A stretch of DNA of 64,000 nucleotides. Source: an uncultured Planctomycetales bacterium. GTDB lineage: Bacteria; Omnitrophota; Gorgyraeia; Gygaellales; Profunditerraquicolaceae. Of the stretch, positions 1-64,000 are shown one piece after another (positions within the stretch are counted from its first letter, which is position 1; every line of letters starts with the position of its first letter). Location of the stretch: positions 49,927-113,926 of the forward strand of contig CAZIUK010000002.1 in the NCBI GenBank assembly GCA_964542785.1, written 5' to 3'. Both the position numbers and the translations under genes were made by a program. The notes beneath the pieces are model-generated. The model was not told the origin of the DNA and made no database searches. It worked only from the letters and a program-made list of their open reading frames with translations.

Positions 1-1
1 A

Positions 2-1045
2 ATACTTCAGGCGCTAAAAAAATTATCCGGTAAAAAAACAGTCATTATCCCTTCCTTTGTCTGCCCCCTTGTCCCCTTGGCGATAGAAAAAGCAGGATTA
101 AAAGTATCTGTCTGCGATATAACAAGCGAGGGTTTTGATTTTAACCTTGAAAGGCTAAATAATATCTGCCTTCAAAATAACGATATACTTGCGGTAATAG
201 TAGCCCACTTAGGCGGGATACCGGTTGACCTTGACCCGATTATGAATATAACTAAAGATAAAAAGATATTTGTAATTGAAGATTGCGCGCAAAGCCTAGG
301 GGCAAGTTATAAAAAGAGGCCTACCGGGACAATAGGCGACTTTGCTTTTTATAGCCTCTGCCGCGGCAAGGGTATAACAATATACGAAGGCGGAGCAATA
401 ACATGCAAGGATAATTTTTCCGACATAACCCAAGAGGTTTTTGAAGAGATATCAATAAATAATTACCTCTCAGAATCTTTAAAAATACTTGAGCTCTTTG
501 GCTATTGGGCATTTTACAGGCCGGAATTGTTCTGGTTTGCCTATAGACTCCCGCAGAAATTCTGGGAAGCGCAGAATAAGCAAGAGCGGGCGTCTATTGA
601 ATACTTTACTACTGACTTTCCACTACATAGGGTATCAACTTTAAGAAAATCGGTCGGACATACGCAATGGAGACGCATTAAAATAGAGATAGGCAAACAG
701 AGAGAAAAGGCAAAATATTACATAGAAGAAATTTCTGGCACTAGTGGCATAAAGCTTATCTTGGAAAAACCAGTAAGTTACTCAAATTACCCTTATCTAA
801 CCATTATATTTGAAGAAGAGGCAAAGCAAAAAAAAGCACTCGCACTTTTTAAAGAATCGGGTTTAGGGGTATCCAGAATATACCTTAGGGCAATCACAGA
901 TTACCGGTATTTAGATAAACTCTACTCTCCGCAGTCTTCCCCAAACGCCAAATCCATAGCCGCAAGGCATATTACTTTAAGCACAAACACATTCTTAAAT
1001 AAAGCCGAACAAAATAAAATAATAACAATATTAAAAAGGTTATAA
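2..1045 (+). CDS. DegT/DnrJ/EryC1/StrS-family PLP-dependent sugar aminotransferase (5'-truncated at window edge)
   Basis: The frame is open from nt 2 with no start codon in the window; the track start at 77 is an internal TTG. Translation ...VIIPSFVCPLVPLAIE..., IFVIEDCAQSLGASY and GDFAFYSL..GKGI..EGGAI match the conserved DegT-family blocks. Confidence 0.6.
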   Translation: MLQALKKLSGKKTVIIPSFVCPLVPLAIEKAGLKVSVCDITSEGFDFNLERLNNICLQNNDILAVIVAHLGGIPVDLDPIMNITKDKKIFVIEDCAQSLGASYKKRPTGTIGDFAFYSLCRGKGITIYEGGAITCKDNFSDITQEVFEEISINNYLSESLKILELFGYWAFYRPELFWFAYRLPQKFWEAQNKQERASIEYFTTDFPLHRVSTLRKSVGHTQWRRIKIEIGKQREKAKYYIEEISGTSGIKLILEKPVSYSNYPYLTIIFEEEAKQKKALALFKESGLGVSRIYLRAITDYRYLDKLYSPQSSPNAKSIAARHITLSTNTFLNKAEQNKIITILKRL

Positions 1046-1905
1046 TGATAATTTTTTCTCTTAAAGAAGACTTGCGCAATATAGACTCTATACCTGATTC
1101 CGGTTTTTTTATGGAAGGAGACAACAACCTTTGTTTTTTAATACATGGGTTAACCGGGACTGCAAGAGAAATGTACTCTATAGGAACGCGACTTAATAGA
1201 AACGGATTTTCAGTTGCAAGCCCTATGATGTATGGACATAACCGCTCATTATCTGTATTAAAGAGGTTACGGTGGCAAGATTTTTATGCGGGTATAAAAA
1301 AAGAGCTTTTAAAATATCTACCCTCCTTTGATAAGATATACGTAGCCGGGCTATCATTTGGTTCGCTTATAGGGCTTCTCTTGGCTTACGAATTCCCTAA
1401 AAAAGTCCGCGCGGTTAACTGCTTTTCTCCTACCCTTTTTTTTGATGGATGGAATACGCCTAAATCAAGGGTTCTTTTGCCACTTATATTCAAAACACCC
1501 CTTAAATACTATCTTTATCTTAAAGAAGAGCACCCTTATGGGATTAAAAATGAAAGGCTAAGGAAAAAGATAGCAGGATTCTATAAAAACGCAGGCTTAT
1601 TTGATTATAGCAAAGTACACCTCTATGGGTATCCAGTAATACCCGTCTCTAGTATGTATCAGAACCGGCTCTTAGCAAAGCATATAACAAGGTTGCTGCC
1701 AAAGATTAAAACACCGATTCAAATATTACAGGCAAAAGATGACGATACCACCAGCCCAAAGAACTCATTTTTTATATACGACCGTATAGGCTCAAGAGAC
1801 AAACGAGTTATATTATTGGAAAACTCATACCATATTATAATTGCTGATCAAGAAAGAAAAGTAGTGGCAAAGGAGGCACTCACTTTTTTTCAAAAATACA
1901 AATAA
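1045..1905 (+). CDS. alpha/beta-hydrolase fold esterase/lipase
   Basis: It has HGLTG, GLSFGS (GxSxG nucleophile elbow) and a late D/H region. A TAATG overlap with the upstream gene suggests coupling. Confidence 0.55.
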   Translation: MIIFSLKEDLRNIDSIPDSGFFMEGDNNLCFLIHGLTGTAREMYSIGTRLNRNGFSVASPMMYGHNRSLSVLKRLRWQDFYAGIKKELLKYLPSFDKIYVAGLSFGSLIGLLLAYEFPKKVRAVNCFSPTLFFDGWNTPKSRVLLPLIFKTPLKYYLYLKEEHPYGIKNERLRKKIAGFYKNAGLFDYSKVHLYGYPVIPVSSMYQNRLLAKHITRLLPKIKTPIQILQAKDDDTTSPKNSFFIYDRIGSRDKRVILLENSYHIIIADQERKVVAKEALTFFQKYK

Positions 1906-1907
1906 GG

Positions 1908-2825
1908 TTAGGGCTTTAAAACCGAGAGGATCTTAAGATTAGTAGCTTCATTTAGTTCTCCTATCCTCTCCTCTTGCAGGTTATCTGCCTTAACGTTAGA
2001 GGGATGGTCAAAACTAGAGGCAATACTTTTTAAAAAACTACGGTAGGCAGGCCTTGAGTAGTCCCCGGTTATATCAACTCCGACTATATCTAAATTATCT
2101 TTTATCAATTTTATCATCGTTAAAAGCTCATCTAAAGAAAAAAACCCTGACTCCCAATTAGTAAGGGCATAATCGTCTTTTAAACAATCTTTATCTATAG
2201 AAATGTAGGTTTTTTTTGTGGGGAGACTTAAGATAAGAGAGAGGAAAAAAGAGCTTAGGTTTTCTTCGGCAAGCTCATGCCAAAATACCTTTGTTGAAAT
2301 TACGCTTTTCTTTAGTTTAATTGATTTATTAAGAGGAACTCTTCTTAAAAAGACAAAAGAAGGTTTACTTTTATAAGGATAAATCTCTACCCTATTATTT
2401 TCTAATAATTTAAGGCTTCCGCTTTGAATAAAAGGAAACTGTATATCGGACGAAGAAACCCCGATTAAGATAGTTTTAATAATATTTTTATTTCTTAAGG
2501 CAAAACTGACCCATGAACCACACCCCATAGAAGGAGGAAGCTTATCCCAATCCGGGTGAAAATCAAAAACAATAAGTACGATAGGCTCATTAATTAGTCC
2601 GGTAAAAAGAGAGCTTATATGATGGAAGTCCCCTGAGCCTAAAAAATTAATCCCACCGCTTAGCTCTCTTATACGATCCTGGATAGCCCCTGCGGTATCC
2701 TTATTCATCCAAAGCCTAGCAGAGGAAGAAAAACTTTTAAGGTCTATTACCTTGGGAGAATATTTTGACAAGAGGCGCTTTTGACTGGTTAGGGTAGCAT
2801 CAAAATCCAGTATGCCGATATTCAT
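1908..2825 (-). CDS. ureohydrolase (arginase/agmatinase/formiminoglutamase)-fold protein
   Basis: GSGDFHHIS, FDFHPDWD and SIDKDCLKDD resemble the GGDHS / DAHxD / SxDxDxxDP metal-binding motifs of the arginase superfamily. The match is loose, so confidence is low. Confidence 0.35.
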   Translation of the reverse strand: MNIGILDFDATLTSQKRLLSKYSPKVIDLKSFSSSARLWMNKDTAGAIQDRIRELSGGINFLGSGDFHHISSLFTGLINEPIVLIVFDFHPDWDKLPPSMGCGSWVSFALRNKNIIKTILIGVSSSDIQFPFIQSGSLKLLENNRVEIYPYKSKPSFVFLRRVPLNKSIKLKKSVISTKVFWHELAEENLSSFFLSLILSLPTKKTYISIDKDCLKDDYALTNWESGFFSLDELLTMIKLIKDNLDIVGVDITGDYSRPAYRSFLKSIASSFDHPSNVKADNLQEERIGELNEATNLKILSVLKP

Positions 2826-2846
2826 AAAAAGATACGCAAGGCAAAA

Positions 2847-4265
2847 TTAACTCTTCTTTAAGGCCTTAGAGAGCGCTTCCTCAAATAAATCACAACCTAA
2901 ATCCATCTCTTTTTGGGTAATGTAGAAGGAAGGTGCTATGGTAAAGACATTTTTATAGTATCCTCCTACGTCTAATATTAATCCACGCCTTTTTCCCCCT
3001 GAGGTAAGCTTGCCGCTTAACCCGATATTAGTTATTCTATCCGTCAGCGCCTTATCCGGAGAATAACCGTCCTTGCCACACATCTCAACCCTTATTGCAA
3101 GGCCTAACCCATCAACATCTCCTATTTGGGGGTATTTTTTCTGTAAACTCTTAAAACGGTTTACTAAATACCTACCCTTCTTAGGGATATCTTCCTTAAA
3201 ATTAGATTCTTCTATCAGCTTCATAACCTCTAATCCTACTCTTGTTCCAAGAGGATTGGAAGAAAAAGTAGAATGAGTAGAACCCGGAGGGAATACCTTA
3301 GGAGAGATTAATTTTTCTTTAGCCCATACCCCGGATATAGGATTTAGGCCATTAGTCAAAGCCTTGCCAAAAACAATAATATCCGGTGTGATTCCGAAAT
3401 GCTCAATCGCCCACAATCTTCCTGTCCTAAAAAACCCCATCTGCACCTCATCATCAACTAAAAGAATACCGTAACGGTCCAGTATATCTTTTAATCCCGA
3501 AAAATAATCCTGCGGAGGGATTACATATCCTCCTGTCCCCTGAAGCGCCTCAACGTAAAAAGCGGCAAACTCGCATTTTTTTGTTTTGTTGTTAATTACT
3601 GAGTGATACTCAGTCTCAAAGAGCCGCTCAAATTGTTTTAAGCAATAAAGCCCGCAAGAATTCCTCTTCTTATCATAAGGACACCTAAAACAATATGGAT
3701 ACGGGATAAATAATGCCCTCTCTCCAAAATGCCCAAAACGCTCACGGTAACGAAAACTTGAGGTAATGGCGGTTGCGGCAAGCGTCCTTCCGTGATAACC
3801 TCCCATAAAAGCAAAGCAGAGGCTCCTGCCGGAATGATTCCTCACTAACTTAAGGGAATCCTCAAGAGCCGAAGAGCCTCCGACATTAAAATGCACTCTT
3901 CCTTTCTCTTTAAAGGTAGACTCATTTCTTTGAGCAATCTTAGCAGCTAACCTTATCTTCTCTGTATGCAGGTATTGACAGGCTAACTGCGGTAAAATAT
4001 CAATTTGTTTTTTAAGCGCGGTATTTAAGCGCTTATTTCTATAGCCAAAATTAACCGCAGAATACCACATCTGTAGGTCTAAATATTCAACTCCGTCAAT
4101 ATCATAAAGAAAACTCCCCTTAGCGGATTTAAAGACATTTAATTTATCCGTATAGTGGACAGTATCCCCCCAAGAACAATACTTAGCTTCTAAATTTAAT
4201 AAACCATCGGGCATGTTTGTCCTTTTACTATGCTTAATCTTTTTACCTATCAATTTTTTTGTCAT
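2847..4265 (-). CDS. class III pyridoxal-phosphate aminotransferase
   Basis: LDDEVQMGFFRTGRLWA and FGKALTNG (PLP-lysine block) are typical of the acetylornithine/GABA-type aminotransferase family. The start ATG overlaps the stop of the upstream HAD gene (ATGA). Confidence 0.7.
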   Translation of the reverse strand: MTKKLIGKKIKHSKRTNMPDGLLNLEAKYCSWGDTVHYTDKLNVFKSAKGSFLYDIDGVEYLDLQMWYSAVNFGYRNKRLNTALKKQIDILPQLACQYLHTEKIRLAAKIAQRNESTFKEKGRVHFNVGGSSALEDSLKLVRNHSGRSLCFAFMGGYHGRTLAATAITSSFRYRERFGHFGERALFIPYPYCFRCPYDKKRNSCGLYCLKQFERLFETEYHSVINNKTKKCEFAAFYVEALQGTGGYVIPPQDYFSGLKDILDRYGILLVDDEVQMGFFRTGRLWAIEHFGITPDIIVFGKALTNGLNPISGVWAKEKLISPKVFPPGSTHSTFSSNPLGTRVGLEVMKLIEESNFKEDIPKKGRYLVNRFKSLQKKYPQIGDVDGLGLAIRVEMCGKDGYSPDKALTDRITNIGLSGKLTSGGKRRGLILDVGGYYKNVFTIAPSFYITQKEMDLGCDLFEEALSKALKKS

Positions 4266-4924
4266 ACAAAGCTCCTTTTAAAATAATTATATACATCCTT
4301 TAGTGATCTATAAGCAAAACAAGCAAGTCTATTCTTCTTAAAATACTTCAATAAACTATCTTTGGCAAAGACGATATCGGCATACTTAGACGGGCAAATA
4401 TCCGAACGGCCGTCGCCTATATATATAATTATAGAATCGCGCGATATATTTGCCAAGAGATTTTTTGACTTACAGTGCGCGCAAATATCACATCTTCTAT
4501 TCCGATACGGGAAAAGAGGAATTAATTCGTTACCCTTAAAAACCAATTTATTTGAATAAATCTTTAGATTTTTTATCCCATTATTACGAAGGATCTGTTT
4601 TAAAATATAATCAAAGTTATCGCTTAATACAAAAGACTTAATTTTCTTTGAAGATAATAATTTTACCAACTTACTAAAATAAGGGTCAAGCTTTACTTCG
4701 GATAAATATTTATTTAAAGATACCCGGGTAATAGTCATCCCGCTTAACTGATCCTTTAAGCACTTCTGCGAACCTATCTTACCAGATTCCCATTCTTTTT
4801 CTAATTTTACCCAAAGGTTATCGCGCGAGAACATCGGCAACATGCTATCAAATACATCGCATGTAGCAATTGTATTATCAAAATCAAAAAAAACAATGCA
4901 TTTTTGAGGATTTATTATCTTCAT
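4262..4924 (-). CDS. HAD-superfamily subfamily IB phosphatase (MtnX/PSP-like)
   Basis: FFDFDNTIA (DxDxT motif I) and a late GDGRSD (motif IV) are present. The start is moved to the internal ATG (MKIINPQ...) at 4924; the track N-terminal extension would overlap the radical SAM gene. Confidence 0.55.
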   Translation of the reverse strand: MKIINPQKCIVFFDFDNTIATCDVFDSMLPMFSRDNLWVKLEKEWESGKIGSQKCLKDQLSGMTITRVSLNKYLSEVKLDPYFSKLVKLLSSKKIKSFVLSDNFDYILKQILRNNGIKNLKIYSNKLVFKGNELIPLFPYRNRRCDICAHCKSKNLLANISRDSIIIYIGDGRSDICPSKYADIVFAKDSLLKYFKKNRLACFAYRSLKDVYNYFKRSFV

Positions 4925-4935
4925 AATTATACTAC

Positions 4936-5946
4936 CTAAGAAAAAACTCCGGGGGTAACTTTCTGACAAAACTTGCAACTACCGGAAACTATATTATACT
5001 CCTCTATTCTAAATCCATCACGTTTAATTAATATCTTGCCACAATAGGGGCAAAGAGTATCTTCCCCCCAGCCATGGACATTCCCGGTATAAACAAACTT
5101 TACTCCCGCCTCTAACCCTATCCCTTGCGCCTCTTTTAATCTCTCTTCAAGAGTAATAGGATAACCAGCAAGCTGATAATTAGGATAAAAACGAGATATA
5201 TGCCAAGGAATATTAGGGTCTGTCCTAACTATGAAATCTGCTATTCCCCTTAACTCTTTTTTAGAGTCATTAACCCCTGGGATAACTAAGGTAGTTACCT
5301 CCACCCAAAGACATAAACTTTTAAATAACTCTATTGAACTTAAAACTGCCGACAAGGAAGCATTGCAAAATTTCTTATAGGAGTTTTCTTTAAAAAATTT
5401 TAAATCTATATTTACAGCATCTAAATAAGGCACTATTTTCCTAAGAGGCTCTTCTTTTATATACCCATTAGTCACAAAAATATTGCGCAGTTTATGTTTC
5501 TTAGCTATCTTTGCTACATCATAAGCATACTCAAAAAAAATAGTCGGTTCAGTATAGGTATAAGAAAGGCTACGGCAATCTTCCTTTAATGCTCCTTCAA
5601 CTAAATCCTCTGCAGACAGTATATTTTTTGAATAATTAATACCTAAGAAAAAAGGGTTTTGAGATATCTGCCAATTCTGACAAAAAGCACATTTAAAGTT
5701 ACACCCTGCGCAAGCAAAGGAAAAAGTTTTTGACCCGGGTAAAAAATGATACAAGGGTTTCTTTTCTACAGGATCAACGTTTACCGCGGCTATATTGCCG
5801 TAAGAATAAGTATAAAGCACGCCTCTCTTATTCTCCCGAACCCCGCATAAACCAAAACAACCTTCCTTTATACTACATTGATGAGAGCATAAATTACATT
5901 GAATTAAAGTATCGGATAATTTTTTATAAAAAGAGGCTTCCTTCAT
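4936..5946 (-). CDS. radical SAM enzyme, PflA-like, AmmeMemoRadiSam (AmrS) type
   Basis: An N-terminal CNLCSHQC...FGLCGVREN is followed by DPVEKKPLYHF, then CAGCNFKCAFCQNWQISQ (CxxxCxxC). This pattern is characteristic of the AmmeMemoRadiSam system radical SAM family. Confidence 0.6.
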   Translation of the reverse strand: MKEASFYKKLSDTLIQCNLCSHQCSIKEGCFGLCGVRENKRGVLYTYSYGNIAAVNVDPVEKKPLYHFLPGSKTFSFACAGCNFKCAFCQNWQISQNPFFLGINYSKNILSAEDLVEGALKEDCRSLSYTYTEPTIFFEYAYDVAKIAKKHKLRNIFVTNGYIKEEPLRKIVPYLDAVNIDLKFFKENSYKKFCNASLSAVLSSIELFKSLCLWVEVTTLVIPGVNDSKKELRGIADFIVRTDPNIPWHISRFYPNYQLAGYPITLEERLKEAQGIGLEAGVKFVYTGNVHGWGEDTLCPYCGKILIKRDGFRIEEYNIVSGSCKFCQKVTPGVFS

Positions 5947-5965
5947 CTATCATTTTATAAGAAAC

Positions 5966-6964
5966 CTACAACATCAATTCTTTTATCCGGGCATCTTCTA
6001 AGGGAGAAGAATTTATAAACACCCTCTCCTTCTCAGGGAAGCGCCTGAAAACTACTTTAGCCTCTTTTGAAGTTAAATCAAAATAACGACAGGCTATAGA
6101 GGCAGCAAAGGTTAATCTCTCTTTATTAAAATCTCCGATGCCTAAAGATACCGGGCCTGCAATATCTTCTTCGGGCATTAAAAGATAATCTCCGTCTTGG
6201 GTAGCCGCTTCTAAAAACTTATTTTCTTTTTCATTCCGCCCTACTATCAATTTTAAGTTCCTACCAATTCTAAAATGCCTGCCAAATTTCAATAATCTTA
6301 TACTTCTTAAACTTAACCCTTCATGAGAGATAAGGTCAACAAGTCTTCTTGAATATTGAGGGTCGGTTAAAAGACAGCCTCCTGAGGCATTAGGATAATC
6401 TTTAATTTTAAAATCTTTAGCAAGCGTAATTTGCTCCTTGCGGGAACGCCCAGATAACCCCAAGAGCTTATTACGATTAACCCAACCTTTATCTTCGGGG
6501 ACAGTAGGATCAAGAAGTCTTGCTGAGAGCGGCCTAAGCAAAAACCCTTTTAACGCACTCTTCTCTTCAATCAAACTAAGCGCGCGTTTATGTTGAGACA
6601 TGGGACGCTGGCCTAATACTTCACCGGTTATAATAAATTGCGCACCTAATTTAAGCATTAATTCCCGGGCCTTGCTTAACATAAGTATCTTACAATCAAT
6701 ACAAGGATTCATCTGTGAACCAAAACCATAAGTAGAATTTAAGATAAGATTAAGGTATTCTTCTTTTATATCAAAGACCGAAAGATTCTCATTTAAAGAA
6801 TCGTTAACAAGTTTAGGCAAACCTTCATCGGTATTTTTATTTAGGCTCTCCTGATAAAAAGGCATATTGAAATTCACGGGGATAATACCTATGCCCTGCT
6901 CTTTAATAATCCTTGCGGCAAGTAAGCTATCCAACCCACCAGAAATAAGGGCAAGTGCTTGCAT
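5966..6964 (-). CDS. PP-loop ATP pyrophosphatase, ThiI/TtuA-like sulfurtransferase family (no THUMP domain)
   Basis: It has the SGGLDS PP-loop near the N-terminus. CIDCK...ITGEVLGQRPMSQHKRAL resembles the ThiI ITGE(S/A)LGQ block. Confidence 0.45.
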   Translation of the reverse strand: MQALALISGGLDSLLAARIIKEQGIGIIPVNFNMPFYQESLNKNTDEGLPKLVNDSLNENLSVFDIKEEYLNLILNSTYGFGSQMNPCIDCKILMLSKARELMLKLGAQFIITGEVLGQRPMSQHKRALSLIEEKSALKGFLLRPLSARLLDPTVPEDKGWVNRNKLLGLSGRSRKEQITLAKDFKIKDYPNASGGCLLTDPQYSRRLVDLISHEGLSLRSIRLLKFGRHFRIGRNLKLIVGRNEKENKFLEAATQDGDYLLMPEEDIAGPVSLGIGDFNKERLTFAASIACRYFDLTSKEAKVVFRRFPEKERVFINSSPLEDARIKELML

Positions 6965-7067
6965 AAAGAATCGACTCTTACCTTACCCTAAGTTAGGTCT
7001 TCTTCCTTTATTAGCCTTTTTAGAACGCCAGTTAAGCTTTCCCCTGCGTTTGCGCTTCCCCATTTCT

Positions 7068-7745
7068 CTACCCTCCCTTATAGTATTCTAATGGAATCTT
7101 ATGAATAATCCTTTCTACAGCCTGAAAGATACACTTATTAATGGCTTCTCCCATAGAAGTCCCTGCATATATAGATAAACCACGCCCCATCTCCCTTTTC
7201 TTCAAGGGCTCTTCCTCAGGACTATAGTCTCCTGCTACTTGAGCACTTATACGCTCTGAAAACAAAACCTTAGAAGTAGCAGAATCCACTATGCGAATAT
7301 CTAATGATATATATGACCTATTTATACTTGGCCCAAAAAGACTAGGTAAAGACCCACTTGAAGCACTACCCCCTCCTCCAACCCCTGCCTTACCCCCTGA
7401 CCCGTATGGCTCAAAATCCAATAACCTTGTAGCAATAACTAATCCCAAAGGTTTTACATCTTCATCTTTTGGTATAGCGCTCAAATCAAAGCGCCCGCTC
7501 TTTAAAAGCCCTGCTATCAAAACTTCCTTTAAACCTAAGCTAATATCACTGGTAGCCTTTGCAGTTATAACCTCAAAGTCTGCTACTGTTATCTTTACCT
7601 TAGGCCCGGAATAAACAGGAAAAGAAGAATTATTTAAAAAACCATCCATAAGCCCTACCGACTTATTCACCAATACACATCCAGCAAAAAAAGGTACAAT
7701 ACAAATAAAAAATATTATATTTTTAAAACCTACCCCTACACTCAT
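7068..7745 (-). CDS. CsgG-like lipoprotein (probable)
   Basis: It has a signal peptide with lipobox FFAGC. ITVADFEV and GLKEVLIAGLLKSGRFDL resemble CsgG-family motifs. A Gly/Ser-rich segment is also present. Confidence 0.4.
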   Translation of the reverse strand: MSVGVGFKNIIFFICIVPFFAGCVLVNKSVGLMDGFLNNSSFPVYSGPKVKITVADFEVITAKATSDISLGLKEVLIAGLLKSGRFDLSAIPKDEDVKPLGLVIATRLLDFEPYGSGGKAGVGGGGSASSGSLPSLFGPSINRSYISLDIRIVDSATSKVLFSERISAQVAGDYSPEEEPLKKREMGRGLSIYAGTSMGEAINKCIFQAVERIIHKIPLEYYKGG

Positions 7746-7751
7746 CTTCTT

Positions 7752-9158
7752 TTATCTGTAGATAGGAACAAGGATAAGGATAACCCAAACAATACAAGTA
7801 GTTACCAATCCTACGCTTAACCCTATCCTAAACCAATTAAAAAATGTTATGCGTATATTTCTTTCTTTTTCTAATATACCCAAAGCAACGATATTTGCGG
7901 TAGAACCAATCAAGGTAATATTCCCCCCTAAACACCCGCCAAAAAGAAGCGCCCACCACAAAGAATGCGTCACAATGTTTAACGTCTGAAATCCCTGTAA
8001 AACAGGAATAAAAGTAACTACTAAGACTACATTATCAAGCATACTAGAACCTATCGTACTAATCCAAAGCACAAGGCTAGTCAAGAAACATAAATTATCC
8101 CCTGTTAAACGAATAAGTTTATCAGCGATAAAAACAGTGGTTCCTGTATACTTTAAGGTTCCGGCTTGAACGAATAATAGAATAAAAAAGAGCAGCGTCC
8201 ACCACTCTACATCCTTTTCTATATATTTCCTTGCTTTGCTTCTCTTCCAAATCATAATCAAACCACTAGATATAAGCGGAACAGCTAAAAGTACAGTATT
8301 AGGATCTAAGCCTAAAAATACTTCTATGCGGTGATGAAGGGCTATAAAAATAAGGGTTATAAAGAATATCGCTATGTTAATCTTTAATTTACGGTCTGCG
8401 GGAACAGATATAAGCTTAGTCAATATTTCATTAGCTCCCAACTCTTTTATATTCCTACTCAATGAGGCTATTGATTTTTTATACCAGAAGATACAAATCC
8501 CTACCGTAACCAAGAGACAAACAACAGCAACAGGCAAAGCTTTAACCATGAAATCTTCAAAGGTAAGTCCGGATTTACTAGCAATAAGAATACCTATCGG
8601 ATTACCTAATACGGTGGCCGCAGAACCGATATTTGTTGCTAAAACTGAAATTATCACAAATGGAACCGGATCAACCTCAAAATAATCACAGACCTCCAAG
8701 ACCGCCGCTGCCATAAATATTATAGAGGTTACTTCATTAATCAACCCTGCGAATATGCCTGAAAGAACCGCTACAATAAAAACAAACCTCCTCCCGGTTA
8801 AACTCGGGATCCTCAAAATAACACTAACTAACCAAGCAAAAACACCTGCTTCTTTCAATCTGCCTATAATTACCATCATACCAATAAGAAATAAAATCAC
8901 CTCTAAAGAGGAGAACTCTAAAACATGCGTTATATCTGTTGTCTTTGTTATTAGGAGTATGGCTGTGCCGATGAAGGCAAAACTTAAACGAAAATCCCAG
9001 AAGAATAAAGTCCCTAAAATAGACAGAGAGAATATTGCCGCAGAGAGAGCCTGCTGCTGGTTCATCCCTATTCTGTTAGAGAATAACCATATAAAAAAAG
9101 CTATAGATAAAAGAACTCCAAATTTTACTGTCTTGCCCTTCATTGATTTTATTACCAT
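7752..9158 (-). CDS. multi-pass anion/cation permease, ArsB/NhaD-like
   Basis: It is about 12 TM hydrophobic segments long. The internal duplication-like GSAATVLGNPIGILIA and GSTANIVALG segments are typical of the ArsB/NhaD/CitMHS superfamily. Confidence 0.4.
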   Translation of the reverse strand: MVIKSMKGKTVKFGVLLSIAFFIWLFSNRIGMNQQQALSAAIFSLSILGTLFFWDFRLSFAFIGTAILLITKTTDITHVLEFSSLEVILFLIGMMVIIGRLKEAGVFAWLVSVILRIPSLTGRRFVFIVAVLSGIFAGLINEVTSIIFMAAAVLEVCDYFEVDPVPFVIISVLATNIGSAATVLGNPIGILIASKSGLTFEDFMVKALPVAVVCLLVTVGICIFWYKKSIASLSRNIKELGANEILTKLISVPADRKLKINIAIFFITLIFIALHHRIEVFLGLDPNTVLLAVPLISSGLIMIWKRSKARKYIEKDVEWWTLLFFILLFVQAGTLKYTGTTVFIADKLIRLTGDNLCFLTSLVLWISTIGSSMLDNVVLVVTFIPVLQGFQTLNIVTHSLWWALLFGGCLGGNITLIGSTANIVALGILEKERNIRITFFNWFRIGLSVGLVTTCIVWVILILVPIYR

Positions 9159-9178
9159 AAATTAAATTCTAAGGCTAT

Positions 9179-9745
9179 TTATAGGATTTGGCCTACTCGC
9201 GGTTTTAACCGGCAAAATAAAAGAGAGGCTATAATTGATTTAACTAAATCCCCAGGGATAAAAGGGGCAAAACCTATAAGGAAAGAACTTGCCCAAGATA
9301 AACTTAGGGATATTTTTAACCAAATAACCCCGAATAAAAGAATCAAAATACTTGCTAAAGAGAATACCAATATTACTAAAAGAAAACTTGCCCTTAAGCG
9401 GTTTAAAAGGTTAGGAATAAATATTGTAGCAAAGATAAACCCCAATAAATACCCTGCAGTAGGCCCAAGTAAATAAAGTGCCCCTGAAAATTCCCCGGTA
9501 AAAACAGGGATGCCGATTAAACCTAGAAAAATATAAAAAAATTGGGTAAATAACCCAAGCTTAATTCCTAAAAAAGCAGAAGAAAGTAAAACAAAAAATG
9601 TCTGTAAGGTTAACGGCACGGGGGTAAAGGGAAGCGGAATGCGCACATATGCCCCTAAGGTTATCGTGGCTATAAAAAACATAACCGCAATTACCCTTAA
9701 AACAACCCTACTACAGTTTATCTCTTTTTTTAGTATCGACTCCAT
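9179..9745 (-). CDS. bioY: biotin transporter BioY (ECF S-component)
   Basis: PLTLQTFFVLLSSAFLG...IPVFTGEFSGALYLLGPTAGYLLGF matches the BioY signature. Confidence 0.7.
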   Translation of the reverse strand: MESILKKEINCSRVVLRVIAVMFFIATITLGAYVRIPLPFTPVPLTLQTFFVLLSSAFLGIKLGLFTQFFYIFLGLIGIPVFTGEFSGALYLLGPTAGYLLGFIFATIFIPNLLNRLRASFLLVILVFSLASILILLFGVIWLKISLSLSWASSFLIGFAPFIPGDLVKSIIASLLFCRLKPRVGQIL

Positions 9746-9800
9746 TCCTCTCTCCTTTTTTATTAATTGAGGAATAATTATACCCTAAAAATAACCAAAA

Positions 9801-9846
9801 GTAAATAAAAAGGAGCAAGCGTTGTTGCCTTGCCCCTCTTTTTTTG
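9801..9846. terminator. bidirectional rho-independent terminator-like hairpin
   Basis: The stem GGAGCAAG/CTTGCcCC (9812-9836, one mismatch, 9-nt loop) is flanked by an A-run on one side and TCTTTTTTT on the other. It sits downstream of the LpxL/small-membrane-protein genes on the minus strand. Confidence 0.4.
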
Positions 9847-9861
9847 AACTAAGACCCTGCT

Positions 9862-10080
9862 TTATTCTTTTGCTATAGCTAAAGTTATTACACCTGCTAA
9901 AATCAAGAACAGGCCGATACAACCTTTAACAATAATCAAAAGTAGTTTCCACCATCTTAAAATAGATATAGCTCCTAAAGCTAGAAAGACTATACCAAGA
10001 AGAACTTTTAAAATAGTAGAAAGGACTTTCTTGCCTTGAGCACAACAACTCTTCTCCTCTTTCTTAATCTCTTCTGCCAT
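9862..10080 (-). CDS. small two-TM membrane protein, unknown function
   Basis: MAEEIKKEEKSCCAQGKK is followed by two hydrophobic helices. The ATG at 10080 is preceded by a strong AGGAGG Shine-Dalgarno lying inside the last codons of the upstream LpxL-like gene. The track start at 10116 would overlap that gene. Confidence 0.4.
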   Translation of the reverse strand: MAEEIKKEEKSCCAQGKKVLSTILKVLLGIVFLALGAISILRWWKLLLIIVKGCIGLFLILAGVITLAIAKE

Positions 10081-10094
10081 TTCACACCTCCTCT

Positions 10095-11006
10095 TTAACT
10101 TGGTTGGCTCTTCCATCTACGGTGAATCCATCCCCACTCCGCAGGATAATTACATATGTATCTTTCTATTATATCGGTAAGCCTCTGTATGTTTATCAGG
10201 ATTGTATCTTCTGAGTTAGAAGATACCTGTAAATCAATAGCCGGTTCAAATATTATTTTATGCCGATCATCTTTTTGTCGTAAGATAAAACAAGGGACTA
10301 AAGCTGCTTTAGTGCGTTGAGCAAATACTATCGGCCCAGTTGCCGTAGCGGCTTTTTTGCCGAAAAAGTTTACAAATACCCCTCCAGTCCCAAAGTTCTG
10401 ATCAATGGGTATAAATACTATCTCATTGCTACGCAAGGCCTGTATTGTATTATTAACACAAGTATTTCTTGGTTGGCTATATATAGTTTTAACCCCAAAC
10501 TTATCGCGTTTCTTTAAAAAAATCTTCTCTACCCTAGGATCCCTCATGGGGCGCATAATCCCGCCAACTTTATAGCCCTTAACAGCAAGGGCACCTAACA
10601 ATAACGGGAAATTGCCAAAATGGGCGCTCACCAATATCACGCCTTTGCCTAAAGACAAAGCCTTATCTAAATTTTCTTTCCCTGCTATAAAAACCCTCTC
10701 CTTCAAAAGGTGTGGATTATCCATCAAAAACATAAGCTCTACCGCTGATTTAGCTATATAGTCAAAACACTCTCTTACTATACTACCTAATTCCTTATCA
10801 TTCTTCTTTTTGCCAAAGGCAATCCTTAAACTATCAAAAGCAATCTGTTTCTGCCTCCTTGCAAAGGTATAGGCTAAAAAACTTACTACCCGAGCAAACC
10901 CGTACAAAGACTTAGGCGGGATGATCTTAACTATCAAAGAACTTATATTTAACCCTATCCATCCTAAAAACCGGCTGAAGGTCTTTTTTATCTTTTTAAA
11001 ATCCAT
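10095..11006 (-). CDS. lipid A biosynthesis (Kdo2-lipid IVA) lauroyl/myristoyl acyltransferase, LpxL/HtrB family
   Basis: The N-terminal TM is followed by ILVSAHFGNFPL (HX4D-type acyltransferase block). The length is about 300 aa. Confidence 0.6.
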   Translation of the reverse strand: MDFKKIKKTFSRFLGWIGLNISSLIVKIIPPKSLYGFARVVSFLAYTFARRQKQIAFDSLRIAFGKKKNDKELGSIVRECFDYIAKSAVELMFLMDNPHLLKERVFIAGKENLDKALSLGKGVILVSAHFGNFPLLLGALAVKGYKVGGIMRPMRDPRVEKIFLKKRDKFGVKTIYSQPRNTCVNNTIQALRSNEIVFIPIDQNFGTGGVFVNFFGKKAATATGPIVFAQRTKAALVPCFILRQKDDRHKIIFEPAIDLQVSSNSEDTILINIQRLTDIIERYICNYPAEWGWIHRRWKSQPS

Positions 11007-11051
11007 TTATCTACGCATTATAACAAAAGAAACTTTTGCTTACAATATTAA

Positions 11052-11537
11052 TTATAACTTATAGCCTATTTTACGCAAGAAATTCTTTCGCCAAGATATA
11101 TCTGCCTCGCCTTCTATCTCTTTAGGCGACTGCCCATCTATAACTCCTATAACCCCACGGCCTAATTCCGATATAACTACAACCACTTCCACCATATTGG
11201 CAGTTGCGCAATATATAGAACATACCTCAGGGACAATCTTAATAGCATTAAGGACATTTATAGGGAAAGCATTCTTAAGCAAGATAATAAAAGAATGCCC
11301 TGCGCCTATATTAAGACAATTCTCTGCAGCAAGTTCTTTAAGAGCCCAACTGTTCCCTTCAACCCTTATCTTGCAAGCTCCGCTAGCTTCGGCAAAAGCA
11401 ACTCCAAACTCTATCCCCGGCAAACTATTAACTAACGCCTCATGAAGATCCTCCAGAGTCTTGATAAAATGGCTCTGTCCTATAATTATATTTACATCTT
11501 CAGGTTTATTAATCCTTATCAATTTTAATTCAAACAT
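11052..11537 (-). CDS. adenosine-specific kinase-like protein (COG1839/PF04008-type)
   Basis: IIGQSHFIKTLEDLHEAL...NIGAGHSFIILLKNAFPINVLNAIK...GVIDGQSP...WRKNFLRKIGYKL matches my recollection of this small archaeal/bacterial family. No search was possible to confirm it. Confidence 0.4.
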   Translation of the reverse strand: MFELKLIRINKPEDVNIIIGQSHFIKTLEDLHEALVNSLPGIEFGVAFAEASGACKIRVEGNSWALKELAAENCLNIGAGHSFIILLKNAFPINVLNAIKIVPEVCSIYCATANMVEVVVVISELGRGVIGVIDGQSPKEIEGEADISWRKNFLRKIGYKL

Positions 11538-11549
11538 GCCCCCTCCTTG

Positions 11550-12944
11550 TTAATTTATATCAATCCTCCTAAAACCCGTTGTATAAATAGAACTGCCATT
11601 CTCTTCTTCTTTCCCTATATATGCCCTTACCGAAACAAATATGAAATCGGGGGAGCCTAAGGAGGCAAGGGGTATCTTTAATTTCAATGCTGTCGGCTCT
11701 AATTCCAAAGAAGCGCCTTTTAAAGAAGTCTGTTTTTTACCATCAAAGGCTTTAAATCTGTTGTATTTTGTCAGGATACGTACCTTAGGCATAAGGCTAA
11801 ACTGGCTCTTATAATTATAACCGAATATGTAAAAAACCGTAGAAAATCTGCGGACTATATGTTTAGGTTTTTCAACCTTAATAACTAAACTTTTATCTAA
11901 AAGGGCGTAACTAACCCTTTCTCCTTCTTCAAAAAACTTACCCTCCCCTTTTTCTTTAAGCTCAAAACTTGTATCCAAAAACATTTTTAAAAACCCAAAA
12001 TAAGATACCTTCTTGTCTTTAGACTGATTATTCAAAAAAATAGGAGGATAATCACCAAATAATTCATTCTTGCGCGCAAAGGATAAAAGATAAAAAGCGC
12101 TCGACATCGTCTGGCTTTTATAAGTAAGTACCGCCTGCCTCTTTTTTTCAAGCTGTTCAGGAGATAAAACAAACTCAAGCCACCCTATCTGCGAATCCGA
12201 AAGCCCTTCCGGAGGAGTTAAAGATAATTTCGGATGATAATGCCTTGGCAGAGGCCAACCAACATGGTGTATTAAATACGGGTAGACTACCGGTTGCTGA
12301 ATTTTGCTTCTTAAGTCAGCAAGCGCTATCTGTAAAAAAAGATAAAAAGACTTGTGGTCAAGATTAACATCCGCAGGGTGAGAGACAAAAATTTTTTGCG
12401 GTTGATAATCTAATATTATTTTTTTTAAATCTGCGATAATACTCTCCCCCACATAAGGAGAGCCAAAAGAAAAACTACTCTTATAAGGCACATTAGCTAT
12501 CCTAGTCATAAGAGAATAATAAGGCTTATCCGTATCCCAATACCTTGCAAAGATGCTAAAGGTGCCAAAATCCGGATATCCTAAGAATATAAGATCATCT
12601 TTATCTACCCCTAGAAGACTCATCGCCTCAATAGCCTCTTGCCTACGAACCTCGCCTAAGGCTATAAACTCTTTTTGCTTAAAAACAATCCTCTTCTTAT
12701 ATACAATAAAGCCAAACTGGTTATGTTCGCCATTAGTCAGATAAACTATTTTGACCCTAGCCCCTGAAGCAAGAGCCTCTTGAATAACCCCTGCGCAGCC
12801 AATAACCTCATCATCCGGATGAGGAGCGAGTATAAGGACGCGTTCTCCTTCATTAAATTGGCCTAATTTTTCTGCTACTAAAGACTCTGCGGCAGATAAG
12901 GGGCTTAAAAAAAATAGAATAAATATAAGGATATAATAAAACAT
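11550..12944 (-). CDS. secreted PIG-L/LmbE-family N-deacetylase with C-terminal domain of unknown function
   Basis: It has a signal peptide, then LILAPHPDDEVIGCAG (HPDDE motif) and TNGEHN. A roughly 200-aa C-terminal extension follows. Confidence 0.55.
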   Translation of the reverse strand: MFYYILIFILFFLSPLSAAESLVAEKLGQFNEGERVLILAPHPDDEVIGCAGVIQEALASGARVKIVYLTNGEHNQFGFIVYKKRIVFKQKEFIALGEVRRQEAIEAMSLLGVDKDDLIFLGYPDFGTFSIFARYWDTDKPYYSLMTRIANVPYKSSFSFGSPYVGESIIADLKKIILDYQPQKIFVSHPADVNLDHKSFYLFLQIALADLRSKIQQPVVYPYLIHHVGWPLPRHYHPKLSLTPPEGLSDSQIGWLEFVLSPEQLEKKRQAVLTYKSQTMSSAFYLLSFARKNELFGDYPPIFLNNQSKDKKVSYFGFLKMFLDTSFELKEKGEGKFFEEGERVSYALLDKSLVIKVEKPKHIVRRFSTVFYIFGYNYKSQFSLMPKVRILTKYNRFKAFDGKKQTSLKGASLELEPTALKLKIPLASLGSPDFIFVSVRAYIGKEEENGSSIYTTGFRRIDIN

Positions 12945-13045
12945 TTTATTTATCTTATGGATGCCTCATTATATTAGCCTTCAAAATACTGTCAACAGCT
13001 TTATTCTTAGTTTACCTGTAGATGCATATAGAAAGTTAAAATAGC

Positions 13046-13073
13046 TTGCAAAGGCCAAGTTAAGCCTTACAAT
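13046..13073 (+). promoter_or_regulatory. candidate sigma70-like promoter (TTGCAA-16nt-TACAAT) giving a near-leaderless CDF transcript
   Basis: The -35 TTGCAA is at 13046-13051 and the -10 TACAAT at 13068-13073 with a 16-nt spacer. The ATG is at 13080, only 7 nt beyond the -10. Confidence 0.3.
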
Positions 13074-13079
13074 ATTAGC

Positions 13080-13952
13080 ATGCAAACAAAAAATAAAGAC
13101 TATGGACAGATAAAGCGGGTTTTAATCATTGTATTGGCTCTGAACTGGCTTGTAGCTTTAATAAAAGCTTTTTTTGGTATAATCTCACGCTCATCAAGCA
13201 TGACTGCAGACGGGTTACACTCTTTCTCTGATGGAACATCCAACATAATAGGACTTATCGGCATATATTTTGCCTTTAAGACAAGGGACGAGGATCATCC
13301 TTATGGACATAGAAAATACGAAACATTTTTCTCCTTAGGGATTGCCTTTCTTCTTTTTTTAGTAGCGCTGAGCATCATACAAGAGAGTCTAAGGCGCTTT
13401 TCAAATAACATTACCCCCCAAATCAATGTTTTAAGTTTTATTGTAATGGCCGCTACCATAATTATAAATTACCTAGTAATGCGCTATGAAAACAAAATGG
13501 GCCTCCAATTAAATAGCGATATACTTATCTCTGATGCCATGCATACACAAGCCGATATATTTACCTCTTTCTCAGTTATATTAGCACTTATCGCAGTAAA
13601 GCTTGGATTTCCTATCTTAGACCCTATCACCTCAATAATAATATCCTCTTATATTATCTATTCCGGTTATAAAATAGCGCGTAAGAGTTCAGCGATACTC
13701 TGCGATACTTCCCCTATATCGGACATAAAGCAAATCAAAGATATAGTCTTAAAAACCCCCGGAGTTAAATCTTGTCATAAAATACGCTCGCGCGGTAGGC
13801 CAAATGAGGTTTATCTTGATTTACATGTACAGGTGGATAAAAATATGGATATGGGTACTGCGCATAAAATAAGCTATATGGTCGAAAACTCCATAAAAAA
13901 ATACATGCCGCAGGTAACCGATATTATAATACATATGGAGCCGGACAATTAA
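13080..13952 (+). CDS. cation diffusion facilitator (CDF) family metal efflux transporter
   Basis: HSFSDGTSN in TM2 and the DEDHPYGHRKYE loop are classic CzcD/FieF-type features, and the hydrophobicity profile shows six TM segments. Confidence 0.75.
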   Translation: MQTKNKDYGQIKRVLIIVLALNWLVALIKAFFGIISRSSSMTADGLHSFSDGTSNIIGLIGIYFAFKTRDEDHPYGHRKYETFFSLGIAFLLFLVALSIIQESLRRFSNNITPQINVLSFIVMAATIIINYLVMRYENKMGLQLNSDILISDAMHTQADIFTSFSVILALIAVKLGFPILDPITSIIISSYIIYSGYKIARKSSAILCDTSPISDIKQIKDIVLKTPGVKSCHKIRSRGRPNEVYLDLHVQVDKNMDMGTAHKISYMVENSIKKYMPQVTDIIIHMEPDN

Positions 13953-15454
13953 CGGCCGAAAAATCTACCCCTAAAGATAACGGATAAAAGAATATACAAT
14001 AAACAAAAAACAGGCAAAAAATCTCCGTATAGGTTATAAAATGTCTTAGGTAGGTTTAAGATTTGTATAACGGCTGACTTATGCCCTGGAACAAATAAAG
14101 CCTCTTTATTGCTTGCTTTTACCGAATCAAAGATTTTACCCATCGGGGATATAAAAGCAGAGATGCCGGTATTAGCAGAACGAACAACATTCACCCTGTT
14201 CTCAATTGCCCTTAAGACAGAGGCAGAGAGATGTTGATAAGCTTCAGGAGTCTTGCCAAACCATGCATCATTAGTTATATTCACCAAGAATTTAGCTCCG
14301 TATCTTACAAAGTTTCTCGCTAACCCAGGAAAGACATCCTCAAAACAGATTAAAACTCCAAAATCTTCCAAAACGGTAAAGATGGTATAATCCTTGCCTT
14401 TAGATATATCCCCTATCGGGGCAATTTTATCCAAAACCTTTACAACCCTCCTAAACGGGACAAATTCACCAAAAGGGACTAAATGCAATTTATCATACTG
14501 ACTTATTAACTCTCCTTTCTCTGATAATAACAAAGCACTATTATAGTAAAGTCCTCTCCTCTGAGTAACCGCACCAAAAATAAGGTTTTTTTTGATTGTA
14601 TTTACATAACCCTTAAGACTTTGATAATATACCGGCTCTTCTTCTAAGACAACCGGGAGCGCAGCCTCAGGCCAGATAATTAACTCAGGATCTTTCAAAA
14701 CTGCCTCATCTGTAAGTTCAAAACATCTTTGCATTATAAAATTCCGTGCTGCCGGGTCCCATTTTAATCTTTGGGAGATGTTAGGTTGAATAACAGAAAT
14801 ATTTATCTTCTTAAGAGGCTCTATATTTTTTAAAAAAGATAGGCGGTAAAAACCATAGAATAAGACTAAAAAGACTACCGCGGTAATAACGGCTAAAGTT
14901 ATTTTCAAACTTAAAAACAAATTCTTTTTCTTAAACTGCAGTATCTCTGCTATCGCAACATTTGAAAAAATTAAAAAAAAGGAAACTCCCCAGATGCCAA
15001 AAATATCCGCAATCTGCACTAAGGGTAAATTAAGATACTGTGAATAGCCTAACAAAGCCCAAGGAAACCCCGTAAAAATATGGCTGCGTGCATATTCAAG
15101 CAAAACCCAAGCCGAAGGGGCAAAGATAAGCAACCCTGATTTAAAAGATTTAATATTATAATAAAGAAACAGGCCGAATAGAATAAAATATAAAGAGAGG
15201 TATAAGGATAATACTATTACCCCTAATAAGGTAACATTGGCAAGCCAATAAATAACAAGGCCCCAAAAAGTTATCCCGCTTACGAAAAATAACTTAACTA
15301 TTTGTTTTAATCTTTTGTTATTAGTTTTAAGAAGAATAGGAACAAGAGCAAACCACGAAAAAAACCATAAATTACCGTTATTAAAAGGCAGGGCTAAGAG
15401 AACCCCGGAAAAAATACCGGCAAAGATAGAAGAACCTATTATCTTCCGCAACAT
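13949..15454 (-). CDS. lnt: apolipoprotein N-acyltransferase
   Basis: An N-terminal multi-TM region is followed by a CN-hydrolase domain with LICFEDVFP and NITNDAWFG. Confidence 0.75.
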
Positions 15455-18369
15455 TTTTTATACTTCTTTCCGGAGCCGCAAGGGCACGGATCATTGCGGC
15501 CTGTCTTAGAGGAAGATGACTTTACGGTCAGATTTAAAGGAAGCCCCTTCTCATTATTAAAGCCCGCGCTTTCACCTTTAGAAAAGCCTTGGCGCTGCAA
15601 TTGAGCGTTTTCAAGGCGTATGAGTTTTTGGGAGAGAGAATTAAAAACTCCACTTAACCTCTCTGTCCCCTTAGCCTCTAATTTAAATATAAGCTCTACA
15701 GCTTGGCTCTCAATACCTGCGACCATCTCTTTAAACATGCTAAACGCTTCATTTTTATATTCTATAAGCGGGTCACGCTGGCCATAGGCCCTTAATCCTA
15801 TCCCCTCGCATAAACTATCCATGGCAAATAAATGGTCCTTCCACTTACTATCTATGATCTGTAAAAAGACCATGCGCTCTAAGTGACGCAATAAACCACT
15901 ACCCATAACCCTTTCTTTTTCTTCATAAATATTCAATACTCTATTATAGAGGTTATTTTTTAAAACCTCTTCTTTGGCTATAGATAACTGCGCAACATCC
16001 TCTTCAAGCAATTCAAGTCCAAACCTTAACTTTAACTCGGTTAATAATCCACTTAAGTTTATCTCCTTGTCTAAAGAAAGATTAAGGTCTATTAAACCTT
16101 CAACAGAACTCTTTAATATTTCTGTTATCTCTTCTTTTAAGGATATACCCTCGAGTATCTCTCTGCGCTGAGAATAAATTATCTCCCTTTGTTTATTCAT
16201 TACATTATCATACTCTAGGAGCTGTTTTCTTATCTCAAAATTATGCTGCTCTACGCGCCTCTGAGCGATTTCAATAGAGCGGCTTACCCAAGGGTGTTCA
16301 ATAACTTGTCCCTCTTCAAGCCCAAATTTATCCATCATCCCTATTAACCTCTCAGAGCCAAACAGCCGCATTAAATCATCTTTTAAAGAGACATAAAAGC
16401 GCGATGACCCCGGGTCTCCCTGCCTACCACTTCTTCCGCGTAGCTGATTATCAATCCTGCGCGCCTCATGCCTCTCCGTGCCTAAAATATGCAACCCCCC
16501 AAGCCCTACTATTTTTTCATGCTCCTGCCTTGTTGCTTCTTTATATCTCTCTAATATCTTTCTGTATTCTTCTTGGTAATTGCTATCCTCAAGGTCTAAT
16601 TTCTGACGGGCTAAACTCTTAGCCATAAACTCAGGATTGCCCCCTAACAATATATCTGTCCCGCGGCCAGCCATATTAGTTGCAATGGTAACCGCCTTAA
16701 ATCTTCCTGCCTGAGCAACTATCTGCGCTTCCAACTCATGATACTTGGCATTAAGCACCTGATGCGCTATCCCACGGACCTTGAGCATCTCTGAAAGCTT
16801 TTCAGATTTATCTATTGATATCGTTCCTACTAATACCGGCTTGCCTGAATCGTACAATTGGGCTATCTCTTCAACTACCGCAGAGAATTTCTCTTCTTCA
16901 GTCTTATAAATCCGATCAGGGTAGTTCTTGCGGATTAAAGGCTTATTTGTAGGGATAACTACCACATCTAACTGGTATATATTTTTAAACTCATTTGCCT
17001 CAGTAAAAGCCGTCCCGGTCATACCAGAGAGTTTTTCATACATCCTAAAATAATTCTGAAAAGTTACAGTTGCTAAGGTCTGATTTTCCCTCTCTATCTT
17101 AACCCCCTCTTTTGCCTCAACTGCCTGATGGAGGCCATCAGACCAACGCCTCCCCGGCATCATCCTTCCGGTAAACTCATCAACAATAATAACCTCTCCG
17201 TCTTTTAATACATAATCTACATCCCGAAAATAAAACTCCTTAGCCCTTAAAGCCGCTATGGTATGATGCCTATAATCTATCGTCTCAATGCTATGCAGGC
17301 TTTCAACGCCCCACAGTTTAGCTGCCCTTACCTCTCCTGACTCGGTAAGCGCTATTGTATGCGCTTTCTCATCAGCAATATAATCAAAACCCTCTCCTAA
17401 ATCTATCCCTTTGTACTTAGCATCTATCTCATCTCTTTCCGTAACTCTCTTACCTTTTAATTGCAAGGAGAATTGGTAAGCCTTATAGTATTTTTCAGTA
17501 GATTCCTCCGCCGGGCCTGAGATTATAAGCGGGGTGCGCGCTTCATCTATCAGAATAGAATCAACCTCATCTACAATAGCATAATAAAACGGCCTCTGGA
17601 CTAAATCTTCCAAAGAATACTTCATATTGTCGCGCAGATAATCAAAGCCAAACTCATTATTCGTCCCGTAGGTAATATCGCAAGCATAGGCAAGCCTTCT
17701 CTCCTCATCAGACATCTCATGCTGGATTGCTCCAACAGTAAGGCCTAAGAACTCATAAATAGGACCCATCCATTCGCGGTCCCTTTTAGCAAGATAATCG
17801 TTAACCGTAACTATATGCACCCCTTTACCCAGAAGCGCATTAAGATAAGCAGGCAGAGTAGCTACTAAAGTCTTTCCTTCACCTGTTGCCATCTCAGCTA
17901 TCTTACCTTCATGAAGTATAATCCCACCGGCAATCTGAGAATCAAAGTGCCTTAAGCCTATCCTCCTTAAAGATGCCTCCCTTACAACAGCAAAAGCCTC
18001 AGGAAGTACCCCTTCAAAAATCTTATTACGCACAAACTTGATTTTCTCCCTTATCTTCTCCTTCTCTTCGGGGATAGCTACTTCAGACATTAATACTCGC
18101 AATTCTTCTATCCGAGGGGCAAAAATTAAAGATTTACCTTTTATCTTCTCTTTAAAATACAAGGTCTTCTCTCTAAGCTGCGCATCGGTTAGGAGTTTAA
18201 TATCTTTTTCTAGGCTATTTATCTTATGGATTAAGCCCGCTACATCCGCCATCTTTGCCATAGAAGGCTGCGGCATGTCTGAATGAAGGAATATATTTAC
18301 TCCCGGAGCATTTTTATTTATCACTCTCTGCTTGCTATTTAAAATTAACTTCTTAATAAAACCAAACAT
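15439..18369 (-). CDS. secA: preprotein translocase ATPase SecA
   Basis: The DEAD-like motor ([28 protein letters not shown]), [23 protein letters not shown] and the C-terminal Zn finger [14 protein letters not shown] are all present. There is an N-terminal insertion of about 30 aa relative to E. coli. Confidence 0.95.
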
Positions 18370-18382
18370 GCTTTATCCTTTT

Positions 18383-19505
18383 TTATTTCTGCCTCTGGTT
18401 TAACTCAAATAATTTTTTATATCTTAGATACGCCTCAATAAACTTATCTATCTCTCCGTCCATAACCTTATCTACGTCTGCTGTTTGAAAATCCGTGCGG
18501 TGGTCTTTAACCATACTATAAGGGTGCATTACATAAGAGCGTATCTGGCTACCGAATTCAATCCTTTTTTTCCCACCGGCATATTCTTTTAACAATTCTT
18601 CTTCTTTTTTACTCCTCTCTAATTCATAGATGCGCGATTTTAAAATCTTAAAAGCCATCTCTTTATTCTGATGCTGGGAACGCTCATTCTGGCACTGAAC
18701 AACTATCCCTGTAGGTATATGCGTAATGCGGACTGCGGAGTCGGTAGTATTTACGCTTTGCCCCCCTGCTCCTTTTGAACGATAAACATCAATACGTAAA
18801 TCTTTTTCCCTTAACCCTATATCTGTATCTTCCTTTATCTGCGGGATAACATCAATAGAAGCAAAAGAGGTATGCCTGCGCTTATTAGTATCAAAAGGGG
18901 ATATCCTTACTAAACGGTGAACACCACTCTCGGGCTTCAGGTAACCATACGCATAGGGGCCTTCAATTAATAATGTAACGTTCTTTATCCCTGCTTCTTC
19001 TCCGTAAAGTATGTCCGTTGTTTCAATATTATACCCACGCCTTTCTGCAAAGCGTGTATATAACCTTAAAAGCATCCCTGCCCAATCACAGGACTCAGTC
19101 CCACCGGCTCCGGCATTAATGCTTAATATGGCATTTCCGGAATCAAACTCTCCCGAAAGAAGCGTCTTAAACTCAAGTCCTTCAAGTTCTGCTGCAAGCC
19201 TATTTGTCTCTTGTTCTAAGTTGTGTAATAAATCGCCGTCTTTGAGGGTAGTAACGAACAATAAATCCTTAAGCTCCTTATACTTCTTTGCCGCTAAATC
19301 CCACGGCTCAACGATACTTCTTAACTCTTTAAGCTCCCTTACTACCTTTGTGGACCCCTCGGAATCCTGCCAAAAACCCGCAGAAGACATCTTCTCGGAT
19401 AACCTTACGATAGAACCTTTCTTTTTATCAATGTCAAAGATAACCTCTTAGTTGAAGTAGAGTAGCTTCAATACCGGCAAGTTTTGAACTTAGATCTTCT
19501 ATCAT
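18383..19505 (-). CDS. prfB: peptide chain release factor 2, expressed via programmed +1 ribosomal frameshift
   Basis: The main ORF has SPF and GGQ motifs but lacks the N-terminus. An upstream short ORF (ATG at 19505, MIEDLSSKLAGIEATLLQLRGYL) ends at an in-frame TGA within CTT TGA C. The +1 frame continues DIDKKKGSIVRL..., colinear with the E. coli RF2 N-terminus. An AAGGAGA Shine-Dalgarno precedes the ATG. Confidence 0.9.
19433..19448 (-). promoter_or_regulatory. prfB: prfB autoregulatory +1 frameshift site (internal SD-like AGAGGT, spacer TAT, CTT TGA C)
   Basis: On the minus strand the sequence reads AGAGGT TAT CTT TGA C (CTT 19439-19437, TGA 19436-19434). The architecture matches E. coli AGGGGG UAU CUU UGA C. 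Confidence 0.8.
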
Positions 19506-19536
19506 AAACTAATTCTCCTTAGAACTTAATTATCTC

Positions 19537-20610
19537 TTAAGATTTCTTGATGCCTTTTAAAGAAAGAGAAAACTCTTCCTTATTATCCGAAAATTCCGCA
19601 GCAACATTTTCGCTTACCTTTCCCTCTTTTACCAGCTTGACTAAAGATTGATTGAAAGACTGCATGCCGAAGATATTCCCGTCTTCAATAAATTGGGGGA
19701 TCTCCCAAAACTTTCCTTCCCGAATAAGCCTGCTTATCGTAGGCGTAAGCAGCATAATTTCATAAGCAGGGACGCGCCCTCCTCCTTCTTTTAAAGGAAG
19801 CAACCTTAAAGATATTATGCCTTTAAGTATTGAAGATAGCTGATTACGGACTTCCTGATGTTGATAAGGCGGAAAAAAATTGATAATCCTCTCTACGCTC
19901 TGCGCGGCATTTATGGTATGAAGCGTGCTTAAAACCAACACCCCGGTTTCAGCGGCAGTCATAGCACTTGACATCGTCTCTAAATCCCTGATATTGCCTA
20001 TAAATAGGACATCCGGAGACTGCAATGTAAACGCGCGTAAGGCATTTTGGTAAGAACGGACATCCAACGAAACTTCGCGCTGATTAATCAACGACTCTTT
20101 ATCCTGAAAAACAAACTCTATCGGATTCTCAATGGTTAAAATGTGCTTTCTGCTGTTTGCATTAATATACTCTACCATGCTGGCTATAGTAGTAGATTTG
20201 CCACTGCCCATACTACCGGTTAAAAGCACCAGACCGCCTCTGTCCATAGAGAGTTTCTCCAATACTTCGGACGGCAGATTTAAATCCTTAAAACTCTGGG
20301 TAACTTTGTTTACCCTTCTTATAACCAAAGAAGGCCAGTTCCTCTGCAAGAATAAACTAACTCTAAAACGAGTATCAAGTTCTTTTATATAAATCGTAAA
20401 ATCAATATCAAGATTGTTATTAAAATCATCCCTCTGTTTTGAATTAGTCAACGCCTCAGTAGCCTCAGTTACATCATCTACAGTAAGCAATCTATCCCCT
20501 GCAATAACCAGTCTACCGTCTATGCGCAGGCGCGGGTAGCCCCCGGCACGAAAGAATAAATCAGAGGCCGCTTTCTCAACCATGTCTTTTAATAATAATT
20601 TAATATCCAT
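19537..20610 (-). CDS. pilT: type IV pilus retraction ATPase PilT (twitching motility)
   Basis: Walker A GSMGSGKSTT is present, and NPIEFVF, DVLFIGNIRD and the His box STLHTINAAQS are typical of the PilT/PilU family. Confidence 0.8.
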   Translation of the reverse strand: MDIKLLLKDMVEKAASDLFFRAGGYPRLRIDGRLVIAGDRLLTVDDVTEATEALTNSKQRDDFNNNLDIDFTIYIKELDTRFRVSLFLQRNWPSLVIRRVNKVTQSFKDLNLPSEVLEKLSMDRGGLVLLTGSMGSGKSTTIASMVEYINANSRKHILTIENPIEFVFQDKESLINQREVSLDVRSYQNALRAFTLQSPDVLFIGNIRDLETMSSAMTAAETGVLVLSTLHTINAAQSVERIINFFPPYQHQEVRNQLSSILKGIISLRLLPLKEGGGRVPAYEIMLLTPTISRLIREGKFWEIPQFIEDGNIFGMQSFNQSLVKLVKEGKVSENVAAEFSDNKEEFSLSLKGIKKS

Positions 20611-20630
20611 ATCCCCTCCGTTTAAACTGA

Positions 20631-20960
20631 TTATAGCATCTTCTTAGGTTTTAGAGTAGATAAAATGTTTTTGCTTTTTTTTAAATCTTTACTTTTTAAG
20701 CATTTTAAAATCTCTGCTTCAACTCTAAGTAGCCTTTTTTTAGCCCTCTTGCCAAAGGCATAGTTCCCAAGAATATTATTGCTTTTTATCACCCTATGAC
20801 AAGGTATGATAAACGGCCAAGGGTTCTTTTTTAATAATGTCCCTACGGCCCTATAAGCGCCCGGAGATCCTGCCTTATTCGCCACCCACCCGTATGTGCG
20901 GACTTGGCCTAAAGGTATCCTAGATACTACCCTGTAAACTCTCCTGGCAAAAGGAGTCAT
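20631..20960 (-). CDS. MGMT-family DNA-binding domain protein (methylated-DNA--protein-cysteine methyltransferase C-domain only)
   Basis: YGWVA..AGSPGAYRAVG...IPCHRVI (PCHR active-site cysteine retained) fits the family. The gene is 109 aa and has an ATGA overlap with the upstream uvrC-like gene. Confidence 0.65.
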   Translation of the reverse strand: MTPFARRVYRVVSRIPLGQVRTYGWVANKAGSPGAYRAVGTLLKKNPWPFIIPCHRVIKSNNILGNYAFGKRAKKRLLRVEAEILKCLKSKDLKKSKNILSTLKPKKML

Positions 20961-22189
20961 CTCTTTATAACTGCCTTTCTACGCAATAAATGGTGATAGG
21001 CTATGGCAAACCTATGCGCCTCATCCCTTATTCTGCGAATCAAATTTAACGCAAAAGGATACCGGTTTAACCTTATATATCTTCTTCTGCCTTTAATATA
21101 CACATTTTCTCTTTCTTTGGCAATACTAAGCATAGGGATATCTAAACCTAAAAGCTCAAGCTCTCTTTGTGCAGACTGAAGATGCCCCTTACCCCCATCA
21201 ATAATAATTAAATCAGGCAAGGGAATACTATATTTTAATAACCGTAAATACCTTCTTCTTACAACCTCCCTTAGCATAAGGTAATCATTAACTCCACTTA
21301 CGCCCTTAATACGAAACCTGCGGTAATTCGTTTTATCTGGACGGCCGGAATAAAAACTCACCATAGACCCACTTGCTTCTTTGCCTGATATATTAGAGAC
21401 ATCAAATGCTTCTATGCGTAAAGGAAGCCTCTTTAATTTTAATATCCTCTTAAGCGCTTCCAGGCCTTTAAAGCGAAAATCAACACCCGTAACATTATTA
21501 GAGTTAATTACCCTAAGAGCAGCTATCTGGTCGCGTAACTTTGCTGCTTCCTCAAAATCCATTTTATCCGACCTTTTCTGCATCTCTTTTGATATCTTTT
21601 TTAATAAATCCTCTAACCTTCCCTGCAGTATCAAGGATATAATATTTATCCTTCTTAAATACTCTCTTCTCGGCATATCCTTAGAAGGAGCTAAACCTAT
21701 ACTTTGATCAAAACGCGCCTCTTTAGAATTATGATTAGAGGCAAAATAGGGAAAATTCTTCCGTATTGTTTTCATCGCCTCTTTTAATAGCTTTGAATTT
21801 GTGTAAGGACCAAAGTAAAGAGAACCGTCATTTACCCTTTTTCTAGTAATCTGCACCGAAGGAAAGCATTCGTTAGTAATTCTAACCACCGGAAAACTCT
21901 TGTCGTCACGAAGAGCTATATTATATTTAGGCTTGTATTTATGCACAAGGCCTGCCTCTAAAAGAAGAGCCATACTTTCATTGGCGCATAATTTAAAATC
22001 AACTTTACAAACCTTAGAAAGCATCGCCTGCGTTTTAAGAGAAAGGTCTCTACCAAGGTAGGTTAAGAGCCTCTTTTTTAAGGATTTGGCTTTCCCGATA
22101 TAGATAACTTTGCCAAAGGAATCCCTCATAAGATAAACACCCGTCTTATCCGGAGCCGTAGAAAAAATAAATTTTAGTTTATTATCCAT
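20957..22189 (-). CDS. uvrC: UvrC-like excinuclease (GIY-YIG + UvrBC + RNase H-like endonuclease domains; no C-terminal HhH)
   Basis: The N-terminal GVYLMRDSFGKVIYIGKAKSLKKR (GIY-YIG) is followed by IEAFDVSNISG...DLIIIDGGKGHL, as in the UvrC endonuclease domain. The ORF ends where the (HhH)2 domain would start, at 410 aa against about 600. Confidence 0.6.
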   Translation of the reverse strand: MDNKLKFIFSTAPDKTGVYLMRDSFGKVIYIGKAKSLKKRLLTYLGRDLSLKTQAMLSKVCKVDFKLCANESMALLLEAGLVHKYKPKYNIALRDDKSFPVVRITNECFPSVQITRKRVNDGSLYFGPYTNSKLLKEAMKTIRKNFPYFASNHNSKEARFDQSIGLAPSKDMPRREYLRRINIISLILQGRLEDLLKKISKEMQKRSDKMDFEEAAKLRDQIAALRVINSNNVTGVDFRFKGLEALKRILKLKRLPLRIEAFDVSNISGKEASGSMVSFYSGRPDKTNYRRFRIKGVSGVNDYLMLREVVRRRYLRLLKYSIPLPDLIIIDGGKGHLQSAQRELELLGLDIPMLSIAKERENVYIKGRRRYIRLNRYPFALNLIRRIRDEAHRFAIAYHHLLRRKAVIKR

Positions 22190-23729
22190 ACCCTCTGGCT
22201 AAATTAAATAACTGGCGCAGTTCTTTAACCTTAAAAATCAAGCAAAACCCTACATAAGAAAAAAATCCGGCTATTAATGAAATCATTATTCCTAAAAACC
22301 TATTTGATGATAAATATACCGATAAATAACAGATAACACCCATCCCCGCCCCGGAAACGAAAATACGCAAAAAGGAGCTCCCAATCTCTCCAACTCCAAA
22401 ATCTCCTATCTTTCTTTTTGCTAATATAAACAGGGTTAGAAAAACAATAATGCCGGAAATTGAAGTAGCTAAGGCAATCCCGGATATCTTAAAAGGAAAC
22501 ATAAATATAGAGTTAAGAATTATATTCAAAAGTAGGCCCAAACCAGAAACTTTTGCCGGGGTTAGGGTATCTTTAAGGCTAAAAAAACACGACTGAAGAA
22601 CCTTATTTGCGCCATAAGCGCATAAACCAATACTATAGAAAAAAAGCGCCTGGGCAGTAAGATGTGCAGCATAACTATCAAACTTGTCCCTACAAAAGAA
22701 AAATTCAATTAAAGGCAACGCTAAAACCATAAAGAATACACCCGCAGGAACCATCACAAAAAAAACTGAACGTATCCCAAAAGAGAGCGTGCGCTTAAGC
22801 CCCGAATCATCGCTTGTAGCTACTTGCCTGGAAAAAGTCGGCAGTATCGCCTGTGATACTGCATTACTAAATACTCCTAAAGGAAATTGAACCAACCGAT
22901 AAGAAAAATATAAGACAGCAACCCCTCCTTCACCCACAATCCAAGATAAAGATCCGAATATAGAGTCCACAAAATTATTCAACTGATAAATAGAAGAACT
23001 TAACAACCGCGGCAACATCAACCTGCCAATATCCTTTGCCCCAGGATGATTAAATGTCCGGGGAATTTTAAGCCTAAAGCCTTTTTTATAAAGAACCGGT
23101 ATCTGTATTGCTAATTGCAGTATGCCTCCTACTAATATCCCGCAAGAAAGTCCTCGTACCCCCTCCCCGAACAATGAGGCAAAGACAATTATGGATATAT
23201 TAAGTAGACAAGGAGCAAACGCCGGAAGAGAAAAATGTTTAAGAGAATTTAAGATAGCCGTAGAGTATGCCGCGAGGCTAATTAAAATTATATAGGGAAA
23301 TATAATCCGATTTAACCTGACAGTTAAAGCAAACTTCTCTATAGAAGCTAAAAATCCCGGAGCAACAACCCGCACAATAAGCGGAGAAAATATTATCCCT
23401 ATAATAGTAATAGCCGTAAGTACTACCAGTAGCATATTAAGCACAACATTAGCCAACTCCCAAAACTCTCCCCTGGAACGTTTAAGGCTATATTCGCTAA
23501 ATACAGGAACAAAGGCTGCATTAGTCGCGCCCTCTCCTACAAAATCCCTAAAAAGATTAGGTATCTTAAACGCAATTACAAACGCCTGCGCATAAAGATA
23601 AACCCCAAAGAGCTTGGCGATTACAATATCACGCAACAACCCTAAAACTCTGGATAAAAAAGTAGCAAAACTTATTATCCCGGCAGACTTTATTAAGGAA
23701 ATATTAGATTGGTCTTTATCTATTGACAT
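22182..23729 (-). CDS. murJ: lipid II flippase MurJ (MviN)
   Basis: SRVLGLLRDIVIAKLFG...FKIPNLFRDFVGEGATNAAFVPVF is the MurJ N-terminal signature. There are about 14 TM segments. Confidence 0.8.
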   Translation of the reverse strand: MSIDKDQSNISLIKSAGIISFATFLSRVLGLLRDIVIAKLFGVYLYAQAFVIAFKIPNLFRDFVGEGATNAAFVPVFSEYSLKRSRGEFWELANVVLNMLLVVLTAITIIGIIFSPLIVRVVAPGFLASIEKFALTVRLNRIIFPYIILISLAAYSTAILNSLKHFSLPAFAPCLLNISIIVFASLFGEGVRGLSCGILVGGILQLAIQIPVLYKKGFRLKIPRTFNHPGAKDIGRLMLPRLLSSSIYQLNNFVDSIFGSLSWIVGEGGVAVLYFSYRLVQFPLGVFSNAVSQAILPTFSRQVATSDDSGLKRTLSFGIRSVFFVMVPAGVFFMVLALPLIEFFFCRDKFDSYAAHLTAQALFFYSIGLCAYGANKVLQSCFFSLKDTLTPAKVSGLGLLLNIILNSIFMFPFKISGIALATSISGIIVFLTLFILAKRKIGDFGVGEIGSSFLRIFVSGAGMGVICYLSVYLSSNRFLGIMISLIAGFFSYVGFCLIFKVKELRQLFNLARGYG

Positions 23730-23779
23730 GCGGTTTTTATTATGTTAATATTATCGCAATATAAAAATAGGAGAATAAG

Positions 23780-24043
23780 ATGCCTAGAAGAAAAACTTCC
23801 ATAAAGAAAACACGCTCTGACAGAAAAAAACGCCTACAAAACGTAAAAATCAAGCAAGGGCTTAAAAAAACAATCAAAAAATTTCAGGGCCTAATCTCTG
23901 CAAAAAATCCGGAAGAGGCAAAAAAAATACTCGCCAGTGTTTTCTCTCAATTGGATAAAGCGGCAAAGAAACGTACCATTCATCCTGCTACAGCCAATAG
24001 AAAAAAATCCCGCCTGATGAAGAAATTAAACAAGGGCGCATAA
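23780..24043 (+). CDS. rpsT: 30S ribosomal protein S20
   Basis: It is 87 aa and basic, and KRxxxNxxxKS-like blocks align with S20. Confidence 0.85.
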   Translation: MPRRKTSIKKTRSDRKKRLQNVKIKQGLKKTIKKFQGLISAKNPEEAKKILASVFSQLDKAAKKRTIHPATANRKKSRLMKKLNKGA

Positions 24044-24664
24044 ATTAACTACTAATTTTTCCAGAGCAAAAACGGGCTTAAATCTACCCGTTTTTATTTC
24101 TATATCGCAATTTAACAAGAGTTTGATTCTACGCCGTAATAACAAAGGGTTTAAAGTGTTTAACTGCAAAGAATAACGCAACGCCCCTAAAATCATCTCC
24201 GGTTTCTCCCCCTCCTTTATAAGATTTTTCAGTATTTTAAGAGCCCCCTCTGTATACCTATATTCTATTTGACGGCTTAGGTTAAAAGCATTTAAAGGAA
24301 TGCTCTCTTTAAAACGCATAACCTGTGCATTCTTATTTAAAGCATTTATAAATTTAGCACTTTCTTTCTGCCGGGGGAAATCCAATATCAAAAGAAGATT
24401 TTTATTTCCTTTAAGAACCCAACGTAATATAAAGTTTTTTTGCTCCTCTTCTAAATCCTGAGCATTTCTTATTAAGACTACCCTCTTCGGCGCGCCAACA
24501 GGCAAAAAGAGAAGCTTCTCCTGCAGAGTTTCAAGAGAAATCTCATCGGTATATAATATATCAAAATTAAAATCTATTAACTTTGGGGGGAGGAACTTTT
24601 CCTTGATGCGCTTTAACGCCGCATCTTTAGCGGGGATATCCTGTCCGACAAAAAGATAAACCAT
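24026..24664 (-). CDS. holA: DNA polymerase III delta subunit (short)
   Basis: MVYLFVGQD..., the AAA-lid-like LIRNAQDL and the leuS-lptE-holA-type neighbourhood support the call. The start is moved to the ATG at 24664; the track start at 24700 is TTG and overlaps the lptE-like gene. Confidence 0.5.
   Translation of the reverse strand: MVYLFVGQDIPAKDAALKRIKEKFLPPKLIDFNFDILYTDEISLETLQEKLLFLPVGAPKRVVLIRNAQDLEEEQKNFILRWVLKGNKNLLLILDFPRQKESAKFINALNKNAQVMRFKESIPLNAFNLSRQIEYRYTEGALKILKNLIKEGEKPEMILGALRYSLQLNTLNPLLLRRRIKLLLNCDIEIKTGRFKPVFALEKLVVNLCALV
24068..24099 (+). terminator. rho-independent terminator of rpsT
   Basis: AACGGG (24071-24076), loop CTTAAATCTA and CCCGTT (24087-24092) are followed by TTTTTATTT, 25 nt after the rpsT stop. 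It lies inside the convergent holA 3' end. Confidence 0.55.
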
Positions 24665-24671
24665 CTTCTCT

Positions 24672-25229
24672 TTACCATTCTTCAACTGTCCGCTCAACAA
24701 TCCTTCGGGCTAAATCTTCAAGGGCATCATTAACTGCTATGCTTTCAGGCTTAGCCTGGGCCCCGGAGACAAAAAAAGTAGTATCTCCGGTAAAACCTTT
24801 CTCCTGCCAAAGAAGCTTATCCTCTTTTGCATCCCAAAGGCTTATATTTACCGTAAGGTTTATGCGGTATTCGCTTACCTCGTCATTATCCAAATACCTC
24901 AACGGTTCCTTACGAAACTCCACAACCTCGCCTTTTAAGATTAAATCCGCTAATTCCTTACCTACAAGCTTAAGATTACCATCAAATAGATACCGGTTGT
25001 TCACAGTTTTGGTAATATCAGTCTCAATCATCGGGCGGTAAATCCTATATTTATTGGCAGCATCTGCTTCATTTGTAATATCCACTTTATTAATAAACGG
25101 GGTTATATATATAGTCTGAAACTTATCTGAAATCATAGAGCGAGTAGCATATCCGCACCCGGAAAGCATAGCCGATGCTAAAAGTACCACTAAAATTAAA
25201 AACCCTAAAGAAATCCTAAATCCCTTCAT
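24672..25229 (-). CDS. lptE: LptE-like LPS-assembly lipoprotein
   Basis: The ATG at 25229 overlaps the stop of the BamD-like gene (ATGA). The signal peptide has lipobox LSGC, the size is about 185 aa, and it sits between bamD-like and holA as rlpB/lptE does in Proteobacteria. Confidence 0.45.
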   Translation of the reverse strand: MKGFRISLGFLILVVLLASAMLSGCGYATRSMISDKFQTIYITPFINKVDITNEADAANKYRIYRPMIETDITKTVNNRYLFDGNLKLVGKELADLILKGEVVEFRKEPLRYLDNDEVSEYRINLTVNISLWDAKEDKLLWQEKGFTGDTTFFVSGAQAKPESIAVNDALEDLARRIVERTVEEW

Positions 25230-26167
25230 CTTTTCTTCTCCATCCCTTGTAATGCGCTTAAAGATTTTGCAGCCCAAACGCTTTCTGGATAATTATTTAT
25301 AACGCTTTCATAGTATATCTTTGCCGCTTTAGAAGCTTTTTGCTTTTCATAAAACCTAGCGGTATTAAAATATGCCTCAGCCTCCTTCTCATTGAGGCTA
25401 GCAATATTAGCCTCTGCCTCTTGAGAAAGCACAGCATCCGGATGCTCTCTTACAAAATCTTCAAATTTCTGTTTTGCCTCCCCGGCTGCCCCCTGGTCAT
25501 ACTCAGGACTACGCGACATCGCCGCGCGGCAGGAAGCAATTTGAAACTTTGCCGGCTCTGCCCATTCACTATCAGGATAATTGGCTATAACCTTATCAAA
25601 GGCATCCTCTGCTTCAAAATAACGCTGCAACCCTTTTAGAACCAATCCAAGCTTATATTGCGCCTTTGGCGCAAACGGACCATAAGTAGAGTTTTCAATT
25701 ACTTTATTGTATATCTCAATTGCGGGGTTTTCAACTGGCAGGGAAATCCCCAAAGCCTTACGTTTATACCCGGACATAAATTTACCCGCAATATCATACT
25801 GTCTTTCAATAACATCTTTAATGCGCTCAGAGAAAGGGTATTTATCAATTAATTTTTGGTATGCCAGATAAGCCTCGTAGTAGTTTTGACGGGATTCTTC
25901 AATCAAACCTAAGCAATACTGGGATTCCGAAGCCTCAAAAGACTTAGGGTATTCTTTAAGAAGCTTTTTAAATTCGCGCAAGGCTTCTTCATACTTTTTT
26001 TCATTATAAAACCCTAACGCATAATCTAATTGCTCCTTAGGGCTTTCCTTGGCGACATTCTTAGGATTAACCCACTTACCGCTCTTAGGTGTCCAAATCC
26101 AAAAAGAGTAGGCAGGGCTAGCCGTAGCTATAAAGAAGCCCAAAAGAAAAGCTAATACCCGTCGCAT
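25226..26167 (-). CDS. bamD: BamD/YfiO-like TPR outer-membrane assembly protein
   Basis: A signal peptide is followed by multiple TPR-like repeats (YALGFYNEKKYEEALREFKKL..., YKLGLVLKGLQRYFEAEDAFDKVIANYPDS...). Confidence 0.55.
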   Translation of the reverse strand: MRRVLAFLLGFFIATASPAYSFWIWTPKSGKWVNPKNVAKESPKEQLDYALGFYNEKKYEEALREFKKLLKEYPKSFEASESQYCLGLIEESRQNYYEAYLAYQKLIDKYPFSERIKDVIERQYDIAGKFMSGYKRKALGISLPVENPAIEIYNKVIENSTYGPFAPKAQYKLGLVLKGLQRYFEAEDAFDKVIANYPDSEWAEPAKFQIASCRAAMSRSPEYDQGAAGEAKQKFEDFVREHPDAVLSQEAEANIASLNEKEAEAYFNTARFYEKQKASKAAKIYYESVINNYPESVWAAKSLSALQGMEKKR

Positions 26168-26214
26168 AGTAATAAGACTTTAACATACTAAAAAGCTTTT
26201 GTCAAAAGAAAAGG

Positions 26215-27597
26215 TTAGAGTCTAAAATAGGCTAAAGGCAGGTAAGAAAAGAACGCGCTTAATTTAACGAGTAGAAAGACTATTAATTCATTAAACGCCG
26301 CAAACGCTCCAGATAAGGAAGGAGAAACAAAAGCAAAAATAACTAGAATCAAACCTGATATGATGACTAAAGAGGCTACCGGTATAATAAAGATATTGGC
26401 TAATGTGGCTACAAGGGTAATAAGCTTAAAATAATAGGCTATAAGCCCAGCTGTCCCAAGCCACGCGGAAAAAGAAATAAATAAACTCTCAATAATTTTT
26501 CTCAAGAATATTATTTTTATCCCTTCTACCTTAAATAACCTTCTAATACGAGGGTATAAATAAACTATACTAATAACGCTAACAAAAGAAAGCTGAAAAC
26601 TTATTGAAAAGAGGCTCTTCGGAGCCGTTGCTAATATGATTAACGCTGATAAAGATAAGGCCTTTTCTATACTCTGCTCTCTTTCAAAAAATACTCCTAT
26701 ACTCAAAAATATACCCATGATTGTTGCCCGCACAACCGGTATGGCTGAGCCTGTAAGAAGGCAATAAATAACCATACAAAATACTATCCCTAAAAGCTTC
26801 AATCTACGGTTTATGCGAAAAGCCTTAAACGCTAATCCTGAGATAAATGCAATTACTCCGACATGAAATCCGCTTACCACCATAATATGTATTGCTCCTA
26901 TTTTAATCATGGAATCATAAACGCCCGGGAGAATGATATTTTTATCCCCTAAAACCATAGCAGAGGTTATACTTGAAGCTAAGGGGGAAAGATATCTTTT
27001 AAATATGTAACCAACTCTTCCCCTTAAATAAAACGCAAGCTTTTTTAAAAACCTGCCTCTATTTACATTTAATTTTATTAATTCGGTATTGCTCTTAATT
27101 GAGATTGTCATAAGGGCATTATTCTTTCTTAAGTAATAACTCCTTTTAGGCTTCCCGATTAAGATAAGTTCGTCTCCATAAGATAATCTCTTGTTGGGCT
27201 TAGAAGAGACAAATATATCACCGCAAACTATAAAGGATTTTTCTTGCTCCTGTAAAGTTGTAACTCTAAATATAAAATAGACGCGTCCATCTCTCTTAAA
27301 AGGAAAACTATTGACAAAACCTTTTATGGCGCAAACCTTATCCTTATTATAAAAACTATACCGGGATATATCGGATTTAGGAATTATATATGCGTTTTTA
27401 AGGCTAAGCGAACCTAAGATAAAGGCTAAGGCAAGAAGAGAAAAATCAAAGGCATTCTTTTTATTTAAAAGAAAAAAAGAAACACAGATAAAAAATAAAA
27501 CAATAAGGCACAAGAACCAAAAATAAACCCTAAAAATATAGGTATAGATTATCCCTAAAGAGAAAAAAATAGCAATAAAGTCTAATACGCCCTTCAT
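26215..27597 (-). CDS. comEC: ComEC/Rec2-family DNA internalisation channel (DUF4131 + competence domain, no metallo-beta-lactamase domain)
   Basis: It has an N-terminal TM/OB region and a competence domain with HIMVVSGFHVGVIAF. It is 460 aa. Confidence 0.7.
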   Translation of the reverse strand: MKGVLDFIAIFFSLGIIYTYIFRVYFWFLCLIVLFFICVSFFLLNKKNAFDFSLLALAFILGSLSLKNAYIIPKSDISRYSFYNKDKVCAIKGFVNSFPFKRDGRVYFIFRVTTLQEQEKSFIVCGDIFVSSKPNKRLSYGDELILIGKPKRSYYLRKNNALMTISIKSNTELIKLNVNRGRFLKKLAFYLRGRVGYIFKRYLSPLASSITSAMVLGDKNIILPGVYDSMIKIGAIHIMVVSGFHVGVIAFISGLAFKAFRINRRLKLLGIVFCMVIYCLLTGSAIPVVRATIMGIFLSIGVFFEREQSIEKALSLSALIILATAPKSLFSISFQLSFVSVISIVYLYPRIRRLFKVEGIKIIFLRKIIESLFISFSAWLGTAGLIAYYFKLITLVATLANIFIIPVASLVIISGLILVIFAFVSPSLSGAFAAFNELIVFLLVKLSAFFSYLPLAYFRL

Positions 27598-27927
27598 TTA
27601 TTTAATAGTAAGATGCTCTTTAATTTTATTAAACTTATTGACGCTGATACCCTTTATCCCTTTAAGCTCTTCTAAACTACTAAATTCTCCTAACTTGCGG
27701 CGTGAGGCGATTATCCTCTCTGATAGTTTTTCCCCAATCCCGGGGATACGCATTAGAATCTCCTTATCCGCGGTATTTAAATCTATTTTTTCTAAATCTT
27801 CGTTAAAAAAGACTGCCACCTTTTTAGGCTCTATTTGCTTGGATAAAAAACTTACGCTTAACCCGATAAAATAAATAAGTGCCAAAAATAAAAATGCCTT
27901 GCGCTCACTCTTAGTTAAATTAAACAC
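27598..27927 (-). CDS. comEA: ComEA-type helix-hairpin-helix DNA receptor
   Basis: A TM anchor is followed by DLNTADKEILMRIPGIGEKLSERII...FSSLEELKGIKGI (tandem HhH). It lies immediately upstream of comEC. Confidence 0.75.
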   Translation of the reverse strand: MFNLTKSERKAFLFLALIYFIGLSVSFLSKQIEPKKVAVFFNEDLEKIDLNTADKEILMRIPGIGEKLSERIIASRRKLGEFSSLEELKGIKGISVNKFNKIKEHLTIK

Positions 27928-28090
27928 TCTACGCCCCCCTTCCTAATAACAATAGACGTAAAGAATAGGTTAATCTAACGTATTTTTATAGTTTATTTTA
28001 ATTAAAAAGCAGGCTACAAGGCAGTTTAAATCTTATAAGTTTTAAGAGGATTTTAAAATTAAGGAGAGATTACTTTGGTTTAATATTGCA

Positions 28091-30490
28091 TTACAAGACG
28101 ATATTAACAAGCTTATTTGGGACAATAATTATATTTTTGACGGGCTTATCTTTAATCCAAAGCTTAATTTTATCTTCAACCAATACCAATTCTTTTAACT
28201 TATCTTCCGGGATGTTTAAAGGAACGCTTACCTTAGAACGTAATTTTCCATTAACCTGTATAATAACAGTAACGCTATCTTCAATTAGCATTGCTTCGTC
28301 AAAAGAAGGCCAAGAGGACTTAAAAATACTCTTATTATTCCCCAAAGCCTCCCACATCTCCTCGGAGAAATGTGGGGCAATAGGACTAATCATAATTACT
28401 AACTTAGATAAAACCTCTTTATCCGCACCTAACTGGTATATCGCGTTTGTTAACTCCATCAGGCTTGCTAAGGCGGTGTTAAACTTAAAGTTTTGATAAT
28501 CTTCGGTTACCTTCTTTATAGTCTTATGCAAAGCTCTCTTCATCTCTAAAGAAGCTTCGTTGCGCAAGCTCTCCTTAATCCTCCATATCCGGTTTAAAAA
28601 CTTATTTGCTCCTTCAAGCCCCTGATCAGCCCACTCCAACTCTGTTTCAGGAGGCGCTGCAAATAATATAAAAAGACGCAATGAATCCGCTCCATACTTT
28701 TTAATCATTGAATCCGGGTCAACAATATTTCCTTTGGATTTTGACATTACTACGCCGTCTTTTAAAACCATACCCTGTGTTAAAAGCCTATCAAATGGCT
28801 CGATAAAGGAAAGCAAATTTAAATCCTTAAAGAACTTAGTAAAGAAACGCGAGTACAGCAAATGTAATATCGCATGCTCAATCCCGCCTATATACTGATC
28901 AACCGGCATCCAATAAGCTACTTCATTTTTATCAAAAGGTGCATCATTGAAATTAGGGGAACAAAACCTTAAAAAATACCACGACGAATCAAAAAATGTC
29001 GCCATTGTATCAGTTTCACGCCTTGCATTACCGGCGCATTTAGGGCATTTAACCTCTACAAACTCTTTTACCTTAGCTAGAGGACTCCCCCCCTCTCCGG
29101 TAAAAGGCGCATCTTCAGGAAGCTCTACGGGTAGGTCTTTATAAGGAACAGCTACTATTCCGCACTTATCGCAATAAATAACCGGGATAGGAGTTCCCCA
29201 ATAGCGTTGACGAGAGATAAGCCAATCGCGTAACCGCCAGTTAGTCTTAATAAAACCCATCCCCTCTCTCTCCATCCACTCTGCTATTCTTCCTTTTGCC
29301 TCTAAGTTACCTAATCCGTTAAAATCCCCGGAATTAACCTGCACCCCATCTCCTTCATATGCCTCTTCTAGGTTGTCTATGGATGTTAACCCCTTATCTT
29401 CAGGCTGGATAACTATGCGCATAGGCAAATTATGCTCTTTGGCAAAAAGAAAATCGCGTTGGTCATGAGCAGGCACAGCCATTATTGCTCCGGTTCCATA
29501 CTCCATTAAGACATAATCTGCAATCCATATCGGAATTGCTTCATTATTTACCGGATTAACCGCATAACTCCCGGTAAAAATACCCTCTTTTTTTTCTACT
29601 GACGAAGCACGCTCAACCTTGCTCTGACGCGATACTCTATCTATAAACTCTAAAATCTCTTTTTTCTTAAAATACCCTTGTATAAGATTTTTTATTATCG
29701 GGTGCTCAACTGCTAAGACAATATAAGTAGCGCCAAAGATTGTATCAGGCCGGGTGGTAAAAACAGGGATTATATCTTCAGAGTCTTTTAACTTAAAATA
29801 TATCTCTATACCTTTGCTCTTTCCTATCCAATTATCCTGCATGCTTAAGACCCGTTCCGGCCAGTTCTTAAGAAGTTTTAAGTCTTCTAGGAGACGTTCT
29901 TTATACTCTGCAATCTTTAAGTACCACTGCTCAAGGTCTCTCTGCTCTACCTTCTCATGACACCTCCAGCAACTCCCCTCAATTACCTCTTCGTTAGCTA
30001 AGGTAGTAAGACAAGAGGGACACCAATTTACTGCTGATGCCTTTCTATAAGCTAAGCCCTTTTCAAGCATCTTTAAAAATATCCACTGGTTCCATTTATA
30101 ATAACTGCTATCGCAAGTAGAAATCTCCCTTGCCCAATCATAGGAAAAACCCATCTTCTTTAATTCAGACTCCATCTCTTTAATGCACCTATGCGTCCAG
30201 ATATCCGGCTTAGTCTTATTTTTAATCGCAGCATTCTCTGCCGGTTGACCAAAGGCATCAAAACCCATCGGGTGCATAACATTATATCCTTCTAAAATCT
30301 TAAAACGTGCAGCTACGTCTCCTATAGTATAATTACGCACATGCCCCATGTGAATCTTGCCTGAAGGATAAGGGAACATCTCTAAAAGGTAATATTTCTT
30401 TTTAGTAGAGGTCGGCTCTACCTTAAAAAGATTTTCTTCCTCCCATCTCTTCTGCCACTTGCTTTCTATCGCCTTAAAATCATAATACAT
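28091..30490 (-). CDS. leuS: leucyl-tRNA synthetase
   Basis: [15 protein letters not shown] (HIGH), the CP1 editing domain and KMSKSKGN are present. The length is 799 aa. Confidence 0.95.
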
Positions 30491-30492
30491 AA

Positions 30493-31341
30493 CTAACCTG
30501 CCTTAGCTAAACTTCTTACCAAATTTAAATTTATCCTATCGCTCTTAGAGGTATCTTTAGGGGTCTCTAATACCATCGGGATATTCTTTAATTTAGGATG
30601 GTTGATTATCCTCCTCATCCCTTCTAAGCCGATATTGCCTTTACCAATATGATTATGCCGGTCAACACGCGAACCTAAAGTACCAAGAGCGTCGTTTAAG
30701 TGAATAAGTTTTACTGATTCTATGCCTATATTATCTTCAATCTCTTTTAAAGTTTCTGCTAAGCCTTCTTTTTCGCTTAAATCATAGCCTGCAAGATAGG
30801 CATGCGCAGTATCGAAACAAATCCCAATACGCGATTTATCTTCTAACCCGGCAATAATCTCCCTATGGTGGACGAATTTATACCCTAACCATGAGCCACT
30901 CCCAGAGGTATTCTCTAAGAGTATGCCAACCTTGCTACCTTTAGTCTTTTCTAAAATATCATTTAAGGCGTCAATAAGCCTTTTTATCCCCTCTTCTTCA
31001 GAAGTCTCCTTGTGGCTGCCCATATGCGTTACTATATAATCAGCTCCAAGGATTTCAGCTTGACGAATATCATCAATATAGGCACGAATCGAACCTTTGT
31101 AAAGCCGCTTAACCGGTGAAGCTAAATTAATTAAGTAGGATATGTGAATAAATACCGGGTTAATTTTAAACCTCTTGCGAAGCTTCTTAAACTCTTCAAT
31201 ATCTTTCTCATCTAAAGGACTACTCTTCCATTGTTGAGGATTCCTGGCAAAAATCTGCATAGTTGAACAACCCAACTCATAAGCCCGATTAAGGGATTCA
31301 TATATCTTTCCCGAAGCTGAAACATGCACGCCTAAGTTCAT
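30493..31341 (-). CDS. nfo: endonuclease IV (AP endonuclease family 2)
   Basis: [14 protein letters not shown]..., HxxYLINLAS and the metal-binding H/D/E blocks are present in a TIM-barrel-length protein of 282 aa. Confidence 0.85.
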
Positions 31342-31422
31342 AGTTCATAAATTATACTGCGGATTAAGGTGGGCGTCAATATAAGAGAAACGACGATCCA
31401 GACATCCGTCGTTTATTGCTTT

Positions 31423-31498
31423 TGGTGGAGCTGAGGGGGATCGAACCCCTGACCCCTTGCATGCCATGCAAGTGCTCTCCCAGCTGAGCTACAGCCCC
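31423..31498 (-). tRNA. tRNA-Ala (anticodon GGC), CCA encoded
   Basis: The reverse complement GGGGCTGTAGCTCAGCTGGGAGAGCACTTGCATGGCATGCAAGGGGTCAGGGGTTCGATCCCCCTCAGCTCCACCA folds into a cloverleaf. It has the G3:U70 alanine identity pair and anticodon loop AT-GGC-AT. Confidence 0.85.
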
Positions 31499-31562
31499 AA
31501 ATATTAATCATTGACCTTTGTTATTTTAGAATATAAAATGATTTCCGTCAAATCAAATTACA

Positions 31563-31645
31563 GCCGAAGTGGTGGAATGGCATACACGTCGGTCTCAAAA
31601 ACCGATGGGCTTACGCCCGTAAGGGTTCAACTCCCTTCTTCGGCA
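31563..31645 (+). tRNA. tRNA-Leu (anticodon CAA), type II long variable arm, no encoded CCA
   Basis: GCCGAAGTGGTGGAATGGCATACACGTCGGTCTCAAAAACCGATGGGCTTACGCCCGTAAGGGTTCAACTCCCTTCTTCGGCA has acceptor GCCGAAG/CTTCGGC and anticodon loop CT-CAA-AA. The variable-arm stem is GGGC/GCCC and the T-loop is TTCAACT. Confidence 0.85.
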
Positions 31646-31786
31646 TTAAATTAAACTCTAAATCAAAATGCCTCTTTATAGCCAAAACGTTTGATAAAAA
31701 ATAAAAGAGGCGCTTTTTTAAAGTAGGGACCTTAAAGAGCCGGTTAGCTTTTAAAGGCAAGACGCCTCTTTCTACGCAATATCAAT

Positions 31787-34700
31787 TTATCTCTTACCTA
31801 GAAATACCTCCCTTAATTCTTCAATAGACCTATTTATCTGAAGCACAACGAGTATATCTTTAAGGGTTAATTCAGTCTGCTGGCAATGTTCTTCTTCTTC
31901 CCGTAAAATTCCTGAAATACAGCTTATGACTTTGTCTGCGTCTTCAACTACCTGCCCTTTAATACAAGAGGCTTGTATATACTCTTTAATCCTCTGTGAA
32001 GAAGGGATAATACCGGCATTAACCATACGCTCAATCTCTTGCCACTCTTGATTTAGGTTTATACTTGAGAGGTTATTTAAAGAAGAGTGGCTGATATTAG
32101 CGCTTAGATTACTGATAGCCTGAACAACTACAGGCAGGGCAGTAAAGTCAATACCACCCATATTATTTTGGCCTACGCCTAAAGTAAGACCTTCTTGAGG
32201 CGCTTTAGCTTGCGGTAAGTCGAAAGATCCCTGCTTTATCCTCAATATGTCTTCCATATCTTTAGCTAGATCATGGGTATCTTTGTTTAATCCAGGGTAT
32301 TTTTGAGCTACCCGCCCTGCCATAACCTCATGACTAAGCCCTGCGATTATAGAACGTAAATCATTGTTGTGCTGGAAAAAATACGAATCCCCTATAAATA
32401 CCTTATCTCCTAATCTTACAGGACCGTTAATCTTATCCAGAAATCTTGTAACCATAAATGCCTCTGGTACAACTATTATCTCATTTAAGTCTATCCTTCC
32501 AAATCCAAATTTTTGCTCAAGGGTAGAAATTATATCTTTAGGTATAACAATACGCCTTGCTCCAATTAAGGCTGCTATTTCAGCAATAGCTTCTACATCC
32601 TCTTTGGCAACCCGACCATTTAAGGTATAATCTTCTTTAAGGGTACTCCTTGGCCTTGGCCTATCTATATCAAACATGACGAACTTACCATCCTCTATAC
32701 TGTTATGCGTATCTTTCCCAAAAATGCGAGTAAAATAATCCCAGCTCTTTTCATGTAAAGGCTTCAAAGATACACGGAGCCCTTCCTTATAGATATCCAT
32801 AAGAGATATTGTTTCCTTATTGCCAAAATTAAAAGAAGGCCCCAAATATCCAGGCAAAGCAATACCACTACACCCCAACCCTATAGCTAAGTCATACAAT
32901 ACCTTAAATAGGCTCATCAAGAGCTCTTCTCCATCCAAAGAAGGAGAATTAATAGTATCTATAGTAAGGACCTTGTCGCCTGCATAGTCCTTGGCAACCA
33001 TAAGGCCTATATAGCCTTTTAAAGCTTTTCCTTTGTAGACAAAGAAATACTTAGTATCTTCATGCATAGCCCTTGTATAAGGATTTCCTTTATCATCAGT
33101 ATCAAAAGAACAATCTATAATACCTGCCCTGCCGCGAAATACGCCTAAAAACCCCTGCTCAATTAGGCGGTAAGACTCAACCCCTTCTTGCTTGATTACC
33201 CTTACTTTAGATATTTCTTTATATACTTTAGAGGTTAGGCTTTGAAAAACCCCTGCTAACCCTTTGATACTTTCCATATTTAAGCTTAGGGAATTAGGCA
33301 GATGGTGCTTGTAATCCTCATAGAAATTCTTAAAGGCAGTTACCATAACCTCCTGGTCATGTGAGAACATCTGTGCCAACAACCCTTCTTCAAGCATGAT
33401 ATCGCTTATAATCAGGTCGCGCATCAGAAAAAGGCATCTTCTGCCTATATCTTGCTCTCCTAACCTATCCTTTACCAAAGAGAAAATTATCTTATAAAAC
33501 TTTCTTCTATTAGATAGAAGCTCTTGTTTAATAACTTCTTCCTGTGGATATTCAACCCTGAAACGCTCTCCTTCTTTTATCAAACCTTTATCTATCGCTT
33601 CTTGTCGCTTAAGAAGATAATAAAGGTTCTGAATATTAAAAACCTTACTCTGTGGAAAATCCTCATTTATCCAAGATAAACTATCTATCCTCTGACGTAT
33701 CCTTATTAATTCATCTAAATTCTGGTTAAATACGTTTAAATCAATACTAGATGTATCTATTATGCGCACTCCCTGGCTATTCAACTCTATAATTATTGGC
33801 TTAGCTGCCTTGGTAAAAAGGTTTTTAAAGTATCCAGGGTACTCTTTATCAAATTGAATAAGTTTATTTATCCTCTCTTTAAACTCTTCATAGGTTACAT
33901 CTATACCATTGATCTCTAAACCTAAATAAGCAAGCCATACTTCTTCTTCATTATTATAATCAAATCCAGAATTAATCATGTTCTCTGCCTTAAGCTTAAG
34001 CTTTAAGATAAAAGCCCTGGAGTCAGAAGCAGAAAAATAATCCTTAACCAACTCTTCACGAAAAGGCAGGTTATTCTCTTGCCATAGTTTGTATTTTTCG
34101 CAATCTTTGCTTAAGACCCCTCCTTTTTCTATTAGCTTAGCGTAAAGTGGGGCTAAAGCCTCTACAGCTACTTGGCAGACATAGAAATCCTCATCTTTAA
34201 GCCTATCCTCTAATAAAGATAAGGAAACTTTCTCTCCTCTTTCTATTAACTTAGCGTAAAGTGGAGCTAAAGCCTCTATTGCTGTTTGACGGACACGAGG
34301 ATCCTGATCTTTGAGTTTATCCTCTAATAAAGATAAAGTCATCTCTCCTTTTTCTATTAGCTTAGTGTAAAGTGGAGCTAAAGACTTAATTACTGTTTGG
34401 CGGGCATAGGAATCAAAAACTTTGAGTTTATCCTCCAATGAAGATAAAGAGACTTTTTCTCCTCTTTCTATTAGCTTAGCGTAGAGGAAAGCTAAAGATT
34501 TTATTGCTGTTTGGCGAACACGAGGATCCGGATCTTTGAGTTTATCCTCTAATAAAGATAAAGAGATTTTTTCTCCTTTTTCTATTAATTTAGCGTAGAG
34601 GAGAGCTAAAGATTTTATTGCTGTTTGGCGGATATGGAAATATTGATCTTTAAGCTTGCCCTCTAATAAAAGAATATTAAATATTATCTGTTGTGATGTT

Positions 34701-36232
34701 GCTTCGACAAAAGACAACTTAACCACTTTCTCTCTTTCTATAGCTCCACGCTCTGACCCAACTCCTAACGCTCCTTCTGCTTGCCGGCTTAAAGCCTCAG
34801 TTATTTCTTGTATTACTAATTCCCGGTCATTTTCATTTCCTTTAAGTATACAGGCTATGGCTTGCTCGCTAGGCTTATCGTAATAACCAAAACCCTTGCC
34901 CGGATTAAATATACCAAAAAGGCTAGCCCTTGTTAAAAATTCCTGCTGGCCTAAGACTTCTATCTTAACTTCATACTTTTCTTCTAATTCTTCTAAGGAT
35001 AGCTTTAAATCTCTTTCAGAAATATTACTTACCGCTTTATCCTCCATTATACGGACTATATCATCTCTTAACCCAGGCTGGATATACACCTCTTCATTAA
35101 AGGCTAATTGAGGGAGTTGACCTTGCGCAGGCATACAAATACTCTTCCCTCCCCCAAGGGTAGTTATCTCTACGCCAATCTGCTGAGAAACAAGACTGCC
35201 AACCTGGATCCCTCCCGAGAAGTAACTTCTGACTACCTGTCTAAAGGGGGTGGATACAAGAGTAGTAAAACTATATTCTCCGTCTTTGAATGATTTCTGA
35301 TATGCCTTAAAATAGGTATCTTTGGAGTAGGATTCTTTTAAAGCAAGGTTAGTTAAATCCTTACAGTCAATTATAAAAGAATAAGGGTTAGCCCTCTTGT
35401 TTTTATTACGGGCCTTAAACCACTGGGCTAAAATTAAGGAATAATAGACCTGCCTCAAGGGAGCGTATTTCTTAGCTGTATTTATATCCTTGGTAAGTTT
35501 AGGAATGATTAACTCCCTTATTAGCTGGCTTGAGTACTCATTAAGCTTCTTTAGGCGTTCGTCTTTGAAGTCATAAAGGACATTATCCTTTAGATGATCC
35601 TGCTCAAGCATCACCTTTAAGGTTGCCTTGTAGATGTAGGCAGAATTAGAGGTCTCTCTTATGATAATCTCATCAGGGACTATCCAAGGTCTAGTTAAGG
35701 TAGGAATAGTTATATCTTGAGAACCAAAGAGCTCCTCGGCTTTTTGGTAAAGCTTGTCCCAATACTTCTTACCTTCGGGATTTACAGGGGAGGTAAAACA
35801 AGCAGCATCTTTCTTAAGCTCTAAGTCTGCCTCAAGGAAAATTCTTCCTACATCGGTCTGGGCAAGAAGAGGATTTATAATATTATCAGGCGAGTCAGGA
35901 CGTAAGTTTACCCAGAAGAAGTCATCTGGTAAGGTCAAGCCAATAAAAAAGTATTTAAGCAGATTTTTTGAGGTATTCTCAAGGCCAACCCTTGAGGGAT
36001 TCTTTATAGCGCCCTTATCAATTAAAAGCCTAAAATTATCTTCTTTTGGGTTGTATTCTAAGTAGCGCAGATGCAAAGGCCTAAACCTATCTACGATTAA
36101 GGCATTACGCATTACACTCAGATGATTTGCAATGTCAAGCTGGGCGGCTACTTGAGGGAAACCTGAGTACTGAAGGAAAAGGATAAAGATAATAATAAAA
36201 CAGACTAATTTAAATGGTTTGTTTATTCTCAT
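31787..36232 (-). CDS. giant (~1480 aa) secreted/membrane-anchored protein with central HEAT/PBS-lyase-like repeats, function unknown
   Basis: The start is set at the ATG at 36232 (MRINKPFKLVCFIIIFILFLQY..., hydrophobic signal/anchor); the track start at 36310 is TTG. The central region has five 37-38-aa repeats, (D)P(D)PRVRQTAIKSLAxLYAKLIExGEKVSLSLLEDKLK. No recognisable catalytic motif was found. Confidence 0.5.
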   Translation of the reverse strand: MRINKPFKLVCFIIIFILFLQYSGFPQVAAQLDIANHLSVMRNALIVDRFRPLHLRYLEYNPKEDNFRLLIDKGAIKNPSRVGLENTSKNLLKYFFIGLTLPDDFFWVNLRPDSPDNIINPLLAQTDVGRIFLEADLELKKDAACFTSPVNPEGKKYWDKLYQKAEELFGSQDITIPTLTRPWIVPDEIIIRETSNSAYIYKATLKVMLEQDHLKDNVLYDFKDERLKKLNEYSSQLIRELIIPKLTKDINTAKKYAPLRQVYYSLILAQWFKARNKNKRANPYSFIIDCKDLTNLALKESYSKDTYFKAYQKSFKDGEYSFTTLVSTPFRQVVRSYFSGGIQVGSLVSQQIGVEITTLGGGKSICMPAQGQLPQLAFNEEVYIQPGLRDDIVRIMEDKAVSNISERDLKLSLEELEEKYEVKIEVLGQQEFLTRASLFGIFNPGKGFGYYDKPSEQAIACILKGNENDRELVIQEITEALSRQAEGALGVGSERGAIEREKVVKLSFVEATSQQIIFNILLLEGKLKDQYFHIRQTAIKSLALLYAKLIEKGEKISLSLLEDKLKDPDPRVRQTAIKSLAFLYAKLIERGEKVSLSSLEDKLKVFDSYARQTVIKSLAPLYTKLIEKGEMTLSLLEDKLKDQDPRVRQTAIEALAPLYAKLIERGEKVSLSLLEDRLKDEDFYVCQVAVEALAPLYAKLIEKGGVLSKDCEKYKLWQENNLPFREELVKDYFSASDSRAFILKLKLKAENMINSGFDYNNEEEVWLAYLGLEINGIDVTYEEFKERINKLIQFDKEYPGYFKNLFTKAAKPIIIELNSQGVRIIDTSSIDLNVFNQNLDELIRIRQRIDSLSWINEDFPQSKVFNIQNLYYLLKRQEAIDKGLIKEGERFRVEYPQEEVIKQELLSNRRKFYKIIFSLVKDRLGEQDIGRRCLFLMRDLIISDIMLEEGLLAQMFSHDQEVMVTAFKNFYEDYKHHLPNSLSLNMESIKGLAGVFQSLTSKVYKEISKVRVIKQEGVESYRLIEQGFLGVFRGRAGIIDCSFDTDDKGNPYTRAMHEDTKYFFVYKGKALKGYIGLMVAKDYAGDKVLTIDTINSPSLDGEELLMSLFKVLYDLAIGLGCSGIALPGYLGPSFNFGNKETISLMDIYKEGLRVSLKPLHEKSWDYFTRIFGKDTHNSIEDGKFVMFDIDRPRPRSTLKEDYTLNGRVAKEDVEAIAEIAALIGARRIVIPKDIISTLEQKFGFGRIDLNEIIVVPEAFMVTRFLDKINGPVRLGDKVFIGDSYFFQHNNDLRSIIAGLSHEVMAGRVAQKYPGLNKDTHDLAKDMEDILRIKQGSFDLPQAKAPQEGLTLGVGQNNMGGIDFTALPVVVQAISNLSANISHSSLNNLSSINLNQEWQEIERMVNAGIIPSSQRIKEYIQASCIKGQVVEDADKVISCISGILREEEEHCQQTELTLKDILVVLQINRSIEELREVFLGKR
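34120..34650. repeat. five tandem copies of a ~114-nt near-identical repeat inside the giant gene
   Basis: Plus-strand units begin roughly at 34124, 34238, 34349, 34463 and 34577 (TCTATTAGCTTAGCGTAAAGTGGAGCTAAAG...TTTATCCTCTAATAAAGATAAAG). They encode the HEAT-like protein repeats. Confidence 0.8.
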
Positions 36233-36370
36233 TACAAGCTTAATTTTAGGTAACTTTAAATTTAACCGGCTACTTAAGATAAAGTTTACAACATAGACAA
36301 GTAAAAACAAGGGTAATTCGGGAATACTTTGAAAAGGGTTTCTTTAGCATTCTTCTTGCTGAATATACGA

Positions 36371-37396
36371 TTATAAAAAGTAATTTAGCCTTAATTGTCC
36401 ACAGGCAGCACTTATATCAACCCCCCGCTCCTTGCGAAAGGTTGCATGGATACCGCGCTTAAGAAAATAGTTCTTAAAAAATAGGGCTTTATCTTTTTCA
36501 GGGGGTATTAACTTAAACTCAGGGATATAATTTGAAGGAATTAGGTTTACCTTAAAGAGATTAAAACCTTTTAACAATAAACATAACTCCTCTGCCTCTT
36601 TTAAAGAAGAGTTTACATCCTTTATCAGGATATATTCAAAGGTAACCTGACGCTTTGTATCTTGACAATACTTCTTGCAAGCTTTAATAAGTTTTTCCAA
36701 GGGGTATTTTTTATTGACCGGCATAAGGCGCGACCTTAAGCTATTGGTTGGCGCATGCAAAGAAACTGATAATTCTACTTGCAAACCTTCCTTACTTAAC
36801 CTCTCTATGCCGGGTATTATCCCGCAGGTAGATATCGTAATCTTACGCGCTCCTATATTCAACCCATAATTTGAGTTTATAATCCTTATCGCCTTTATCA
36901 CGTTCTCATAATTATCTAATGGCTCTCCGATACCCATAAATACTATATGCGTAAGCTTATTTTCAAAGGCATTCTCTTTTAGGTAAAGTACTTCTTCAAT
37001 TATCTCTCCTGCGGTTAAATTTCTCTTTAAACCAAATAGCCCACTTGCGCAAAAACTGCATCTAAACTTACACCCTACCTGAGAAGATACACACCCTGTA
37101 ACTCTATCTAAAGAAGGTATCAATACAGCCTCAATTAAATCAGTCCCTTTTTTAAAGAGTAATTTTAAAGTTCCGTCTTTTGATTTTACGGATTTATAGA
37201 GACTAAAGCCCAAAATATAAAAGTTATCTAAAAGCCTGCTTCTTAGCTCCTTCGGAATATCACTCATGCAATTAAAATCCAATACCCCTCTTTTATAAAT
37301 CCAGGAAAAAATCTGCTTGGCATGGTAAGGTTTATCAACAAAAGAAAAAAGCTTTTTTTCTAACTCTTTTAAACCGTAGTCTTTGATATCCTGCAT
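36371..37396 (-). CDS. rlmN: 23S rRNA/tRNA adenine-C2 methyltransferase RlmN (radical SAM)
   Basis: CVSSQVGCKFRCSFCASG (CxxxCxxC), GIGEPLDN and the C-terminal AACGQL form the RlmN/Cfr family signature. Confidence 0.85.
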   Translation of the reverse strand: MQDIKDYGLKELEKKLFSFVDKPYHAKQIFSWIYKRGVLDFNCMSDIPKELRSRLLDNFYILGFSLYKSVKSKDGTLKLLFKKGTDLIEAVLIPSLDRVTGCVSSQVGCKFRCSFCASGLFGLKRNLTAGEIIEEVLYLKENAFENKLTHIVFMGIGEPLDNYENVIKAIRIINSNYGLNIGARKITISTCGIIPGIERLSKEGLQVELSVSLHAPTNSLRSRLMPVNKKYPLEKLIKACKKYCQDTKRQVTFEYILIKDVNSSLKEAEELCLLLKGFNLFKVNLIPSNYIPEFKLIPPEKDKALFFKNYFLKRGIHATFRKERGVDISAACGQLRLNYFL

Positions 37397-37406
37397 AGGG
37401 AATTAG

Positions 37407-38918
37407 TTAAAAACGGAGCTTTTCTTTATCTATCTTTCCTGCGCGGTTTTTAGGAAGGCTATCCTTAAAGACAAAATAATGCGGAATCTTAAAATTAGCT
37501 AAGCGCTCTCTTAAATAGTAACGCAAATCCTTTTCATCTAAGCTCTTGCCTTCTTTTAAGACTACAAAGGCCTTTGGAACCTCTCCTCTTAAATCATCTC
37601 TAGCGCCTACTACTGCTGCCTCGGCTATATCTTCATGTTTTTGTATTGCTGCTTCTACCTCCGGCTCAAAAACTATCTCTCCGCCTACTTTGATCATCTC
37701 TTTTTTTCTACCTACTATATAAAGGTTCCCATCCTCATCAAGCCTACCTAAATCTCCGGTATAAAACCACCCATTGCTCTTTGACTCTTTAGTAAGGATA
37801 GGGTCTTTATAGTAACCACTAGTTACAACCCAACTCTTAACTACTATCTCACCTATCTTTCCGGTTTGGACCACCCTTCCTTCATCATCAAATATTTTTA
37901 TCTCTATCCACGGAGCAGGCCTACCTACACTCTCTATCTTTCCTGACCCCATCGGTAAAACAGCAGTAGGGGCATTGGTCTCAGTCATCCCCCAACCATT
38001 TAAAAGATGCGCATTAGGGCAAAACTTATGGAACCTACGCAAGGCATCAGGAGAACTGGATGCGCCAAAAGTAACTATCCAACGTAAAGATGAAAGATCA
38101 AATGTCTCAAATTCTTTTAACTGTAAAAACGCATAATACATTGAAGGGACTATCCAAAAAAAACTAACCTTATATTTTATAATATTCCTTAAAAACTCAA
38201 GCGGGATAAAGCGCTCCATCAGTATAAGCCTTAAAGAAAAACAAATAGTATTCTGGATATAGATAAGCCCTCCTAAGTGAGAAAAAGGCAAAGCAGAGAG
38301 TGTTGTATCTTTATCGCTTAAATCACTATTTACAAAAAACTCCATTGACTTAGGAGGCGCTAAAAGTTGTTTATAGCTTATCAATACCCCTTTAGGCTTT
38401 CCGGTAGTACCTGAAGTATAAAAGATTATCGCCGGTTCATCTTCAGCTATATTAACATTAAGCGCATTGACATTACTATCTTCAATACAATCATTAAAAA
38501 ACCTACAGCCTTCTAATCTATCCTGGCAAGTAATAAAAACCTTTAAAAACGGTGTCTTTTCTTTTAAAGTGGCTATACGAAGATTGGCTTTAGGCTTAAA
38601 GATAAAAACCTTTGCCTCGCAATGCCTAAGGCAGGATAATAACTCATCCGTAGTAAGCATAAAATCTAATGGCACAGCTATGGCTCCCAATACCCATACT
38701 GCAAGATAACTATATATATACTCAGGCCAATTAGGCAGATACAAAGCAACCCTGTCACCTTTCTTAACTCCTTGATTTTTAAGGCTATTGGCTAAGCGTA
38801 TAGACCTCTCCTGTAACTTATCCCAAGATATCGCCTCTTCTCTAAAGATAACCGCATCCTTTTCAGGGTGCAATCTTGCTTTCTCTTCTAATATTTTGAT
38901 TAACCCCATCTTAACCAA
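37407..38918 (-). CDS. AMP-dependent synthetase/ligase (acyl-CoA or acyl-ACP synthetase-like adenylating enzyme)
   Basis: IFYTSGTTGKPKGV (AMP-binding motif I), YGMTET-like GWGMTET and the GRKKEMIKVGGE C-terminal block are present. Confidence 0.75.
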   Translation of the reverse strand: MVKMGLIKILEEKARLHPEKDAVIFREEAISWDKLQERSIRLANSLKNQGVKKGDRVALYLPNWPEYIYSYLAVWVLGAIAVPLDFMLTTDELLSCLRHCEAKVFIFKPKANLRIATLKEKTPFLKVFITCQDRLEGCRFFNDCIEDSNVNALNVNIAEDEPAIIFYTSGTTGKPKGVLISYKQLLAPPKSMEFFVNSDLSDKDTTLSALPFSHLGGLIYIQNTICFSLRLILMERFIPLEFLRNIIKYKVSFFWIVPSMYYAFLQLKEFETFDLSSLRWIVTFGASSSPDALRRFHKFCPNAHLLNGWGMTETNAPTAVLPMGSGKIESVGRPAPWIEIKIFDDEGRVVQTGKIGEIVVKSWVVTSGYYKDPILTKESKSNGWFYTGDLGRLDEDGNLYIVGRKKEMIKVGGEIVFEPEVEAAIQKHEDIAEAAVVGARDDLRGEVPKAFVVLKEGKSLDEKDLRYYLRERLANFKIPHYFVFKDSLPKNRAGKIDKEKLRF

Positions 38919-39564
38919 TCTCTGATTCTACTTTATCTATAAGCTCTTCTGTCTCTTTAATTAAATTAGCCGGCAATAATTTTAACGTCTGCACTTCTTG
39001 CTTTAATCCTTTTAAACTCCCTAAAAACCTCTTTAATATAGCAACACGTCTCTTCTGATAAGCCTCTTGCGGATTAAGCTCTTGTCTTTCTCTAATTAAA
39101 AAGGTCAGGTCTTTTTTTAGATCCTTAGTATCCTTACCATTTTCAAAGATATCCTTTCTTATCCTATGGTAATCTTCTGCGTTAAGCGACTTCTTGTTCT
39201 TAGCCTTACGCAACAGATCCACCGCCTCATAACCAGGGAACTTAGCAGTATCAGTCCTTTCAAGATAACCTTTACTTAAATAATCCGGCTCTTCTTTCTC
39301 AAGAAAAAAATACGAACGCAATAACTTCATAGCCGTATGTTTTCTAATGCCTATCTCTTTAGCAGCATAAACTTCAAAAGTGTTAAAGCCCCACTCTTTA
39401 TACATCTTGTCTTTATATACGGAATAAAACAGGCGCCCTAACTCTATCCACGAAGACTTAAAGTTCTTAGCGCTCTTTAATACGCAATGCCTTAAAGACC
39501 CTTCTTCTAAAGAGGCTAATTTATTCTCAATATTTTGAAGCGACTTAGGTTTATGAGTATGCAT
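38911..39564 (-). CDS. hypothetical protein
   Basis: It is an intact 217-aa ORF, co-directional and overlapping the neighbouring genes by 8 and 1 nt. It is Lys/Glu-rich and no motif was recognised. Confidence 0.3.
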   Translation of the reverse strand: MHTHKPKSLQNIENKLASLEEGSLRHCVLKSAKNFKSSWIELGRLFYSVYKDKMYKEWGFNTFEVYAAKEIGIRKHTAMKLLRSYFFLEKEEPDYLSKGYLERTDTAKFPGYEAVDLLRKAKNKKSLNAEDYHRIRKDIFENGKDTKDLKKDLTFLIRERQELNPQEAYQKRRVAILKRFLGSLKGLKQEVQTLKLLPANLIKETEELIDKVESEIG

Positions 39565-40640
39565 TATTCTTTACCTTTAAATACTTTTTGCATCTCCTTG
39601 CCGAAATCTTTAAACTGCCGGATATTTTCGTTTACCTTTTTTATCAGATTTTCCGGCTCTTGGCTGGCTATATTCTTTGCCGCAGCTTTTAAAATAATCT
39701 TTTTAATTTCTTCTTGCGAAATATTTGGCTTGTCAAGTTTAATCTTGATATAAAAATCTAGAATAATATTTCCATCCTCATCTGTAAAAAAATCCAACGC
39801 CTTTTTAGCAAAATCTAAACGCAAAGCATCGGAAGAGCCCTCTTTATCCTCCTCATAAACTAAATCCGAGAGTCTTAAATTAGTAGAGATATTTAAATCA
39901 TTGTCCTCCCCTTCTGCCTTAACTTTTAAGTTAAGTTTCGCGAAAGTTACCTTCCTTTCAGAGAGAAAATTTCCATAATAGGGGTAAAAATAAGAAGCGT
40001 CTAAGTCTTTTAAGGTCAAAGTTGCGTCCATATCTTTAGACCCGAAATCAACCCAGCCTAAGAGAGAAACTTCCCCTATCTTACCCGCTAAACCCTTAAG
40101 CACATCCGCAGTAATTTTAAAGTTTGCTTTTAAGGAAGTAATCGGAAGCATAACCTTGGATATATCCATATTTACCCTACTTAAGGTAACCTTAAATCCT
40201 TTAGGGTCGGTTTTCTTATCAATAAAGACAAACCGGCCATCCTTTACTAATAACCTCATTATATATAGAGCCGGTGGATTTTTATCTTCTAAGACTTCGG
40301 GGACATTAAACTTGCCTATGCGCGATTGCTCAAGGGTAATAACCGGATTTATCAAGGTTATTGAATTTAAAACAACCCTTCCAGACATTAATCCTAATAT
40401 GTTAGGGGAGACTGAAACACGTTCGGATGAAAATAAATCCCCTATCTTAAGGCCATCTAAATTAATTAACAAAGGAAGGGCAATGCTTGCTCTTTTCAGG
40501 CTTATGGGTACATTTAAACTTTTTTCTAATTGCCCAACTACCAATTTATTTATAAATAAAGATAGAATCAGATTTAAGATAAACAGTATCAATATTGCTG
40601 TAATTATAATAAAAAATATAAACTTAATTATCCTCTTCAT
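39564..40640 (-). CDS. N-terminally anchored AsmA-like/DUF748-like envelope protein (tentative)
   Basis: A single N-terminal TM helix is followed by a beta-rich region (LNLKVKAEGEDNDLNISTNLRLSDL). The resemblance to AsmA-family lipid-transfer-type proteins is weak. Confidence 0.3.
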   Translation of the reverse strand: MKRIIKFIFFIIITAILILFILNLILSLFINKLVVGQLEKSLNVPISLKRASIALPLLINLDGLKIGDLFSSERVSVSPNILGLMSGRVVLNSITLINPVITLEQSRIGKFNVPEVLEDKNPPALYIMRLLVKDGRFVFIDKKTDPKGFKVTLSRVNMDISKVMLPITSLKANFKITADVLKGLAGKIGEVSLLGWVDFGSKDMDATLTLKDLDASYFYPYYGNFLSERKVTFAKLNLKVKAEGEDNDLNISTNLRLSDLVYEEDKEGSSDALRLDFAKKALDFFTDEDGNIILDFYIKIKLDKPNISQEEIKKIILKAAAKNIASQEPENLIKKVNENIRQFKDFGKEMQKVFKGKE

Positions 40641-41482
40641 TAAAATATTACGGTTTTATCTTTAAACCTTATTACCCTATGCTCAATATATGCACGCAAT
40701 GCATCCGAGAGAGCGCGCTTCTCTAAGTTTCTCCCTTTTAAGACAAGGGATTTTAAATCATCTTTGTGAGATACCCTTTCTACCTCTTGAGAGATTATAG
40801 GCCCTGCGTCAAGCTTGTCATTGACAAAATGGCTGGTTGCACCGATTACCTTAACCCCCTTATTTAAGGCCTGTTGGTACGGGTCCCTACCTTTAAAAGA
40901 AGGCAAGAAACCATGGTGGATATTAATGATATCTTTTGCATAGACTTTAATAAACACCGGGGATAAAACGAGCATATAACGGGCTAAAACTAAAAAATCA
41001 GTAGAGATCCCGGCAATACGCAGTATCTCTTTTTCTTTTCTATCTTTTGAGTTTGAGGAGACAAAATAAAACGGTACCTTATACTGCGAGACTAACTCTT
41101 TGTGTTTAGAGAAGTTACTCACTACAAAGGGTATTTCTACTTTTAATTCCTGCCTCTTATAAAGGTAAAGAATATCTGCTAAACAATGATCTGGCTTAGA
41201 TACAAGTATACCCATTCTTAAAGGTATATTTTTATCGTAAAGCGCTATCTTAGCACGGAAAATCCCGGCGACTGGGATAAATCTTCTCTCTAAATTATTT
41301 TTACTAAGAGCCACTCCCTTAAGGGTAAACTCTACCCTCATAAAAAAATACCCCCCTTCGGGATTAGAGGAGTATTGATCTAGGGTCACAATATTCCCCC
41401 CGGACTTAAAGATAAACTCGGTTACCTTCGCCACTATCCCCTTTCTATCCTTACATTGCAAAAGCAAAACATAAGTCTTCAT
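40640..41482 (-). CDS. purU: formyltetrahydrofolate deformylase
   Basis: An N-terminal ACT domain (YVLLLQCKDRKGIVAKVTEFI) is joined to a formyl-transferase domain with HHGFLPSFKG. The start is moved to the ATG at 41482, directly after the plsC stop. Confidence 0.7.
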   Translation of the reverse strand: MKTYVLLLQCKDRKGIVAKVTEFIFKSGGNIVTLDQYSSNPEGGYFFMRVEFTLKGVALSKNNLERRFIPVAGIFRAKIALYDKNIPLRMGILVSKPDHCLADILYLYKRQELKVEIPFVVSNFSKHKELVSQYKVPFYFVSSNSKDRKEKEILRIAGISTDFLVLARYMLVLSPVFIKVYAKDIINIHHGFLPSFKGRDPYQQALNKGVKVIGATSHFVNDKLDAGPIISQEVERVSHKDDLKSLVLKGRNLEKRALSDALRAYIEHRVIRFKDKTVIF

Positions 41483-41483
41483 C

Positions 41484-42206
41484 TTATTTCCTCTCGCTTG
41501 TAATCTGCTCAAATACCTTATCCCTTAATTTGGCAAAATCTTGCGGGGCAAAAGAAGTTGTCTCTACTGCTGGGAGAATAGTAAGGCTTGCGTTTACCTT
41601 AGACTTAAATATCCAACTCCCCTTAGGTATAGCATCCCTTGTCCCTTTGATGCAAATGGGGAGAATCGGCTTACGCTCCTTTATCGCCAGTTTAAAAGCC
41701 CCATTTTGAAAAACATTCATCTGGTTAGTACCGCTACGCGTCCCTTCAGGGAAAAACAAAACCGACATCCCACTCCTTAACCACTCTGCTGCCTCGCGGT
41801 AAACTTTTTTAATACTAGAGTATTCTCCGCGGGCAAGCTTTATATGGCGGGTTAAACTAAGACACCAACCAATAAAAGGTACCTGGAAGAGACTCTCCTT
41901 TGAAACCCACTTAAACTGCATCCTTGTCTTATAAAGGACGACTATATCGGCGATACTTTCATGGTTGGCGATTACAACATAGGCCCTCTTATGGTCAATA
42001 TTCTCTAAGCCCGCTACCTTTAACTTCCAAAAAGGATTCATCCCGATAACCGCATCTGCCCACCAAAAACACTGACTATGCGCAACCTTTCTTTTCTTGT
42101 CAAAGGGAAAAAGAATAAACCAAAAGAATAATACCGCAAAAAAGAGTATTATTGTAACTATATTATCGTAAAGCCATATTCCTATGGATAAAAAAGTCTT
42201 AAACAT
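41484..42206 (-). CDS. plsC: 1-acyl-sn-glycerol-3-phosphate acyltransferase
   Basis: An N-terminal TM is followed by VIANHESIADIVVL (HxxxxD) and FFPEGTRS, the acyltransferase motifs. Confidence 0.75.
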   Translation of the reverse strand: MFKTFLSIGIWLYDNIVTIILFFAVLFFWFILFPFDKKRKVAHSQCFWWADAVIGMNPFWKLKVAGLENIDHKRAYVVIANHESIADIVVLYKTRMQFKWVSKESLFQVPFIGWCLSLTRHIKLARGEYSSIKKVYREAAEWLRSGMSVLFFPEGTRSGTNQMNVFQNGAFKLAIKERKPILPICIKGTRDAIPKGSWIFKSKVNASLTILPAVETTSFAPQDFAKLRDKVFEQITSERK

Positions 42207-42213
42207 ATAAAGA

Positions 42214-43698
42214 TTAAAATCCGTACCAGTAACTTACCAATGGTTTAGATTCAAGGGAGGTATCTTTTATTATATTCTTCATACGCGTATATTCCAAGAA
42301 CCCTTCACGGCCAAGCTCCTTGCCAAAACCGCTTTGTTTAAATCCTCCATAAGGAAATTGATTATAAAACATCCCATAAGTATTTATCCATACTATTCCG
42401 GCATTGATTTTTTTAGCTGCCTCTTCAGCAATCTTCATATCACGGGTAAAGATAGCGGAGGCAAGAGCAAAATCAGAGTTATTCGCTAAAGATACTGCTT
42501 CCTCAAAACTACTGAAACGCTCAACCAAAGCCACAGGGCCAAATGCCTCTTCTTTAAATGTGCGCATATTAGGCTTAACCCCTTCTAAAATAGTAGGCTC
42601 AAAAAAATACCCATTTTTTAAAGCCGGATCCTGCGGAATTTTGCCTCCGCATAAAACCTTAGCGCCTTCTATCTTAGCCTTTTCAATATAAGCAATAATT
42701 TTTTTCCGTTGGCTATCGCTGATTAAAGGGCCCATTTGAGTCTCATGATTATCAGCCAAGCCTAATTTTATCGCCTTAGCTTTATCTACGAAACTATTTA
42801 TAAATTTATCATATATAGGATTTTGCACAAAGATACGCGACATCGCCGTACACATCTGTCCTTGATTTAAAAATACAGAGCAAAGCACACTATTAACCGC
42901 TGTATCAATATCAACATCATCAAAAATTAAACTTGCGGATTTCCCACCTAATTCCATTAGCAACTTTTTAATATTGGCAGAAGAGTACCGCAATATCTCT
43001 TTACCGACTTCAAGGCTACCGGTAAAAGAGAGCATATCTATTCTTTTATCAGAAGAAAGTAACTCGCCTATACGCGCCCCCGGGGCATTGATAATATTTA
43101 AAGCTCCTTTTGGCAAACCTGCCTCATGGGCAATACTACCTAACTCAAAGGCGGATAATGGCGTTAAGCTTGAAGGTTTTAGAATAACGGTATTGCCAGA
43201 GGCTAAGGCAGAAGCTAATTTCCAAGAAGCAATCAAAAGCGGATAATTCCAAGGGATAATTAAAACTGTTAATCCTAAAGGCTCACGTAATAAATACCCT
43301 TCAGCCTCTTCTGCCGGTACAATAGCCTCCGAAGATAGATATTTTTCAAAATTATTAGCAATATGCTCAAAGGTTTTGGCAGAAGAAGGGACATCCATAA
43401 AAGTAGTCTCTTTAATAGGCTTACCTGTATTTTCAGTTTCAATAGCTGCCAAATCTCCTGCCTTGTCAAGGATACCCTCGGCAATCCTTAAAAGAAGACT
43501 CTTACGCTCTTTAAAAGACATATTAGGCCAACTACCGCTATCAAAGGCATTACGCCCGCTTTCAATAGCTGATTCTATCTCCTTAGAAGAAGCAATTGAG
43601 GCTAAAGCAATAACCTTCCCAGTTGAAGGATTAAGCACATTCTGCTTCTCCTTAGTCTCTATAAACTCTCCGTTTATATAAAGCGGAATCTCTTTCAT
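42214..43698 (-). CDS. NAD(P)-dependent aldehyde dehydrogenase
   Basis: LMELGGKSASLI (catalytic Glu block) and FLNQGQMCTAMSRIFV (catalytic Cys) are present, as is the Rossmann GxGxxG-like FTGSLEVGKEI. Confidence 0.8.
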   Translation of the reverse strand: MKEIPLYINGEFIETKEKQNVLNPSTGKVIALASIASSKEIESAIESGRNAFDSGSWPNMSFKERKSLLLRIAEGILDKAGDLAAIETENTGKPIKETTFMDVPSSAKTFEHIANNFEKYLSSEAIVPAEEAEGYLLREPLGLTVLIIPWNYPLLIASWKLASALASGNTVILKPSSLTPLSAFELGSIAHEAGLPKGALNIINAPGARIGELLSSDKRIDMLSFTGSLEVGKEILRYSSANIKKLLMELGGKSASLIFDDVDIDTAVNSVLCSVFLNQGQMCTAMSRIFVQNPIYDKFINSFVDKAKAIKLGLADNHETQMGPLISDSQRKKIIAYIEKAKIEGAKVLCGGKIPQDPALKNGYFFEPTILEGVKPNMRTFKEEAFGPVALVERFSSFEEAVSLANNSDFALASAIFTRDMKIAEEAAKKINAGIVWINTYGMFYNQFPYGGFKQSGFGKELGREGFLEYTRMKNIIKDTSLESKPLVSYWYGF

Positions 43699-44696
43699 AT
43701 AATCCTTACTTCCTTAAACAACGCAAAAAGCCGGGTAAAAGGAACATACCACTTTGAAAGCTGGCCTAACTGCCCGGATAACTTCATCTTACCCTGAGTT
43801 ACCGCAACAAAGGAATCAAGCTTCCCTAAGAACACCTGCCTCCATACCTCCGGCACAGCAGAGATTACAAAAGGAGCATCGCTATCAAAATCTAATTTCA
43901 CTATTCTACCTTTTTCAAAATTAAACCTGTAGGCATCCTCTTTCCCATCCATTTTAATCGCAAGTTTTACTGTCAAATCAAGCTCTCTTCCTTTTTGCCC
44001 GATAAACTCATCCTTATTTACTAAATCTACGATTGCCTGAATATGCTCTTTAGAGAACATCGGCAAAGCCACATTTTTATTTAAATCCCTCTTTATCTCC
44101 TTATCTAAATCATCAAACAGGCTCTTCTCAAAAATCCTAGCTACCGCAGCAGTCCTTACTGCCTCTTCCAGCGCTTGAATAAGGCTTAAAGAATCTAAAA
44201 AATTATCTCCTATTGCAACAACCCCATGACTCTTTAAAACTACAAGGTTGCTACTCTTTAACGCCTCAATCACCTCTATCGGCTTGGTAACCGTAGGAGT
44301 CTCCTGCTTAATCACAGGGACATCCCCCAAATAAAACTTTGTCTCAAAAGTTAAGGCTTTTAAACTTGAAGTAACAGCAAAATAACCATTAATCAAAGGA
44401 GGATGACAATGGAGCACCTTAGTTGCTTTTAAATTTTTATAGACTAAGCTATGCAAAGGCAGCTCTGAACTTGGCTTAATATCCCCCTTATATCGATTTG
44501 AATTTAATTCTACCCTTACAATATCCTTATACTTTAAATCCCCCAAGGATACGCCAGAGGCAGTAATTAAAATATACCGCCTATCAAGCTTAGCGCTTAT
44601 ATTCCCGGATTTTGCTACTGCTAAACCTGTTTGATATATCCTTCTTCCTACCTCTATAATTTCTCTCTTTAAGTTTTTCTCTCTGCTAAAAAACAT
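43695..44696 (-). CDS. class II (FucA/Ald2-type) aldolase fused to a C-terminal SCP2 sterol-carrier-like domain
   Basis: In the N-terminal ~190 aa, AKSGNISAK, PSSELPLH (catalytic Glu), VLHCHPP and KSHGVVAIG (Zn His ligands) align with L-fuculose-1-P aldolase. The C-terminal ~140 aa has an SCP2-like pattern (GKEDAYRFNFEKGRI...KMKLSGQLGQL). Confidence 0.6.
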   Translation of the reverse strand: MFFSREKNLKREIIEVGRRIYQTGLAVAKSGNISAKLDRRYILITASGVSLGDLKYKDIVRVELNSNRYKGDIKPSSELPLHSLVYKNLKATKVLHCHPPLINGYFAVTSSLKALTFETKFYLGDVPVIKQETPTVTKPIEVIEALKSSNLVVLKSHGVVAIGDNFLDSLSLIQALEEAVRTAAVARIFEKSLFDDLDKEIKRDLNKNVALPMFSKEHIQAIVDLVNKDEFIGQKGRELDLTVKLAIKMDGKEDAYRFNFEKGRIVKLDFDSDAPFVISAVPEVWRQVFLGKLDSFVAVTQGKMKLSGQLGQLSKWYVPFTRLFALFKEVRII

Positions 44697-44708
44697 CTCT
44701 CTTCCCCT

Positions 44709-45641
44709 TTAAAGACTACCGCTAATTTTAAAGTGTATATGCCTTGTAATAAAGTTATTGGGGGTAATATCAAATGCCGGGTAATAACCCTTAGCTCCTT
44801 TTGGCGCAAGCCTTAAACCCCTATACTCTAACATCTCTTTATCCGGCCTAACCTCTATTTTTATATCACTACCACTCTTTACTCCTGATGGCGGCGGGCA
44901 GATAACATAAAAAGGGATATTAAAATGCTTTGCGGCTACGGCAATCTGGTATGTTCCGATTTTATTAGCAATATCCCCGTTTAAAGCTAAGTGGTCAGCT
45001 CCGACAATAACCTTATCAATCAACCCCTTTTGCATAACGTAAGCTACCATATTATCTGTAATCAAGGTAACGTCAAACCCGCCCCTCTTTAATTCCCAGG
45101 CAGTAAGGCGCGACCCCTGCAAATAAGGCCTGGTCTCTGTAGCAAAAAATCTTAAGGTTTTCCCCTGCTTAAGGGCGAGCTTTGCGATTAAAGGCATAAG
45201 CCCACTTATATTACAATGGGTTAAAATTGCCTCTTTATTCTTTAATAACTTTACTACATCTTCTGCCTGTTTTATACGGCTATATTTTAGCCCTTGAAGA
45301 AACTTGAATATATTTTCTTCTAAAGATTCACTGCGCTTCTGCCAGCCTAAAACCATATCGGTTAAATATTTGAAAGAAAGGGTAGGCCTCGTATTATTAA
45401 TAGCTGCGGCAACCTTAAAAAGGTCTCTTGTACCTTTCTTTTTAAGCAATTGAAGGAATATATACATTACCAAAAGAACCTGCCCTACTGCGCGCGTCTT
45501 CATATTCTTAATCGCCTTGCAAGCCTCTTTGTAATTACGCGCTTTTATATAGGCAAGCCTCTGCGGCAGTTTAGTCTCATCAAGAATATAAATAGTACTA
45601 CCCTTTAATTGAACCGGCCAGAATAAAGGAGAAAACTTCAT
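44709..45641 (-). CDS. mtnA: S-methyl-5-thioribose-1-phosphate (5-deoxyribose-1-P) isomerase, eIF-2B alpha/beta/delta family
   Basis: FATETRPYLQGSRLTAWEL and VIVGADHLALNGDIANKIGTYQIAVAAKHFNIPFYV are MtnA signatures. Confidence 0.8.
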   Translation of the reverse strand: MKFSPLFWPVQLKGSTIYILDETKLPQRLAYIKARNYKEACKAIKNMKTRAVGQVLLVMYIFLQLLKKKGTRDLFKVAAAINNTRPTLSFKYLTDMVLGWQKRSESLEENIFKFLQGLKYSRIKQAEDVVKLLKNKEAILTHCNISGLMPLIAKLALKQGKTLRFFATETRPYLQGSRLTAWELKRGGFDVTLITDNMVAYVMQKGLIDKVIVGADHLALNGDIANKIGTYQIAVAAKHFNIPFYVICPPPSGVKSGSDIKIEVRPDKEMLEYRGLRLAPKGAKGYYPAFDITPNNFITRHIHFKISGSL

Positions 45642-45648
45642 AGTATCT

Positions 45649-46422
45649 CTATTTTTCCTCTAATTTTTTAACTGCAGTTAAAGCAATAGTAAGCAAATTA
45701 GCCTCTGCCATATAATAAGCAGGATTCATAAAGCCCATCTCACCGGTAATAACATTATCGCTTACCGCTAAAATTGAACCGGCCTTAATATTATAAGTTT
45801 GCGCAATCGTAAGCAAAGCCGAAGAGACCATATCTACTGCCCTTGCCCCCTCTTTGCGCTTAGCCTCAACTATATGGCGTGTTTCGCGTAATAACGCATC
45901 CGTTGTCCAAGCTACCCCGCGGTGGATATTTAAATCCATCTCTTTAGCTACATTATATAAAGTATCGGCTATTCTTTTGTCGGATAAAGTCTTAAAACTC
46001 TCTTCAACATAATAAGGAGTGACTCCGTCCCCACGGATAACTTCATCTACAACAAAAAGATCCCCTACCTTAATATCTTCATCCAAAGACCCGGCAGTAC
46101 CAATACGGATAATATTCTCTATCCGGGCATTGCACATAACCTCCGTAGTAATAGAGGTATCCGTTGAGAATCTTCCTCCGTTTATCGCCGTAACCCTAAC
46201 CCCTTGATAATTACCGGTAAACATAGAGTATTCCATAAAGGTAAAATTCTTTATCGGATTTTCTAACTTTTTTAATAGCGTCTCAAGTCTGTCTTTTGGT
46301 CCGGGGACTATCGCATATTTGCCTACATCCTGCGGCCTTAACTGCACCATATCCGTCAAATCCTTGCCTGTTAAATGCACCTCTTTTTGCATACGCATAA
46401 GCCTAATCTCCTTATTATACAA
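45649..46422 (-). CDS. PNP/UDP-family nucleoside phosphorylase (DeoD-like; candidate MTA/5'-deoxyadenosine phosphorylase)
   Basis: IVPGPKDR, IIRIGTAGSL and AVDMVSSAL...LAVSDNVITGE align with hexameric DeoD-type phosphorylases. It is adjacent to mtnA. Confidence 0.65.
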   Translation of the reverse strand: MYNKEIRLMRMQKEVHLTGKDLTDMVQLRPQDVGKYAIVPGPKDRLETLLKKLENPIKNFTFMEYSMFTGNYQGVRVTAINGGRFSTDTSITTEVMCNARIENIIRIGTAGSLDEDIKVGDLFVVDEVIRGDGVTPYYVEESFKTLSDKRIADTLYNVAKEMDLNIHRGVAWTTDALLRETRHIVEAKRKEGARAVDMVSSALLTIAQTYNIKAGSILAVSDNVITGEMGFMNPAYYMAEANLLTIALTAVKKLEEK

Positions 46423-47332
46423 ATACCCCTTTCAATACCTCTTCTAAATTATCCCCTAAGATACACTGCTTATCTTCTTTAGGTATATCTAAACTATTAA
46501 TTGCCTGAATACTTAAGGCAAAATCTTTTTTTGCTGGATAATCACTCCCCCATAAAATACGCCTAGCCCCAAAGAGCGATAATGCCGATTGGAAATTAGC
46601 CCGCGTAGTATCTCCTGAAGTATCCACATAGATATTCTTTAAAAAATCTGTTGGGACTCCTTTTAAGTCCTTAACAAAATTAATTGAACGCAGCATCTGA
46701 TAAGTCGTATCAAACCTCCTGGCTAAAAAAGGTAACACTCCGCCAAAATAAGCAAAGATAAACTTTACTTTATATTCGCGTAGAATATCCGCCATTAAAA
46801 GTTTGCCGATACAAATTGTAGTATCAAATACATACTCAACTACCGGCGTAAGCAAAGGGTCCTCCACACGCTCGCTTCCTATGGGTTTTACAATCTGCGA
46901 ATGGACAAAGATAGGAATACCCTTCTTTTGCACTAACTTATAAATACAAAGGAATTGCTCATCATCAAGATAAACCCCGTTATAACTGGTAGCTAAAGAT
47001 ACGGCCTTAAACCCGAGCTCTTCGGTTGCGCGCTTAACTTCAGAGAGCATATCCTCTTTACAGCCAACCGGTAAAATTGCCGCACCAATAAACCTATCCG
47101 AGTATCTTTTAATTATCCTACCTACATTATCATTGAATATACGCGCAACCTCTGATAAACTTTTAAGTTTTAGGTGAGCATCGGATGTAGGATAAGATAA
47201 TACCGCTCTATCAATACCCGCCTCATCCATCATTTTAAGATGAGACTCGATATCCCCCCACCCCTTATGGTAAAAGTGGGCGTTGGTAATTATCTCTTCC
47301 GGTAGCCAATGGCTATGCGCATCAAATAACAT
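46415..47332 (-). CDS. amidohydrolase-2 (ACMSD-like TIM-barrel metal hydrolase)
   Basis: MLFDAHSHW (HxH metal site at the N-terminus), an internal His and ILWGSDYP (C-terminal Asp) follow the PF04909-type pattern. Confidence 0.6.
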   Translation of the reverse strand: MLFDAHSHWLPEEIITNAHFYHKGWGDIESHLKMMDEAGIDRAVLSYPTSDAHLKLKSLSEVARIFNDNVGRIIKRYSDRFIGAAILPVGCKEDMLSEVKRATEELGFKAVSLATSYNGVYLDDEQFLCIYKLVQKKGIPIFVHSQIVKPIGSERVEDPLLTPVVEYVFDTTICIGKLLMADILREYKVKFIFAYFGGVLPFLARRFDTTYQMLRSINFVKDLKGVPTDFLKNIYVDTSGDTTRANFQSALSLFGARRILWGSDYPAKKDFALSIQAINSLDIPKEDKQCILGDNLEEVLKGVFV

Positions 47333-47355
47333 TTCCCTGCTCCTACATATTGCCT

Positions 47356-47748
47356 TTAATGCTCTCTACTCTCTAATATTCGCTGAGTCATCTCCTTTTC
47401 ATAAAGGAGTTTTATCTCTTTTAGCCCCTTGACTCCTAATTCCTTTATAATTGCCTTTTCAAGCGCGCGAAATTTAGCGGTTAAAAAAACATAATCAGGT
47501 CTTACCTTCTTATCCTTAAATTTAAGACTTACTCCCAAAGCCTCCTTCTTAGCAACATACCTCTCGAACTCTTTTATAAAGGAAGATAGATCTTTTATGC
47601 CCTGCGTGCTTTTAAGCTCTTTTAGTATAACCCAGTCAATCTCTACTTGCGTAAACTTACGCTCAATCTTATCTACCTTTTCTTTTAAAGTTTTATAAAA
47701 CCAGATAAGGTAACGTTTTTTTAGGTTTTTAATATCTTCTTTATTCAT
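47356..47748 (-). CDS. hypothetical protein
   Basis: It is an intact 130-aa ORF in an operon context and is Lys/Glu-rich. No motif was recognised. Confidence 0.3.
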   Translation of the reverse strand: MNKEDIKNLKKRYLIWFYKTLKEKVDKIERKFTQVEIDWVILKELKSTQGIKDLSSFIKEFERYVAKKEALGVSLKFKDKKVRPDYVFLTAKFRALEKAIIKELGVKGLKEIKLLYEKEMTQRILESREH

Positions 47749-47775
47749 TCCCTCCCCCTTACATGCTATATACTA

Positions 47776-48552
47776 TCACTCACCCGGATGCTCCTGTTTA
47801 AATGGTATAACCGGCGCAGTCCAGGGGGTCTGCTGATTTATTATGGATATCTCCAATGGGCAAACATTTGCCGGAACAGTTAAAGCAAACTTAAGCGCAT
47901 CTTCTATTGCCTTAGTACTCATCAACCTAGAGGTATCTACGGTTATTTCTTTTAATTTCCCGGTTAAATCAGTATCTGTTACCCCGGGCAAAAGCGAAGT
48001 TACCTTAATACCGTAATCGCGCATCTCCCAAAATAAGCCTTTAAGAAAAGCGCGCAAGCCTACCTTTAAAGAGCTATAAACAATAAAGTTTCTCGGTAAG
48101 GGGTCACAGAGCGTTGACCCTGAAACCATATTTATAATCGCTCCTGACTTGTGCTTCAACATATCATTAATCACTAAACGTATTAAACGCACATAACCTA
48201 AATAATTAGTATAGGCCAAGCGCTCGAAATCTTCTATTGGCTGCTTTGAAAATGGGTATTGACTAGAGACCCCAGCATTATTAATCAAGATATCAATTCT
48301 ACCGAATTTATCTTTAGTTTTATTAACAAGGTTTTCTAAATCCTTAAGGCTTGTTACATCACAAGGTACGGCTAAGGCCTCAATCTTGTGTTTTAAAGAA
48401 ATCTCGTCTGCAGCCTCTTTAAGGGGCCCCTCTTGGCGGGCGGCTATAGCAATGTTTATGCCTAAACTTGCGCAGGTCTCAGCAAGGGCCTTACCTATCC
48501 CCCGACTTGCCCCAGTAATAATAGCTGTCTTTCCTTTTAAATTAACTTCCAT
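47776..48552 (-). CDS. short-chain dehydrogenase/reductase (candidate ketoreductase)
   Basis: TAIITGASRGIGKALAE (TGxxxGxG), NNAG and YSSLKVGLRAF (YxxxK) are present. Confidence 0.8.
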   Translation of the reverse strand: MEVNLKGKTAIITGASRGIGKALAETCASLGINIAIAARQEGPLKEAADEISLKHKIEALAVPCDVTSLKDLENLVNKTKDKFGRIDILINNAGVSSQYPFSKQPIEDFERLAYTNYLGYVRLIRLVINDMLKHKSGAIINMVSGSTLCDPLPRNFIVYSSLKVGLRAFLKGLFWEMRDYGIKVTSLLPGVTDTDLTGKLKEITVDTSRLMSTKAIEDALKFALTVPANVCPLEISIINQQTPWTAPVIPFKQEHPGE

Positions 48553-48564
48553 GTATCCCCCTTT

Positions 48565-49689
48565 TTATAATATTTTAGGTTTTTTGAATTTATCTAAGAA
48601 TAATAAAGATAAAAGCCCTAAACCAAAAAGAATAAACCCTAAGCTAAAACTGCGCGACATAACCAGCCCTCCAAACACCATGCCTATGCCGCCTGAGATA
48701 AAACGGATTCCACTATTTAAGCTTGCTGCTTCATTTAAAAATTCATCCGGTAAATCGGTAAGCATAGTAGCTAACCCTGCGTGGTTAAAGGTCCACCCCA
48801 ACCCCCAAACGCCCATGGTTAAGATAAGCAGGGCTAAAGGGACCTTAAATATTAATAGAATGATACTGATTATCATCAGTAATAATCCTAAATCAACGGT
48901 CTTACTTCGACCTATAGAGTCTGCAAGCGCACCCCCCCACAACTCACCGAATATACCGCTTAAAGAGGTCAAGGTTATCAACATGCTAATAGTAAATTGA
49001 TTAAGCCCAAACTCAGTAGAAAAATATACTCCCAACCACTGCTGTACGGCATGATAGATAAGGCTAATTAAGAAGATGTAGGTTAGTATCCTTAAAACTA
49101 CCCTATCCTTAAAAGCCTTAAAATAATTAAATTTCAATCCTGTTATATCATCTTTAAAACTAGGAAGCTTATAATACATAACTCCCCAGAGGACAAAACC
49201 AAAGAACGCCGGGATAATAAATATCCAACGCCAATAAATTACCCCACTTAAAAAAAGCCCCAAAAGGGAGGCGATAAAAGTAGCGCTAAAAAAAATCCCG
49301 ATATACTTCCCCTTCTTTTCTCTCTCCTGATGCTTACCGATTAGTATAAGCCCAAGGGGTATTACTGAAGCGCCGAACAACCCCATAAAAAACCTCCCTA
49401 AAAAAAGAGAGTATATATTCCAAGATAGAGCTACTAATAAATTAGCAAAAGAAAAAAAGAAGATGCAGGTTAATTCTATCCTACGCGCATCAAACCTACG
49501 CACCAGGGGGCCGTAAAAAAATGCCGCTACTCCGTAGGTAAGCATATAAACCCAGATAATCCTACCGACTAAAAACTGAGAAAGAGCAAACTCGCCCGCT
49601 ATAGAAGGTATGAGCGCTGCGGAGGCTGCGACATTAAAGGAGAGGAGCGCTCCTTCAAGACAGAAGATAAAAAAGGTTGATTTCTTCAA
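48565..49689 (-). CDS. MFS transporter
   Basis: It has 12 predicted TM helices. A GRxxDRxGRR-like loop (RRFDARRIE) follows TM2, and the size is about 370 aa. Confidence 0.7.
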   Translation of the reverse strand: MKKSTFFIFCLEGALLSFNVAASAALIPSIAGEFALSQFLVGRIIWVYMLTYGVAAFFYGPLVRRFDARRIELTCIFFFSFANLLVALSWNIYSLFLGRFFMGLFGASVIPLGLILIGKHQEREKKGKYIGIFFSATFIASLLGLFLSGVIYWRWIFIIPAFFGFVLWGVMYYKLPSFKDDITGLKFNYFKAFKDRVVLRILTYIFLISLIYHAVQQWLGVYFSTEFGLNQFTISMLITLTSLSGIFGELWGGALADSIGRSKTVDLGLLLMIISIILLIFKVPLALLILTMGVWGLGWTFNHAGLATMLTDLPDEFLNEAASLNSGIRFISGGIGMVFGGLVMSRSFSLGFILFGLGLLSLLFLDKFKKPKIL

Positions 49690-50126
49690 GAATTAGCTTC
49701 CTTTTCAATAACTCTTTTAAAAATCTGCAAATTCTCCTTGGAATGCTTATTTATAAACCCCTCTACCTCTTCATCGCTAAACTTTGCTTTGCTATCCATC
49801 TCAAAATGCTGTATCCAGGTAAGCTCTACCCCTTCGGGCCTTAAAGTATAAAGCCAGATAATCTTCATATACTTAAAAGGGAACTTAGGCTCCAGTCTCT
49901 CGGCATAAGCTAAGTGATTATCTTTAAGCAAAAGCCTCCAAGAGACCCAGGTCTTATCCTCATCGTCAGTTAAACGGAAGGTAATCTTATCCCCTTCCTT
50001 GCTTATTATCTCTGCTTTTTTATATTCCGTGCCAAACAACTCTGTCCAACGGAGAATATCATTGGATATATCAAAAACTTTTTCATAAGGCGCATTTATG
50101 ATAATAGAATTGCAAGTATGTCCCAT
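49686..50126 (-). CDS. SRPBCC (Bet v1-like) protein, polyketide cyclase/aromatase-like
   Basis: At 146 aa with the pattern INAPYEKVFDISNDILRWTELF...W..W, it is the size and type of the TcmN/ZhuI-family ARO/CYC enzymes. The call is tentative. Confidence 0.45.
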   Translation of the reverse strand: MGHTCNSIIINAPYEKVFDISNDILRWTELFGTEYKKAEIISKEGDKITFRLTDDEDKTWVSWRLLLKDNHLAYAERLEPKFPFKYMKIIWLYTLRPEGVELTWIQHFEMDSKAKFSDEEVEGFINKHSKENLQIFKRVIEKEANS

Positions 50127-50158
50127 AAGGCTCTCCTTTCTAAATTTTATTTAAAATA

Positions 50159-50959
50159 TTAAATTATCGCAACTACCCTAGACCAGGCAGCCCCGGTTTT
50201 ACGTATCCTTACCGGAAAACAGATAATTTTAAAATTAGTCGCCAACGGTAAAGCTCCTAAGTTGCTTAACCTCTCTATATGAATAAACTCTCTTTTTCTA
50301 CCGTAAAAATGCGCTGGGTAAAATTTATCCGGGTCTTTAGATTCCAAAAATTCCTTTAACATAAACCTATAAGGCCTATCTATGCCCATAGTATCCACGC
50401 CAAAAACCTTAATCCCGTTATCAATAAGAAAGTCTATCGCTGAGGTATCAATCCCGGGATAATCGGTAAAATATTTAGGGCTACCATAAAACCTATCTGC
50501 CCCTGTCCAGATAAGGACAATATCCAAGGGTTTTAAAGTATAACTAATCTTACCTAATGCTTCTTCTAAATCTCCTTTAGTTATCACCTCTGCCGGCTTC
50601 TTATGACGCAAATCTAAGCGTAAGGCATCCCAATAGCAATATTCAAGGGGTATCTCATCGGCTGTTTTAGAAGGCCTGCCTTCGGATTTAGTCCCATAAT
50701 GAAAGGAGTAATCTAAATGCGTCCCCACGTGTACCGGAGAGTGGACTATCTCTAAAGAGAGAAACTCTCCATCAGGAACATCCGAAGTTTTAAGTATTCT
50801 TTTGCCTAAAAGATAGCGAATCTTCCCCTTTAAAGTCTTCCCCATAATTACGCGGTTAAACTTTTTTACCCCCGCCTTATGGGTTATACGTTCAATATCC
50901 ACCTTGTGCACTTCAAAGGCGGTCTCATCAATGGGAAGACTTAAGTCAATTATCTTCAT
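50159..50959 (-). CDS. cyclase-family protein (PF04199 'putative cyclase'/kynurenine-formamidase fold)
   Basis: HSPVHVGTHLDYSFHYG is the HxGTHxDxxxH metal motif of this family. Confidence 0.65.
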   Translation of the reverse strand: MKIIDLSLPIDETAFEVHKVDIERITHKAGVKKFNRVIMGKTLKGKIRYLLGKRILKTSDVPDGEFLSLEIVHSPVHVGTHLDYSFHYGTKSEGRPSKTADEIPLEYCYWDALRLDLRHKKPAEVITKGDLEEALGKISYTLKPLDIVLIWTGADRFYGSPKYFTDYPGIDTSAIDFLIDNGIKVFGVDTMGIDRPYRFMLKEFLESKDPDKFYPAHFYGRKREFIHIERLSNLGALPLATNFKIICFPVRIRKTGAAWSRVVAII

Positions 50960-50962
50960 TAC

Positions 50963-51196
50963 TTAGGATTGTTTAGAGAGTATAACCTTCTCAATATCAT
51001 CAATAGTGGAAAACTTAGTAATCTCTTTTGGAGATAGTTTGATACCAAAGGCCTTCTCCAAGGAAATTATTGACTCTACCATCTCAGTTGAATCAACTCC
51101 AACTGAGTCTTGCAAAGATAAGCCATCTTTGAGCTCTTCGGGTTTTACCTTTAAGAGGTTAATCAAAACTTCTCTAATTTTAGTTTTTGTATCCAT
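50963..51196 (-). CDS. acyl carrier protein
   Basis: The 77-aa protein has SVGVDSTEMVE (phosphopantetheine-attachment DS motif, here DST in place of the canonical DSL) and an acidic helix-II. Confidence 0.7.
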   Translation of the reverse strand: MDTKTKIREVLINLLKVKPEELKDGLSLQDSVGVDSTEMVESIISLEKAFGIKLSPKEITKFSTIDDIEKVILSKQS

Positions 51197-51231
51197 AATG
51201 CGCCTCCATATATTTTAATTTCTAATTAAAA

Positions 51232-52698
51232 TTATATCTGTATTTCTCCCTTAGTAGCCGCAGCCTCCCACTTATTAATCCCATCCATAACATCCTTAAA
51301 ACAAAGCTTTGCTAAAGGGTCAAAATTACTCTCCATAATGCGGTTTATGCGCCCGGGTTTAGAGAAGAACTCACGCATACACCAAGCACCTAGGCGCCCT
51401 AGGTCTTCTATAGTTAAGTGGTCTGTAGGAATAACCGGATGCAAGAAGTCCCAAGTAGAAAAGTCAACCTTTCTAGGGTCAACCCAACCTTTCTTTAAGG
51501 CGATCCTCCACATCGGAGAATTAGGAGCCGGAGTAACGTAACCAACCCACATTATATCCGGGTCAACGCTATCGGTAAATTCAAAACGCTGTTTTATAAT
51601 CTCTTCAGTATCATAATCAAAACCCATCATGATATCGGCGACAATAGCAATATCATTTTTACGCAAAATATCTATGGTCTTTTGAATCTGCTCTAAGGTT
51701 ATCCCTTTTGCAATCTTTTTTAACTCTGACTGAGTTGTTACCTCAATCCCAAAAACTCCCATAAACAAACCGTTCTCTTTCATAATCGGGACTATTGATT
51801 CGCAATTAACCCAATCAATCGCTCTACCCAAAGAGACCCATTTAATCGGATTGCCTGATGCTTTTTTTAATTCGCAGAACTTTTTAACCCGCTCAGGGTC
51901 GACATTAAAATTATCATCCTGTATAACTACGACTTTTACCCCGTATTTCTTATGCAACAACTCTAATTCCTCCATCACTCTCTCTGGAGATTTGGCCCGC
52001 CACTTAAGGAAATCCGACGGTGAACGCGGATCAAATTGATCCCACTCATAACAAAACGTGCACGCCGAAGGACAGCCCCGGGAAGTCACCATATCCACAA
52101 AAGGCTTCCAATAAGTATGCCCGACATATTTATCCATAGGAAATAAATCATAGGCGGGTAAGGGCAATTTGTCTAAATCCTCCATCAAAGGCTTATGCGG
52201 GCCCATAACAATATTGCCATCAACGCGCGAGGTAACCCCGGCTACATCTTTTAAAGGTTTATTCTTATCAATCGCCTCAATTAAATCCCCAAATGACTCT
52301 TCCTCTGCCATAACTACAAAGTCAACCTCGGGGTTATCTTCTAAAGTAGGCACAGGCATCGCTGAATACCATAAACCTCCTAATATTATCTTTGTTTTCG
52401 GTAAAACCTTTTTAATCCCTACAGCCGCATCTTTAAAGTGGCGTAAAACGCCATATCCACCATAACCATGCAACTGCTCCCCCATAACAACAATATCCGG
52501 GTTTTTTTGCTTTACAATCTCAATAAGCTGCTCCATAGGAATCTGCTCAGCCTTGCCGTCTAAGACCTCAACATCCGAATACCCGCGCGTCTCTCTTATA
52601 TATGCTGCCCAATGCGCATAAAGTTGATTTGGCGACCTATGAATACCGTGCGTTGCCCACGCGCCTACCTTGGGCATAACAAATAGTATCTTCATCAC
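51232..52698 (-). CDS. B12-binding (class B) radical SAM enzyme
   Basis: An N-terminal Rossmann-like cobalamin-binding domain is followed by TSRGCPSACTFC (CxxxCxxC). The length is 488 aa. Confidence 0.8.
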   Translation of the reverse strand: MMKILFVMPKVGAWATHGIHRSPNQLYAHWAAYIRETRGYSDVEVLDGKAEQIPMEQLIEIVKQKNPDIVVMGEQLHGYGGYGVLRHFKDAAVGIKKVLPKTKIILGGLWYSAMPVPTLEDNPEVDFVVMAEEESFGDLIEAIDKNKPLKDVAGVTSRVDGNIVMGPHKPLMEDLDKLPLPAYDLFPMDKYVGHTYWKPFVDMVTSRGCPSACTFCYEWDQFDPRSPSDFLKWRAKSPERVMEELELLHKKYGVKVVVIQDDNFNVDPERVKKFCELKKASGNPIKWVSLGRAIDWVNCESIVPIMKENGLFMGVFGIEVTTQSELKKIAKGITLEQIQKTIDILRKNDIAIVADIMMGFDYDTEEIIKQRFEFTDSVDPDIMWVGYVTPAPNSPMWRIALKKGWVDPRKVDFSTWDFLHPVIPTDHLTIEDLGRLGAWCMREFFSKPGRINRIMESNFDPLAKLCFKDVMDGINKWEAAATKGEIQI

Positions 52699-52743
52699 TC
52701 CTCCTTCTTGGGGACACCCGTAGCTTTAATAGGTTGGATGTTC

Positions 52744-53976
52744 CTAATTAAACTTTTCTACTACTAATACTGCGTTAATTCCGCCTCTGCCGCGCGAGAT
52801 TACTAAAGCCCTATTAATCTTATATTCTTTAGCCTCTCTACTAATATAATTAAGTCCATTTAAAGCAGGTGAATCTAAATTAACTGTTGGCGGAACTAAA
52901 CCATTCTCCATCGCTAAGGTAGTAGCGATTAAATCAACTACGCCGGAGGCGCCTAACAAATTACCGAACATTGATTTAGGACAACTAACCGGAATATCTT
53001 TGGCCCTCTCTCCAAAAACATCCTTTATTGCCTCCACCTCAGAATTATCCCATAAATCAACTGCCAAGCCATCTAAGCTAATATAATCTATGTCTGAAGG
53101 GACTACTTTAGCATCTAAGAGTGCCTCCTTTATCGCCCGGGCAAGCTCTTTCCCGTCGCTTGCGCAATTTATCCGGTCAACTCCGTCACAAGTAGTCGCA
53201 TACCCTGAAATCAAAGCGAATATATTGGCTTTGCGGGATTTTGCCCTCTTTATACTCTCCATAACCACAACCCCTGAGCCTTCACCTATAACGCAACCAC
53301 TACGGCTCTTATTAAAAGGCCTGTAGGCTTGCTGGGGCTTTGAATTATCTTTGGAGAGCGCGCCATAAGTATTACAACATAAAAGCGCATAAGGAGTAAC
53401 CGGCGCTTCCATCCCCCCGGCAAGGATAAAATTCAATTTATTCTTTAATAATACTTTTTTAGCATAACCTAAGGCCATCAAAGAGCTAGCGCGATCGGCA
53501 ACGACTGTCTTTGAGAACCCCTTAATCCCATAGTAAATTGACACCTGTCCTTGCGGAGCCGCTGGAAACCACGCAGACGCCATATAAGGAGAGACCCCCT
53601 CTCTTCCTTCAATATACATATCCCTAAGCTCAGTCTCGGCGTAAAGCCACCCTCCAATAGCATTGCCTAAAAATATGCCTACTAAATTCGGATCTTCGCT
53701 TTTAATATCAATACCGGAATCTTGCAAGCTCATCTCTGCAGCAACTAAGGCCATGTGTGAAAAGACATCGATTTTCTTTAAGAGCCGCTCTGAGATATGA
53801 CTATATTTTTCTAAATCGTCAATCTGCCCGGCAATACGCGAAGGGTATTTAGAGGCGTCAAATCGAGTAATCTCTTTTATAAAAGACCTACCGCTTTTTA
53901 TATTCGCCCAAAACTGCCTCTTACCTATCCCAGAAGGAGTTACAACCCCTAAACCTGTTATTGCAATCTTATCCAC
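52744..53976 (-). CDS. ketosynthase-like chain-length-factor (KS-beta/CLF-type) protein lacking the Cys-His-His triad
   Basis: The fold is full-length KAS I/II, but the active-site position reads VVADRASS (Arg where FabF has ATACTSG Cys). The first His is absent (LDGLAVD) and the second is replaced (KSMFGNLLG, His to Asn). It has a GTG start with an AAGGAGA Shine-Dalgarno and overlaps the KS gene by 8 nt. Confidence 0.7.
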   Translation of the reverse strand: MDKIAITGLGVVTPSGIGKRQFWANIKSGRSFIKEITRFDASKYPSRIAGQIDDLEKYSHISERLLKKIDVFSHMALVAAEMSLQDSGIDIKSEDPNLVGIFLGNAIGGWLYAETELRDMYIEGREGVSPYMASAWFPAAPQGQVSIYYGIKGFSKTVVADRASSLMALGYAKKVLLKNKLNFILAGGMEAPVTPYALLCCNTYGALSKDNSKPQQAYRPFNKSRSGCVIGEGSGVVVMESIKRAKSRKANIFALISGYATTCDGVDRINCASDGKELARAIKEALLDAKVVPSDIDYISLDGLAVDLWDNSEVEAIKDVFGERAKDIPVSCPKSMFGNLLGASGVVDLIATTLAMENGLVPPTVNLDSPALNGLNYISREAKEYKINRALVISRGRGGINAVLVVEKFN

Positions 53977-55231
53977 TATATCTCCTTAATATCAATGAAG
54001 AGTGTATCCCGGAAAAACCACTACTAGTTTTTAAAATAGTATTTACTTTTTTTTCTATCGCTTGATTCGGTATATAATACAAATCACACTGCGGGTCCTT
54101 CTCCTCCTGATTGATTGTAGGAGGCAAAAGGTTTTTTTCAAAAATCATTGAGGCAATAGTCATCTCAATTGCGTTTGCCGCTGCCAAAGGATGCCCAATC
54201 ATAGACTTAAAAGAACTAATGGGTAAGCTATAAGCATACTCTCCGAAAATCTCCTTATAAGCGCTTGTCTCAAATATATCATTCATCCGGGTTGATGAGC
54301 CATGCGCGTTTATATAATCAATCTCTTTTGACTTAATCCCTGCGTCTTTAAGGGCTAAAGATATACAAGTCTCCATCGCCTGCCCATCGGAAGGAAGGTC
54401 GGTCATATGAAAGGCATTGCAGCTTGTACCAAATCCTAAAACCTCGCAATATATAGGCGCGTTACGCTTTAAGGCATGGCCTAATTCTTCTAATATCAAA
54501 ATACCTGCTCCTTCTGAGAGAACAAATCCGTCACGCTTATTATCAAACGGACGAGATGCCTTTTGCGGATCATCATTATGCACGGATAAAACATTTACTA
54601 CGTCAAAAGCACCAAAGGTTATCGGTGTAATCGGCGCCTCCGCTGCGCCACAAATCATAATATCACACTCTCCATCTTGAATAGACTCTAAACCAAACCC
54701 CAAAGAGTCTGTCCCAGCAGTACATCCTGTTGAAAGGGTGCTACAACTTCCTCTTAACTTATATTTAGAGGATAACTCTATAGAAGGAGTATTAAACATC
54801 GCAGCGTCATAAAGATCAGGACGTACCTTTGAAGGATCTATGGGATTCTTCCCATCATCTGTAACAAGCGCAAACTCCTCCTCCATATACTTTGTCCCGC
54901 AGATAGCATTAGCCAAACAAACCCCAATACGCCTAGGGTCTTCTTTATTAAAATCCAAACCGCTATCCTTTACTGCCATATCTGCAGCAACTACCCCGAA
55001 TTGCACATACCTATCCATGCGCATAGCCTCTTTATGAGTTAAACCCAATTTAAAAGGGTCAAAATCACGTACCTCTGCGGCAATCTTGGTATTAAATATA
55101 GAGACGTCAAACCCATCAACGCGCTCTACCCCAGACTTACCTGATACAAACCCCTCCCAAGCAGATTTCTTCCCTATGCCGTTAGGAGATATAACCCCTA
55201 TGCCTGTAATAACTACTCTGCGTTTATTCAT
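53969..55231 (-). CDS. beta-ketoacyl-ACP synthase (active KS-alpha/FabF-like)
   Basis: STGCTAGTDS (active Cys), NAHGSST and KSMIGHPLAAA (both His) are present. The start is moved to the ATG at 55231 (MNKRRVVITGIGVIS); the track start is TTG and overlaps the upstream gene. Confidence 0.8.
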   Translation of the reverse strand: MNKRRVVITGIGVISPNGIGKKSAWEGFVSGKSGVERVDGFDVSIFNTKIAAEVRDFDPFKLGLTHKEAMRMDRYVQFGVVAADMAVKDSGLDFNKEDPRRIGVCLANAICGTKYMEEEFALVTDDGKNPIDPSKVRPDLYDAAMFNTPSIELSSKYKLRGSCSTLSTGCTAGTDSLGFGLESIQDGECDIMICGAAEAPITPITFGAFDVVNVLSVHNDDPQKASRPFDNKRDGFVLSEGAGILILEELGHALKRNAPIYCEVLGFGTSCNAFHMTDLPSDGQAMETCISLALKDAGIKSKEIDYINAHGSSTRMNDIFETSAYKEIFGEYAYSLPISSFKSMIGHPLAAANAIEMTIASMIFEKNLLPPTINQEEKDPQCDLYYIPNQAIEKKVNTILKTSSGFSGIHSSLILRRYSG

Positions 55232-55235
55232 AAGA

Positions 55236-55835
55236 TTATCTTTTCTCCTCGTCAATCCTCGTTACCTTAAAGACTATATTCCCTCCATCAGGACAAGTGA
55301 CTGTATCTATTGAATTAGGGTCTTGCATGAAGAAAAATTTTGCCCCGAAGTTTAATGCAAAGAGCGCCGGAAAAGCGCAATGAAAAGCAGCCCCGCAAAA
55401 ATTTGGGATAGTCTTTAACCCTTGCGTCTCCCACCTATCCCCTACTTTATACCCATAAGAACATTTGCCCTTAGCCTTAACTACTTCAATAATCATCTTT
55501 TTAGGGTTTGGGCCCTTATGCCTTAAGTCCTTAGCGACAAACTCTACATTCCCCTGCTTGTCAAGTATCTCTGCTTGAAACTCCAACTTACCTCCGTCAG
55601 GGCAGGTAACCAAAAGTGACCTCTGGTTTTCTCTAAACCCGAATTTTGCCCCAAAACTTAAAGCATAGATAACCGGGAATAAAGCATGCGCTAAACCTAA
55701 ACAAAAATGCTTTGGAGGATGGGTAAAATCTTCTAAGATAATCTCATCCCCCTTTTTATAGCCATGGTAGCATTCGCCAAATACATTAGTTACGGTTAAC
55801 TTTAATTTAGGAAAGGGCGTCTTAACTTCTCTCAT
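55236..55835 (-). CDS. tandem-duplicated Cys/His-rich domain protein (two TIGR04076-like ~95-aa repeats), probable metal-binding, function unknown
   Basis: Repeat 1 is GECYHGYKKGDEI...HFCLGLAHALFPVIYALSFGAKFGF...VTCPDGGKLEF. Repeat 2 is GKCSYGYKVGDRW...NFCGAAFHCAFPALFALNFGAKFFF...VTCPDGGNIVF. Confidence 0.4.
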   Translation of the reverse strand: MREVKTPFPKLKLTVTNVFGECYHGYKKGDEIILEDFTHPPKHFCLGLAHALFPVIYALSFGAKFGFRENQRSLLVTCPDGGKLEFQAEILDKQGNVEFVAKDLRHKGPNPKKMIIEVVKAKGKCSYGYKVGDRWETQGLKTIPNFCGAAFHCAFPALFALNFGAKFFFMQDPNSIDTVTCPDGGNIVFKVTRIDEEKR

Positions 55836-55836
55836 T

Positions 55837-56844
55837 TTAATTTAAATACTCCTTTACGTTTTCTAAAAACTCGTCCTTATTTAAAAACCTTCTACTCGTC
55901 TCAACCTGATGAACCATACTGACTAATCTACTATTAAGCCCAGCGGATAAATTACTCTCTTTGGCTAAAGAGACAAACTCTCCGTTTATGAAATCTACCT
56001 CTGAAAGCCTATTGCGCTTTATACTCTGCAGGATAGACCCGTATAAAGCCTCTTTACTTAACTTTATCATCATCCCTGAATATATCCTTGCTGCCTCTTC
56101 TAAGGGGATAGAGATAAGTTTAGTTATATTCTCTAAAGGAAACCCCGGAAGAGAAGTAAGCCTGATACCTGATTTTGATATAATATCAAAACCTTCCCGC
56201 AAAATGTTAATACTTACCCTGCTTACCATTATATCAGAAAAAGCCTCCTGCATACTTATCCCCAGTATAGCAGGGATACAATTATTGGCATTTACAAAAA
56301 TCTTTAAGTATTTCATCCCTATTATATCTTCGCTTATAACGACAGGAAAGGCCTTATCTAAAGCTTTACTTAACGCAACTATTTTTTCATCTATACTACT
56401 ATTTGAAAGCTTACCTAAAATCCAACTCCCTTCAAAATTATGCACCACCTCTGCGGGCTTAAGATAAGTAGAACCAAACATAACAATGCTTGGAATAATA
56501 TTCTCTACAGGAAGATATTTAGATACAATCTTTTCCGCCTGAACTCCGTTTTGAGTAGTAATGATAATAGCGTTTTTAAACAACTCTAAATTACTCTCTA
56601 AGGCTCCCTGAATATCCTGCGTCTTAGTCGCTAAGACTACCACCTCTGCAAAAAAATCTACCTTCTCCTCTATAGGAATATCTACCTTAAAATTACCCCT
56701 TACCCCGGATATACTTATCCCTTTTTTGCGTATAGCAGTAATTGAATCACCCCGGCCGATTAATAATACATCTTCCCCTTTTAACTTAAGATACCCTGCG
56801 ACCAAAGCGCCGATTGCACCTGAACCAATGACTGTTATTCTCAT
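55837..56844 (-). CDS. 2-dehydropantoate 2-reductase (ApbA/PanE) family NAD(P)H oxidoreductase
   Basis: ITVIGSGAIG (Rossmann), VVLATKTQD and the C-terminal SILQSIKRNRLSEVDFINGEFV block are the PanE signature. Confidence 0.65.
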   Translation of the reverse strand: MRITVIGSGAIGALVAGYLKLKGEDVLLIGRGDSITAIRKKGISISGVRGNFKVDIPIEEKVDFFAEVVVLATKTQDIQGALESNLELFKNAIIITTQNGVQAEKIVSKYLPVENIIPSIVMFGSTYLKPAEVVHNFEGSWILGKLSNSSIDEKIVALSKALDKAFPVVISEDIIGMKYLKIFVNANNCIPAILGISMQEAFSDIMVSRVSINILREGFDIISKSGIRLTSLPGFPLENITKLISIPLEEAARIYSGMMIKLSKEALYGSILQSIKRNRLSEVDFINGEFVSLAKESNLSAGLNSRLVSMVHQVETSRRFLNKDEFLENVKEYLN

Positions 56845-56847
56845 GAT

Positions 56848-57108
56848 TTAAGACTTAGGGAAGCCGTATTTCTTATAATCAAACCCGGTTTGCTCTAGGA
56901 GCCTTACCATTAAGCTATAAAATGGTGAAGGGACCCCGGAGAAAAAAGCAGATACTACATCCTGCTCCTCCACGTAAACAGACTCTCTCTTCCTTGCGCT
57001 CTCTTCAGCTGTCCTAACTACTACCTCTTCGGTAATACGACGGTGAAATAAGGGCATTTTTGAGATAAATAACTGAAACTTCTTCTTTGTGTTTTGGTCC
57101 CAATTCAT
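56848..57108 (-). CDS. small PCP_red-like (ChlB C-terminal-domain-like) protein, tentative
   Basis: MPLFHRRITEEVVVRTAEESARKRESVYVEEQDVVSAFF resembles the P-F-F-V-R...E..AR.RG...I..E.....A.F pattern of the protochlorophyllide-reductase 57-kDa C-terminal domain. The ribosome-binding site is weak. Confidence 0.3.
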   Translation of the reverse strand: MNWDQNTKKKFQLFISKMPLFHRRITEEVVVRTAEESARKRESVYVEEQDVVSAFFSGVPSPFYSLMVRLLEQTGFDYKKYGFPKS

Positions 57109-57124
57109 AATTCAATAACTAAAC

Positions 57125-57190
57125 TTAGTTAACCTAATATAGTAAAATTTTACTATATTAATGACAAGATTATTTTATAGTCATTGATAC
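57125..57190 (-). promoter_or_regulatory. sigma70-like promoter (-35 TTGACA, 17-nt spacer, -10 TAAAAT) followed by a 26-bp perfect palindromic operator
   Basis: Minus-strand reading gives TTGACA at 57190-57185 and TAAAAT at 57167-57162. The palindrome TAATATAGTAAAATTTTACTATATTA (57125-57150) lies between the -10 and the first start codon at 57108. Confidence 0.4.
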
Positions 57191-57305
57191 TGTCTGTCAA
57201 GGAATTTTGGGATTCTTAAAACTTAAAGAGAGGTAAATCCTATAACCAAAACTTTTCCAAGAAAACAGATATATTTAAGTAGGTAACCTATTAATGGTTT
57301 GATCT

Positions 57306-57596
57306 TTAAGCTACCTCTTCTAGAGGCAAGACAAAGGCCTTTATCCCTTCATGACTACTCTTACCCTTTAATTCCTTTATCTTAACAAGCATCTCTTTTA
57401 ATTGGCTATCCTGACAGGCTATATAAAGAATATTATTTAGCCCCGGCCAAATATCCGTTCCAAGATGCGTTCCGCTTGTCTCTCCGCAGCCAAAGACTCC
57501 AGAGGTCTTAGTGTAACCTTTTACCTTTGCTTCATCTAGTATCTCCATTACTTCGTCATCCAAAACTTCATTATATACGACCATCAGCATTTTCAT
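57306..57596 (-). CDS. PII-like (GlnB-fold) small protein coupled to the RND pump
   Basis: It is 96 aa. The predicted beta-alpha-beta-beta-alpha-beta pattern and the GxxG loop (GVFGCGETSG) resemble PII-like proteins. It overlaps the RND stop by 4 nt. Confidence 0.4.
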   Translation of the reverse strand: MKMLMVVYNEVLDDEVMEILDEAKVKGYTKTSGVFGCGETSGTHLGTDIWPGLNNILYIACQDSQLKEMLVKIKELKGKSSHEGIKAFVLPLEEVA

Positions 57597-60500
57597 GATA
57601 CCCCCTCTTTTCTAAACGCCTTTTTACGGTGAAATACCGCATAAAGAGTAGGGACTAGAAGCATAGTAACAAAGGTAGATACCGAAAGCCCGCTTATCAT
57701 AGTAATCCCTAAAGGCTGCCAAGTCTCAGAGCCTGAGCCGCGCGATAAGGCCAAAGGCAGAAGCCCTACTAACGTAGTTATCGTCGTCATAAGCACAGGC
57801 CTTAACCTATCCTTTCCTGCGGAAGTTACTGCCTCATACATAGAAAAACCTCGGGCGCGCAATATATTTATATAACTTATCAAGACAATCGCATTATTCA
57901 CAACTATACCCATAAGCATGACTATGCCTAAAAAGGTATTAATACTTAAATATGTCCGAGTAAGAACAAACCCGAGTATTACCCCTACAAAGGTAAATGG
58001 TATAGAAAACATTACAATAAAAGGGTCAAGCAAAGACTCAAACTGCCCAGCCATAACCATATAGACTAAGACTATGCCTAATATAAGTAGCAGGGTTAAA
58101 TCCTTAAACGCCTTCTGCTGCTCCTCTACCTCCCCGCCAAAACTAACAATAATATCAGGAGGAATTACGATTTTACTTAATTCTTTTTTTAAATCCTCTA
58201 CAATCTTGCCCGGAGAACGCATATAAGTATTACATTCAACGCTTACTACTCTCTCTCTATTTTGACGCTCTATTGTCTCAGGCCCGCTTGTTTCATAAAT
58301 CTTTGCTACGTTACTTAATCTAACTAACTTTCTAAGGTTGTTTTTTACATTATAAGTAGCTGCCTCCACCCGGGCAAAAGGGACATTCTCTTCAGGCAAA
58401 GGAGGTATAATAAAAAGGTTGTCTAAATCTTCTAATTTTGAGCGTGAGGATTCTTCAAGCCTTACATATATATCATAGGTCTTGCCTTTCTCTCTATACT
58501 TTGTAGCAGTTGCTCCCTGGATATAGGCCTTTAATGTCTCTGAAACTGTATGCATATCAAGCCCAAGGCTAGATGCCTTCTCCCTATCCACATCAATCCT
58601 TAATTCCGGACGATTTGCCTCACGGGATACGCTTACATCAACTGCCCCGGGAATCTTCTCTAAAATTAACCTTATTTTTTCAGCTAAGGCATCCGTCTCT
58701 TCAAAAGAGTACCCTACAATATCTAATTGCACCCTTTTCCCCCCGGTACCGGCAATCATCTTACCTAAAGGGCTTCCTGTGGTTATGTCCGTCTTTAGAA
58801 CTCCAGGAATAACCTTAATTTTTTCCCTGACTATCTGGCCAATCTCTTTAGAAGAGCGCTTCCTCTCTTCCTTTGGTATCAACCTAGCGCCCGCAGAGAT
58901 AATATGTGTCCCGGAAGCTCCTCCCATAAGCCTTCCTACTCCGGTCATTGTCCCACTTCTAGAATAATAAAATTTTGCTTCTGGGATATCTACTTCTAAT
59001 ATCTCCTCTATCCTCCGAGCTACCTTATCCGTCTCCTCAACCCTAGTCCCTATGGGTAAATACACCGTAAGCCTAATATCCCCGGAATCTTCCTCAGGGA
59101 CAAACTCACTTCCTACCAAGGGCAAAAGCATCAAACTAAAAATAAACGCTCCGATAAATCCTATAAGAATAAGTTTTTTATGGTTTAAGCAAAAACCTAA
59201 AGTCTTGCCGTATAAGTTCTCCCAGTTAACAAACCATTTTTCAGAGACCTGATATAATTTAGACAAAAAACCGGCTTTTCTTTCTTTAATACGCAAGAAT
59301 TTTGAACAGAGCATAGGAGTAAAAGTAAGGGAGGTAAATAAAGAGGCAATTAAAGTTACTGAGACTACCATCGCCAAAACCCCAAACATAATCCCTATTA
59401 CCCCAGGGATAAAGAGCATCGGTAGGAAGACTACTAATGTAGTTAAAGTAGAGGCACCTATCGCTAGAAAAAGCTCTGAGGTCCCAAATATCGCTGCTTC
59501 AGATGGACGATTACCGCGTTCAATCTTACGATAAACATTATCTACAACTACAATAGCATTATCTACAATCATCCCAGTAGCAATAGCCAAGGATGATAAA
59601 CTTATAACATTAATCGTCCCCTTACTTAAAAATAGGTATATAAATGCGGCTAAAAGAGAAAAGGGAAGTGTCAATGCAATTATCAAGCTTGGGGTAAACG
59701 CCCTTAAGAAAAACCAGACGACCAAAATAACTAATACTATGCCTACCCAAACCGAAGATTTAAGAGAATCAAGCGATTCAATAATATTCTGTGAGGTATC
59801 AAATATAATATTTAATTTTACATCGGCAGGGAGAACTTTTTCTACTTCCTTAAGCTTATCTTTAACGCGCCCGGCTACCTCAACTGTATTGGTCCCGGTT
59901 TGCTTTTGAACCATAAGCATAATCCCGCGTTTTTTATTAATACGAACGTATCCTGTCTCTTCCTTAAAGCTATCTTCAACCCTTGCCACATCTTTTAAAT
60001 AAATTAGCCTATTGTTGCGCTTACCGAGAATTAATAAATTAATCTCTTCAGGCTTGGCAAATTCACCGGGGAGTCTAATAAGATAATCTGTTAACCCGGT
60101 CTTTAAATTCCCCACCGGCTGGGTTATGTTTTCATACTTTAGCTTGTTTTTAATATCAAGTATAGAGAAACCATAACTCTCTAAGCGTTGTCTATCTATC
60201 CAGATATTTATCTGCCGCTCCAACCCTCCTCCTTGAATCTGCACTGTCCCTACACCAGGAATCTGCTTTAATACGTCGCCTATTCTCTTATCTACGATAT
60301 CATAAAGGTCAGGGTAACTCTGGTCGGCAGTTACTCCGATATAAATAATGGGGATATTGGCAGTATTAAACTTAAATATCATCGGGTTATCCATCTCTTC
60401 GGGAATATCCGGTAAAAATCTCTTTGCCCTATCTATCCTATCGCGGATATCATTTGAAGCCTCATCAAGATTTGTCCCCCAAATAAACTTTAATCTTATA

Positions 60501-60769
60501 ATAGATGTCCCTTCAGAAGAAGTGGAGGTTATCTTTTCTAATCCCGGGGTTGTCCCGAGTTGATTCTCTAACTCCTCTGTTACCTTTATCTCTACATCCG
60601 CGGGACTTGCCCCAGGATAGCTAGAAACTACACTTATAGAGGGAGGCTCAATTTCAGGCATCATATCAACGCCCAAACGACTTAAAGAATAAACGGCAAG
60701 AATAACCATCGCTAGAAAAATCATTAAGTTCGTAATCGGCTTTTTAACTCCGAATTGCGGCAAACTCAT
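57593..60769 (-). CDS. RND-family efflux transporter permease (AcrB/CzcA superfamily)
   Basis: It is 1058 aa with 12 TM segments and two large periplasmic loops. The AcrB-type N-terminus (KPITNLMIFLAMVILAVYSL) and conserved TM4 acidic/TM10 regions are present. Confidence 0.85.
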   Translation of the reverse strand: MSLPQFGVKKPITNLMIFLAMVILAVYSLSRLGVDMMPEIEPPSISVVSSYPGASPADVEIKVTEELENQLGTTPGLEKITSTSSEGTSIIRLKFIWGTNLDEASNDIRDRIDRAKRFLPDIPEEMDNPMIFKFNTANIPIIYIGVTADQSYPDLYDIVDKRIGDVLKQIPGVGTVQIQGGGLERQINIWIDRQRLESYGFSILDIKNKLKYENITQPVGNLKTGLTDYLIRLPGEFAKPEEINLLILGKRNNRLIYLKDVARVEDSFKEETGYVRINKKRGIMLMVQKQTGTNTVEVAGRVKDKLKEVEKVLPADVKLNIIFDTSQNIIESLDSLKSSVWVGIVLVILVVWFFLRAFTPSLIIALTLPFSLLAAFIYLFLSKGTINVISLSSLAIATGMIVDNAIVVVDNVYRKIERGNRPSEAAIFGTSELFLAIGASTLTTLVVFLPMLFIPGVIGIMFGVLAMVVSVTLIASLFTSLTFTPMLCSKFLRIKERKAGFLSKLYQVSEKWFVNWENLYGKTLGFCLNHKKLILIGFIGAFIFSLMLLPLVGSEFVPEEDSGDIRLTVYLPIGTRVEETDKVARRIEEILEVDIPEAKFYYSRSGTMTGVGRLMGGASGTHIISAGARLIPKEERKRSSKEIGQIVREKIKVIPGVLKTDITTGSPLGKMIAGTGGKRVQLDIVGYSFEETDALAEKIRLILEKIPGAVDVSVSREANRPELRIDVDREKASSLGLDMHTVSETLKAYIQGATATKYREKGKTYDIYVRLEESSRSKLEDLDNLFIIPPLPEENVPFARVEAATYNVKNNLRKLVRLSNVAKIYETSGPETIERQNRERVVSVECNTYMRSPGKIVEDLKKELSKIVIPPDIIVSFGGEVEEQQKAFKDLTLLLILGIVLVYMVMAGQFESLLDPFIVMFSIPFTFVGVILGFVLTRTYLSINTFLGIVMLMGIVVNNAIVLISYINILRARGFSMYEAVTSAGKDRLRPVLMTTITTLVGLLPLALSRGSGSETWQPLGITMISGLSVSTFVTMLLVPTLYAVFHRKKAFRKEGVS

Positions 60770-61644
60770 AACTCTTCTACCTCAACTTCTACTAAAGCTC
60801 CCTCAAAGAGCTTCTGCTGCCCCATAATAACAACTATATCCCCCTTACTAACTCCGCTGTTTACTTCATAATAAAATCCATCCTTTATCCCTAAAGATAC
60901 CTGCCTAAGCTTGGCTTTATTACCCTCAACTACAAAAAGATAAGAGTTAGAATCCCTACCCATTATCGCCTCTTTAATTACCGCCGGAACAGACTGCCTT
61001 TTATCTAAAATAATACTTGCCCGGGCAAACATTCCTGACCTTAATTTTCTATCAGAGTTATCCGCGGTTATCTCTATGGGAGAAGAACGCGTCGCTAAAT
61101 TTATCACTGGGCTAATTTTAGACACTACCCCTAAAAATTCTTCATCCGGCCAAGCATCCACCCTAAAGCGCGCCTCTTGGCCTAAAAACAATTTAGGCAA
61201 ATATTTCTCCGGTATATCTAAAATAATTTTTACCCTACTGTCATTTACTACAAAGGCTACTGGGGTCTGCGCAGTTACATTCTCCCCTATATCTACAAGA
61301 AACCTCCCCACTACCCCATTTAGGGTACTTTCAACAGGAGCCTTCTTAAAATTAAGGCCTACCTCATCCCGGTCTATATAACATAGGTAATCTCCCTTGT
61401 TAACTATACTCCCATCTTCTTTAAGTTTCTCTATAATTTTACCACTTACCTTTGGATAAATATAAGCTTCATCTTCAGCTTTTATATCTCCTGCATATTC
61501 TAATATATAATTTAAATCTTTAAGCTCCACCTTCATAACCTTTACCGGGATAGTATCCTGCTCCTGGCTATTCTTTACCTTTGTCTGACATCCGGAAACA
61601 ATAAATAACGATAAAAATAATACTAAAGAAATTATACGCGCCAT
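60766..61644 (-). CDS. RND periplasmic adaptor (membrane fusion protein), lipoprotein
   Basis: The lipobox IVSGC is followed by a biotinyl-lipoyl-like hairpin (KVSGKIIEKL...YLCYID) and beta-barrel/MP domains. It overlaps the RND start by 4 nt. Confidence 0.75.
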   Translation of the reverse strand: MARIISLVLFLSLFIVSGCQTKVKNSQEQDTIPVKVMKVELKDLNYILEYAGDIKAEDEAYIYPKVSGKIIEKLKEDGSIVNKGDYLCYIDRDEVGLNFKKAPVESTLNGVVGRFLVDIGENVTAQTPVAFVVNDSRVKIILDIPEKYLPKLFLGQEARFRVDAWPDEEFLGVVSKISPVINLATRSSPIEITADNSDRKLRSGMFARASIILDKRQSVPAVIKEAIMGRDSNSYLFVVEGNKAKLRQVSLGIKDGFYYEVNSGVSKGDIVVIMGQQKLFEGALVEVEVEEL

Positions 61645-62924
61645 TACAATCCTCCTGTTGCCTTATCAAATTTCGCTTTAGCTAATATATAGTCGTAAGA
61701 GGCCTGCTTGTAATTAAACATAGCCACAGCATACTTAACCTCCGCGTCGCTCTTATCAAGCAGGCTTAACTGACCTTTATCATATTTTTCAGTAGATACC
61801 TTTAGGTTATCTGTGTACACCTTAATCTCTGTTTGGTTAGATTTAATCTTGGCTATTGCATCTTTAAGGCCAAGATAAGCGTCTTTAAGCTCTAAGATAA
61901 TATCTTTTATAACTTTATCTTTTAATAGCTGTGTTTTTTTCAATTCAAATACCGCCCCTTCTACCTTAGCCTTTGCCTTCCAGCCGTCAAATACCGGCCA
62001 AGAAACATTAACTCCGATAACATTATGATCATTCCAACCTCGGGTATTAGCTAAAGCCGTAGCTGTATGCGAACGGCTATAGTAATCCCATGAGGCATAA
62101 ATATCAGGCCTACCAGATGCCTTGGCTATCTCGATTGCGCTCTTGTCTGCCTGCAACTGGGCAGCATACTGCTTAATCTCAGGCCTTTCTTCAAGCGCCT
62201 TTAGTAAGCCTAAATCTAAGGCAACCTCGGCTTCTTCATAGCCTATATCCCCCAAAGCCGATATGTCAACATCTTGCTCTAAATATAAAAGATTGATCAA
62301 CGATTCTTTGGCTGAAATTACCTGATTTAAGGAAGATACATATACCTCCTCTAAATTACTCAAAGAAGATTGAGCTTGTAATACCGCTGATTCAGAAATC
62401 TCACCGAATTTTTGCCTCTCAAGTTGATATTGAAAATGCTCCTGCCCGTTTTCTAACAATAGTTTATTAAGATTTACAAATTCTTGTGCAAGGATTAAAG
62501 TATAAAAAGTATCCTTTATTTTTAAAGCGGTCTCTATCTTCTCTTTGTCTAATAAGGCCTTGGCAATTTCAAAATTATAGCCGTTAAATTTTATGGTATT
62601 GAATATTCTCCCGCCCGCATAAAGATACTGCCTTAAACTAACCTGAGTATTGGATTGGCTTAAATCTTTGGAATAATAATTTCTCGTGCGCGCCCAGCCT
62701 CCAGATAAAGTAAAAAGAGGAAAAAGGTCTGTATGGCTTTCAGCAATCTTTACCTTAGCTCTCTTTACATCCTCCTCTTTTAACAGTATGCCCCTATTAT
62801 CCCTCAAGCCCACAAGCATAGCCTCTTCCAAAGTAAAAGAAACGCCTTCTGCTAAAGCAAAAAAATAAGGCCAAATAATAAATAAAAAAGCCACTCCCCC
62901 TAATCTTAAATATCCCCTGAACAT
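61644..62924 (-). CDS. TolC-family outer-membrane efflux channel
   Basis: A signal peptide is followed by two-fold internal repeat architecture with long coiled-coil segments; the length is 426 aa. Confidence 0.7.
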   Translation of the reverse strand: MFRGYLRLGGVAFLFIIWPYFFALAEGVSFTLEEAMLVGLRDNRGILLKEEDVKRAKVKIAESHTDLFPLFTLSGGWARTRNYYSKDLSQSNTQVSLRQYLYAGGRIFNTIKFNGYNFEIAKALLDKEKIETALKIKDTFYTLILAQEFVNLNKLLLENGQEHFQYQLERQKFGEISESAVLQAQSSLSNLEEVYVSSLNQVISAKESLINLLYLEQDVDISALGDIGYEEAEVALDLGLLKALEERPEIKQYAAQLQADKSAIEIAKASGRPDIYASWDYYSRSHTATALANTRGWNDHNVIGVNVSWPVFDGWKAKAKVEGAVFELKKTQLLKDKVIKDIILELKDAYLGLKDAIAKIKSNQTEIKVYTDNLKVSTEKYDKGQLSLLDKSDAEVKYAVAMFNYKQASYDYILAKAKFDKATGGL

Positions 62925-63355
62925 AATATATCTCTTATATGCGTAAGAATCCTAAGATAATTCTCCCTATCACTTTTAGAAATTCGCTGAAATATCTTTA
63001 TCGTTAAATTACGTTTTTCTTCTTTTATTCTTCTTAATAAAGAAGAACCCTTAGGAGTAATCAATATTTTTATAATACGCCTGTCTTGTTTATCATAGTC
63101 CCTCAAGACATACCCAGATTTAACCAGCCTATCTACTATGCCCGTAGCAGCAGGCGTAGTTATCTTCATAAAAGTAGCGATATCTTTCATTTTAATTTTA
63201 TCTTTGGAACTTAGAAAATCAAGGATTAAAATCTGGGGGAGAGTTATCTTTCCTTTATAAATCTCATCCGGCTGTAGCCGCGAAAACTCCCTTATAAGCA
63301 TCGGCATAACTTGATTAAGCTTATCGGCAAAATCCGATAAAGAACTAAAAGGCAT
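62906..63355 (-). CDS. MarR-family transcriptional regulator
   Basis: It has a winged helix with TLPQILILDFL...MKDIATFMKITTPAATGIVDRLVKSGYVLRDYDKQDRRI. It is the first gene of the efflux operon. Confidence 0.75.
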   Translation of the reverse strand: MPFSSLSDFADKLNQVMPMLIREFSRLQPDEIYKGKITLPQILILDFLSSKDKIKMKDIATFMKITTPAATGIVDRLVKSGYVLRDYDKQDRRIIKILITPKGSSLLRRIKEEKRNLTIKIFQRISKSDRENYLRILTHIRDILCSGDI

Positions 63356-63457
63356 TATAAATCTCCTTCATAATTAACTTACATAATTATTAACTATGTT
63401 AACAATATACCACAAAATTATCCTCCTGTCAAGTAAAGGTTCTTAAGGAAAAGCAAG

Positions 63458-63970
63458 CTAAAAATCTTTAATTAATTCGGAAAGGAAATTAGACTCTGCC
63501 TCAAGCATTCTAAAATTGTGCTTGATTATCCTGGAAGATGGACTACGGCCTTCTATTCTACCACGGAACATCTTGACCATCCCCGAAGATACCTTATTTA
63601 AAATATGTAGCCTAGCCAGCAGTCTTCTGCGCGCAGAGGCCGGATTTAAATAATCCAAAAAATACAAACTTAAATCCAAGCTAAATTGGGGGCGCTTAAG
63701 CTCTAAAATACTTTTATTTAATAATTCCTCAAATCTCTTTTTACCTTTATAAGTCAAAGCATAAACTATCCTTTTAGGACGATTACCTACTTTACGTATC
63801 TTCTTGCCTATCAATCTTTTTTGTTCCAGGATTCTTAAAGGATAATAAATAGACTTGAGATGAACACCAGCTAAAAGAGAAAGAATCTCTTTAACTTGGA
63901 CTTTTATCTCATATCCATGTTTTGGTCCTTGCCTTAATAAACCTAATAATAAAAGCTCCTGTTCAATCAT
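63458..63970 (-). CDS. PadR-family transcriptional regulator
   Basis: LLLGLLRQGPKHGYEIKVQVKE...IYYPLRILEQKRLI is the PadR winged-helix signature. Confidence 0.7.
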   Translation of the reverse strand: MIEQELLLLGLLRQGPKHGYEIKVQVKEILSLLAGVHLKSIYYPLRILEQKRLIGKKIRKVGNRPKRIVYALTYKGKKRFEELLNKSILELKRPQFSLDLSLYFLDYLNPASARRRLLARLHILNKVSSGMVKMFRGRIEGRSPSSRIIKHNFRMLEAESNFLSELIKDF

Positions 63971-64000
63971 CCGGTAATCCCCATATTACGAAATTTTTTA

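Follow-up and report, generated by a model that had tools for sequence, protein, structure and literature searches.

About 17 genes, conserved as a block in Omnitrophota, probably encode an aromatic type II polyketide pathway that needs no oxygen and belongs to the "ancestral," non-actinobacterial type; judging from sequence, we put this reading at roughly 0.7. The block lies within a 64,000-nucleotide stretch of DNA (the window) from an uncultured Candidatus Omnitrophota bacterium. [quoted passage not shown] The block would unite an ancient-type aromatic PKS with a vitamin-B12 radical enzyme plus a pathway that handles the by-product of this enzyme.

An ORF check of the 46415-57190 region confirmed 13 ORFs, all on the minus strand, and Pfam and NCBIfam searches recovered the domains named in the original prediction. 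The genes had been described as mostly overlapping; overlaps were found at 4 of the 12 junctions, and the others are gaps of 1 to 45 nt. A unit ending at 46415 also proved too small, as tight packing extends to 42214 through g14 (8-nt overlap with g13), g15, g16 and g17 (4-nt overlap). The conserved unit in Omnitrophota appears to comprise about 17 genes (g01 to g17). The GC content of the region is 38 to 43%. The features are as follows.

63458..63970, minus: PadR-family regulator, the usual immediate upstream neighbor of the cluster in relatives
57306..63355, minus: MarR/OEP/HlyD/RND/P-II-like efflux operon directly upstream of the block (domain searches)
57172..57200, minus: candidate promoter, sigma-70-like TTGACA-17-TAAAAT (11/12, consensus match alone)
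56848..57108, minus: g01, 86-aa protein, putatively accessory to the radical SAM enzyme (linkage and fusion in relatives)
55837..56844, minus: g02, ApbA/PanE-like NAD(P)H oxidoreductase (PF02558 and PF08546; TIGR00745, 160.9 bits)
55236..55835, minus: g03, tandem TIGR04076 protein (103 bits, cutoff 33, two stretches)
53969..55255, minus: g04, active ketosynthase (KS) of the KS-alpha type (Cys/His/His intact; PDB matches, tree)
52744..53976, minus: g05, catalytically dead KS, the CLF partner (Cys/His/His replaced; tree)
51232..52698, minus: g06, B12-binding radical SAM enzyme, BchE/HpnJ-like (PF02310 and PF04055)
50963..51196, minus: g07, ACP (PF00550; GVDSTE serine motif)
50159..50959, minus: g08, PF04199 cyclase, OxyN-like (97 bits)
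49686..50126, minus: g09, monodomain TcmN-type aromatase/cyclase of the SRPBCC fold (Polyketide_cyc2; PDB matches)
48565..49689, minus: g10, MFS transporter (PF07690, MFS_1, 138 bits)
47776..48552, minus: g11, short-chain dehydrogenase/reductase (SDR; PF00106, 167 bits; also a KR-domain match)
47356..47748, minus: g12, 130-aa clade-specific protein (no family match)
46415..47332, minus: g13, Amidohydro_2 protein resembling aromatic-acid decarboxylases (PF04909)
45649..46422, minus: g14, nucleoside phosphorylase/nucleosidase (PNP_UDP_1, PF01048)
44709..45641, minus: g15, MtnA-like sugar-1-phosphate isomerase, IF-2B family (PF01008)
43695..44696, minus: g16, class II aldolase (PF00596, 114 bits) with an SCP2-like C-terminal extension
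42214..43698, minus: g17, aldehyde dehydrogenase (PF00171, 538 bits)

The candidate promoter sits in the 197-nt gap 5′ of g01 and is the top sigma-70-like match within 43-58 kb, where the total count of such matches was not above chance. Pfam and NCBIfam searches of the block returned no hotdog dehydratase, enoyl reductase, ammonia-lyase or O-methyltransferase, in agreement with the original prediction as regards the dehydratase, the lyase and the methyltransferase. Neither a malonyl transferase nor a phosphopantetheinyl transferase was found within the 64-kb window, which counts against our reading.

The active KS retains the Cys/His/His/Lys residues (motifs TGCTA, NAHGS and IGHPL) and its likely start is the ATG at 55231, which gives 420 aa as in its relatives, rather than the TTG at 55255. 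The GTG start of its partner overlaps the KS stop by 8 nt, and aligned active-site residues confirmed the partner as a KS paralog lacking the catalytic residues, with Arg, Asp and Asn at the Cys/His/His positions. The resulting Arg-for-Cys "DRAS" motif is common to the partner and ClrB, the probable clostrubin CLF. Against the PDB, the active KS scored 379 bits with the actinorhodin KS (1tqy_A), 372 bits with AntD (6smo_B) and 350 bits with FabF. In a neighbor-joining tree (100 bootstraps), it grouped with ClrA, AntD and ActKS (bootstrap 100) and the dead KS grouped with ClrB and a Ktedonobacter CLF (bootstrap 100), while KS-alpha and CLF proteins separated from FabF with a bootstrap of 88 (100 for the FabF clade itself). 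The phylogeny that had been proposed as a check therefore placed one protein in the KS-alpha clade and the other in the CLF clade, both outside the FabF clade.

The cyclases also point to aromatic polyketide chemistry. The SRPBCC protein matched TcmN and WhiE aromatase/cyclases, so that its relation to polyketide cyclases held; its top PDB matches were TcmN ARO/CYC (2rez/2rer, 94.5 bits, E = 5e-26), followed by the solved polyketide cyclases 3tl1, 3tvr and 2kf2. The closest solved structures to the Amidohydro_2 protein were LigW, ACMSD and the gamma-resorcylate and 2,3-DHBA decarboxylases. Each domain of the tandem TIGR04076 protein has three invariant Cys residues (alignment A4), and TIGR04076-ACP fusions occur in Clostridium and in a Bacillota MAG. 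TcmN-type cyclases act on unreduced chains, and the roles of the SDR and the ApbA-like reductase are therefore hard to fit, a point against our reading.

The closest characterized system is the type II PKS cluster of Clostridium beijerinckii/puniceum, very probably the clr cluster of clostrubin. It shares with the Omnitrophota block the KS (45% identity), CLF (46%), TIGR04076 protein (46%), PF04199 cyclase (44.5%), SRPBCC protein (40%), Amidohydro_2 protein (34%) and ACP, the last by a weak partial match (35% over 54 aa, E = 4e-5). What is unusual in the Omnitrophota block is the addition of an ApbA-like reductase, a tandem TIGR04076 protein, and a BchE/HpnJ-like B12-radical SAM enzyme together with its partner of 86 aa. 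Genes for four further enzymes are linked to these: the phosphorylase, the MtnA-like isomerase, the class II aldolase and the aldehyde dehydrogenase. The original prediction of a type II PKS-like KS/CLF/ACP cluster in a non-actinobacterial genome, with an uncharacterized product, is upheld; its aryl-polyene-like reading is not. Nor does the gene set fall outside every known class, because the KS/CLF clades, the TcmN-type cyclase and the Clostridium counterparts mark it as an "ancestral" aromatic type II PKS, and its core corresponds to the published ancestral architecture KS-CLF-ACP-TcmN-OxyN with a monomeric TcmN-like cyclase (PMC7693217).

The radical SAM enzyme, which belongs to class B, carries its CxxxCxxC motif at C209/C213/C216 and scored 196 bits against BchE and 160 bits against HpnJ, each below the respective cutoff. 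Since these nearest families are not methylases, its earlier designation as a C-methyl/alkyl transferase is unproven. The small protein g01, once likened to PCP_red, gave no PCP_red match and no family assignment in domain searches, its sole match being a weak one to DUF2621 (E = 0.003). It occurs in 54 of the 80 related loci; in L089 its counterpart is fused to the radical SAM enzyme at the C terminus, and in L090 it directly follows the radical SAM gene. In L089, the ApbA-like reductase is itself fused to AFOR and TIGR04076.

A pathway can be proposed in which housekeeping FabD would malonylate the ACP and KS/CLF would assemble an unreduced poly-beta-ketone. The TcmN-like protein would close and aromatize the first ring and the PF04199 protein a later ring, the terminal carboxylate would be lost via the Amidohydro_2 protein, and carbonyls would be reduced by the SDR and ApbA-like enzymes. 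The B12-radical SAM enzyme may then perform anaerobic tailoring, either C-methylation or a BchE-like oxidation/cyclization, and release 5′-deoxyadenosine, which the linked enzymes might convert to adenine, dihydroxyacetone phosphate (DHAP) and either acetaldehyde or acetate, a conversion resembling the DHAP shunt. Export of the product would fall to the MFS transporter, possibly joined in this lineage by the adjacent RND pump.

5′-Deoxyadenosine is an inhibitory radical SAM by-product that is removed via the DHAP shunt (PMC8102628, PMC10986504). The isomerase scored 210.8 against TIGR00524 (cutoff 185.85) and 225 against the MtnA equivalog, below its cutoff of 279. The phosphorylase fell under all NCBIfam cutoffs and resembled HpnG and futalosine hydrolase only weakly, and MtnP was absent from the NCBIfam matches listed. 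That the phosphorylase and aldolase lie below salvage-family cutoffs, and that the SCP2-like tail of the aldolase is unexplained, counts against our reading. The aldolase/SCP2-like architecture recurs in L005, L090 and L091, and an aldehyde dehydrogenase follows the aldolase in the window, in L089, L090 and L091, and in 23 of the 80 loci. In three further gene orders, the isomerase, aldolase and aldehyde dehydrogenase again lie beside the PKS genes and the radical SAM gene; in this comparison L089 lacks the phosphorylase and L005 ends before any dehydrogenase.

The block was collinear in all 80 related species-level genomes examined, as far as contigs reach, a tight linkage at odds with recurrence as scattered genes only. 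Relatives of the radical SAM enzyme are encoded by at least 553 species genomes. Median identity in the related loci was 88% for the radical SAM enzyme (the block maximum), 83% for the KS, 81% for the SDR and 79% for the phosphorylase; the TIGR04076 protein reached 82% across 61 loci, and the neighboring aldehyde dehydrogenase and PlsC were less conserved (68.5% and 70%). Because the block is nearly unchanged in hundreds of Omnitrophota species, its product is probably a small molecule that matters to them. KS-CLF pairs of Ca. Omnitrophica were already included in a 2023 catalogue (PMC10132072).

Collinearity across the phylum at 80 to 90% identity is unlike the usual sporadic antibiotic clusters and counts against our reading. 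The same chemistry could instead yield a core metabolite, a redox cofactor or quinone head group for most Omnitrophota rather than an antibiotic or toxin. This we consider rather unlikely, although the breadth of conservation, the higher identity of the radical SAM enzyme, KS, TIGR04076 protein and SDR relative to their neighbors, and retention of the block in the 1.5-Mb complete genome L089 would suit it. Seymour et al. reported that many Omnitrophota have a 4-hydroxybenzoate polyprenyltransferase but no chorismate lyase, and they proposed another source of the aromatic precursor (PMC10066038), which would also fit. An MFS exporter within the block, an often adjoining RND pump and the lack of a prenyltransferase in the block speak against it, and TcmN-type cyclases suggest that the product is polycyclic, C16 or larger, rather than a benzoate. 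We regard as improbable a biosynthetic role for the phosphorylase-isomerase-aldolase-dehydrogenase module, in which the radical SAM enzyme would attach a 5′-deoxyadenosyl group to the substrate (compare MqnE and HpnH), adenine would be removed, the ribose isomerized and cleaved, and the aldehyde oxidized, with a two-carbon acid as the outcome, either as a side chain or as the starter unit for the PKS. The module does remain next to the radical SAM enzyme despite differing gene orders, and the phosphorylase with its weak HpnG/futalosine hydrolase similarity, the low-scoring aldolase with its SCP2-like hydrophobic-ligand domain, the acyl-CoA ligase heading the module in L090 and L091, and two aldehyde-level enzymes, AFOR and the ApbA-like reductase, which in L089 and L005 are fused or neighboring, are consistent with such a role. 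However, the adenosylating radical SAM enzymes known to us lack a B12 domain, the isomerase passes an MtnA-related subfamily cutoff, the SCP2 match is borderline (20.7, cutoff 21.3), and by-product salvage accounts for the linkage more simply.

By analogy with the anammox ladderane-associated cluster, which likewise pairs a KS, a dead KS and an ACP with radical SAM enzymes (bioRxiv 10.64898/2026.05.19.726425), the radical SAM enzyme might modify an acyl chain made by the KS/CLF-like pair and its dedicated ACP, yielding an unusual lipid. Omnitrophota are listed with "ladderane" clusters in antiSMASH surveys (PMC9902471), and a membrane component would fit conservation throughout the phylum. We nonetheless hold a lipid product to be highly improbable: the block has both polyketide cyclases and no dehydratase or enoyl reductase, the radical SAM enzyme scored just 63.9 bits against TIGR04072 (cutoff 360), and the KS and dead KS are closer to FabF than to the anammox pair 9s5h_B/C. 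Least credible is that the two KS genes are FabF paralogs for housekeeping fatty-acid synthesis. Some scores do favor FabF and count against the aromatic polyketide reading: the active KS passed NCBIfam's broad subfamily model for "beta-ketoacyl-ACP synthase II" (446.7, cutoff 387) and narrowly missed the FabF equivalog (459.8, cutoff 493.75), and the dead KS scored 281 against FabF and 247 against the actinorhodin CLF; ClrB likewise scores higher against FabF than against that CLF. Relatives are named "beta-ketoacyl-ACP synthase family protein" in the sources and have AccA upstream of the block. The tree contradicts this reading (bootstrap 100), the dead KS lacks all three catalytic residues, and polyketide cyclases adjoin the genes instead of a fabD/fabG/fabZ/fabI neighborhood.

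The protein g12 gave no match in family searches or in L005, L089 and L090; it is present in 55 of the 80 loci with a median identity of 51%. The MarR/OEP/HlyD/RND/P-II-like operon is possibly an accessory export system for the block; of 54 related loci, about 15 have P-II-like and RND genes on the upstream side of g01, mostly 0.1 to 0.7 kb away. Regulators upstream of the block are of the PadR and MarR types, and in about 26 related loci PadR and AccA genes together precede g01, in most cases by no more than about 0.4 kb.

All 13 open reading frames that the original prediction had placed on the minus strand between positions 46415 and 57190 were present exactly as described, and nearly all of its domain assignments were reproduced with Pfam and NCBIfam: an ApbA/PanE-like reductase, a tandem TIGR04076 protein, two ketoacyl-synthases, a B12-binding radical SAM enzyme, an acyl carrier protein (ACP), a PF04199 "cyclase," an SRPBCC (Polyketide_cyc2) protein, an MFS transporter, an SDR, and an Amidohydro_2 protein. 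The genes had been called mostly overlapping; however, overlap occurs at only 4 of the 12 junctions. The label "PCP_red-like" for the 86-aa protein (g01) was not sustained, as no PCP_red match was obtained and the match to DUF2621 was weak. For the proposed single promoter, the best promoter-like site does lie upstream of the first gene (57200-57172), but the number of such matches across the region did not rise above chance. No riboswitch or other Rfam element was detected in the window. The limit set at 46415 proved too narrow, since four more genes are packed downstream, each either overlapping its neighbor or separated from it by no more than 12 nt:

45649-46422, minus strand: PNP_UDP_1 phosphorylase, directly after the Amidohydro_2 gene
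44709-45641, minus strand: MtnA-like IF-2B isomerase
43695-44696, minus strand: class II aldolase with an SCP2-like tail
42214-43698, minus strand: aldehyde dehydrogenase

The block is compact (about 15 kb) and therefore suited to heterologous expression.

The ketosynthase (KS) keeps the Cys/His/His/Lys residues, with the TGCTA, NAHGS, and IGHPL motifs intact. The dead KS, whose start overlaps the KS stop by 8 nt, has Arg/Asp/Asn at the triad positions. Among solved structures, the top scores of the KS were obtained with the actinorhodin KS-alpha (1tqy_A, 379 bits) and Photorhabdus AntD (6smo_B, 372 bits), the best FabF reaching 350 bits. In a neighbor-joining tree of 25 sequences (100 bootstraps), the KS clustered with AntD, the actinorhodin KS, and ClrA, the KS of a Clostridium cluster (bootstrap, 100). 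The dead KS grouped with the Clostridium chain length factor (CLF) ClrB and other CLFs, including that of Ktedonobacter (bootstrap, 100). KS-alpha and CLF sequences stood apart from FabF with a bootstrap of 88, and the FabF clade itself received 100. FabF outscored the actinorhodin CLF as a match for the dead KS, as it did for ClrB, the probable clostrubin CLF. Relatives of the dead KS were collected by an exhaustive search of 50%-identity representatives, in which single-domain proteins were picked out among giant type I polyketide synthases (PKSs). The closest single-domain relatives were a "Deltaproteobacteria"-labeled family (57%) and proteins of Clostridium beijerinckii/puniceum (46%) and Ktedonobacter (40%); the catalytic Cys is missing in all of them, and most share the "DRAS" motif of the dead KS. 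The discrete ACP matched PF00550 with 37.8 bits and contains the serine motif GVDSTE. By triad, clade, and motif, the three proteins are thus predicted to be the KS-alpha, CLF, and ACP of a type II PKS. The KS passed the broad subfamily model NF005589 (446.7 versus a cutoff of 387). A housekeeping FabF role was rejected: both ketosynthases lie outside the FabF clade and below the cutoff of the FabF equivalog TIGR03150 (493.75; KS, 459.8; dead KS, 366.1), and there are no fab genes within the 64-kb window.

The SRPBCC protein matched the TcmN aromatase/cyclase with an E value of 5e-26 (94.5 bits), and other solved polyketide cyclases were nearly as good. The PF04199 protein (97 bits) is 44.5% identical to the cyclase of the Clostridium cluster. 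The nearest relatives of the Amidohydro_2 protein are LigW, ACMSD, and resorcylate and dihydroxybenzoate decarboxylases. Judged by these matches, the predicted SRPBCC and Amidohydro_2 enzymes agree with an aromatic product. Among the 17 genes, searches with Pfam and NCBIfam revealed neither a dehydratase nor an ammonia-lyase domain. Membership in the aryl-polyene or flexirubin group, which would call for a KS pair with hotdog dehydratases, a KR, and an ammonia-lyase or aryl-starter activation, was rejected on gene content, as polyketide cyclases are found instead; the tree of KS-alpha, CLF, and FabF sequences also speaks against an aryl-polyene cluster.

The gene set had been considered to match no known class. 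Its core, however, has the "ancestral" type II PKS architecture KS-CLF-ACP-TcmN-OxyN of Ishida et al. (PMC7693217). A 2023 catalogue includes Ca. Omnitrophica KS-CLF pairs, which are undescribed there (PMC10132072), and antiSMASH-based surveys contain unspecified Omnitrophota clusters tagged "ladderane" or "aryl polyene" (PMC9902471, PMC13635244). The type II PKS locus of C. beijerinckii and C. puniceum stems from both known clostrubin producers and is therefore very probably clr, the clostrubin cluster (Pidot 2014 and Shabuer 2015, as cited in PMC7693217). It is ordered KS, CLF, TIGR04076-ACP fusion, PF04199, SRPBCC, and, later, Amidohydro_2. The Clostridium cluster, whose host is a strict anaerobe, shares with the window the KS, CLF, TIGR04076 domain, ACP, PF04199 cyclase, monodomain SRPBCC, and Amidohydro_2 genes in similar order and at 34 to 46% identity, and both CLFs have Arg for Cys ("DRAS"). 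In contrast to the window, it lacks the B12-radical SAM enzyme, the ApbA-like reductase, the SDR, and the phosphorylase/isomerase/aldolase module, and it has PPTases, a KSIII, hydrolases, DUF362, and DUF169. Its TIGR04076 domain is single and fused to the ACP, whereas the window encodes a tandem protein. In addition, the Clostridium cluster is confined to a few species, whereas the Omnitrophota block is phylum-wide.

The actinorhodin and tetracenomycin systems of Streptomyces have a KS/dead-KS gene pair of the heterodimer type, as does the window, and the actinorhodin KS and TcmN are the best solved-structure matches of the window KS and SRPBCC protein. The window dead KS is no closer to the actinorhodin CLF than to FabF; its Arg takes the Cys position that in actinobacterial CLFs is presumably occupied by Gln. 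Tailoring in Streptomyces type II PKS systems relies on oxygenases and SAM methyltransferases and is not known to involve B12-radical SAM enzymes. The clusters for AQ-256 (AntD/E, Photorhabdus), dendrubin, and pyxidicycline also combine KS-CLF-ACP with TcmN- and OxyN-type cyclases; by published description alone, these contain a TcmN-TcmN duplication (PMC7693217). Their products are known anthraquinone-type pigments. Related cores in other uncultured anaerobes carry different tailoring sets. One such locus (L095) has ApbA, two single TIGR04076 genes, Amidohydro_2, and amine oxidases, and in another (L096), four B12-radical SAM enzymes, all unrelated to that of the window, occur together with LuxC/E and with a TIGR04076 gene placed before the cyclases. 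Given the ancestral and Clostridium architectures, the catalogue, and these related cores, the kind of system was therefore already known, and the Omnitrophota version is a distinct, elaborated variant of the ancestral aromatic type II PKS.

The TIGR04076 protein contains two domains and scored 103 bits (cutoff, 33). A TIGR04076-ACP fusion occurs in the Clostridium cluster (L007:11260-11787) and in a Bacillota metagenome-assembled genome (MAG; protein P0423). In L089, a related locus in a complete 1.5-Mb Omnitrophota genome, AFOR, ApbA, and the tandem TIGR04076 domains form one 1165-aa ORF (L089:576-4073). Single TIGR04076 genes stand beside KS/CLF or cyclase genes in L095 and L096. The search for homologues of the Clostridium TIGR04076 domain gave two matches only, and the full-length AF2 model of the TIGR04076 protein was poor (pLDDT 54). 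This orphan family gains a first functional context, as it adjoins or is fused to ACP or KS/CLF in several ancestral clusters.

The radical SAM protein matched PF02310 with 35.2 bits (cutoff, 32.1) and PF04055 with 76.6 bits and contains C209-x3-C213-x2-C216; it is a predicted class B (cobalamin-dependent) radical SAM enzyme. In L089, the 86-aa partner is fused to its C terminus. The best NCBIfam models, BchE (196.1 versus a cutoff of 481.35) and HpnJ (160.1 versus 577.6), were both far from being reached, and related solved structures are remote only. The enzyme shares its architecture, an N-terminal B12-binding domain and then a radical SAM domain, with BchE (the anaerobic cyclase for Mg-protoporphyrin) and HpnJ (a radical SAM enzyme for the hopanoid cyclitol ether), but its genomic neighborhood shows no link to the synthesis of chlorophyll or hopanoids. 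The earlier assignment to class B held. That class had been described as typically C-methyl/alkyl transferases, but with BchE and HpnJ as best models, methylation is one option among others.

The four downstream genes are collinear in the 80 loci most similar to the window, and elsewhere they move as a module. They follow Amidohydro_2 in L005, a contig that ends before any dehydrogenase, follow the radical SAM and Amidohydro_2 genes in L089, where the phosphorylase is missing, and precede the radical SAM gene in L090 and L091, where they are headed by an acyl-CoA ligase gene. The isomerase passed TIGR00524 (210.8 versus a cutoff of 185.85) and stayed below the MtnA equivalog (225 versus 279). 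The phosphorylase, which is not an MtnP, fell below all cutoffs, with Udp and DeoD being closest. The aldolase is generic (103 versus a cutoff of 203). The DHAP shunt, which clears 5'-deoxyadenosine, an inhibitory by-product of radical SAM enzymes, uses MtnP or MtnN/K, MtnA, and Ald2 (PMC8102628, PMC10986504); phosphorylase, MtnA-like isomerase, and class II aldolase of the same families appear in the same order in the window, followed by an aldehyde-oxidizing enzyme. Unlike in the DHAP shunt, the module travels with a PKS/radical SAM cluster, the phosphorylase is of another type, and the aldolase has its SCP2-like tail.

Proteins homologous to the dead KS carry the names Candidatus Omnitrophota or Omnitrophica, and more than 120 of the 90%-identity clusters share 80% identity or more with it. 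When one genome per GTDB species was scanned with the radical SAM alignment, a relative was found to be encoded in at least 553 genomes. The best 80 of these at least 553 relatives were 81 to 93% identical, and in every one of the 80 loci the gene order of the window was kept up to the contig ends.

Median identity to the window proteins across the 80 loci
Radical SAM: 88%
KS: 83%
TIGR04076 tandem protein: 82%
SDR: 81%
Dead KS: 79%
Phosphorylase: 79%
SRPBCC: 76%
PF04199: 74%
ACP: 71%
Amidohydro_2: 70%

All but three of these 80 loci are labeled Omnitrophota or, evidently wrongly, "uncultured Planctomycetales." The exceptions are an unclassified "bacterium" MAG (L052), a 2.5-kb contig labeled "Deltaproteobacteria" (L082), and one duplicate locus. 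Many SPIRE/binchicken MAGs named "uncultured Planctomycetales" (L009, L018, L022, and others) and some named "Deltaproteobacteria bacterium" (L082, L091) carry a near-identical Omnitrophota block. We doubt a spread to "Deltaproteobacteria" via L005 and L091: these labels are unreliable, because the flanks of L091 are of the Omnitrophota type and L082 is so short. Two contigs of one MAG (CAZOGI01; L086 and L087) have block matches at identical positions, which probably reflects assembly or binning duplication rather than a second copy. In 36 of the 80 loci, the SDR gene and the gene for a 130-aa protein are separated by a CBM_11-like 203-aa gene (L002:16579-17190); the window lacks this gene, and the gap there is 27 nt.

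In a pathway that builds on the observed gene content, orthology, linkage, and fusions, KS/CLF and ACP would assemble an unreduced poly-beta-ketone, which the TcmN-like and PF04199 proteins would cyclize and aromatize. Amidohydro_2 may decarboxylate the product of cyclization, and the SDR and ApbA-like enzymes may reduce carbonyls. The radical SAM enzyme and the 86-aa partner would tailor the scaffold without oxygen, and the four downstream enzymes would clear 5'-deoxyadenosine. The MFS transporter is a candidate exporter, perhaps together with the adjacent RND pump. Such an oxygen-free tailoring logic, as suggested by the sequences, would replace oxygenases with a B12-radical SAM enzyme physically coupled to the removal of 5'-deoxyadenosine.

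The combination of KS, dead KS, dedicated ACP, and radical SAM enzyme in an anaerobe recalls the ladderane-associated cluster of anammox bacteria (amxFabF2/amxFabFmut heterodimer, amxACP). Both sets are core-like and lineage-wide, and the PVC group includes Omnitrophota as well as anammox Planctomycetota. A ladderane-like lipid pathway is nevertheless unlikely because the block lacks a dehydratase and an enoyl reductase, encodes polyketide cyclases, and has a radical SAM enzyme of a different family. In the anammox cluster, dehydratases of the FAS type are present, whereas polyketide cyclases are not known from it. An anammox FabZ variant has been described (PMC10139942). Ladderane-family membership was rejected on scores: the radical SAM enzyme reached 63.9 bits with the ladderane-type TIGR04072 (cutoff, 360), and the anammox pair 9s5h_B/C gave 274/214 with the KS and 209/181 with the dead KS, all below FabF. 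With regard to the downstream module, by-product removal by DHAP-shunt-like enzymes is the most likely reason for the linkage of the phosphorylase, isomerase, and aldolase to the radical SAM cluster. By analogy with the MqnE/MqnB or HpnH/HpnG pairs, the module might instead be biosynthetic and process an adenosylated intermediate. This is possible because some features do not suit simple salvage, namely, the non-MtnP phosphorylase, the phosphorylase and aldolase scores below salvage-family cutoffs, and the SCP2-like tail.

The block is real and well conserved; its core-like distribution is unusual, and its coupling to a B12-radical SAM enzyme and deoxyadenosine-processing enzymes is unexplained. 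Aromatic type II PKS clusters for antibiotics or pigments are usually scattered and specific to single strains, whereas here a collinear block with 80 to 90% protein identity is kept by hundreds of species in an uncultured phylum, whose ultra-small members have reduced genomes and may depend on hosts. This pattern points to a molecule central to Omnitrophota biology, for which a redox carrier, an attack or defense compound, and an envelope component are candidates. Because of the phylum-wide conservation, a core metabolite, e.g., a cofactor or quinone, is a serious alternative for the role of the product. Many Omnitrophota have a polyprenyltransferase without chorismate lyase (Seymour et al., PMC10066038). 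A further step would be to read the whole block as a phylum-defining primary pathway instead of a dispensable antibiotic cluster, with the radical SAM and DHAP-shunt-type enzymes jointly biosynthetic and TIGR04076 a new ACP-associated PKS component; we regard this combination as improbable. The B12-radical SAM enzyme and its 86-aa partner would then attach an adenosyl-derived unit to the substrate, and the phosphorylase, isomerase, SCP2-tailed aldolase, and aldehyde dehydrogenase or AFOR would trim it to a side chain or a starter unit of an aromatic polyketide cofactor produced anaerobically, e.g., a new quinone.

The minus-strand stretch 57306-63970 holds a PadR regulator gene and, between it and the cluster, an efflux operon with MarR, OEP, HlyD, RND, and P-II-like genes. 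In related loci, PadR and AccA precede the cluster in about 26 cases, and P-II-like and RND genes (MarR-RND operon) do so in about 15. The placement of PadR and MarR-RND is circumstantially consistent with a phenolic product.

Elsewhere in the window, the release factor 2 gene (18383-19505, minus strand) contains the classical programmed +1 frameshift site AGA GGT TAT CTT TGA C at 19448-19433; of the two frames, only the downstream one (335 aa) is included in the ORF list. The minus-strand gene at 31787-36310 encodes a 1507-aa protein in which HEAT repeats are the sole recognizable domain, and it is adjoined by divergent tRNA-Ala and tRNA-Leu genes (31423-31645). At 2847-5946 (minus strand), a second radical SAM gene (4936-5946), whose product lacks a B12 domain, forms a tight group with HAD-type phosphatase and class-III aminotransferase genes; an arginase-like gene adjoins this group, which may represent a separate small pathway. 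Almost every real gene is encoded on the minus strand, and each of the 32 2-kb bins has a negative GC skew; this places the window within one replichore, with its genes running in the direction of replication.

Follow-up and report, generated by a model that had tools for sequence, protein, structure and literature searches.

The gene pair considered here raises a simple question: what purpose is served by a ketosynthase paralogue whose catalytic residues have been replaced, encoded directly behind a ketosynthase that retains them? The pair lies in a 64,000-nucleotide stretch of a Candidatus Omnitrophota genome (all of which is referred to below as ‘the window’), and the original prediction placed it in the KS-alpha/KS-beta architecture of type II polyketide synthases (PKSs), where KS-beta is also termed the chain length factor (CLF). 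We consider it very likely that the ORF at 52744-53976 is the CLF of such a PKS, of the aromatic type. The features that bear first on the question are as follows:

52744..53976, minus strand: probable CLF (KS-beta), with a GTG start, 410 amino acids and a TAG stop
53969..55255, minus strand: KS-alpha, the active ketosynthase, with its triad (Cys178/His318/His355) intact
53969..53987, minus strand: KS/CLF junction, comprising the Shine-Dalgarno AAGGAGA, the spacer TATA, the CLF start GTG and the KS stop TAA

The product of the first ORF is a full-length protein of the ketosynthase (thiolase/KASII) fold, in which both the N- and C-terminal ketoacyl-synthase domains are recognized (PF00109 at 9.4e-43 and PF02801 at 5.3e-28); against the FabF model TIGR03150 it scores 366.1 bits, under the cut-off of 493.75, and the triad is absent. 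Its residues were mapped with phmmer against three solved FabFs (3o04, 5sxo and 1j3n) and with MAFFT against E. coli K-12 FabF (NC_000913), and the two alignments agree on the substitutions. At the nucleophile position, IATACTSGV in FabF corresponds to VVADRASSL, such that Cys163 is replaced by Arg162 (codon CGC at 53491-53493), directly preceded by Asp161; at the second histidine, SMTGHLLGA corresponds to SMFGNLLGA and His340 is replaced by Asn339 (52960-52962). Both of these exchanges had been predicted, as had the replacement of all three catalytic residues. The first histidine, previously described simply as lost, is indeed gone, but is more exactly exchanged for aspartate (YVNAHGTST to YISLDGLAV; His303 to Asp302, at 53071-53073). 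The loss of the triad thus withstands a check of alignment register against FabF. It is not an artefact of sequencing: the same protein has been recorded independently (P0001 from NCBI/Logan and P0002 from JGI), and the replacements recur among relatives, with Asp161 and Asn339 in all 195 family members compared, Arg162 in 188 of these, and Asp302 in 90% or more of a subset of 70 sequences. As judged from the aligned residues, the absence of the active-site cysteine rules out formation of an acyl-enzyme.

The gate loop is changed as well, from NSFGFGG in FabF to ISRGRGG, with both phenylalanines converted to arginine (Arg395 and Arg397), a feature on which the original prediction was silent.

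The partner gene presents the opposite picture: as had been proposed, the upstream ketosynthase possesses an intact triad, and it also keeps Lys350 (ORF numbering throughout). The ORF as listed begins at a TTG (55255); gene calls for its homologues are 420 amino acids long, corresponding to an ATG at 55231. Its best solved relative is the actinorhodin KS (378.7 bits), followed by 6smo_B (371.9 bits), with all FabFs at or below 350.5 bits. The KS stop codon TAA (53971-53969) and the CLF start codon GTG (53976-53974) overlap by 8 nucleotides (GTGGATAA), and the Shine-Dalgarno (53987-53981) is positioned 4 nucleotides ahead of that GTG; the junction reads ...TTAAGGAGATATAGTGGATAAG. Both the overlap and the ribosome binding site, as first noticed, are thus directly legible, and the same 8-nucleotide overlap is found in two close homologues (loci L091 and L092). 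The two genes are co-transcribed, and the overlap and Shine-Dalgarno suggest that translation of the CLF is probably coupled to that of KS-alpha. Natural fusions of a ketosynthase to a ‘dead’ ketosynthase also exist, in which the N-to-C order is the same as the gene order seen here. A second overlapping pair within the window (20957-23729; 410 and 515 amino acids, again with an 8-nucleotide overlap) was considered as a further KS/CLF candidate and rejected: it encodes UvrC and MurJ, and the resemblance is coincidental.

Assignment of the catalytically deficient protein to the CLF family relies on features other than overall similarity. Its raw sequence score is slightly higher for Firmicute FabFs (281 bits) than for the actinorhodin (Act) CLF (246.7 bits). 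An AlphaFold2 model (pLDDT 89.1, pTM 0.91, TM 0.90 to FabF structures) is of low confidence only at residues ~110-140, as would be expected for an interface element modelled without its partner; a fold search with that model returned FabFs as its best matches (TM ~0.90), with no CLF chain among the best 50 listed, and thus, as modelled, the fold does not separate CLF from FabF. The diagnostic characters, in contrast, are found when the protein is set against the Act CLF (1tqy_B) and 25 CLFs from a genome collection, and include the replacement of the SFG gate by (S/A)RG. Characters confined to CLFs and common to the window protein and the Act CLF are an acidic side chain directly ahead of the nucleophile position, aspartate at the first histidine, the motif AWF(P/Y)(A/T)A (AWFPAAP, residues 135-141, in the window CLF) and an R-G-R pattern in the GFGG loop; the paired motifs (Act CLF first) are LVAEQAGGL/VVADRASSL, FADGAG/SLDGLA, FAWFYAV/SAWFPAA and ARGRWG/SRGRGG. 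In a neighbor-joining tree (a distance method, with 200 bootstraps) the window ORF falls inside the CLF clade (84%) and its partner groups with KS-alpha proteins (85%), and the branching order within one clade mirrors that within the other; the 84% represents moderate, distance-based support for the CLF placement.

The 25 CLFs were obtained by scanning a genome collection with the most conserved peptide, chosen automatically (Q[AS][TIS]AWF[PY][AT]A). The scan retrieved 588 relatives, Streptomyces CLFs included, and among 29 intact matches that were checked, 25 were CLF-type and four KS-type. No Omnitrophota genome was returned with this pattern, which demands Q where the Omnitrophota proteins have M (MASAWF), and the spread of the family within that phylum is therefore taken from protein-database names only.

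The arginine at the nucleophile position was initially regarded as unusual, an opinion that holds with respect to canonical actinomycete CLFs (which display E-Q, E-G or E-A at this point) and fails beyond them. The glutamine expected there is not present in the window CLF, and many CLFs carry glycine, alanine or arginine. The ‘D-R’ dipeptide is standard across a broad branch of CLFs from Clostridium, Ktedonobacter, cyanobacteria, myxobacteria, some actinomycetes, Thermodesulfobacteriota and Omnitrophota; one protein of this branch comes from Clostridium beijerinckii and C. puniceum, which produce clostrubin. Arg162 is thus a lineage trait of an old and mostly non-actinomycete branch, rather than an anomaly, and the D-R/AWFPAAP signature divides that phylum-spanning branch cleanly from its canonical counterpart, marked by E-(Q/G/A)/AWFYAA. 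No description of the D-R motif or of this division was found in the literature searched. Tools or readers that are keyed on the canonical glutamine could overlook the entire branch.

Two further explanations for the missing triad can be weighed against the pattern of conservation. The first is that the ORF is a functionless, degenerating copy either of FabF or of the ketosynthase next to it. The disappearance of all three catalytic residues is what such decay might produce, yet the reading frame is intact and full length, and the non-catalytic CLF signature motifs are invariant among relatives. The protein is 80-100% identical over more than 120 sequence clusters, and its dN/dS (0.051, versus 0.041 for the KS, at a dS of about 0.45, or 0.46 for the CLF itself) equals that of its partner; the CLF is under strong purifying selection, like that acting on the KS. 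The window CLF and the adjacent KS are only 31% identical, so any duplication that gave rise to them is ancient. Decay is hardly a credible explanation.

The second is that the ORF is a CLF in which Arg162 itself is catalytic, for example by positioning or decarboxylating malonyl-ACP for priming (a ‘chain initiation factor’) or by binding a carboxylate starter. Among the 195 family members, Asp161 is found in every sequence and arginine occupies position 162 in 188, and such constancy would suit a catalytic residue. Moreover, some D-R CLFs (from Ktedonobacter sp. SOSP1-85, Pseudonocardiales and Streptomyces sulphureus) retain both histidines beside the arginine, which makes a decarboxylase-like site conceivable in those proteins, and the anammox heterodimer discussed below needs both of its subunits in order to decarboxylate malonyl-ACP. 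However, seven relatives tolerate serine (six) or cysteine (one) at position 162, and the window CLF and its closest relatives lack both histidines, with arginine in place of both gate phenylalanines. A malonyl-decarboxylase role has been proposed for the glutamine of canonical CLFs; with both histidines gone, such a role is unlikely here. A catalytic arginine is accordingly judged quite improbable, and a structural CLF remains the preferred interpretation.

The surrounding genes, all on the same strand, indicate what such a CLF might help to produce:

55837..56844, minus strand: a conserved ApbA/PanE-type NAD(P)H oxidoreductase that heads the cluster
55236..55835, minus strand: tandem TIGR04076-family protein, directly upstream of the KS and conserved in the anaerobe clade
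51232..52698, minus strand: B12-binding radical SAM enzyme, between the CLF and the acyl carrier protein (ACP)
50963..51196, minus strand: ACP of 77 amino acids whose phosphopantetheine-site motif reads GVDS; its homologues carry the PF00550 annotation
50159..50959, minus strand: PF04199 ‘putative cyclase’, downstream of the ACP position
49686..50126, minus strand: SRPBCC aromatase/cyclase of the TcmN type
48565..49689, minus strand: MFS transporter, a probable exporter
47776..48552, minus strand: FabG/KR-type SDR that may serve as the polyketide ketoreductase
46415..47332, minus strand: Amidohydrolase_2 protein resembling aromatic-acid decarboxylases

Among solved structures, the SRPBCC protein is closest to TcmN ARO/CYC (5.4e-26) and further polyketide cyclases, while the PF04199 cyclase occupies the same place after KS-CLF(-ACP) in C. 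beijerinckii, in four loci from metagenome-assembled genomes (MAGs; L008, L010, L011 and L012) and in Omnitrophota loci. The solved relatives of the Amidohydrolase_2 protein are non-oxidative aromatic-acid decarboxylases (LigW, ACMSD and gamma-resorcylate decarboxylase). No gene of the cluster is more highly conserved than that of the radical SAM enzyme, whose best NCBIfam matches are BchE and HpnJ, each far under its cut-off. Neither a malonyl-CoA:ACP transacylase nor a PPTase is present in the cluster; because type II PKSs often borrow FabD, the missing transacylase is weak evidence against a PKS. The whole cluster is highly conserved over Omnitrophota, and MAGs of Thermodesulfobacteriota and Nitrospirota contain the greater part of it; accA adjoins it in relatives, and synteny with accA and with a block of nucleoside phosphorylase, MtnA-like isomerase and class II aldolase genes is kept in two phyla. 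Literature searches for polyketides or type II PKSs in Omnitrophota/Omnitrophica, and for TIGR04076, returned no description of it.

The same neighbourhood invites comparison with lipid biosynthesis, in which case the pair would be a FAS-like KS/‘FabF-mut’ heterodimer of the anammox (ladderane-cluster) kind, initiating or elongating an unusual fatty acid that the radical SAM enzyme remodels into a membrane lipid. In Kuenenia Cluster I, a dead KASII paralogue and an active one (amxFabFmut and amxFabF2, a CLF-like heterodimer) are likewise accompanied by a B12-radical SAM enzyme and an ACP of their own (bioRxiv 10.64898/2026.05.19.726425). ‘Ladderane’ gene clusters of the antiSMASH type have been reported in Omnitrophota MAGs, the very high conservation of the cluster is as expected of a lipid pathway, and the proximity of accA in relatives would fit as well. 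Against these likenesses, the cysteine of amxFabFmut is replaced by valine or threonine, the mutant gene lies upstream of the active one rather than downstream, and the setting there is of the FAS type, containing FabZ and a homologue of a desaturase but no cyclases; the neighbours in the window include no FabZ-like dehydratase, enoyl reductase or phytoene-desaturase homologue, and they do include two aromatic-PKS cyclases. The radical SAM enzyme reaches only 63.9 bits on TIGR04072 (the lipid-biosynthesis B12-rSAM model, rSAM_ladder_B12), with a cut-off of 360. The solved anammox chains (9s5h_B at 208.9 and 9s5h_C at 181.5 bits; this PDB entry appears to belong to the same preprint) score below the Act CLF against the window protein, and both genes group phylogenetically with KS-alpha/CLF pairs. 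We regard a FAS-like pair of the anammox kind as improbable.

Two other families of paired ketosynthases were also set aside. The aryl-polyene proteins ApeO and ApeC, themselves described as a KS and a ‘chain length factor’ and suggested at the outset for comparison, do not fit: E. coli CFT073 ApeC is 240 amino acids long with no detectable similarity (blastp E = 5.3), and ApeO from the same strain aligns only in part, at just 24% identity. For cispentacin AmcF/AmcG (a KS and a ‘cyclization factor’, the latter described as lacking known motifs), the AmcF model NF058662 yields 128.9 bits against a cut-off of 325.

Among aromatic PKSs, the obligate actinorhodin pair (PDB 1TQY) shares the CLF characters listed above and differs in bearing Gln161 instead of arginine, arginine instead of asparagine at the second histidine, and AWFYA instead of AWFPA, at 35% identity. 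The closest cultured relative is the pair from C. beijerinckii and C. puniceum (46% identity for both the CLF and the KS), whose CLF reads TVADRASGM at the nucleophile position and whose hosts are likewise anaerobic. Its locus runs KS, CLF, TIGR04076 (fused to an ACP), PF04199 cyclase and SRPBCC protein, with an Amidohydro_2 gene downstream, an order (KS-CLF, then cyclase-SRPBCC, then Amidohydro_2) held in common with the window. That CLF differs in keeping the second histidine (YGHLYGA), and the locus has no B12-radical SAM or ApbA gene. From the species, the architecture and the naming in PMC7693217, this pair is probably ClrA/ClrB of clostrubin biosynthesis. The published KrKS/KrCLF (KraA/B) of Ktedonobacter racemifer, a type II PKS of the ‘ancient resistomycin clade’, is also alike: the printed KrCLF sequence contains LSDRASG and FGNLFG (D-R at the nucleophile position and asparagine at the second histidine) together with AWFPAA, and the pair has been expressed as a soluble heterodimer that sediments as such. 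In KrCLF the first histidine is replaced by alanine rather than aspartate, and the host is an aerobic member of the Chloroflexota. Another D-R CLF from Ktedonobacter (P0151 cluster, locus L015), which belongs to a different PKS, shows ~39-40% identity with the CLF of the window, while the KS encoded beside it shows ~50% with the window KS; no B12-radical SAM, TIGR04076 or ApbA gene lies within 10 kb.

The KS-alpha/CLF architecture first proposed for this locus is thus borne out by the CLF motifs, the phylogeny, the nearby ACP and aromatic-PKS cyclases, and purifying selection. By analogy with characterized KS-CLF pairs, the two proteins would fold into an obligate heterodimer in which the CLF stabilizes the KS and only KS-alpha makes carbon-carbon bonds. 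The helix-loop-helix of the CLF interface (residues ~110-140, carrying AWFPAAP) would serve as the acyl tunnel's far wall, thereby setting the number of malonyl-ACP extensions. The vestigial CLF pocket may be closed and rigidified, and not catalytic, by virtue of a charged cluster composed of Asp161, Arg162, Asp302, Arg395 and Arg397. From its genomic context, the poly-beta-ketone would be made on the 77-residue ACP, folded by the TcmN-type and PF04199 cyclases, and tailored by the SDR, the ApbA reductase, the decarboxylase-like amidohydrolase and the B12-radical SAM enzyme, with an aromatic polyketide as the predicted product.

A more speculative suggestion, which we think doubtful, is that the cluster of Omnitrophota, Thermodesulfobacteriota and Nitrospirota makes not an accessory antibiotic but an aromatic polyketide, formed independently of oxygen and central to the physiology of strict anaerobes, such as a quinone-like redox carrier or a cofactor. 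The gene order that underlies it is ApbA, TIGR04076, KS, CLF, B12-radical SAM, ACP, two cyclases and decarboxylase. It is hinted at by the greater conservation of the PKS genes (identities of 89% for the radical SAM enzyme, 85% for the KS and 81% for the CLF, versus 59-70% for ApbA, PadR, IF-2B and aldolase; dN/dS 0.02-0.05) relative to housekeeping-type neighbours, by the great abundance of the family in metagenomes, and by synteny in two phyla. If true, the BchE/HpnJ-like radical SAM enzyme would replace the oxygenase chemistry of aerobes.

Identification of the CLF in itself changes little: the pairing of a dead with a live ketosynthase is the textbook design of type II PKSs, and the arginine is a trait of its lineage. 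The Omnitrophota, however, are uncultured and often ultra-small bacteria, and we know of no natural product that has been characterized from them. Solubility in E. coli has been reported for few KS-CLF pairs, those of the D-R branch among them, and the strongly conserved aromatic-PKS cluster, with its B12-radical SAM enzyme and TIGR04076 protein, offers a concrete target for heterologous expression.

The open reading frame (ORF) that the original prediction had described as a dead ketosynthase (KS) paralogue is the following:

52744-53976, minus strand: putative chain length factor (CLF, or KS-beta), GTG start, 410 aa

Both ketoacyl-synthase Pfam domains were recovered from this ORF in a Pfam search, and its scores stay under the curated thresholds of all NCBIfam KS models (366 bits versus 493.75 for the FabF model TIGR03150). 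Its register, established with phmmer against three solved FabFs and with MAFFT against E. coli K-12 FabF (from NC_000913), was identical in both alignments, and confirms the predicted loss of the catalytic triad: FabF Cys163 becomes Arg162, preceded by Asp161 (VVADRASSL), His303 becomes Asp302 (YISLDGLAV) and His340 becomes Asn339 (SMFGNLLGA). The gate loop NSFGFGG reads ISRGRGG, both phenylalanines having been replaced (by Arg395 and Arg397). The codon coordinates of the substituted residues were verified on the window sequence; the Arg162 codon (window 53491-53493) is CGC, a single transition from the cysteine codon TGC.

The partner KS, encoded upstream (ORF 53969-55255), retains Cys, His, His and Lys in the alignment. 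The junction itself (TTAAGGAGATATAGTGGATAAG) bears out the proposed 8-nt overlap and Shine-Dalgarno: AAGGAGA and a 4-nt spacer precede the GTG, and the TAA that ends the KS lies within codons two and three of the CLF. The same overlap is found in two close homologues. A frameshift or a sequencing error is excluded, because independent NCBI/Logan and JGI records carry an identical CLF protein. A second ORF pair with an 8-nt overlap (window 20957-23729, minus strand; 410 and 515 aa), KS/CLF-like by size, proved to be UvrC and MurJ.

Four lines of evidence indicate that the ORF encodes a chain length factor and not merely a decayed FabF, and support the reading of the pair as KS-alpha and KS-beta. 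First, it shares with the actinorhodin (Act) CLF (1tqy_B; LVAEQAGGL, VVFADGAGV, FAWFYAV and LARGRWG in the alignment) an acidic residue preceding the lost nucleophile, replacement of the first histidine by Asp, an A-W-F motif and an R-G-R loop, none of which was found in the aligned FabF or KS-alpha sequences. Second, a genome scan with the most conserved peptide of the CLF alignment (Q[AS][TIS]AWF[PY][AT]A) returned 588 relatives; 25 of the 29 intact matches checked were CLF-type and four KS-type. Third, the best solved relatives of the partner are the actinorhodin KS (378.7 bits) and then 6smo_B (371.9 bits), with every FabF lower. Finally, a neighbour-joining tree (41 sequences, 200 bootstraps) places all CLFs, the ORF and the Act CLF among them, in one clade (84%) and all the KS partners in a separate clade (85%); Omnitrophota, Thermodesulfobacteriota/'Delta', Nitrospirota and one further MAG group together within both (70% and 84%), the mirrored topology that co-evolving subunits would give.

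The arginine, which had been called unusual, is characteristic of a CLF branch that is known but seldom discussed. Among 50%-identity representatives and genome loci, the canonical actinomycete class carries E-(Q/G/A) with AWFYAA, while a second class carries D-R with AWFP(A/T)A and is seen in Clostridium beijerinckii, C. puniceum, Ktedonobacter, Archangium, Vitiosangium, several cyanobacteria, Pseudonocardiales, Phytohabitans, some Streptomyces, Thermodesulfobacteriota and Omnitrophota. A Nitrospirota locus (L013) has D-I in place of D-R and keeps AWFPAAP. Across 195 CLF family members Asp161 and Asn339 never vary, and 188 keep Arg162 (Ser in six, Cys in one). In the published CLF tree, clostridial ClrB, RemB, AntE and DenB fall in the 'ancestral' part (PMC7693217), and the K. 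racemifer PKS has been assigned to the 'ancient resistomycin clade' (K. racemifer KS-CLF preprint). The printed KrCLF sequence (...ATAWFPAAVQGN...FLSDRASGAL...KSAFGNLFGA...) carries D-R, and in sedimentation the protein behaves as a heterodimer of KS and CLF (same preprint); arginine therefore already exists at this position in an experimentally handled CLF, and is a lineage trait. No comment on Arg in CLFs was found in the literature searched; one supplement legend records an Asp for AntE at the corresponding position, which could be that of a D-R pair shifted by one column in the alignment.

Comparison with a 95%-identical homologue (dS ~0.45-0.5) gave dN/dS ratios of 0.051 (CLF), 0.041 (KS) and 0.019 (radical SAM gene); the CLF protein is therefore functional. 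Its AF2 model (pLDDT 89.1, pTM 0.91) is confident except at residues ~110-140, a helix-loop-helix carrying AWFPAAP. In KASII enzymes this element lies against the partner subunit, covering the substrate site; its counterpart is disordered in the homodimer crystal of the anammox dead FabF paralogue, FabF-mut (bioRxiv 10.64898/2026.05.19.726425). Natural single-chain fusions of ~800-870 aa (P0122, P0141, P0152, P0153, P0194, P0216, P0234, P0257) join an N-terminal active KS (Cys/His/His) to a C-terminal KS domain with a lost or incomplete triad, the order of the window's genes; P0141 reads A-D-R-A-S-S at the lost nucleophile. By analogy with characterised KS-CLF pairs, the two proteins would form an obligate heterodimer in which the KS is the sole catalytic subunit, the CLF interface loop would close the tunnel and set chain length, and a charged cluster (Asp161, Arg162, Asp302, Arg395, Arg397) would fill the old CLF pocket. 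A decarboxylase role for that site is unlikely in this protein, because both histidines are gone.

The conserved Omnitrophota gene order is (accA) - PadR - 86-89-aa ORF - ApbA reductase - tandem TIGR04076 - KS - CLF - B12-radical SAM - ACP - PF04199 cyclase - SRPBCC - MFS - SDR - 130-137-aa ORF - Amidohydro_2 - nucleoside phosphorylase - MtnA-like isomerase - class II aldolase - aldehyde dehydrogenase. In the window it includes, or is adjoined by:

42214-46422, minus strand: post-PKS block (PNP_UDP_1 nucleoside phosphorylase, MtnA-like (IF-2B family) isomerase, class II aldolase with SCP2 tail, aldehyde dehydrogenase)
50963-51196: ACP, a 77-aa ORF
51232-52698, minus strand: B12-binding radical SAM enzyme, the most conserved cluster gene
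55236-55835, minus strand: tandem-duplicated TIGR04076-family protein, directly upstream of KS (TIGR04076 also at L007:11260-11787)
57306-63355, minus strand: MarR - outer-membrane factor - membrane-fusion protein - RND pump - PG0541-family operon, between PadR and the PKS cluster

The SRPBCC protein has TcmN ARO/CYC and other polyketide cyclases as its best solved relatives, and the Amidohydro_2 protein is similar to aromatic-acid decarboxylases of the non-oxidative type. One Omnitrophota version of the cluster, 90% identical, carries an additional Cupin_2 gene between the PF04199 and SRPBCC cyclases (L092:7970-8290). The radical SAM enzyme is 98% identical (aa) to that of a close Omnitrophota homologue (L091) and 89% identical to loci whose neighbouring genes reach 60-70%; the family models that fit it best, BchE (196 bits) and HpnJ (160 bits), are matched far below their cut-offs. 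The phosphorylase, isomerase and aldolase resemble the DHAP-shunt salvage route for 5'-deoxyadenosine, a by-product of radical SAM enzymes; the first two also lie behind the PKS cluster in Thermodesulfobacteriota MAGs (L008:18447-21242; L011:17455-19200), with the aldolase too in L008. The RND operon, at least its pump end, occupies the same place in L091. In L001 and L003 accA-PadR directly adjoins the PKS cluster. The operon has the appearance of an insertion or of a lineage-specific gain, and may serve in product export.

The gene content speaks for an aromatic type II PKS. It argues against a FAS-like model for the pair after the anammox system, in which the cluster encodes FabZ and a homologue of desaturases and lacks cyclases (bioRxiv 10.64898/2026.05.19.726425). 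An aryl-polyene model is likewise argued against, the suggested comparison with ApeC having found it unrelated. The C. beijerinckii locus reads KS - CLF - (TIGR04076-ACP fusion) - PF04199 cyclase - SRPBCC ... Amidohydro_2; there an ACP fused to one TIGR04076 domain directly follows the CLF. In Omnitrophota, Thermodesulfobacteriota and Nitrospirota clusters the tandem form stands immediately upstream of the KS. The protein seems to be an as yet undescribed accessory component of this PKS branch. Thermodesulfobacteriota/'Delta' MAGs have a near-full Omnitrophota set, including the radical SAM gene and phosphorylase/isomerase block.

Outside the cluster the window carries ordinary chromosomal genes (LeuRS, SecA, class-I peptide-chain release factor, RlmN, Lnt, UvrC, MurJ, LptE); a 1507-aa ORF (31787-36310, minus strand) has as its sole Pfam matches (E <= 1e-5) HEAT-type repeats, mid-protein. 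All named homologues of the CLF are "Candidatus Omnitrophota/Omnitrophica bacterium". More than 120 clusters (90% identity clustering) have at least 80% identity to it, and in a profile search the family reaches down to 50% identity, including Nitrospirota and 'Deltaproteobacteria' MAGs. The version of the cluster described here is strongly conserved and specific to anaerobes.

What the first reader, a model, noticed from the sequence alone, without database searches (positions are those of the whole stretch)
55236..55835. Tandemly duplicated Cys/His-rich small domain (TIGR04076-like) encoded immediately upstream of the KS pair
Two ~95-aa repeats share the pattern C-x-(H/Y)G-YK-x-GD ... FC-x-(G/A)-(L/A)-(A/F)H-(A/C) ... 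FP-x-(I/L)-(Y/F)-AL-(S/N)-FGAKF-(G/F)-F ... (V)TCPDGG-x-(L/I)-x-F. The conserved Cys/His spacing suggests a metal or cofactor site. I recall this fold only from short stand-alone uncharacterised proteins, so a fused duplicate inside a biosynthetic operon is unusual. It could be a redox partner or scaffold for the B12-rSAM or the KS.
Basis: partly seen in the sequence, partly recalled or inferred. Interest (0 to 1): 0.5.

Follow-up and report, generated by a model that had tools for sequence, protein, structure and literature searches.

The report
Double cysteine-triad TIGR04076 protein, Omnitrophota
This gene encodes two fused copies of a small, catalogued but never-studied protein domain (TIGR04076) whose only invariant chemistry is three cysteines per copy; in Omnitrophota bacteria it is a fixed part of a conserved ketosynthase / vitamin-B12 radical-enzyme operon, so it is probably a metal- or sulfur-based helper of that pathway, but its function is untested.

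Summary
Window 55236-55835 (minus strand) is a 199-aa ORF with two TIGR04076 domains (NCBIfam E 9e-30, two stretches). The halves align at 39% identity (E 4e-20).

The "unusual fusion" claim does not hold. About a quarter of the family's 50%-identity clusters have 2-4 tandem copies, and IMG already calls it an "uncharacterized repeat protein".

Family-wide, only three Cys per domain are invariant. The His residues are not conserved.

Relatives are fused to a flavin-reductase domain or to DUF362 plus a 2x[4Fe-4S] ferredoxin.

The two-domain form was found almost only in Omnitrophota, in at least 283 species genomes. In all 85 loci examined it lies in one collinear operon: small DUF2621/PCP_red-like protein, ApbA-like reductase, this gene, KS, inactive KS (CLF-like), B12-rSAM, ACP, cyclases, SDR. 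In diverged lineages without KS it still lies beside other B12-rSAM genes.

Best guess (about 0.35): a Cys-ligated metal/Fe-S redox or cofactor-handling partner of the B12-rSAM. Function remains unproven. Interest is moderate.

The parts
55236..55835 (-). Gene for the 199-aa two-domain TIGR04076 protein (called T4076x2 in this report)
   Evidence: ORF. TIGR04076 match at E 9.4e-30 in two stretches. The identical protein is in public databases as 'uncharacterized repeat protein (TIGR04076 family)' (P0001).
55554..55823 (-). Domain 1 (aa 5-94), the more divergent copy, carrying the lineage-specific FTHPPKHFC segment
   Evidence: Family HMM envelope, 75 bits. AF2 secondary structure is strand-strand-helix-strand-strand: E10-19, E31-34, H46-60, E73-77, E83-91.
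55245..55511 (-). Domain 2 (aa 109-197), the copy closer to the stand-alone family members
   Evidence: Family HMM, 108 bits. Most phmmer hits from single-domain relatives align to query residues 110-197. The single-domain AF2 model has pLDDT 87.
55770..55772 (-). Cys22 codon, first Cys of the triad in domain 1, just after strand 1
   Evidence: Read from the sequence. This column is Cys in 100% of 175 domains.
55701..55703 (-). Cys45 codon, second Cys of the triad in domain 1, at the N-cap of the helix
   Evidence: This column is Cys in 99% of domains.
55602..55604 (-). Cys78 codon, third Cys of the triad in domain 1, in the CPD motif at the end of strand 3
   Evidence: The column is Cys in 99% of domains, the following Pro is in 90%, and the following Asp in 71%.
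55461..55463 (-). Cys125 codon, first Cys of the triad in domain 2
55395..55397 (-). Cys147 codon, second Cys of the triad in domain 2, at the helix N-cap
55293..55295 (-). Cys181 codon, third Cys of the triad in domain 2, in the CPD motif
56848..57108 (-). 86-aa helical protein (called sm86 in this report), DUF2621/PCP_red-like; first gene of the conserved block
   Evidence: Weak DUF2621 hit here (E 0.003). Homologues hit DUF2621 at E 6e-8 and PCP_red at E 8e-5. The same domain is fused to the C-terminus of the B12-rSAM in L087 (44% id, E 5e-20). It accompanies T4076x2 in four of six arrangement types.
55837..56844 (-). ApbA/PanE-family NAD(P)H-dependent 2-oxoacid reductase homologue, ending 1 nt before T4076x2
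   Evidence: PF02558 plus PF08546. TIGR00745 scores 161 bits against a cut-off of 141.
53969..55231 (-). FabF-like ketosynthase with an intact Cys/His/His triad (KS-alpha). The ATG at 55231 is the start used by homologues. The ORF listing extends it to a TTG at 55255.
   Evidence: Pfam ketoacyl-synt N and C domains. FabF model scores 460 bits, below the equivalog cut-off of 494. Homologues are called as 420 aa.
52744..53976 (-). KS paralogue without the catalytic triad (CLF-like). Its start overlaps the end of KS-alpha by 8 nt.
   Evidence: 31% identical to KS-alpha. Arg, Asp and Asp stand at the positions aligned to Cys, His and His.
51232..52698 (-). B12-binding radical SAM enzyme (BchE/HpnJ-like, not a member of any curated equivalog)
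   Evidence: PF02310 plus PF04055. All NCBIfam hits are below their cut-offs, including TIGR04072 rSAM_ladder_B12 at 64 against 360.
50963..51196 (-). Acyl carrier protein
   Evidence: PF00550.
47776..50959 (-). Downstream tailoring and export genes of the same collinear block: PF04199 cyclase, SRPBCC (Polyketide_cyc2), MFS transporter, SDR ketoreductase-like
   Evidence: Collinear in all sufficiently long loci.

Best explanation
The gene encodes a pseudo-dimeric small protein made of two strand-strand-helix-strand-strand TIGR04076 modules. Each module presents an invariant triad of cysteines: one after strand 1, one at the helix N-cap, and one in a C-P-D turn.

I infer that the triads hold a metal centre, most simply an Fe-S cluster. 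The cluster could sit one per domain with a non-Cys or open fourth site, or it could be bridged between the domains.

I further infer that in Omnitrophota the protein is a dedicated accessory of the B12-dependent radical SAM enzyme in the same operon. The likeliest role is low-potential electron donor for the rSAM [4Fe-4S] cluster and/or cob(II)alamin. Less likely, it handles or delivers that enzyme's cofactor. In either case it supports a type-II-PKS/FAS-like pathway (KS/CLF, ACP, cyclases, KR) that makes an unknown metabolite conserved across a large Omnitrophota clade.

What is shown: the domain identity, the duplication, the Cys invariance, the fold class, the fusions and the gene neighbourhoods.

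What is inferred: metal binding, the redox role, and the B12-rSAM as the partner.
For: (1) Three Cys per domain are the only invariant side chains across 175 domains from 50%-identity representatives and across 21 two-domain proteins.

(2) Relatives are fused to redox modules. P0211 is a Flavin_Reduct domain followed by TIGR04076. To my recollection this is the position that rubredoxin occupies in Moorella Hrb. P0184 is three TIGR04076 domains followed by DUF362 and a 2x[4Fe-4S] ferredoxin. One stand-alone member lies 37 nt after a Fer4+CCG oxidoreductase gene and another lies next to a DUF362 gene.

(3) Stand-alone members have no recurrent neighbour. That pattern fits a general-purpose carrier rather than a pathway enzyme.

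(4) In Omnitrophota the two-domain form lies close to a B12-rSAM gene in four arrangement types. In the window type (85 collinear loci) two genes separate them. In L087 seven genes separate them within one operon. In L097 and L178 there is no KS, and a different B12-rSAM lineage is divergently upstream.

(5) It co-travels with sm86. In L087 the sm86 domain is physically fused to the B12-rSAM.

(6) The protein is as conserved as the catalytic core: 83.6% mean identity, against KS 84.1%, B12-rSAM 88.5% and ApbA 59.9%.

(7) Repeated independent tandem duplication suggests that the unit works as a dimer.
Against: There is no direct evidence of metal binding.

Only three Cys are present, there is no CxxC motif, and no fourth ligand is conserved (His 42-45%, Asp of CPD 71%).

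The nearest fold is not an Fe-S fold. It is the XdhC N-terminal domain, followed by FKBP-like folds.

The tool returns no coordinates, so I could not check whether the three Cys converge in the model.

Gene order ties the protein more tightly to the KS than to the rSAM. It is always the gene directly 5' of the KS, with a 4-nt gap or an overlap. In L087 the rSAM moved away but this gene did not.

One lineage (L086) has neither partner within 10 kb.

B12-rSAM genes are fairly common in such genomes, so some adjacency is expected by chance.

The 80 loci used for the conservation comparison were chosen by similarity of this very protein, which inflates its apparent conservation.

Outside Omnitrophota there is no B12-rSAM association at all.
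Confidence: 0.35

Rival explanations
1. The protein is an accessory subunit of the KS/CLF heterodimer. As a pseudo-dimer it would dock on the ketosynthase pair. It could act as a structural or gating subunit, or as a thiol (Cys) relay for the starter or intermediate acyl group.
For: It is always the gene immediately 5' of the KS in the three arrangement types that contain a KS. Spacing is a 4-nt gap or a 4-nt overlap, and KS and CLF themselves overlap. In L087 the B12-rSAM relocates but this gene stays with the KS. Its conservation equals that of KS and CLF. A two-domain pseudo-dimer would match a heterodimeric partner.
Confidence: 0.25
2. The protein is a cofactor chaperone or thiol-based relay rather than an electron carrier. 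In the manner of XdhC, or of persulfide carriers such as TusA, the Cys triad would bind and deliver a cofactor (cobalamin or an Fe-S cluster) or sulfur to the rSAM or to the product.
Confidence: 0.2
3. The protein is a small enzyme, for example a Zn(Cys)3-water hydrolase or cyclase, or a Cys-nucleophile enzyme, acting on the ACP-bound intermediate.
For: It is embedded in a biosynthetic operon and highly conserved. Three protein ligands plus water is the pattern of catalytic zinc sites (general knowledge).
Against: The domain occurs in 1-4 tandem copies and as stand-alone genes in unrelated contexts. No conserved acid/base residues exist beyond the Cys triad and structural Gly and Pro residues. 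At 90 aa with no obvious pocket-forming insertions, it behaves like a module rather than an enzyme.
Confidence: 0.1

Closest known systems
TIGR04076 family (NCBIfam/TIGRFAMs; IMG name 'uncharacterized repeat protein')
   Same: Both halves match the model end to end (profile positions 2-91 of 91 for domain 2). The whole protein scores three times the cut-off. It has the same Cys triad and the same tendency to form tandem copies.
   Different: Nothing is known about the family's function. The held literature has only two annotation-level mentions. The Omnitrophota lineage has a diverged first domain with an FTH[PA]P[KE][HF]FC segment, and a fixed place in a KS/B12-rSAM operon that other members lack.
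XdhC/CoxI-family molybdenum-cofactor chaperones, N-terminal domain (PDB 2we7, 3on5)
Flavin-reductase plus rubredoxin fusions (Moorella thermoacetica Hrb; Silaghi-Dumitrescu et al. 2003, pmid 12627946; domain order recalled from memory)
   Same: P0211 has a PF01613 flavin-reductase domain followed by a TIGR04076 domain. A small Cys-rich module therefore sits where Hrb has its rubredoxin.
   Different: The window protein has no flavin domain. TIGR04076 has three invariant Cys and no CxxC pairs, so it cannot form a rubredoxin-type Fe(Cys)4 site within one domain.
Anammox 'cluster I' (putative ladderane) and minimal type II PKS systems (KS + CLF + ACP)
   Same: The operon has an active FabF-like KS, a paralogue with a destroyed triad, a dedicated ACP and a B12-rSAM. 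This is the combination described for Kuenenia/Brocadia cluster I (bioRxiv 10.64898/2026.05.19.726425). antiSMASH 'ladderane' clusters have been reported in Omnitrophota MAGs (PMC9902471).
   Different: The anammox cluster as described has FabZ and a phytoene-desaturase homologue and no TIGR04076 gene. This operon instead has a PF04199 cyclase, an SRPBCC protein, an SDR, an ApbA-like reductase and sm86. Its rSAM fails the TIGR04072 ladderane model, 64 against 360 bits.

Membership tests
TIGR04076 family | Whole-protein score above the curated NCBIfam cut-off (33 bits) | tested here: met
   103 bits, E 9.4e-30, two stretches.
TIGR04076 family | A domain of about 90 aa with three invariant Cys (after strand 1, before the helix, and in the C-P-[DN] turn) | tested here: met
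   C22/C45/C78 and C125/C147/C181 fall in the columns that are 99-100% Cys in 175 domains.
TIGR04076 family | Known biochemical function or cofactor | not testable with these tools
   None is described. There are only two annotation-level mentions in the held literature.
XdhC/CoxI chaperone family (PF02625 + PF13478) | Sequence match to the XdhC_CoxI domain | tested here: not met
   No Pfam family at E up to 1. No XdhC chain in sequence or profile searches of the PDB.
XdhC/CoxI chaperone family (PF02625 + PF13478) | Fold of the N-terminal domain | tested here: inconclusive
XdhC/CoxI chaperone family (PF02625 + PF13478) | C-terminal Rossmann-like XdhC_C domain and a xanthine-oxidase-family client enzyme nearby | tested here: not met
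   The protein consists only of two TIGR04076 domains. No molybdoenzyme is in the operon.
Classical ferredoxin / rubredoxin Fe-S proteins | CxxC-type motifs supplying four Cys ligands; match to Fer4 or rubredoxin models | tested here: not met
   No Pfam hit. There are three invariant Cys per domain, spaced 22-23 and 33-34 residues apart.
Classical ferredoxin / rubredoxin Fe-S proteins | Bound iron or Fe-S cluster | not testable with these tools
   Needs protein chemistry. Model coordinates are not returned, so even Cys-Cys distances could not be measured.
Anammox ladderane 'cluster I' | B12-rSAM of the TIGR04072 (rSAM_ladder_B12) type | tested here: not met
   63.9 bits against a cut-off of 360.
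Anammox ladderane 'cluster I' | Active FabF-like KS plus a triad-less paralogue plus a dedicated ACP | tested here: met
Anammox ladderane 'cluster I' | amxFabZ dehydratase and phytoene-desaturase homologue in the cluster | tested here: not met
   Neither was found among the operon genes scanned with Pfam or NCBIfam.

The most novel reading that the evidence does not exclude
TIGR04076 is a previously unrecognised class of Cys3-ligated Fe-S (or other metal) redox or cofactor-handling domain that works as a (pseudo)dimer. In Omnitrophota its fused form, together with the DUF2621/PCP_red-like sm86 protein, is the dedicated activation system of B12-dependent radical SAM enzymes. These include the one in a phylum-wide KS/CLF pathway that makes a still unknown, apparently core metabolite or lipid.
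Probability: 0.25. Interest if true: 0.65.

Novelty: new member of a known kind. Interest (0 to 1): 0.4.

Why it matters
B12-dependent radical SAM enzymes are hard to reconstitute, partly because their physiological reductants and cofactor-loading partners are mostly unknown. A small, highly conserved Cys-triad protein, plus a helical domain that is sometimes fused to the enzyme, that travels with such enzymes would be a concrete candidate to test.

The operon itself may also matter. It comprises KS, a CLF-like paralogue, ACP, a B12-rSAM, cyclases and a KR. It is collinear in every locus examined and present in at least 283 species genomes. Similar clusters have been reported in Omnitrophota as antiSMASH 'ladderane' BGCs, and this operon may be of that kind. 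Its fixed position and high conservation look more like a core lipid or cofactor pathway than a variable secondary metabolite.

Finally, it would give a first functional handle on a family, TIGR04076, that has stayed uncharacterised.

Tried and rejected
- Pfam scan of the protein at E up to 1: no family.
- PDB sequence search with the protein and with a 49-sequence profile: only chance hits (uL22m, FosB, ASH2).
- Foldseek against the PDB: nothing below E 0.1.
- Foldseek against afdb50: the library was not available.
- tblastn against PLSDB plasmids: no match.
- Literature searches for TIGR04076, IPR023811 and CHP04076: two papers, annotation only. [quoted passage not shown]
- Metagenome scan with the diverse single-domain alignment A5: failed because no stretch was conserved enough. 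It was repeated with the CPDxxNPVVF subfamily.
- Clustering the neighbours of that subfamily: no recurrent neighbour. The best was an unannotated neighbour cluster in 7 of 46 loci, and my ORF caller missed the target gene in 34 of the 80 loci.
- Targeted tblastn of those 80 loci for B12-rSAM, KS, sm86, ApbA, DUF362, flavin reductase and Fer4-CCG: only one DUF362 neighbour. I therefore rejected the idea that TIGR04076 is a family-wide partner of B12-rSAM or KS.
- P0125 (ApbA plus the first domain, 449 aa): taken as a truncated or mis-called read-through of adjacent genes, not a real fusion.
- P0169 (1018 aa, hits to unrelated viral and eukaryotic Pfam families): ignored as an artefactual sequence.
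- The Hrb analogy could not be documented from the held papers beyond the citation itself. It is marked as recollection.

Full report
**1. What is there**

Window 55236-55835 is a minus-strand ORF of 199 aa. NCBIfam model TIGR04076 matches it at E 9.4e-30 (103 bits, cut-off 33) in two stretches. Pfam-A has no model for it. A family HMM that I built places the domains at aa 5-94 and 109-197. A six-frame scan finds no other copy in the window.

**2. The family**

An exhaustive phmmer search of 1.84 billion cluster representatives finds only 281 clusters at E up to 1e-3, so this is a small family. Of the 150 listed (149 scanned with my HMM):

| Domains per protein | Clusters |
|---|---|
| One | 106 |
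| Two | 23 |
| Three | 5 |
| Four | 8 |
| None long enough (fragments) | 8 |

IMG's own name for the family is 'uncharacterized repeat protein (TIGR04076 family)'. Tandem copies are therefore ordinary here.

Duplication happened more than once. P0204 has 82% identity between its two copies. In the Omnitrophota proteins the copies are 30-39% identical to each other, and each clusters with its positional counterpart in other proteins.

Across 175 aligned domains the invariant side chains are three cysteines (100%, 99%, 99%). The other strongly conserved positions are a Gly (91%), a helix Pro (91%) and the Pro after the third Cys (90%). The Asp of 'CPD' reaches 71%. The same seven invariant positions (six Cys and one Pro) remain in an alignment of 21 two-domain proteins.

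**3. Structure**

AlphaFold2 on 42 orthologues gives pLDDT 80 and pTM 0.74. A model of domain 2 built with 54 single-domain relatives gives pLDDT 87. Each domain is strand-strand-helix-strand-strand. Cys 1 comes two residues after strand 1. Cys 2 is the helix N-cap residue. Cys 3 is the last residue of strand 3.

The fold therefore has no solved close relative. XdhC is a cofactor chaperone that holds Moco during sulfuration and inserts it into xanthine dehydrogenase (PMC10609526). That is a lead, not a membership. The tools return no coordinates, so I could not test whether the three Cys converge.

**4. Fusions and contexts elsewhere in the family**

- P0211 is a PF01613 flavin-reductase domain followed by one TIGR04076 domain.
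- P0184 is three TIGR04076 domains followed by DUF362 and a 2x[4Fe-4S] ferredoxin domain.
- Stand-alone members from Chloroflexota and other phyla lie in unrelated neighbourhoods. One is 37 nt downstream of a Fer4+CCG oxidoreductase gene. One is next to a DUF362 gene. Two appear to be monocistronic.
- In 80 metagenome loci (460 kb) of one large single-domain subfamily there is no recurrent neighbour. None has a B12-rSAM, KS, sm86 or ApbA gene nearby.

This is the behaviour of a general small module that is occasionally wired to redox domains. It is not the behaviour of a pathway enzyme.

**5. The Omnitrophota two-domain lineage**

The identical protein and more than 840 relatives at 79-100% identity come from Candidatus Omnitrophota MAGs. 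A scan of GTDB species genomes finds 283 encoding a relative.

All 85 loci I could examine are collinear:

- PadR, followed by an optional MarR/OEP/MFP/RND/P-II efflux insert;
- sm86;
- the ApbA-like reductase;
- T4076x2;
- KS;
- the CLF-like KS;
- B12-rSAM;
- ACP;
- the PF04199 cyclase;
- the SRPBCC protein;
- an MFS transporter (optional);
- SDR;
- a 130-aa protein;
- Amidohydro_2;
- PNP.

Spacing is tight. There is 1 nt between ApbA and T4076x2, 4 nt between T4076x2 and KS, and an 8-nt overlap between KS and CLF. The first KS keeps Cys/His/His. The second has Arg/Asp/Asp at the aligned positions.

Over 39 complete loci, mean identities to the window proteins are:

| Protein | Mean identity (%) |
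|---|---|
| B12-rSAM | 88.5 |
| KS | 84.1 |
| T4076x2 | 83.6 |
| SDR | 81.9 |
| CLF | 79.9 |
| ACP | 73.6 |
| sm86 | 65.8 |
| ApbA | 59.9 |

One caveat applies: the loci were selected by T4076x2 similarity, which biases its value upward.

**6. Diverged arrangements**

Profile searching found more distant two-domain orthologues at 46-58% identity. Those that carry a taxon name are all Omnitrophota, and many carry none.

- **L087 (P0122).** The cluster is the same, but the B12-rSAM has moved to after the SDR. It now carries a C-terminal domain 44% identical to sm86 (E 5e-20). An aldehyde:ferredoxin oxidoreductase gene follows it.
- **L088 (P0124).** The order is PPTase, sm86, T4076x2, KS, CLF, ACP, after which the contig ends.
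- **L097 (P0280).** There is no KS. A B12-rSAM only 24% identical to the window's lies divergently upstream. A methyltransferase and a 95-aa sm86 homologue lie downstream.
- **L178-L181 (P0275).** There is no KS. Another B12-rSAM lies divergently 1.8 kb upstream (31% identical to L097's and 23% to the window's).
- **L086 (P0121).** None of these partners lies within 10 kb.

sm86 homologues match DUF2621 and, weakly, PCP_red, the C-terminal helical domain of protochlorophyllide reductase subunit B.

In summary, T4076x2 is glued to the KS wherever a KS is present. The partners that persist without a KS are B12-rSAM enzymes and sm86.

**7. Interpretation**

I commit, at about 0.35, to the following. 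T4076x2 is a Cys-ligated metal (most simply Fe-S) protein that works as a pseudo-dimer. It serves the B12-rSAM as electron donor, or less likely as cofactor handler.

Rivals:

- An accessory subunit of KS-CLF (0.25), favoured by the strict adjacency.
- An XdhC-like or persulfide-type chaperone or relay (0.2), favoured by the fold match.
- A small enzyme (0.1).

Metal binding, the redox role and the identity of the partner are all inferred. None is shown.

**8. Comparison with the known, and novelty**

The gene is a bona fide member of TIGR04076. That family is catalogued but functionally blank, and the two papers that mention it only guess.

The operon resembles the anammox 'cluster I' and minimal type II PKS systems in having an active KS, a dead KS paralogue, an ACP and a B12-rSAM. 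KS/CLF pairs and antiSMASH 'ladderane' clusters have been noted in Omnitrophota (PMC10132072; PMC9902471). However, its rSAM fails the ladderane model. FabZ and the desaturase homologue are absent. Neither description mentions a TIGR04076 gene.

I rate the finding as a new member of a known kind. The novelty lies in the conserved association, not in the domain or its duplication. Interest is 0.4: useful as a candidate partner for B12-rSAM enzymology and as a handle on an uncharacterised family, but not surprising in itself.

Noticed in passing
window 56848-57108 (-); L087 16649-18376; L097 12356-12643: The 86-aa gene that opens the block (sm86) is a DUF2621/PCP_red-like helical protein. In one Omnitrophota lineage the same domain is fused to the C-terminus of the B12-rSAM (44% id, E 5e-20). 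It also accompanies T4076x2 where no KS is present. It is probably a B12-rSAM accessory domain.
   Followed up: partly
window 42214-46422 (-): Downstream of the biosynthetic genes lie PNP_UDP_1 phosphorylase, an IF-2B-family isomerase (MtnA-like), a class II aldolase and an aldehyde dehydrogenase. This gene set resembles the 5'-deoxyadenosine/MTA 'DHAP shunt' that disposes of the radical SAM by-product (from memory). PNP also sits beside the cluster in L087.
   Followed up: partly
window 57306-63355 (-): A MarR/OEP/MFP/RND/P-II efflux module lies between PadR and sm86 in this genome and in about a quarter of related loci. It is absent from the rest, so it is an insertion or deletion polymorphism next to the operon.
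   Followed up: partly
window 52744-53976 (-): The second ketosynthase has Arg, Asp and Asp where the first has the catalytic Cys, His and His. It is a CLF-like dead paralogue, as in anammox amxFabFmut (bioRxiv 10.64898/2026.05.19.726425).
   Followed up: yes
window 53969-55255 (-): The mechanical ORF listing starts the KS at a TTG (55255), overlapping the TIGR04076 gene by 20 nt. Homologues are called from the ATG at 55231 (420 aa), 4 nt after the TIGR04076 stop.
   Followed up: yes
window 31787-36310 (-): A 1507-aa protein with an internal run of roughly 35-aa repeats (LLEDKLKDxDxxVRQTAIKSLAxLYAKLIEKGE, HEAT-like by eye). It recalls the giant repeat proteins reported for Omnitrophota (bioRxiv 10.64898/2026.06.07.730766).
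   Followed up: no
L087 18366-20255: In the diverged cluster an aldehyde:ferredoxin oxidoreductase (AFOR_N/AFOR_C) gene directly follows the B12-rSAM::sm86 fusion. This hints that the pathway is wired to ferredoxin-type redox chemistry.
   Followed up: no
window 37407-38918 (-) and L087 5907-7403: An AMP-binding acyl-CoA/ACP ligase lies near the cluster in both arrangements. It is a possible starter-unit activating enzyme.
   Followed up: no
P0169 (representative library): A 1018-aa 'protein' matched the query in seven short stretches and hits unrelated viral and eukaryotic Pfam families (Flu_NS1, AMPK1_CBM). It looks like an artificial or chimeric sequence in the library.
   Followed up: no

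Follow-up and report, generated by a model that had tools for sequence, protein, structure and literature searches.

PadR of Bacillus subtilis, a two-domain protein of about 170-190 aa that acts as a repressor at the promoter of a detoxification gene, has an operator in which a 6-bp spacer separates two 6-bp repeats, CATGTA-AATAGT-TACATG (PMC5728393), and the canonical motif of the PadR family, represented by LmrR, LadR and bcPadR1, is ATGT-N8-10-ACAT (PMC3506622). Regulators of the LmrR/LadR/bcPadR1 type mostly serve efflux or detoxification targets and are often autoregulated. A second point of comparison is FapR with the fap regulon of Bacillus and Staphylococcus, wherein a conserved inverted repeat of about 17 bp lies in or just past the promoters of several fatty-acid-synthesis operons and the repression is relieved by a metabolite of the pathway (PMC5052256).

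The locus reported here lies in a 64-kb stretch of Omnitrophota DNA (64,000 nt, the window in what follows), and it carries a putative operator between a sigma-70 promoter and a biosynthetic array. The 18-bp core of this site, ATAGTAAAATTTTACTAT (57139-57156), consists of a 6-bp half-site, a 6-bp spacer and a 6-bp half-site, ATAGTA-AAATTT-TACTAT, and resembles the operator of the B. subtilis PadR/padC system (PDB 5X11) in its 6-6-6 geometry and in the inner GTA/TAC, whereas the outer bases of the half-site differ (ATAGTA here, CATGTA in B. subtilis). Set against the canonical family motif it reads TAGT-N8-ACTA, likewise two 4-bp inverted cores 8 bp apart, but with the first two bases of each 4-bp core swapped. 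The sequence patterns that mark PadR cores (ATGT/ACAT, or C6-N-T8-G9) are absent, as with TAGT/ACTA only G-T (and A-C) coincide, and this mismatch fits a different specificity within the PadR family and is not evidence of binding. The 18-bp motif was not found in the literature searched.

In the window the core is embedded in a 26-bp palindrome, TAATATAGTAAAATTTTACTATATTA (57135-57160), which is perfectly self-complementary over two 13-nt arms with no spacer, its full extent in this genome. No other perfect palindrome of the window is as long, the runner-up having an arm of 8 nt, and a 13-nt arm was reached in none of 200 first-order Markov resamples of the window. The earlier note on this DNA had proposed a search of the rest of the genome for extra copies; within the window, the search returned the single copy even when up to three mismatches were allowed. 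Upstream of the palindrome, on the minus strand, stands a promoter composed of the -35 hexamer TTGACA (57195-57200), a 17-nt spacer and the -10 hexamer TAAAAT (57172-57177), with 11 of 12 consensus positions matched; 11 nt separate the -10 from the palindrome, and 26 nt separate the palindrome from the ATG of the first gene (57108). The earlier note had this minus-strand promoter right (57200-57195 and 57177-57172), as well as the sequence and the perfect self-complementarity of the palindrome, but it placed the palindrome at 57125-57150, 10 bases off, and 17 nt before the start codon, a wrong distance that fits a 10-nt slip in coordinates.

A terminator scan at the locus found none, and the palindrome as a terminator of the upstream operon was thereby ruled out. 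The search of a plasmid collection with the locus gave no match, and an exact-protein look-up recovered near-identical strains only, which are uninformative because their palindrome is identical. Between the palindrome and the first gene (57109-57134), no Shine-Dalgarno-like sequence precedes the ATG, and many orthologous leaders carry GGAG/GAGG; the same interval contains a small imperfect palindrome, AACTAAGTTTAGTT, common only to the window and its nearest relative, L010.

The conservation of the core was followed in 81 loci, namely the window and 80 species-level Omnitrophota genome loci collected by scanning a genome collection with alignment of the 86-aa protein encoded by the first gene. 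With at most two mismatches, and mostly with none, ATAGTAAAATTTTACTAT is present in 78 of the 81, one copy per locus, and it normally occurs once per about 16 kb. Aligned on the core, the loci yield 1.6-2.0 bits of information at each of its positions vs 0.02-0.3 in the flanks, and an AT pair forming the 2 nt 3' of the core in the direction of transcription (57137-57138 in the window) reaches about 1.3 bits and is kept in 68 of 78 loci. The intergenic DNA around the core is unalignable between loci, and the 86-aa protein is 61-87%, mostly 62-76%, identical to that of the window across the 80 loci. This pattern indicates that the core is maintained by purifying selection on the site, not by recent common descent. 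The invariance of all 18 positions, those of the spacer included, exceeds what is usual for transcription-factor sites, and an additional constraint may act on them. Where the operator varies, the changes are single and scattered and give no usable signal of co-variation between PadR and operator.

Three species, represented by L038, L015 and L035, lack the core and constitute natural operator-loss variants; in L038 (6650-6716) the consensus promoter is kept and the site is degenerate (CTAATAAAATTTTAATAA), both G/C positions being lost. Partial extra copies also occur, either as a ATAgtAAAATTT half-site or as an AAATTT tract that is centred 14 bp upstream of the core and overlaps the -10; L042, L036 and L073 are examples among the many loci that have them at positions -14 to -1 from the core. 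Elsewhere TAAAATTTTACT is repeated 14 nt further downstream, or two complete sites stand 25 nt from each other; extra copies are found as well in L050 (1617/1642), L063 (1735/1760), L132, L139, L154 and L176. The extra copies may be sites for a second dimer or remnants of duplication.

All 78 core-bearing loci have a promoter of the form TTGACA(T)-16/17/18-TAtAAT, with 10-12 of 12 consensus positions, that overlaps the core or lies just upstream of it, and TTGACA or TTGACT stands at the place equivalent to the -35 of the window in each. Counted from the last base of the -10 up to where the core starts, the gap is 12-16 nt in 52 loci, the window included (gap 15), 9 nt in 2 loci, 3-5 nt in 14 and 0-1 nt in 4, and in a further 6 loci it is -10, the core's own TAAAAT being the -10 there. 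In every one of these gap classes, from -10 to +16 nt, the core falls within the footprint of RNA polymerase. Where the gene of the 86-aa protein follows directly, its start codon lies 8 to 294 nt past the core.

Because the core may contain the -10 or lie up to 16 nt past it, a transcript hairpin cannot be the function shared by these loci, and a 5'-UTR stem-loop controlling mRNA stability, translation or processing is improbable as an explanation of the site. In the window itself the predicted start site is upstream of the palindrome, the RNA would fold into a 12-bp hairpin (-12.1 kcal/mol, z = -2.4), and a C-to-T change in two species would retain a G-U pair. However, in 24 of the 78 loci the core is at most 5 nt past the -10 or contains it, so that the left arm or all of the core would be untranscribed; matching changes in both arms, which would compensate each other, were not seen in the cores of variant loci, where most changes break the pairing; the distance to the ATG is as variable as given above; and an Rfam scan gave no match. 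Even less credit is due to the reading that the core is part of the promoter itself, either as a second -10-like TAAAAT or as an initial AT-rich stretch, and has no binding protein of its own. Although TAAAAT is present on both strands of the core and is 16-17 nt from TTGACA in 6 loci, a separate -10 exists in 72 of the 78 with the core at variable offsets, and a promoter role would not demand an invariant symmetric 18-mer with its G/C positions.

A DNA operator at which RNA polymerase is blocked fits all the gap classes, and since the promoter is near-consensus, an activator is not needed. From these sequence comparisons, we propose that the palindrome is very probably a repressor operator. 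The same reading had been put forward in the earlier note, with a dimeric repressor acting at a site that lies past a sigma-70 promoter and ahead of the cluster's first gene, and the comparative data support it, the core being near-invariant in 78 of 81 loci and always accompanied by a 10-12/12 promoter.

Beyond these genomes, a scan with the exact 18-mer returned at least 120 metagenome loci and 5 loci of a viral collection. Among the matches listed, 93 of 125 have a promoter of at least 10/12 within 17 nt of the core, and 85 of the 89 informative promoter-bearing loci precede a cluster gene. Of these 93 listed matches, 60 lead into the gene of the 86-aa protein (s86), 20 into that of an AMP-ligase homologous to window 37407-38918 and 3 into that of a class II aldolase, a homologue of window 43695-44696; a PadR paralogue and ApbA come next in 1 match each and another gene in 4, and in the remaining 4 the flank is too short to tell. 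As the AMP-ligase and the aldolase belong further down the array of the window, the promoter-core module stands at the head of units that are linked in function but differ in arrangement between genomes, and on gene context it looks like a regulon. The other 32 of the 125 listed exact matches are promoter-less, lie in unrelated contexts, mostly on AT-rich contigs, and look like chance. They are what speaks for regarding the palindrome as a whole as an AT-rich palindrome that arose by chance or as a generic repeat, which the earlier note had named as the outcome that would refute its reading; the uniqueness of the palindrome in the window, the resampling, in which its length was never equalled, and the conservation of its orthologous position in 78 species-level loci refute a generic repeat and leave this explanation a negligible probability.

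Several of the matches differ from the rest. On five contigs of about 50% GC (L105, L141, L163, L177 and L187), the promoter ahead of the exact core is weaker (TTGCGC-16-TATACT, gap 7, as in L187 4250-4330), and a CoxM/CoxS/CoxL-like molybdenum hydroxylase operon lies downstream; no PadR homologue was found in the flank examined of this set, which may represent another lineage or another member of the regulon. In L115 (585-1240), the gene of a 175-aa PadR paralogue, 38% identical to the PadR of the window and followed by an MMPL-like transporter, comes right after the promoter, the core and a GGAGG ribosome-binding site, and this unit is likely autoregulated via the same site. Five exact cores in viral-classed contigs of IMG/VR (L210-L214) have no promoter, L211 and L213 having common flanks, and these are probably chance matches or unrelated palindromes.

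The candidate repressor is a PadR-family regulator of 170 aa, probably of subfamily-1, encoded on the minus strand at 63458-63970. Pfam confirmed its PadR identity (PF03551, 45.8 bits vs a cut-off of 27, E = 6.2e-12), as it did that of the MarR (62906-63355), both as given in the earlier note. Its PDB sequence matches include 8jxk, 6jyi and 5x11, and the alignment to 5x11 covers residues 7-163 of the 170. Subfamily-1 proteins have a size of about 19-22 kDa and a separate C-terminal helical dimerisation domain, and the protein of the window may likewise be of the two-domain type of B. subtilis PadR. Y20, Y42 and R66 occupy signature DNA-binding positions and correspond to Tyr20, Tyr42 and Lys67 of B. 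subtilis PadR; these positions are conserved in at least 90% of 55 PadR homologues. The recognition-helix and winged-helix region is 80-90% conserved across the homologues, in keeping with the invariant site. By contrast, the base-contacting His38/Ser39 of B. subtilis PadR are replaced by Leu38/Lys39, which is compatible with a different half-site.

The gene neighbourhood points to the same protein. A PadR homologue is encoded directly upstream of the promoter-core module and on the same strand in 54 of the 80 genome loci, and when the ORFs within 1.5 kb upstream of the module were clustered over 152 pooled loci, PadR was found in 67 and AccA in 62, followed by about 25 loci with RND or PG0541 and 14 with a pseudopilin-like set, and no other regulator family recurred within that distance. 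This linkage, together with the 6-6-6 geometry, backs the inclusion of PadR among the candidates of the earlier note. That note had placed padR at the head of the efflux operon; the gene is instead coupled to accA upstream. The window ends with the 3' end of accA on the minus strand (63968-64000, encoding …KKFRNMGITG*), whose TGA overlaps the ATG of padR in an ATGA, and the orthologous upstream ORF of L016 matches Pfam ACCA with 2.9e-153. Such a start/stop overlap is present in nearly all loci with a PadR homologue, and we read padR as translationally coupled to accA. Both this coupling and the invariant A4T4 spacer set the locus apart from the B. subtilis system. In the 54 genome loci, the 120 nt in front of padR contained no core-like site and hence, the L115 paralogue excepted, there is no sign of autoregulation.

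The other regulator gene of the window belongs to an inserted efflux module on the minus strand (57306-63355), which encodes the MarR, an OEP, an MFP, an RND protein and a PG0541-family protein. Parts of this module occur in 14-20 of the 80 loci, among them the relatives of the window, and always between padR and the promoter; it is an insertion between the two and lies outside the operator system. The PG0541-family member of the module, from a family of transporter-associated proteins (NCBIfam NF045581), is the P-II-like ORF that closes the RND operon (57306-57596), and such an ORF accompanies the efflux module in every locus where the latter occurs. The module has its own promoter, TTGACA-17-TATATT, followed by TTAAT-rich repeats (63356-63457, minus strand), and across loci this promoter takes the form TTGACA-17-(c/t)ATATT, with the TTAAT-rich motif conserved in the padR-marR spacers of 15 loci (L010-L087). 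The repeats, for example GTTAACATAGTTAATAATTATGTAAGTTAAT, are unlike the 18-bp core and are probably the operator of MarR. In comparison with the PadR arrangement, a winged-helix dimer would likewise act here on an operator right after a consensus -10, but on a TTAAT-rich one and in about a quarter of the species. With its own promoter and a different operator, the efflux module places the pump and the cluster under separate control sites, and the palindrome was not found in the efflux promoter. The co-regulation of pump and cluster through the palindrome, suggested in the earlier note, is thus unsupported.

The operator might still be bound by a protein other than the linked PadR, either this MarR or an unlinked global regulator, which we regard as unlikely, though well ahead of the hairpin and promoter explanations. 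PadR is not present in the flank examined of 26 of the 80 genome loci; about 40% of loci have no adjacent padR (the L045 group, with pseudopilin-like genes upstream, is one such case), the linkage being strong though not universal, and in about 40% of the 152 pooled loci PadR is neither adjacent nor parted from the module only by the efflux module. Dimers of the MarR family also bind palindromes of 16-20 bp, and in the window a GTTAAC-containing word follows the palindrome and recurs in the MarR promoter. Against this, MarR is found in 16 of the 80 loci, always together with the efflux module, vs 78 of 81 for the core; the MarR promoter has a different conserved motif; and no further regulator family recurs near the site. 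A MarR box common to the cluster leader and the MarR promoter was considered and rejected, since the GTTAAC-type similarity is limited to the window and its nearest relative L010. MarR as the binder of the palindrome, as the earlier note had it, accordingly finds no backing. Given that the site is an operator, PadR is its probable binder, an assignment based on association, and the combined statement, a repressor operator with the linked PadR as its binder, is favoured by a modest margin over its negation.

The genes under this promoter begin with that of the 86-aa protein (s86, 56848-57108, minus strand), which has weak DUF2621- and PCP_red-like matches and 873 database homologues with a conserved M-x-W start; the homologues carrying a source name are all from Omnitrophota or Omnitrophica. 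The rest of the co-directional array (36371-56844, minus strand) shows synteny across species and has gaps of at most 60 nt, and it is from this spacing only that we infer a single transcription unit. It encodes, in order, an ApbA-like reductase, a TIGR04076 protein, two FabF-like ketosynthases, a BchE-like B12/radical-SAM enzyme and an ACP, then two cyclase-type proteins (cyclase, SRPBCC), an MFS protein, an SDR and an amidohydrolase, then PNP, an IF-2B/MtnA-like protein, a class II aldolase and an ALDH, and finally an acyltransferase, a PurU-like protein, the AMP-ligase and an RlmN-like radical-SAM enzyme. The array is of the type labelled 'ladderane' by genome mining, which has reported such biosynthetic clusters in Omnitrophota (PMC9902471), and as a FAS/PKS-like target it differs from the detoxification gene controlled by B. 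subtilis PadR. Neither the DUF2621/PCP_red-like 86-aa protein nor the 199-aa TIGR04076 protein is an HTH protein, and both were discarded as DNA binders.

Within the array, the PNP, the IF-2B/MtnA-like isomerase, the class II aldolase and the aldehyde dehydrogenase stand in a row (42214-46422), a set that resembles the salvage of 5'-deoxyadenosine or MTA ('DHAP shunt') and would fit the recycling of a radical-SAM by-product. Elsewhere these salvage genes, with the AMP-ligase first, form a separate unit with its own promoter and core. A gene for a HEAT-repeat protein of 1507 aa (31787-36310) lies 60 nt past the array, and the transcription unit may end there, as a gap of 445 nt separates it from the next gene.

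On this basis, we propose the following mechanism. First, a dimeric winged-helix repressor on the operator would cover -10 to +30 of the near-consensus sigma-70 promoter and keep RNA polymerase from starting the biosynthetic array of about 21 kb; with PadR as this repressor, the dimer would sit on the two ATAGTA half-sites and block the binding or the escape of the polymerase. A4T4 tracts are intrinsically bent, and the invariant A4T4 spacer may be read through its DNA shape. Second, a small-molecule ligand in the interdomain pocket typical of subfamily-1, as the family suggests, would release the repressor, the candidates being a thioester or an intermediate or product of the pathway.

The fap regulon offers a parallel in regulatory logic and in the link to malonyl-CoA, made here via the coupling of the regulator gene to accA. 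FapR is however a DeoR-type HTH protein with a hot-dog domain, a family different from that of the candidate here, and no FapR-type protein (DeoR HTH with thioesterase-like domain) is among the annotated genes between 26215 and 63970. Malonyl-CoA sensing at this locus is pure speculation. In its widest form, and as a tentative idea that we hold with low confidence, the accA-coupled PadR and the invariant 18-bp site could make up a phylum-wide lipid-synthesis switch in Omnitrophota, an analogue of FapR with a different fold that would sense malonyl-CoA, an acyl-thioester or a pathway product and govern the 'ladderane-like' ketosynthase/radical-SAM cluster together with the AMP-ligase and the 5'-deoxyadenosine-salvage genes, while the complete invariance of the site, the A4T4 spacer included, would stem from shape read-out or from an overlapping second function.

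The Omnitrophota are uncultured, and to our knowledge nothing is known of their gene regulation. This work provides them with a sharply delimited module of promoter and operator, together with candidates for the regulator and the regulon of the 'ladderane-like' cluster, and the 18-mer is usable for calling operon boundaries in MAGs. The mechanism of a repressor on a promoter is ordinary; what is unusual is the phylum-wide invariance of the site and the link to accA and to a lipid/polyketide-type cluster. A metabolite that releases PadR from the operator would point to the product or an intermediate of the pathway, and the locus would be a case in the PadR family tied to acetyl-CoA carboxylase and lipid-type biosynthesis, not to detoxification.
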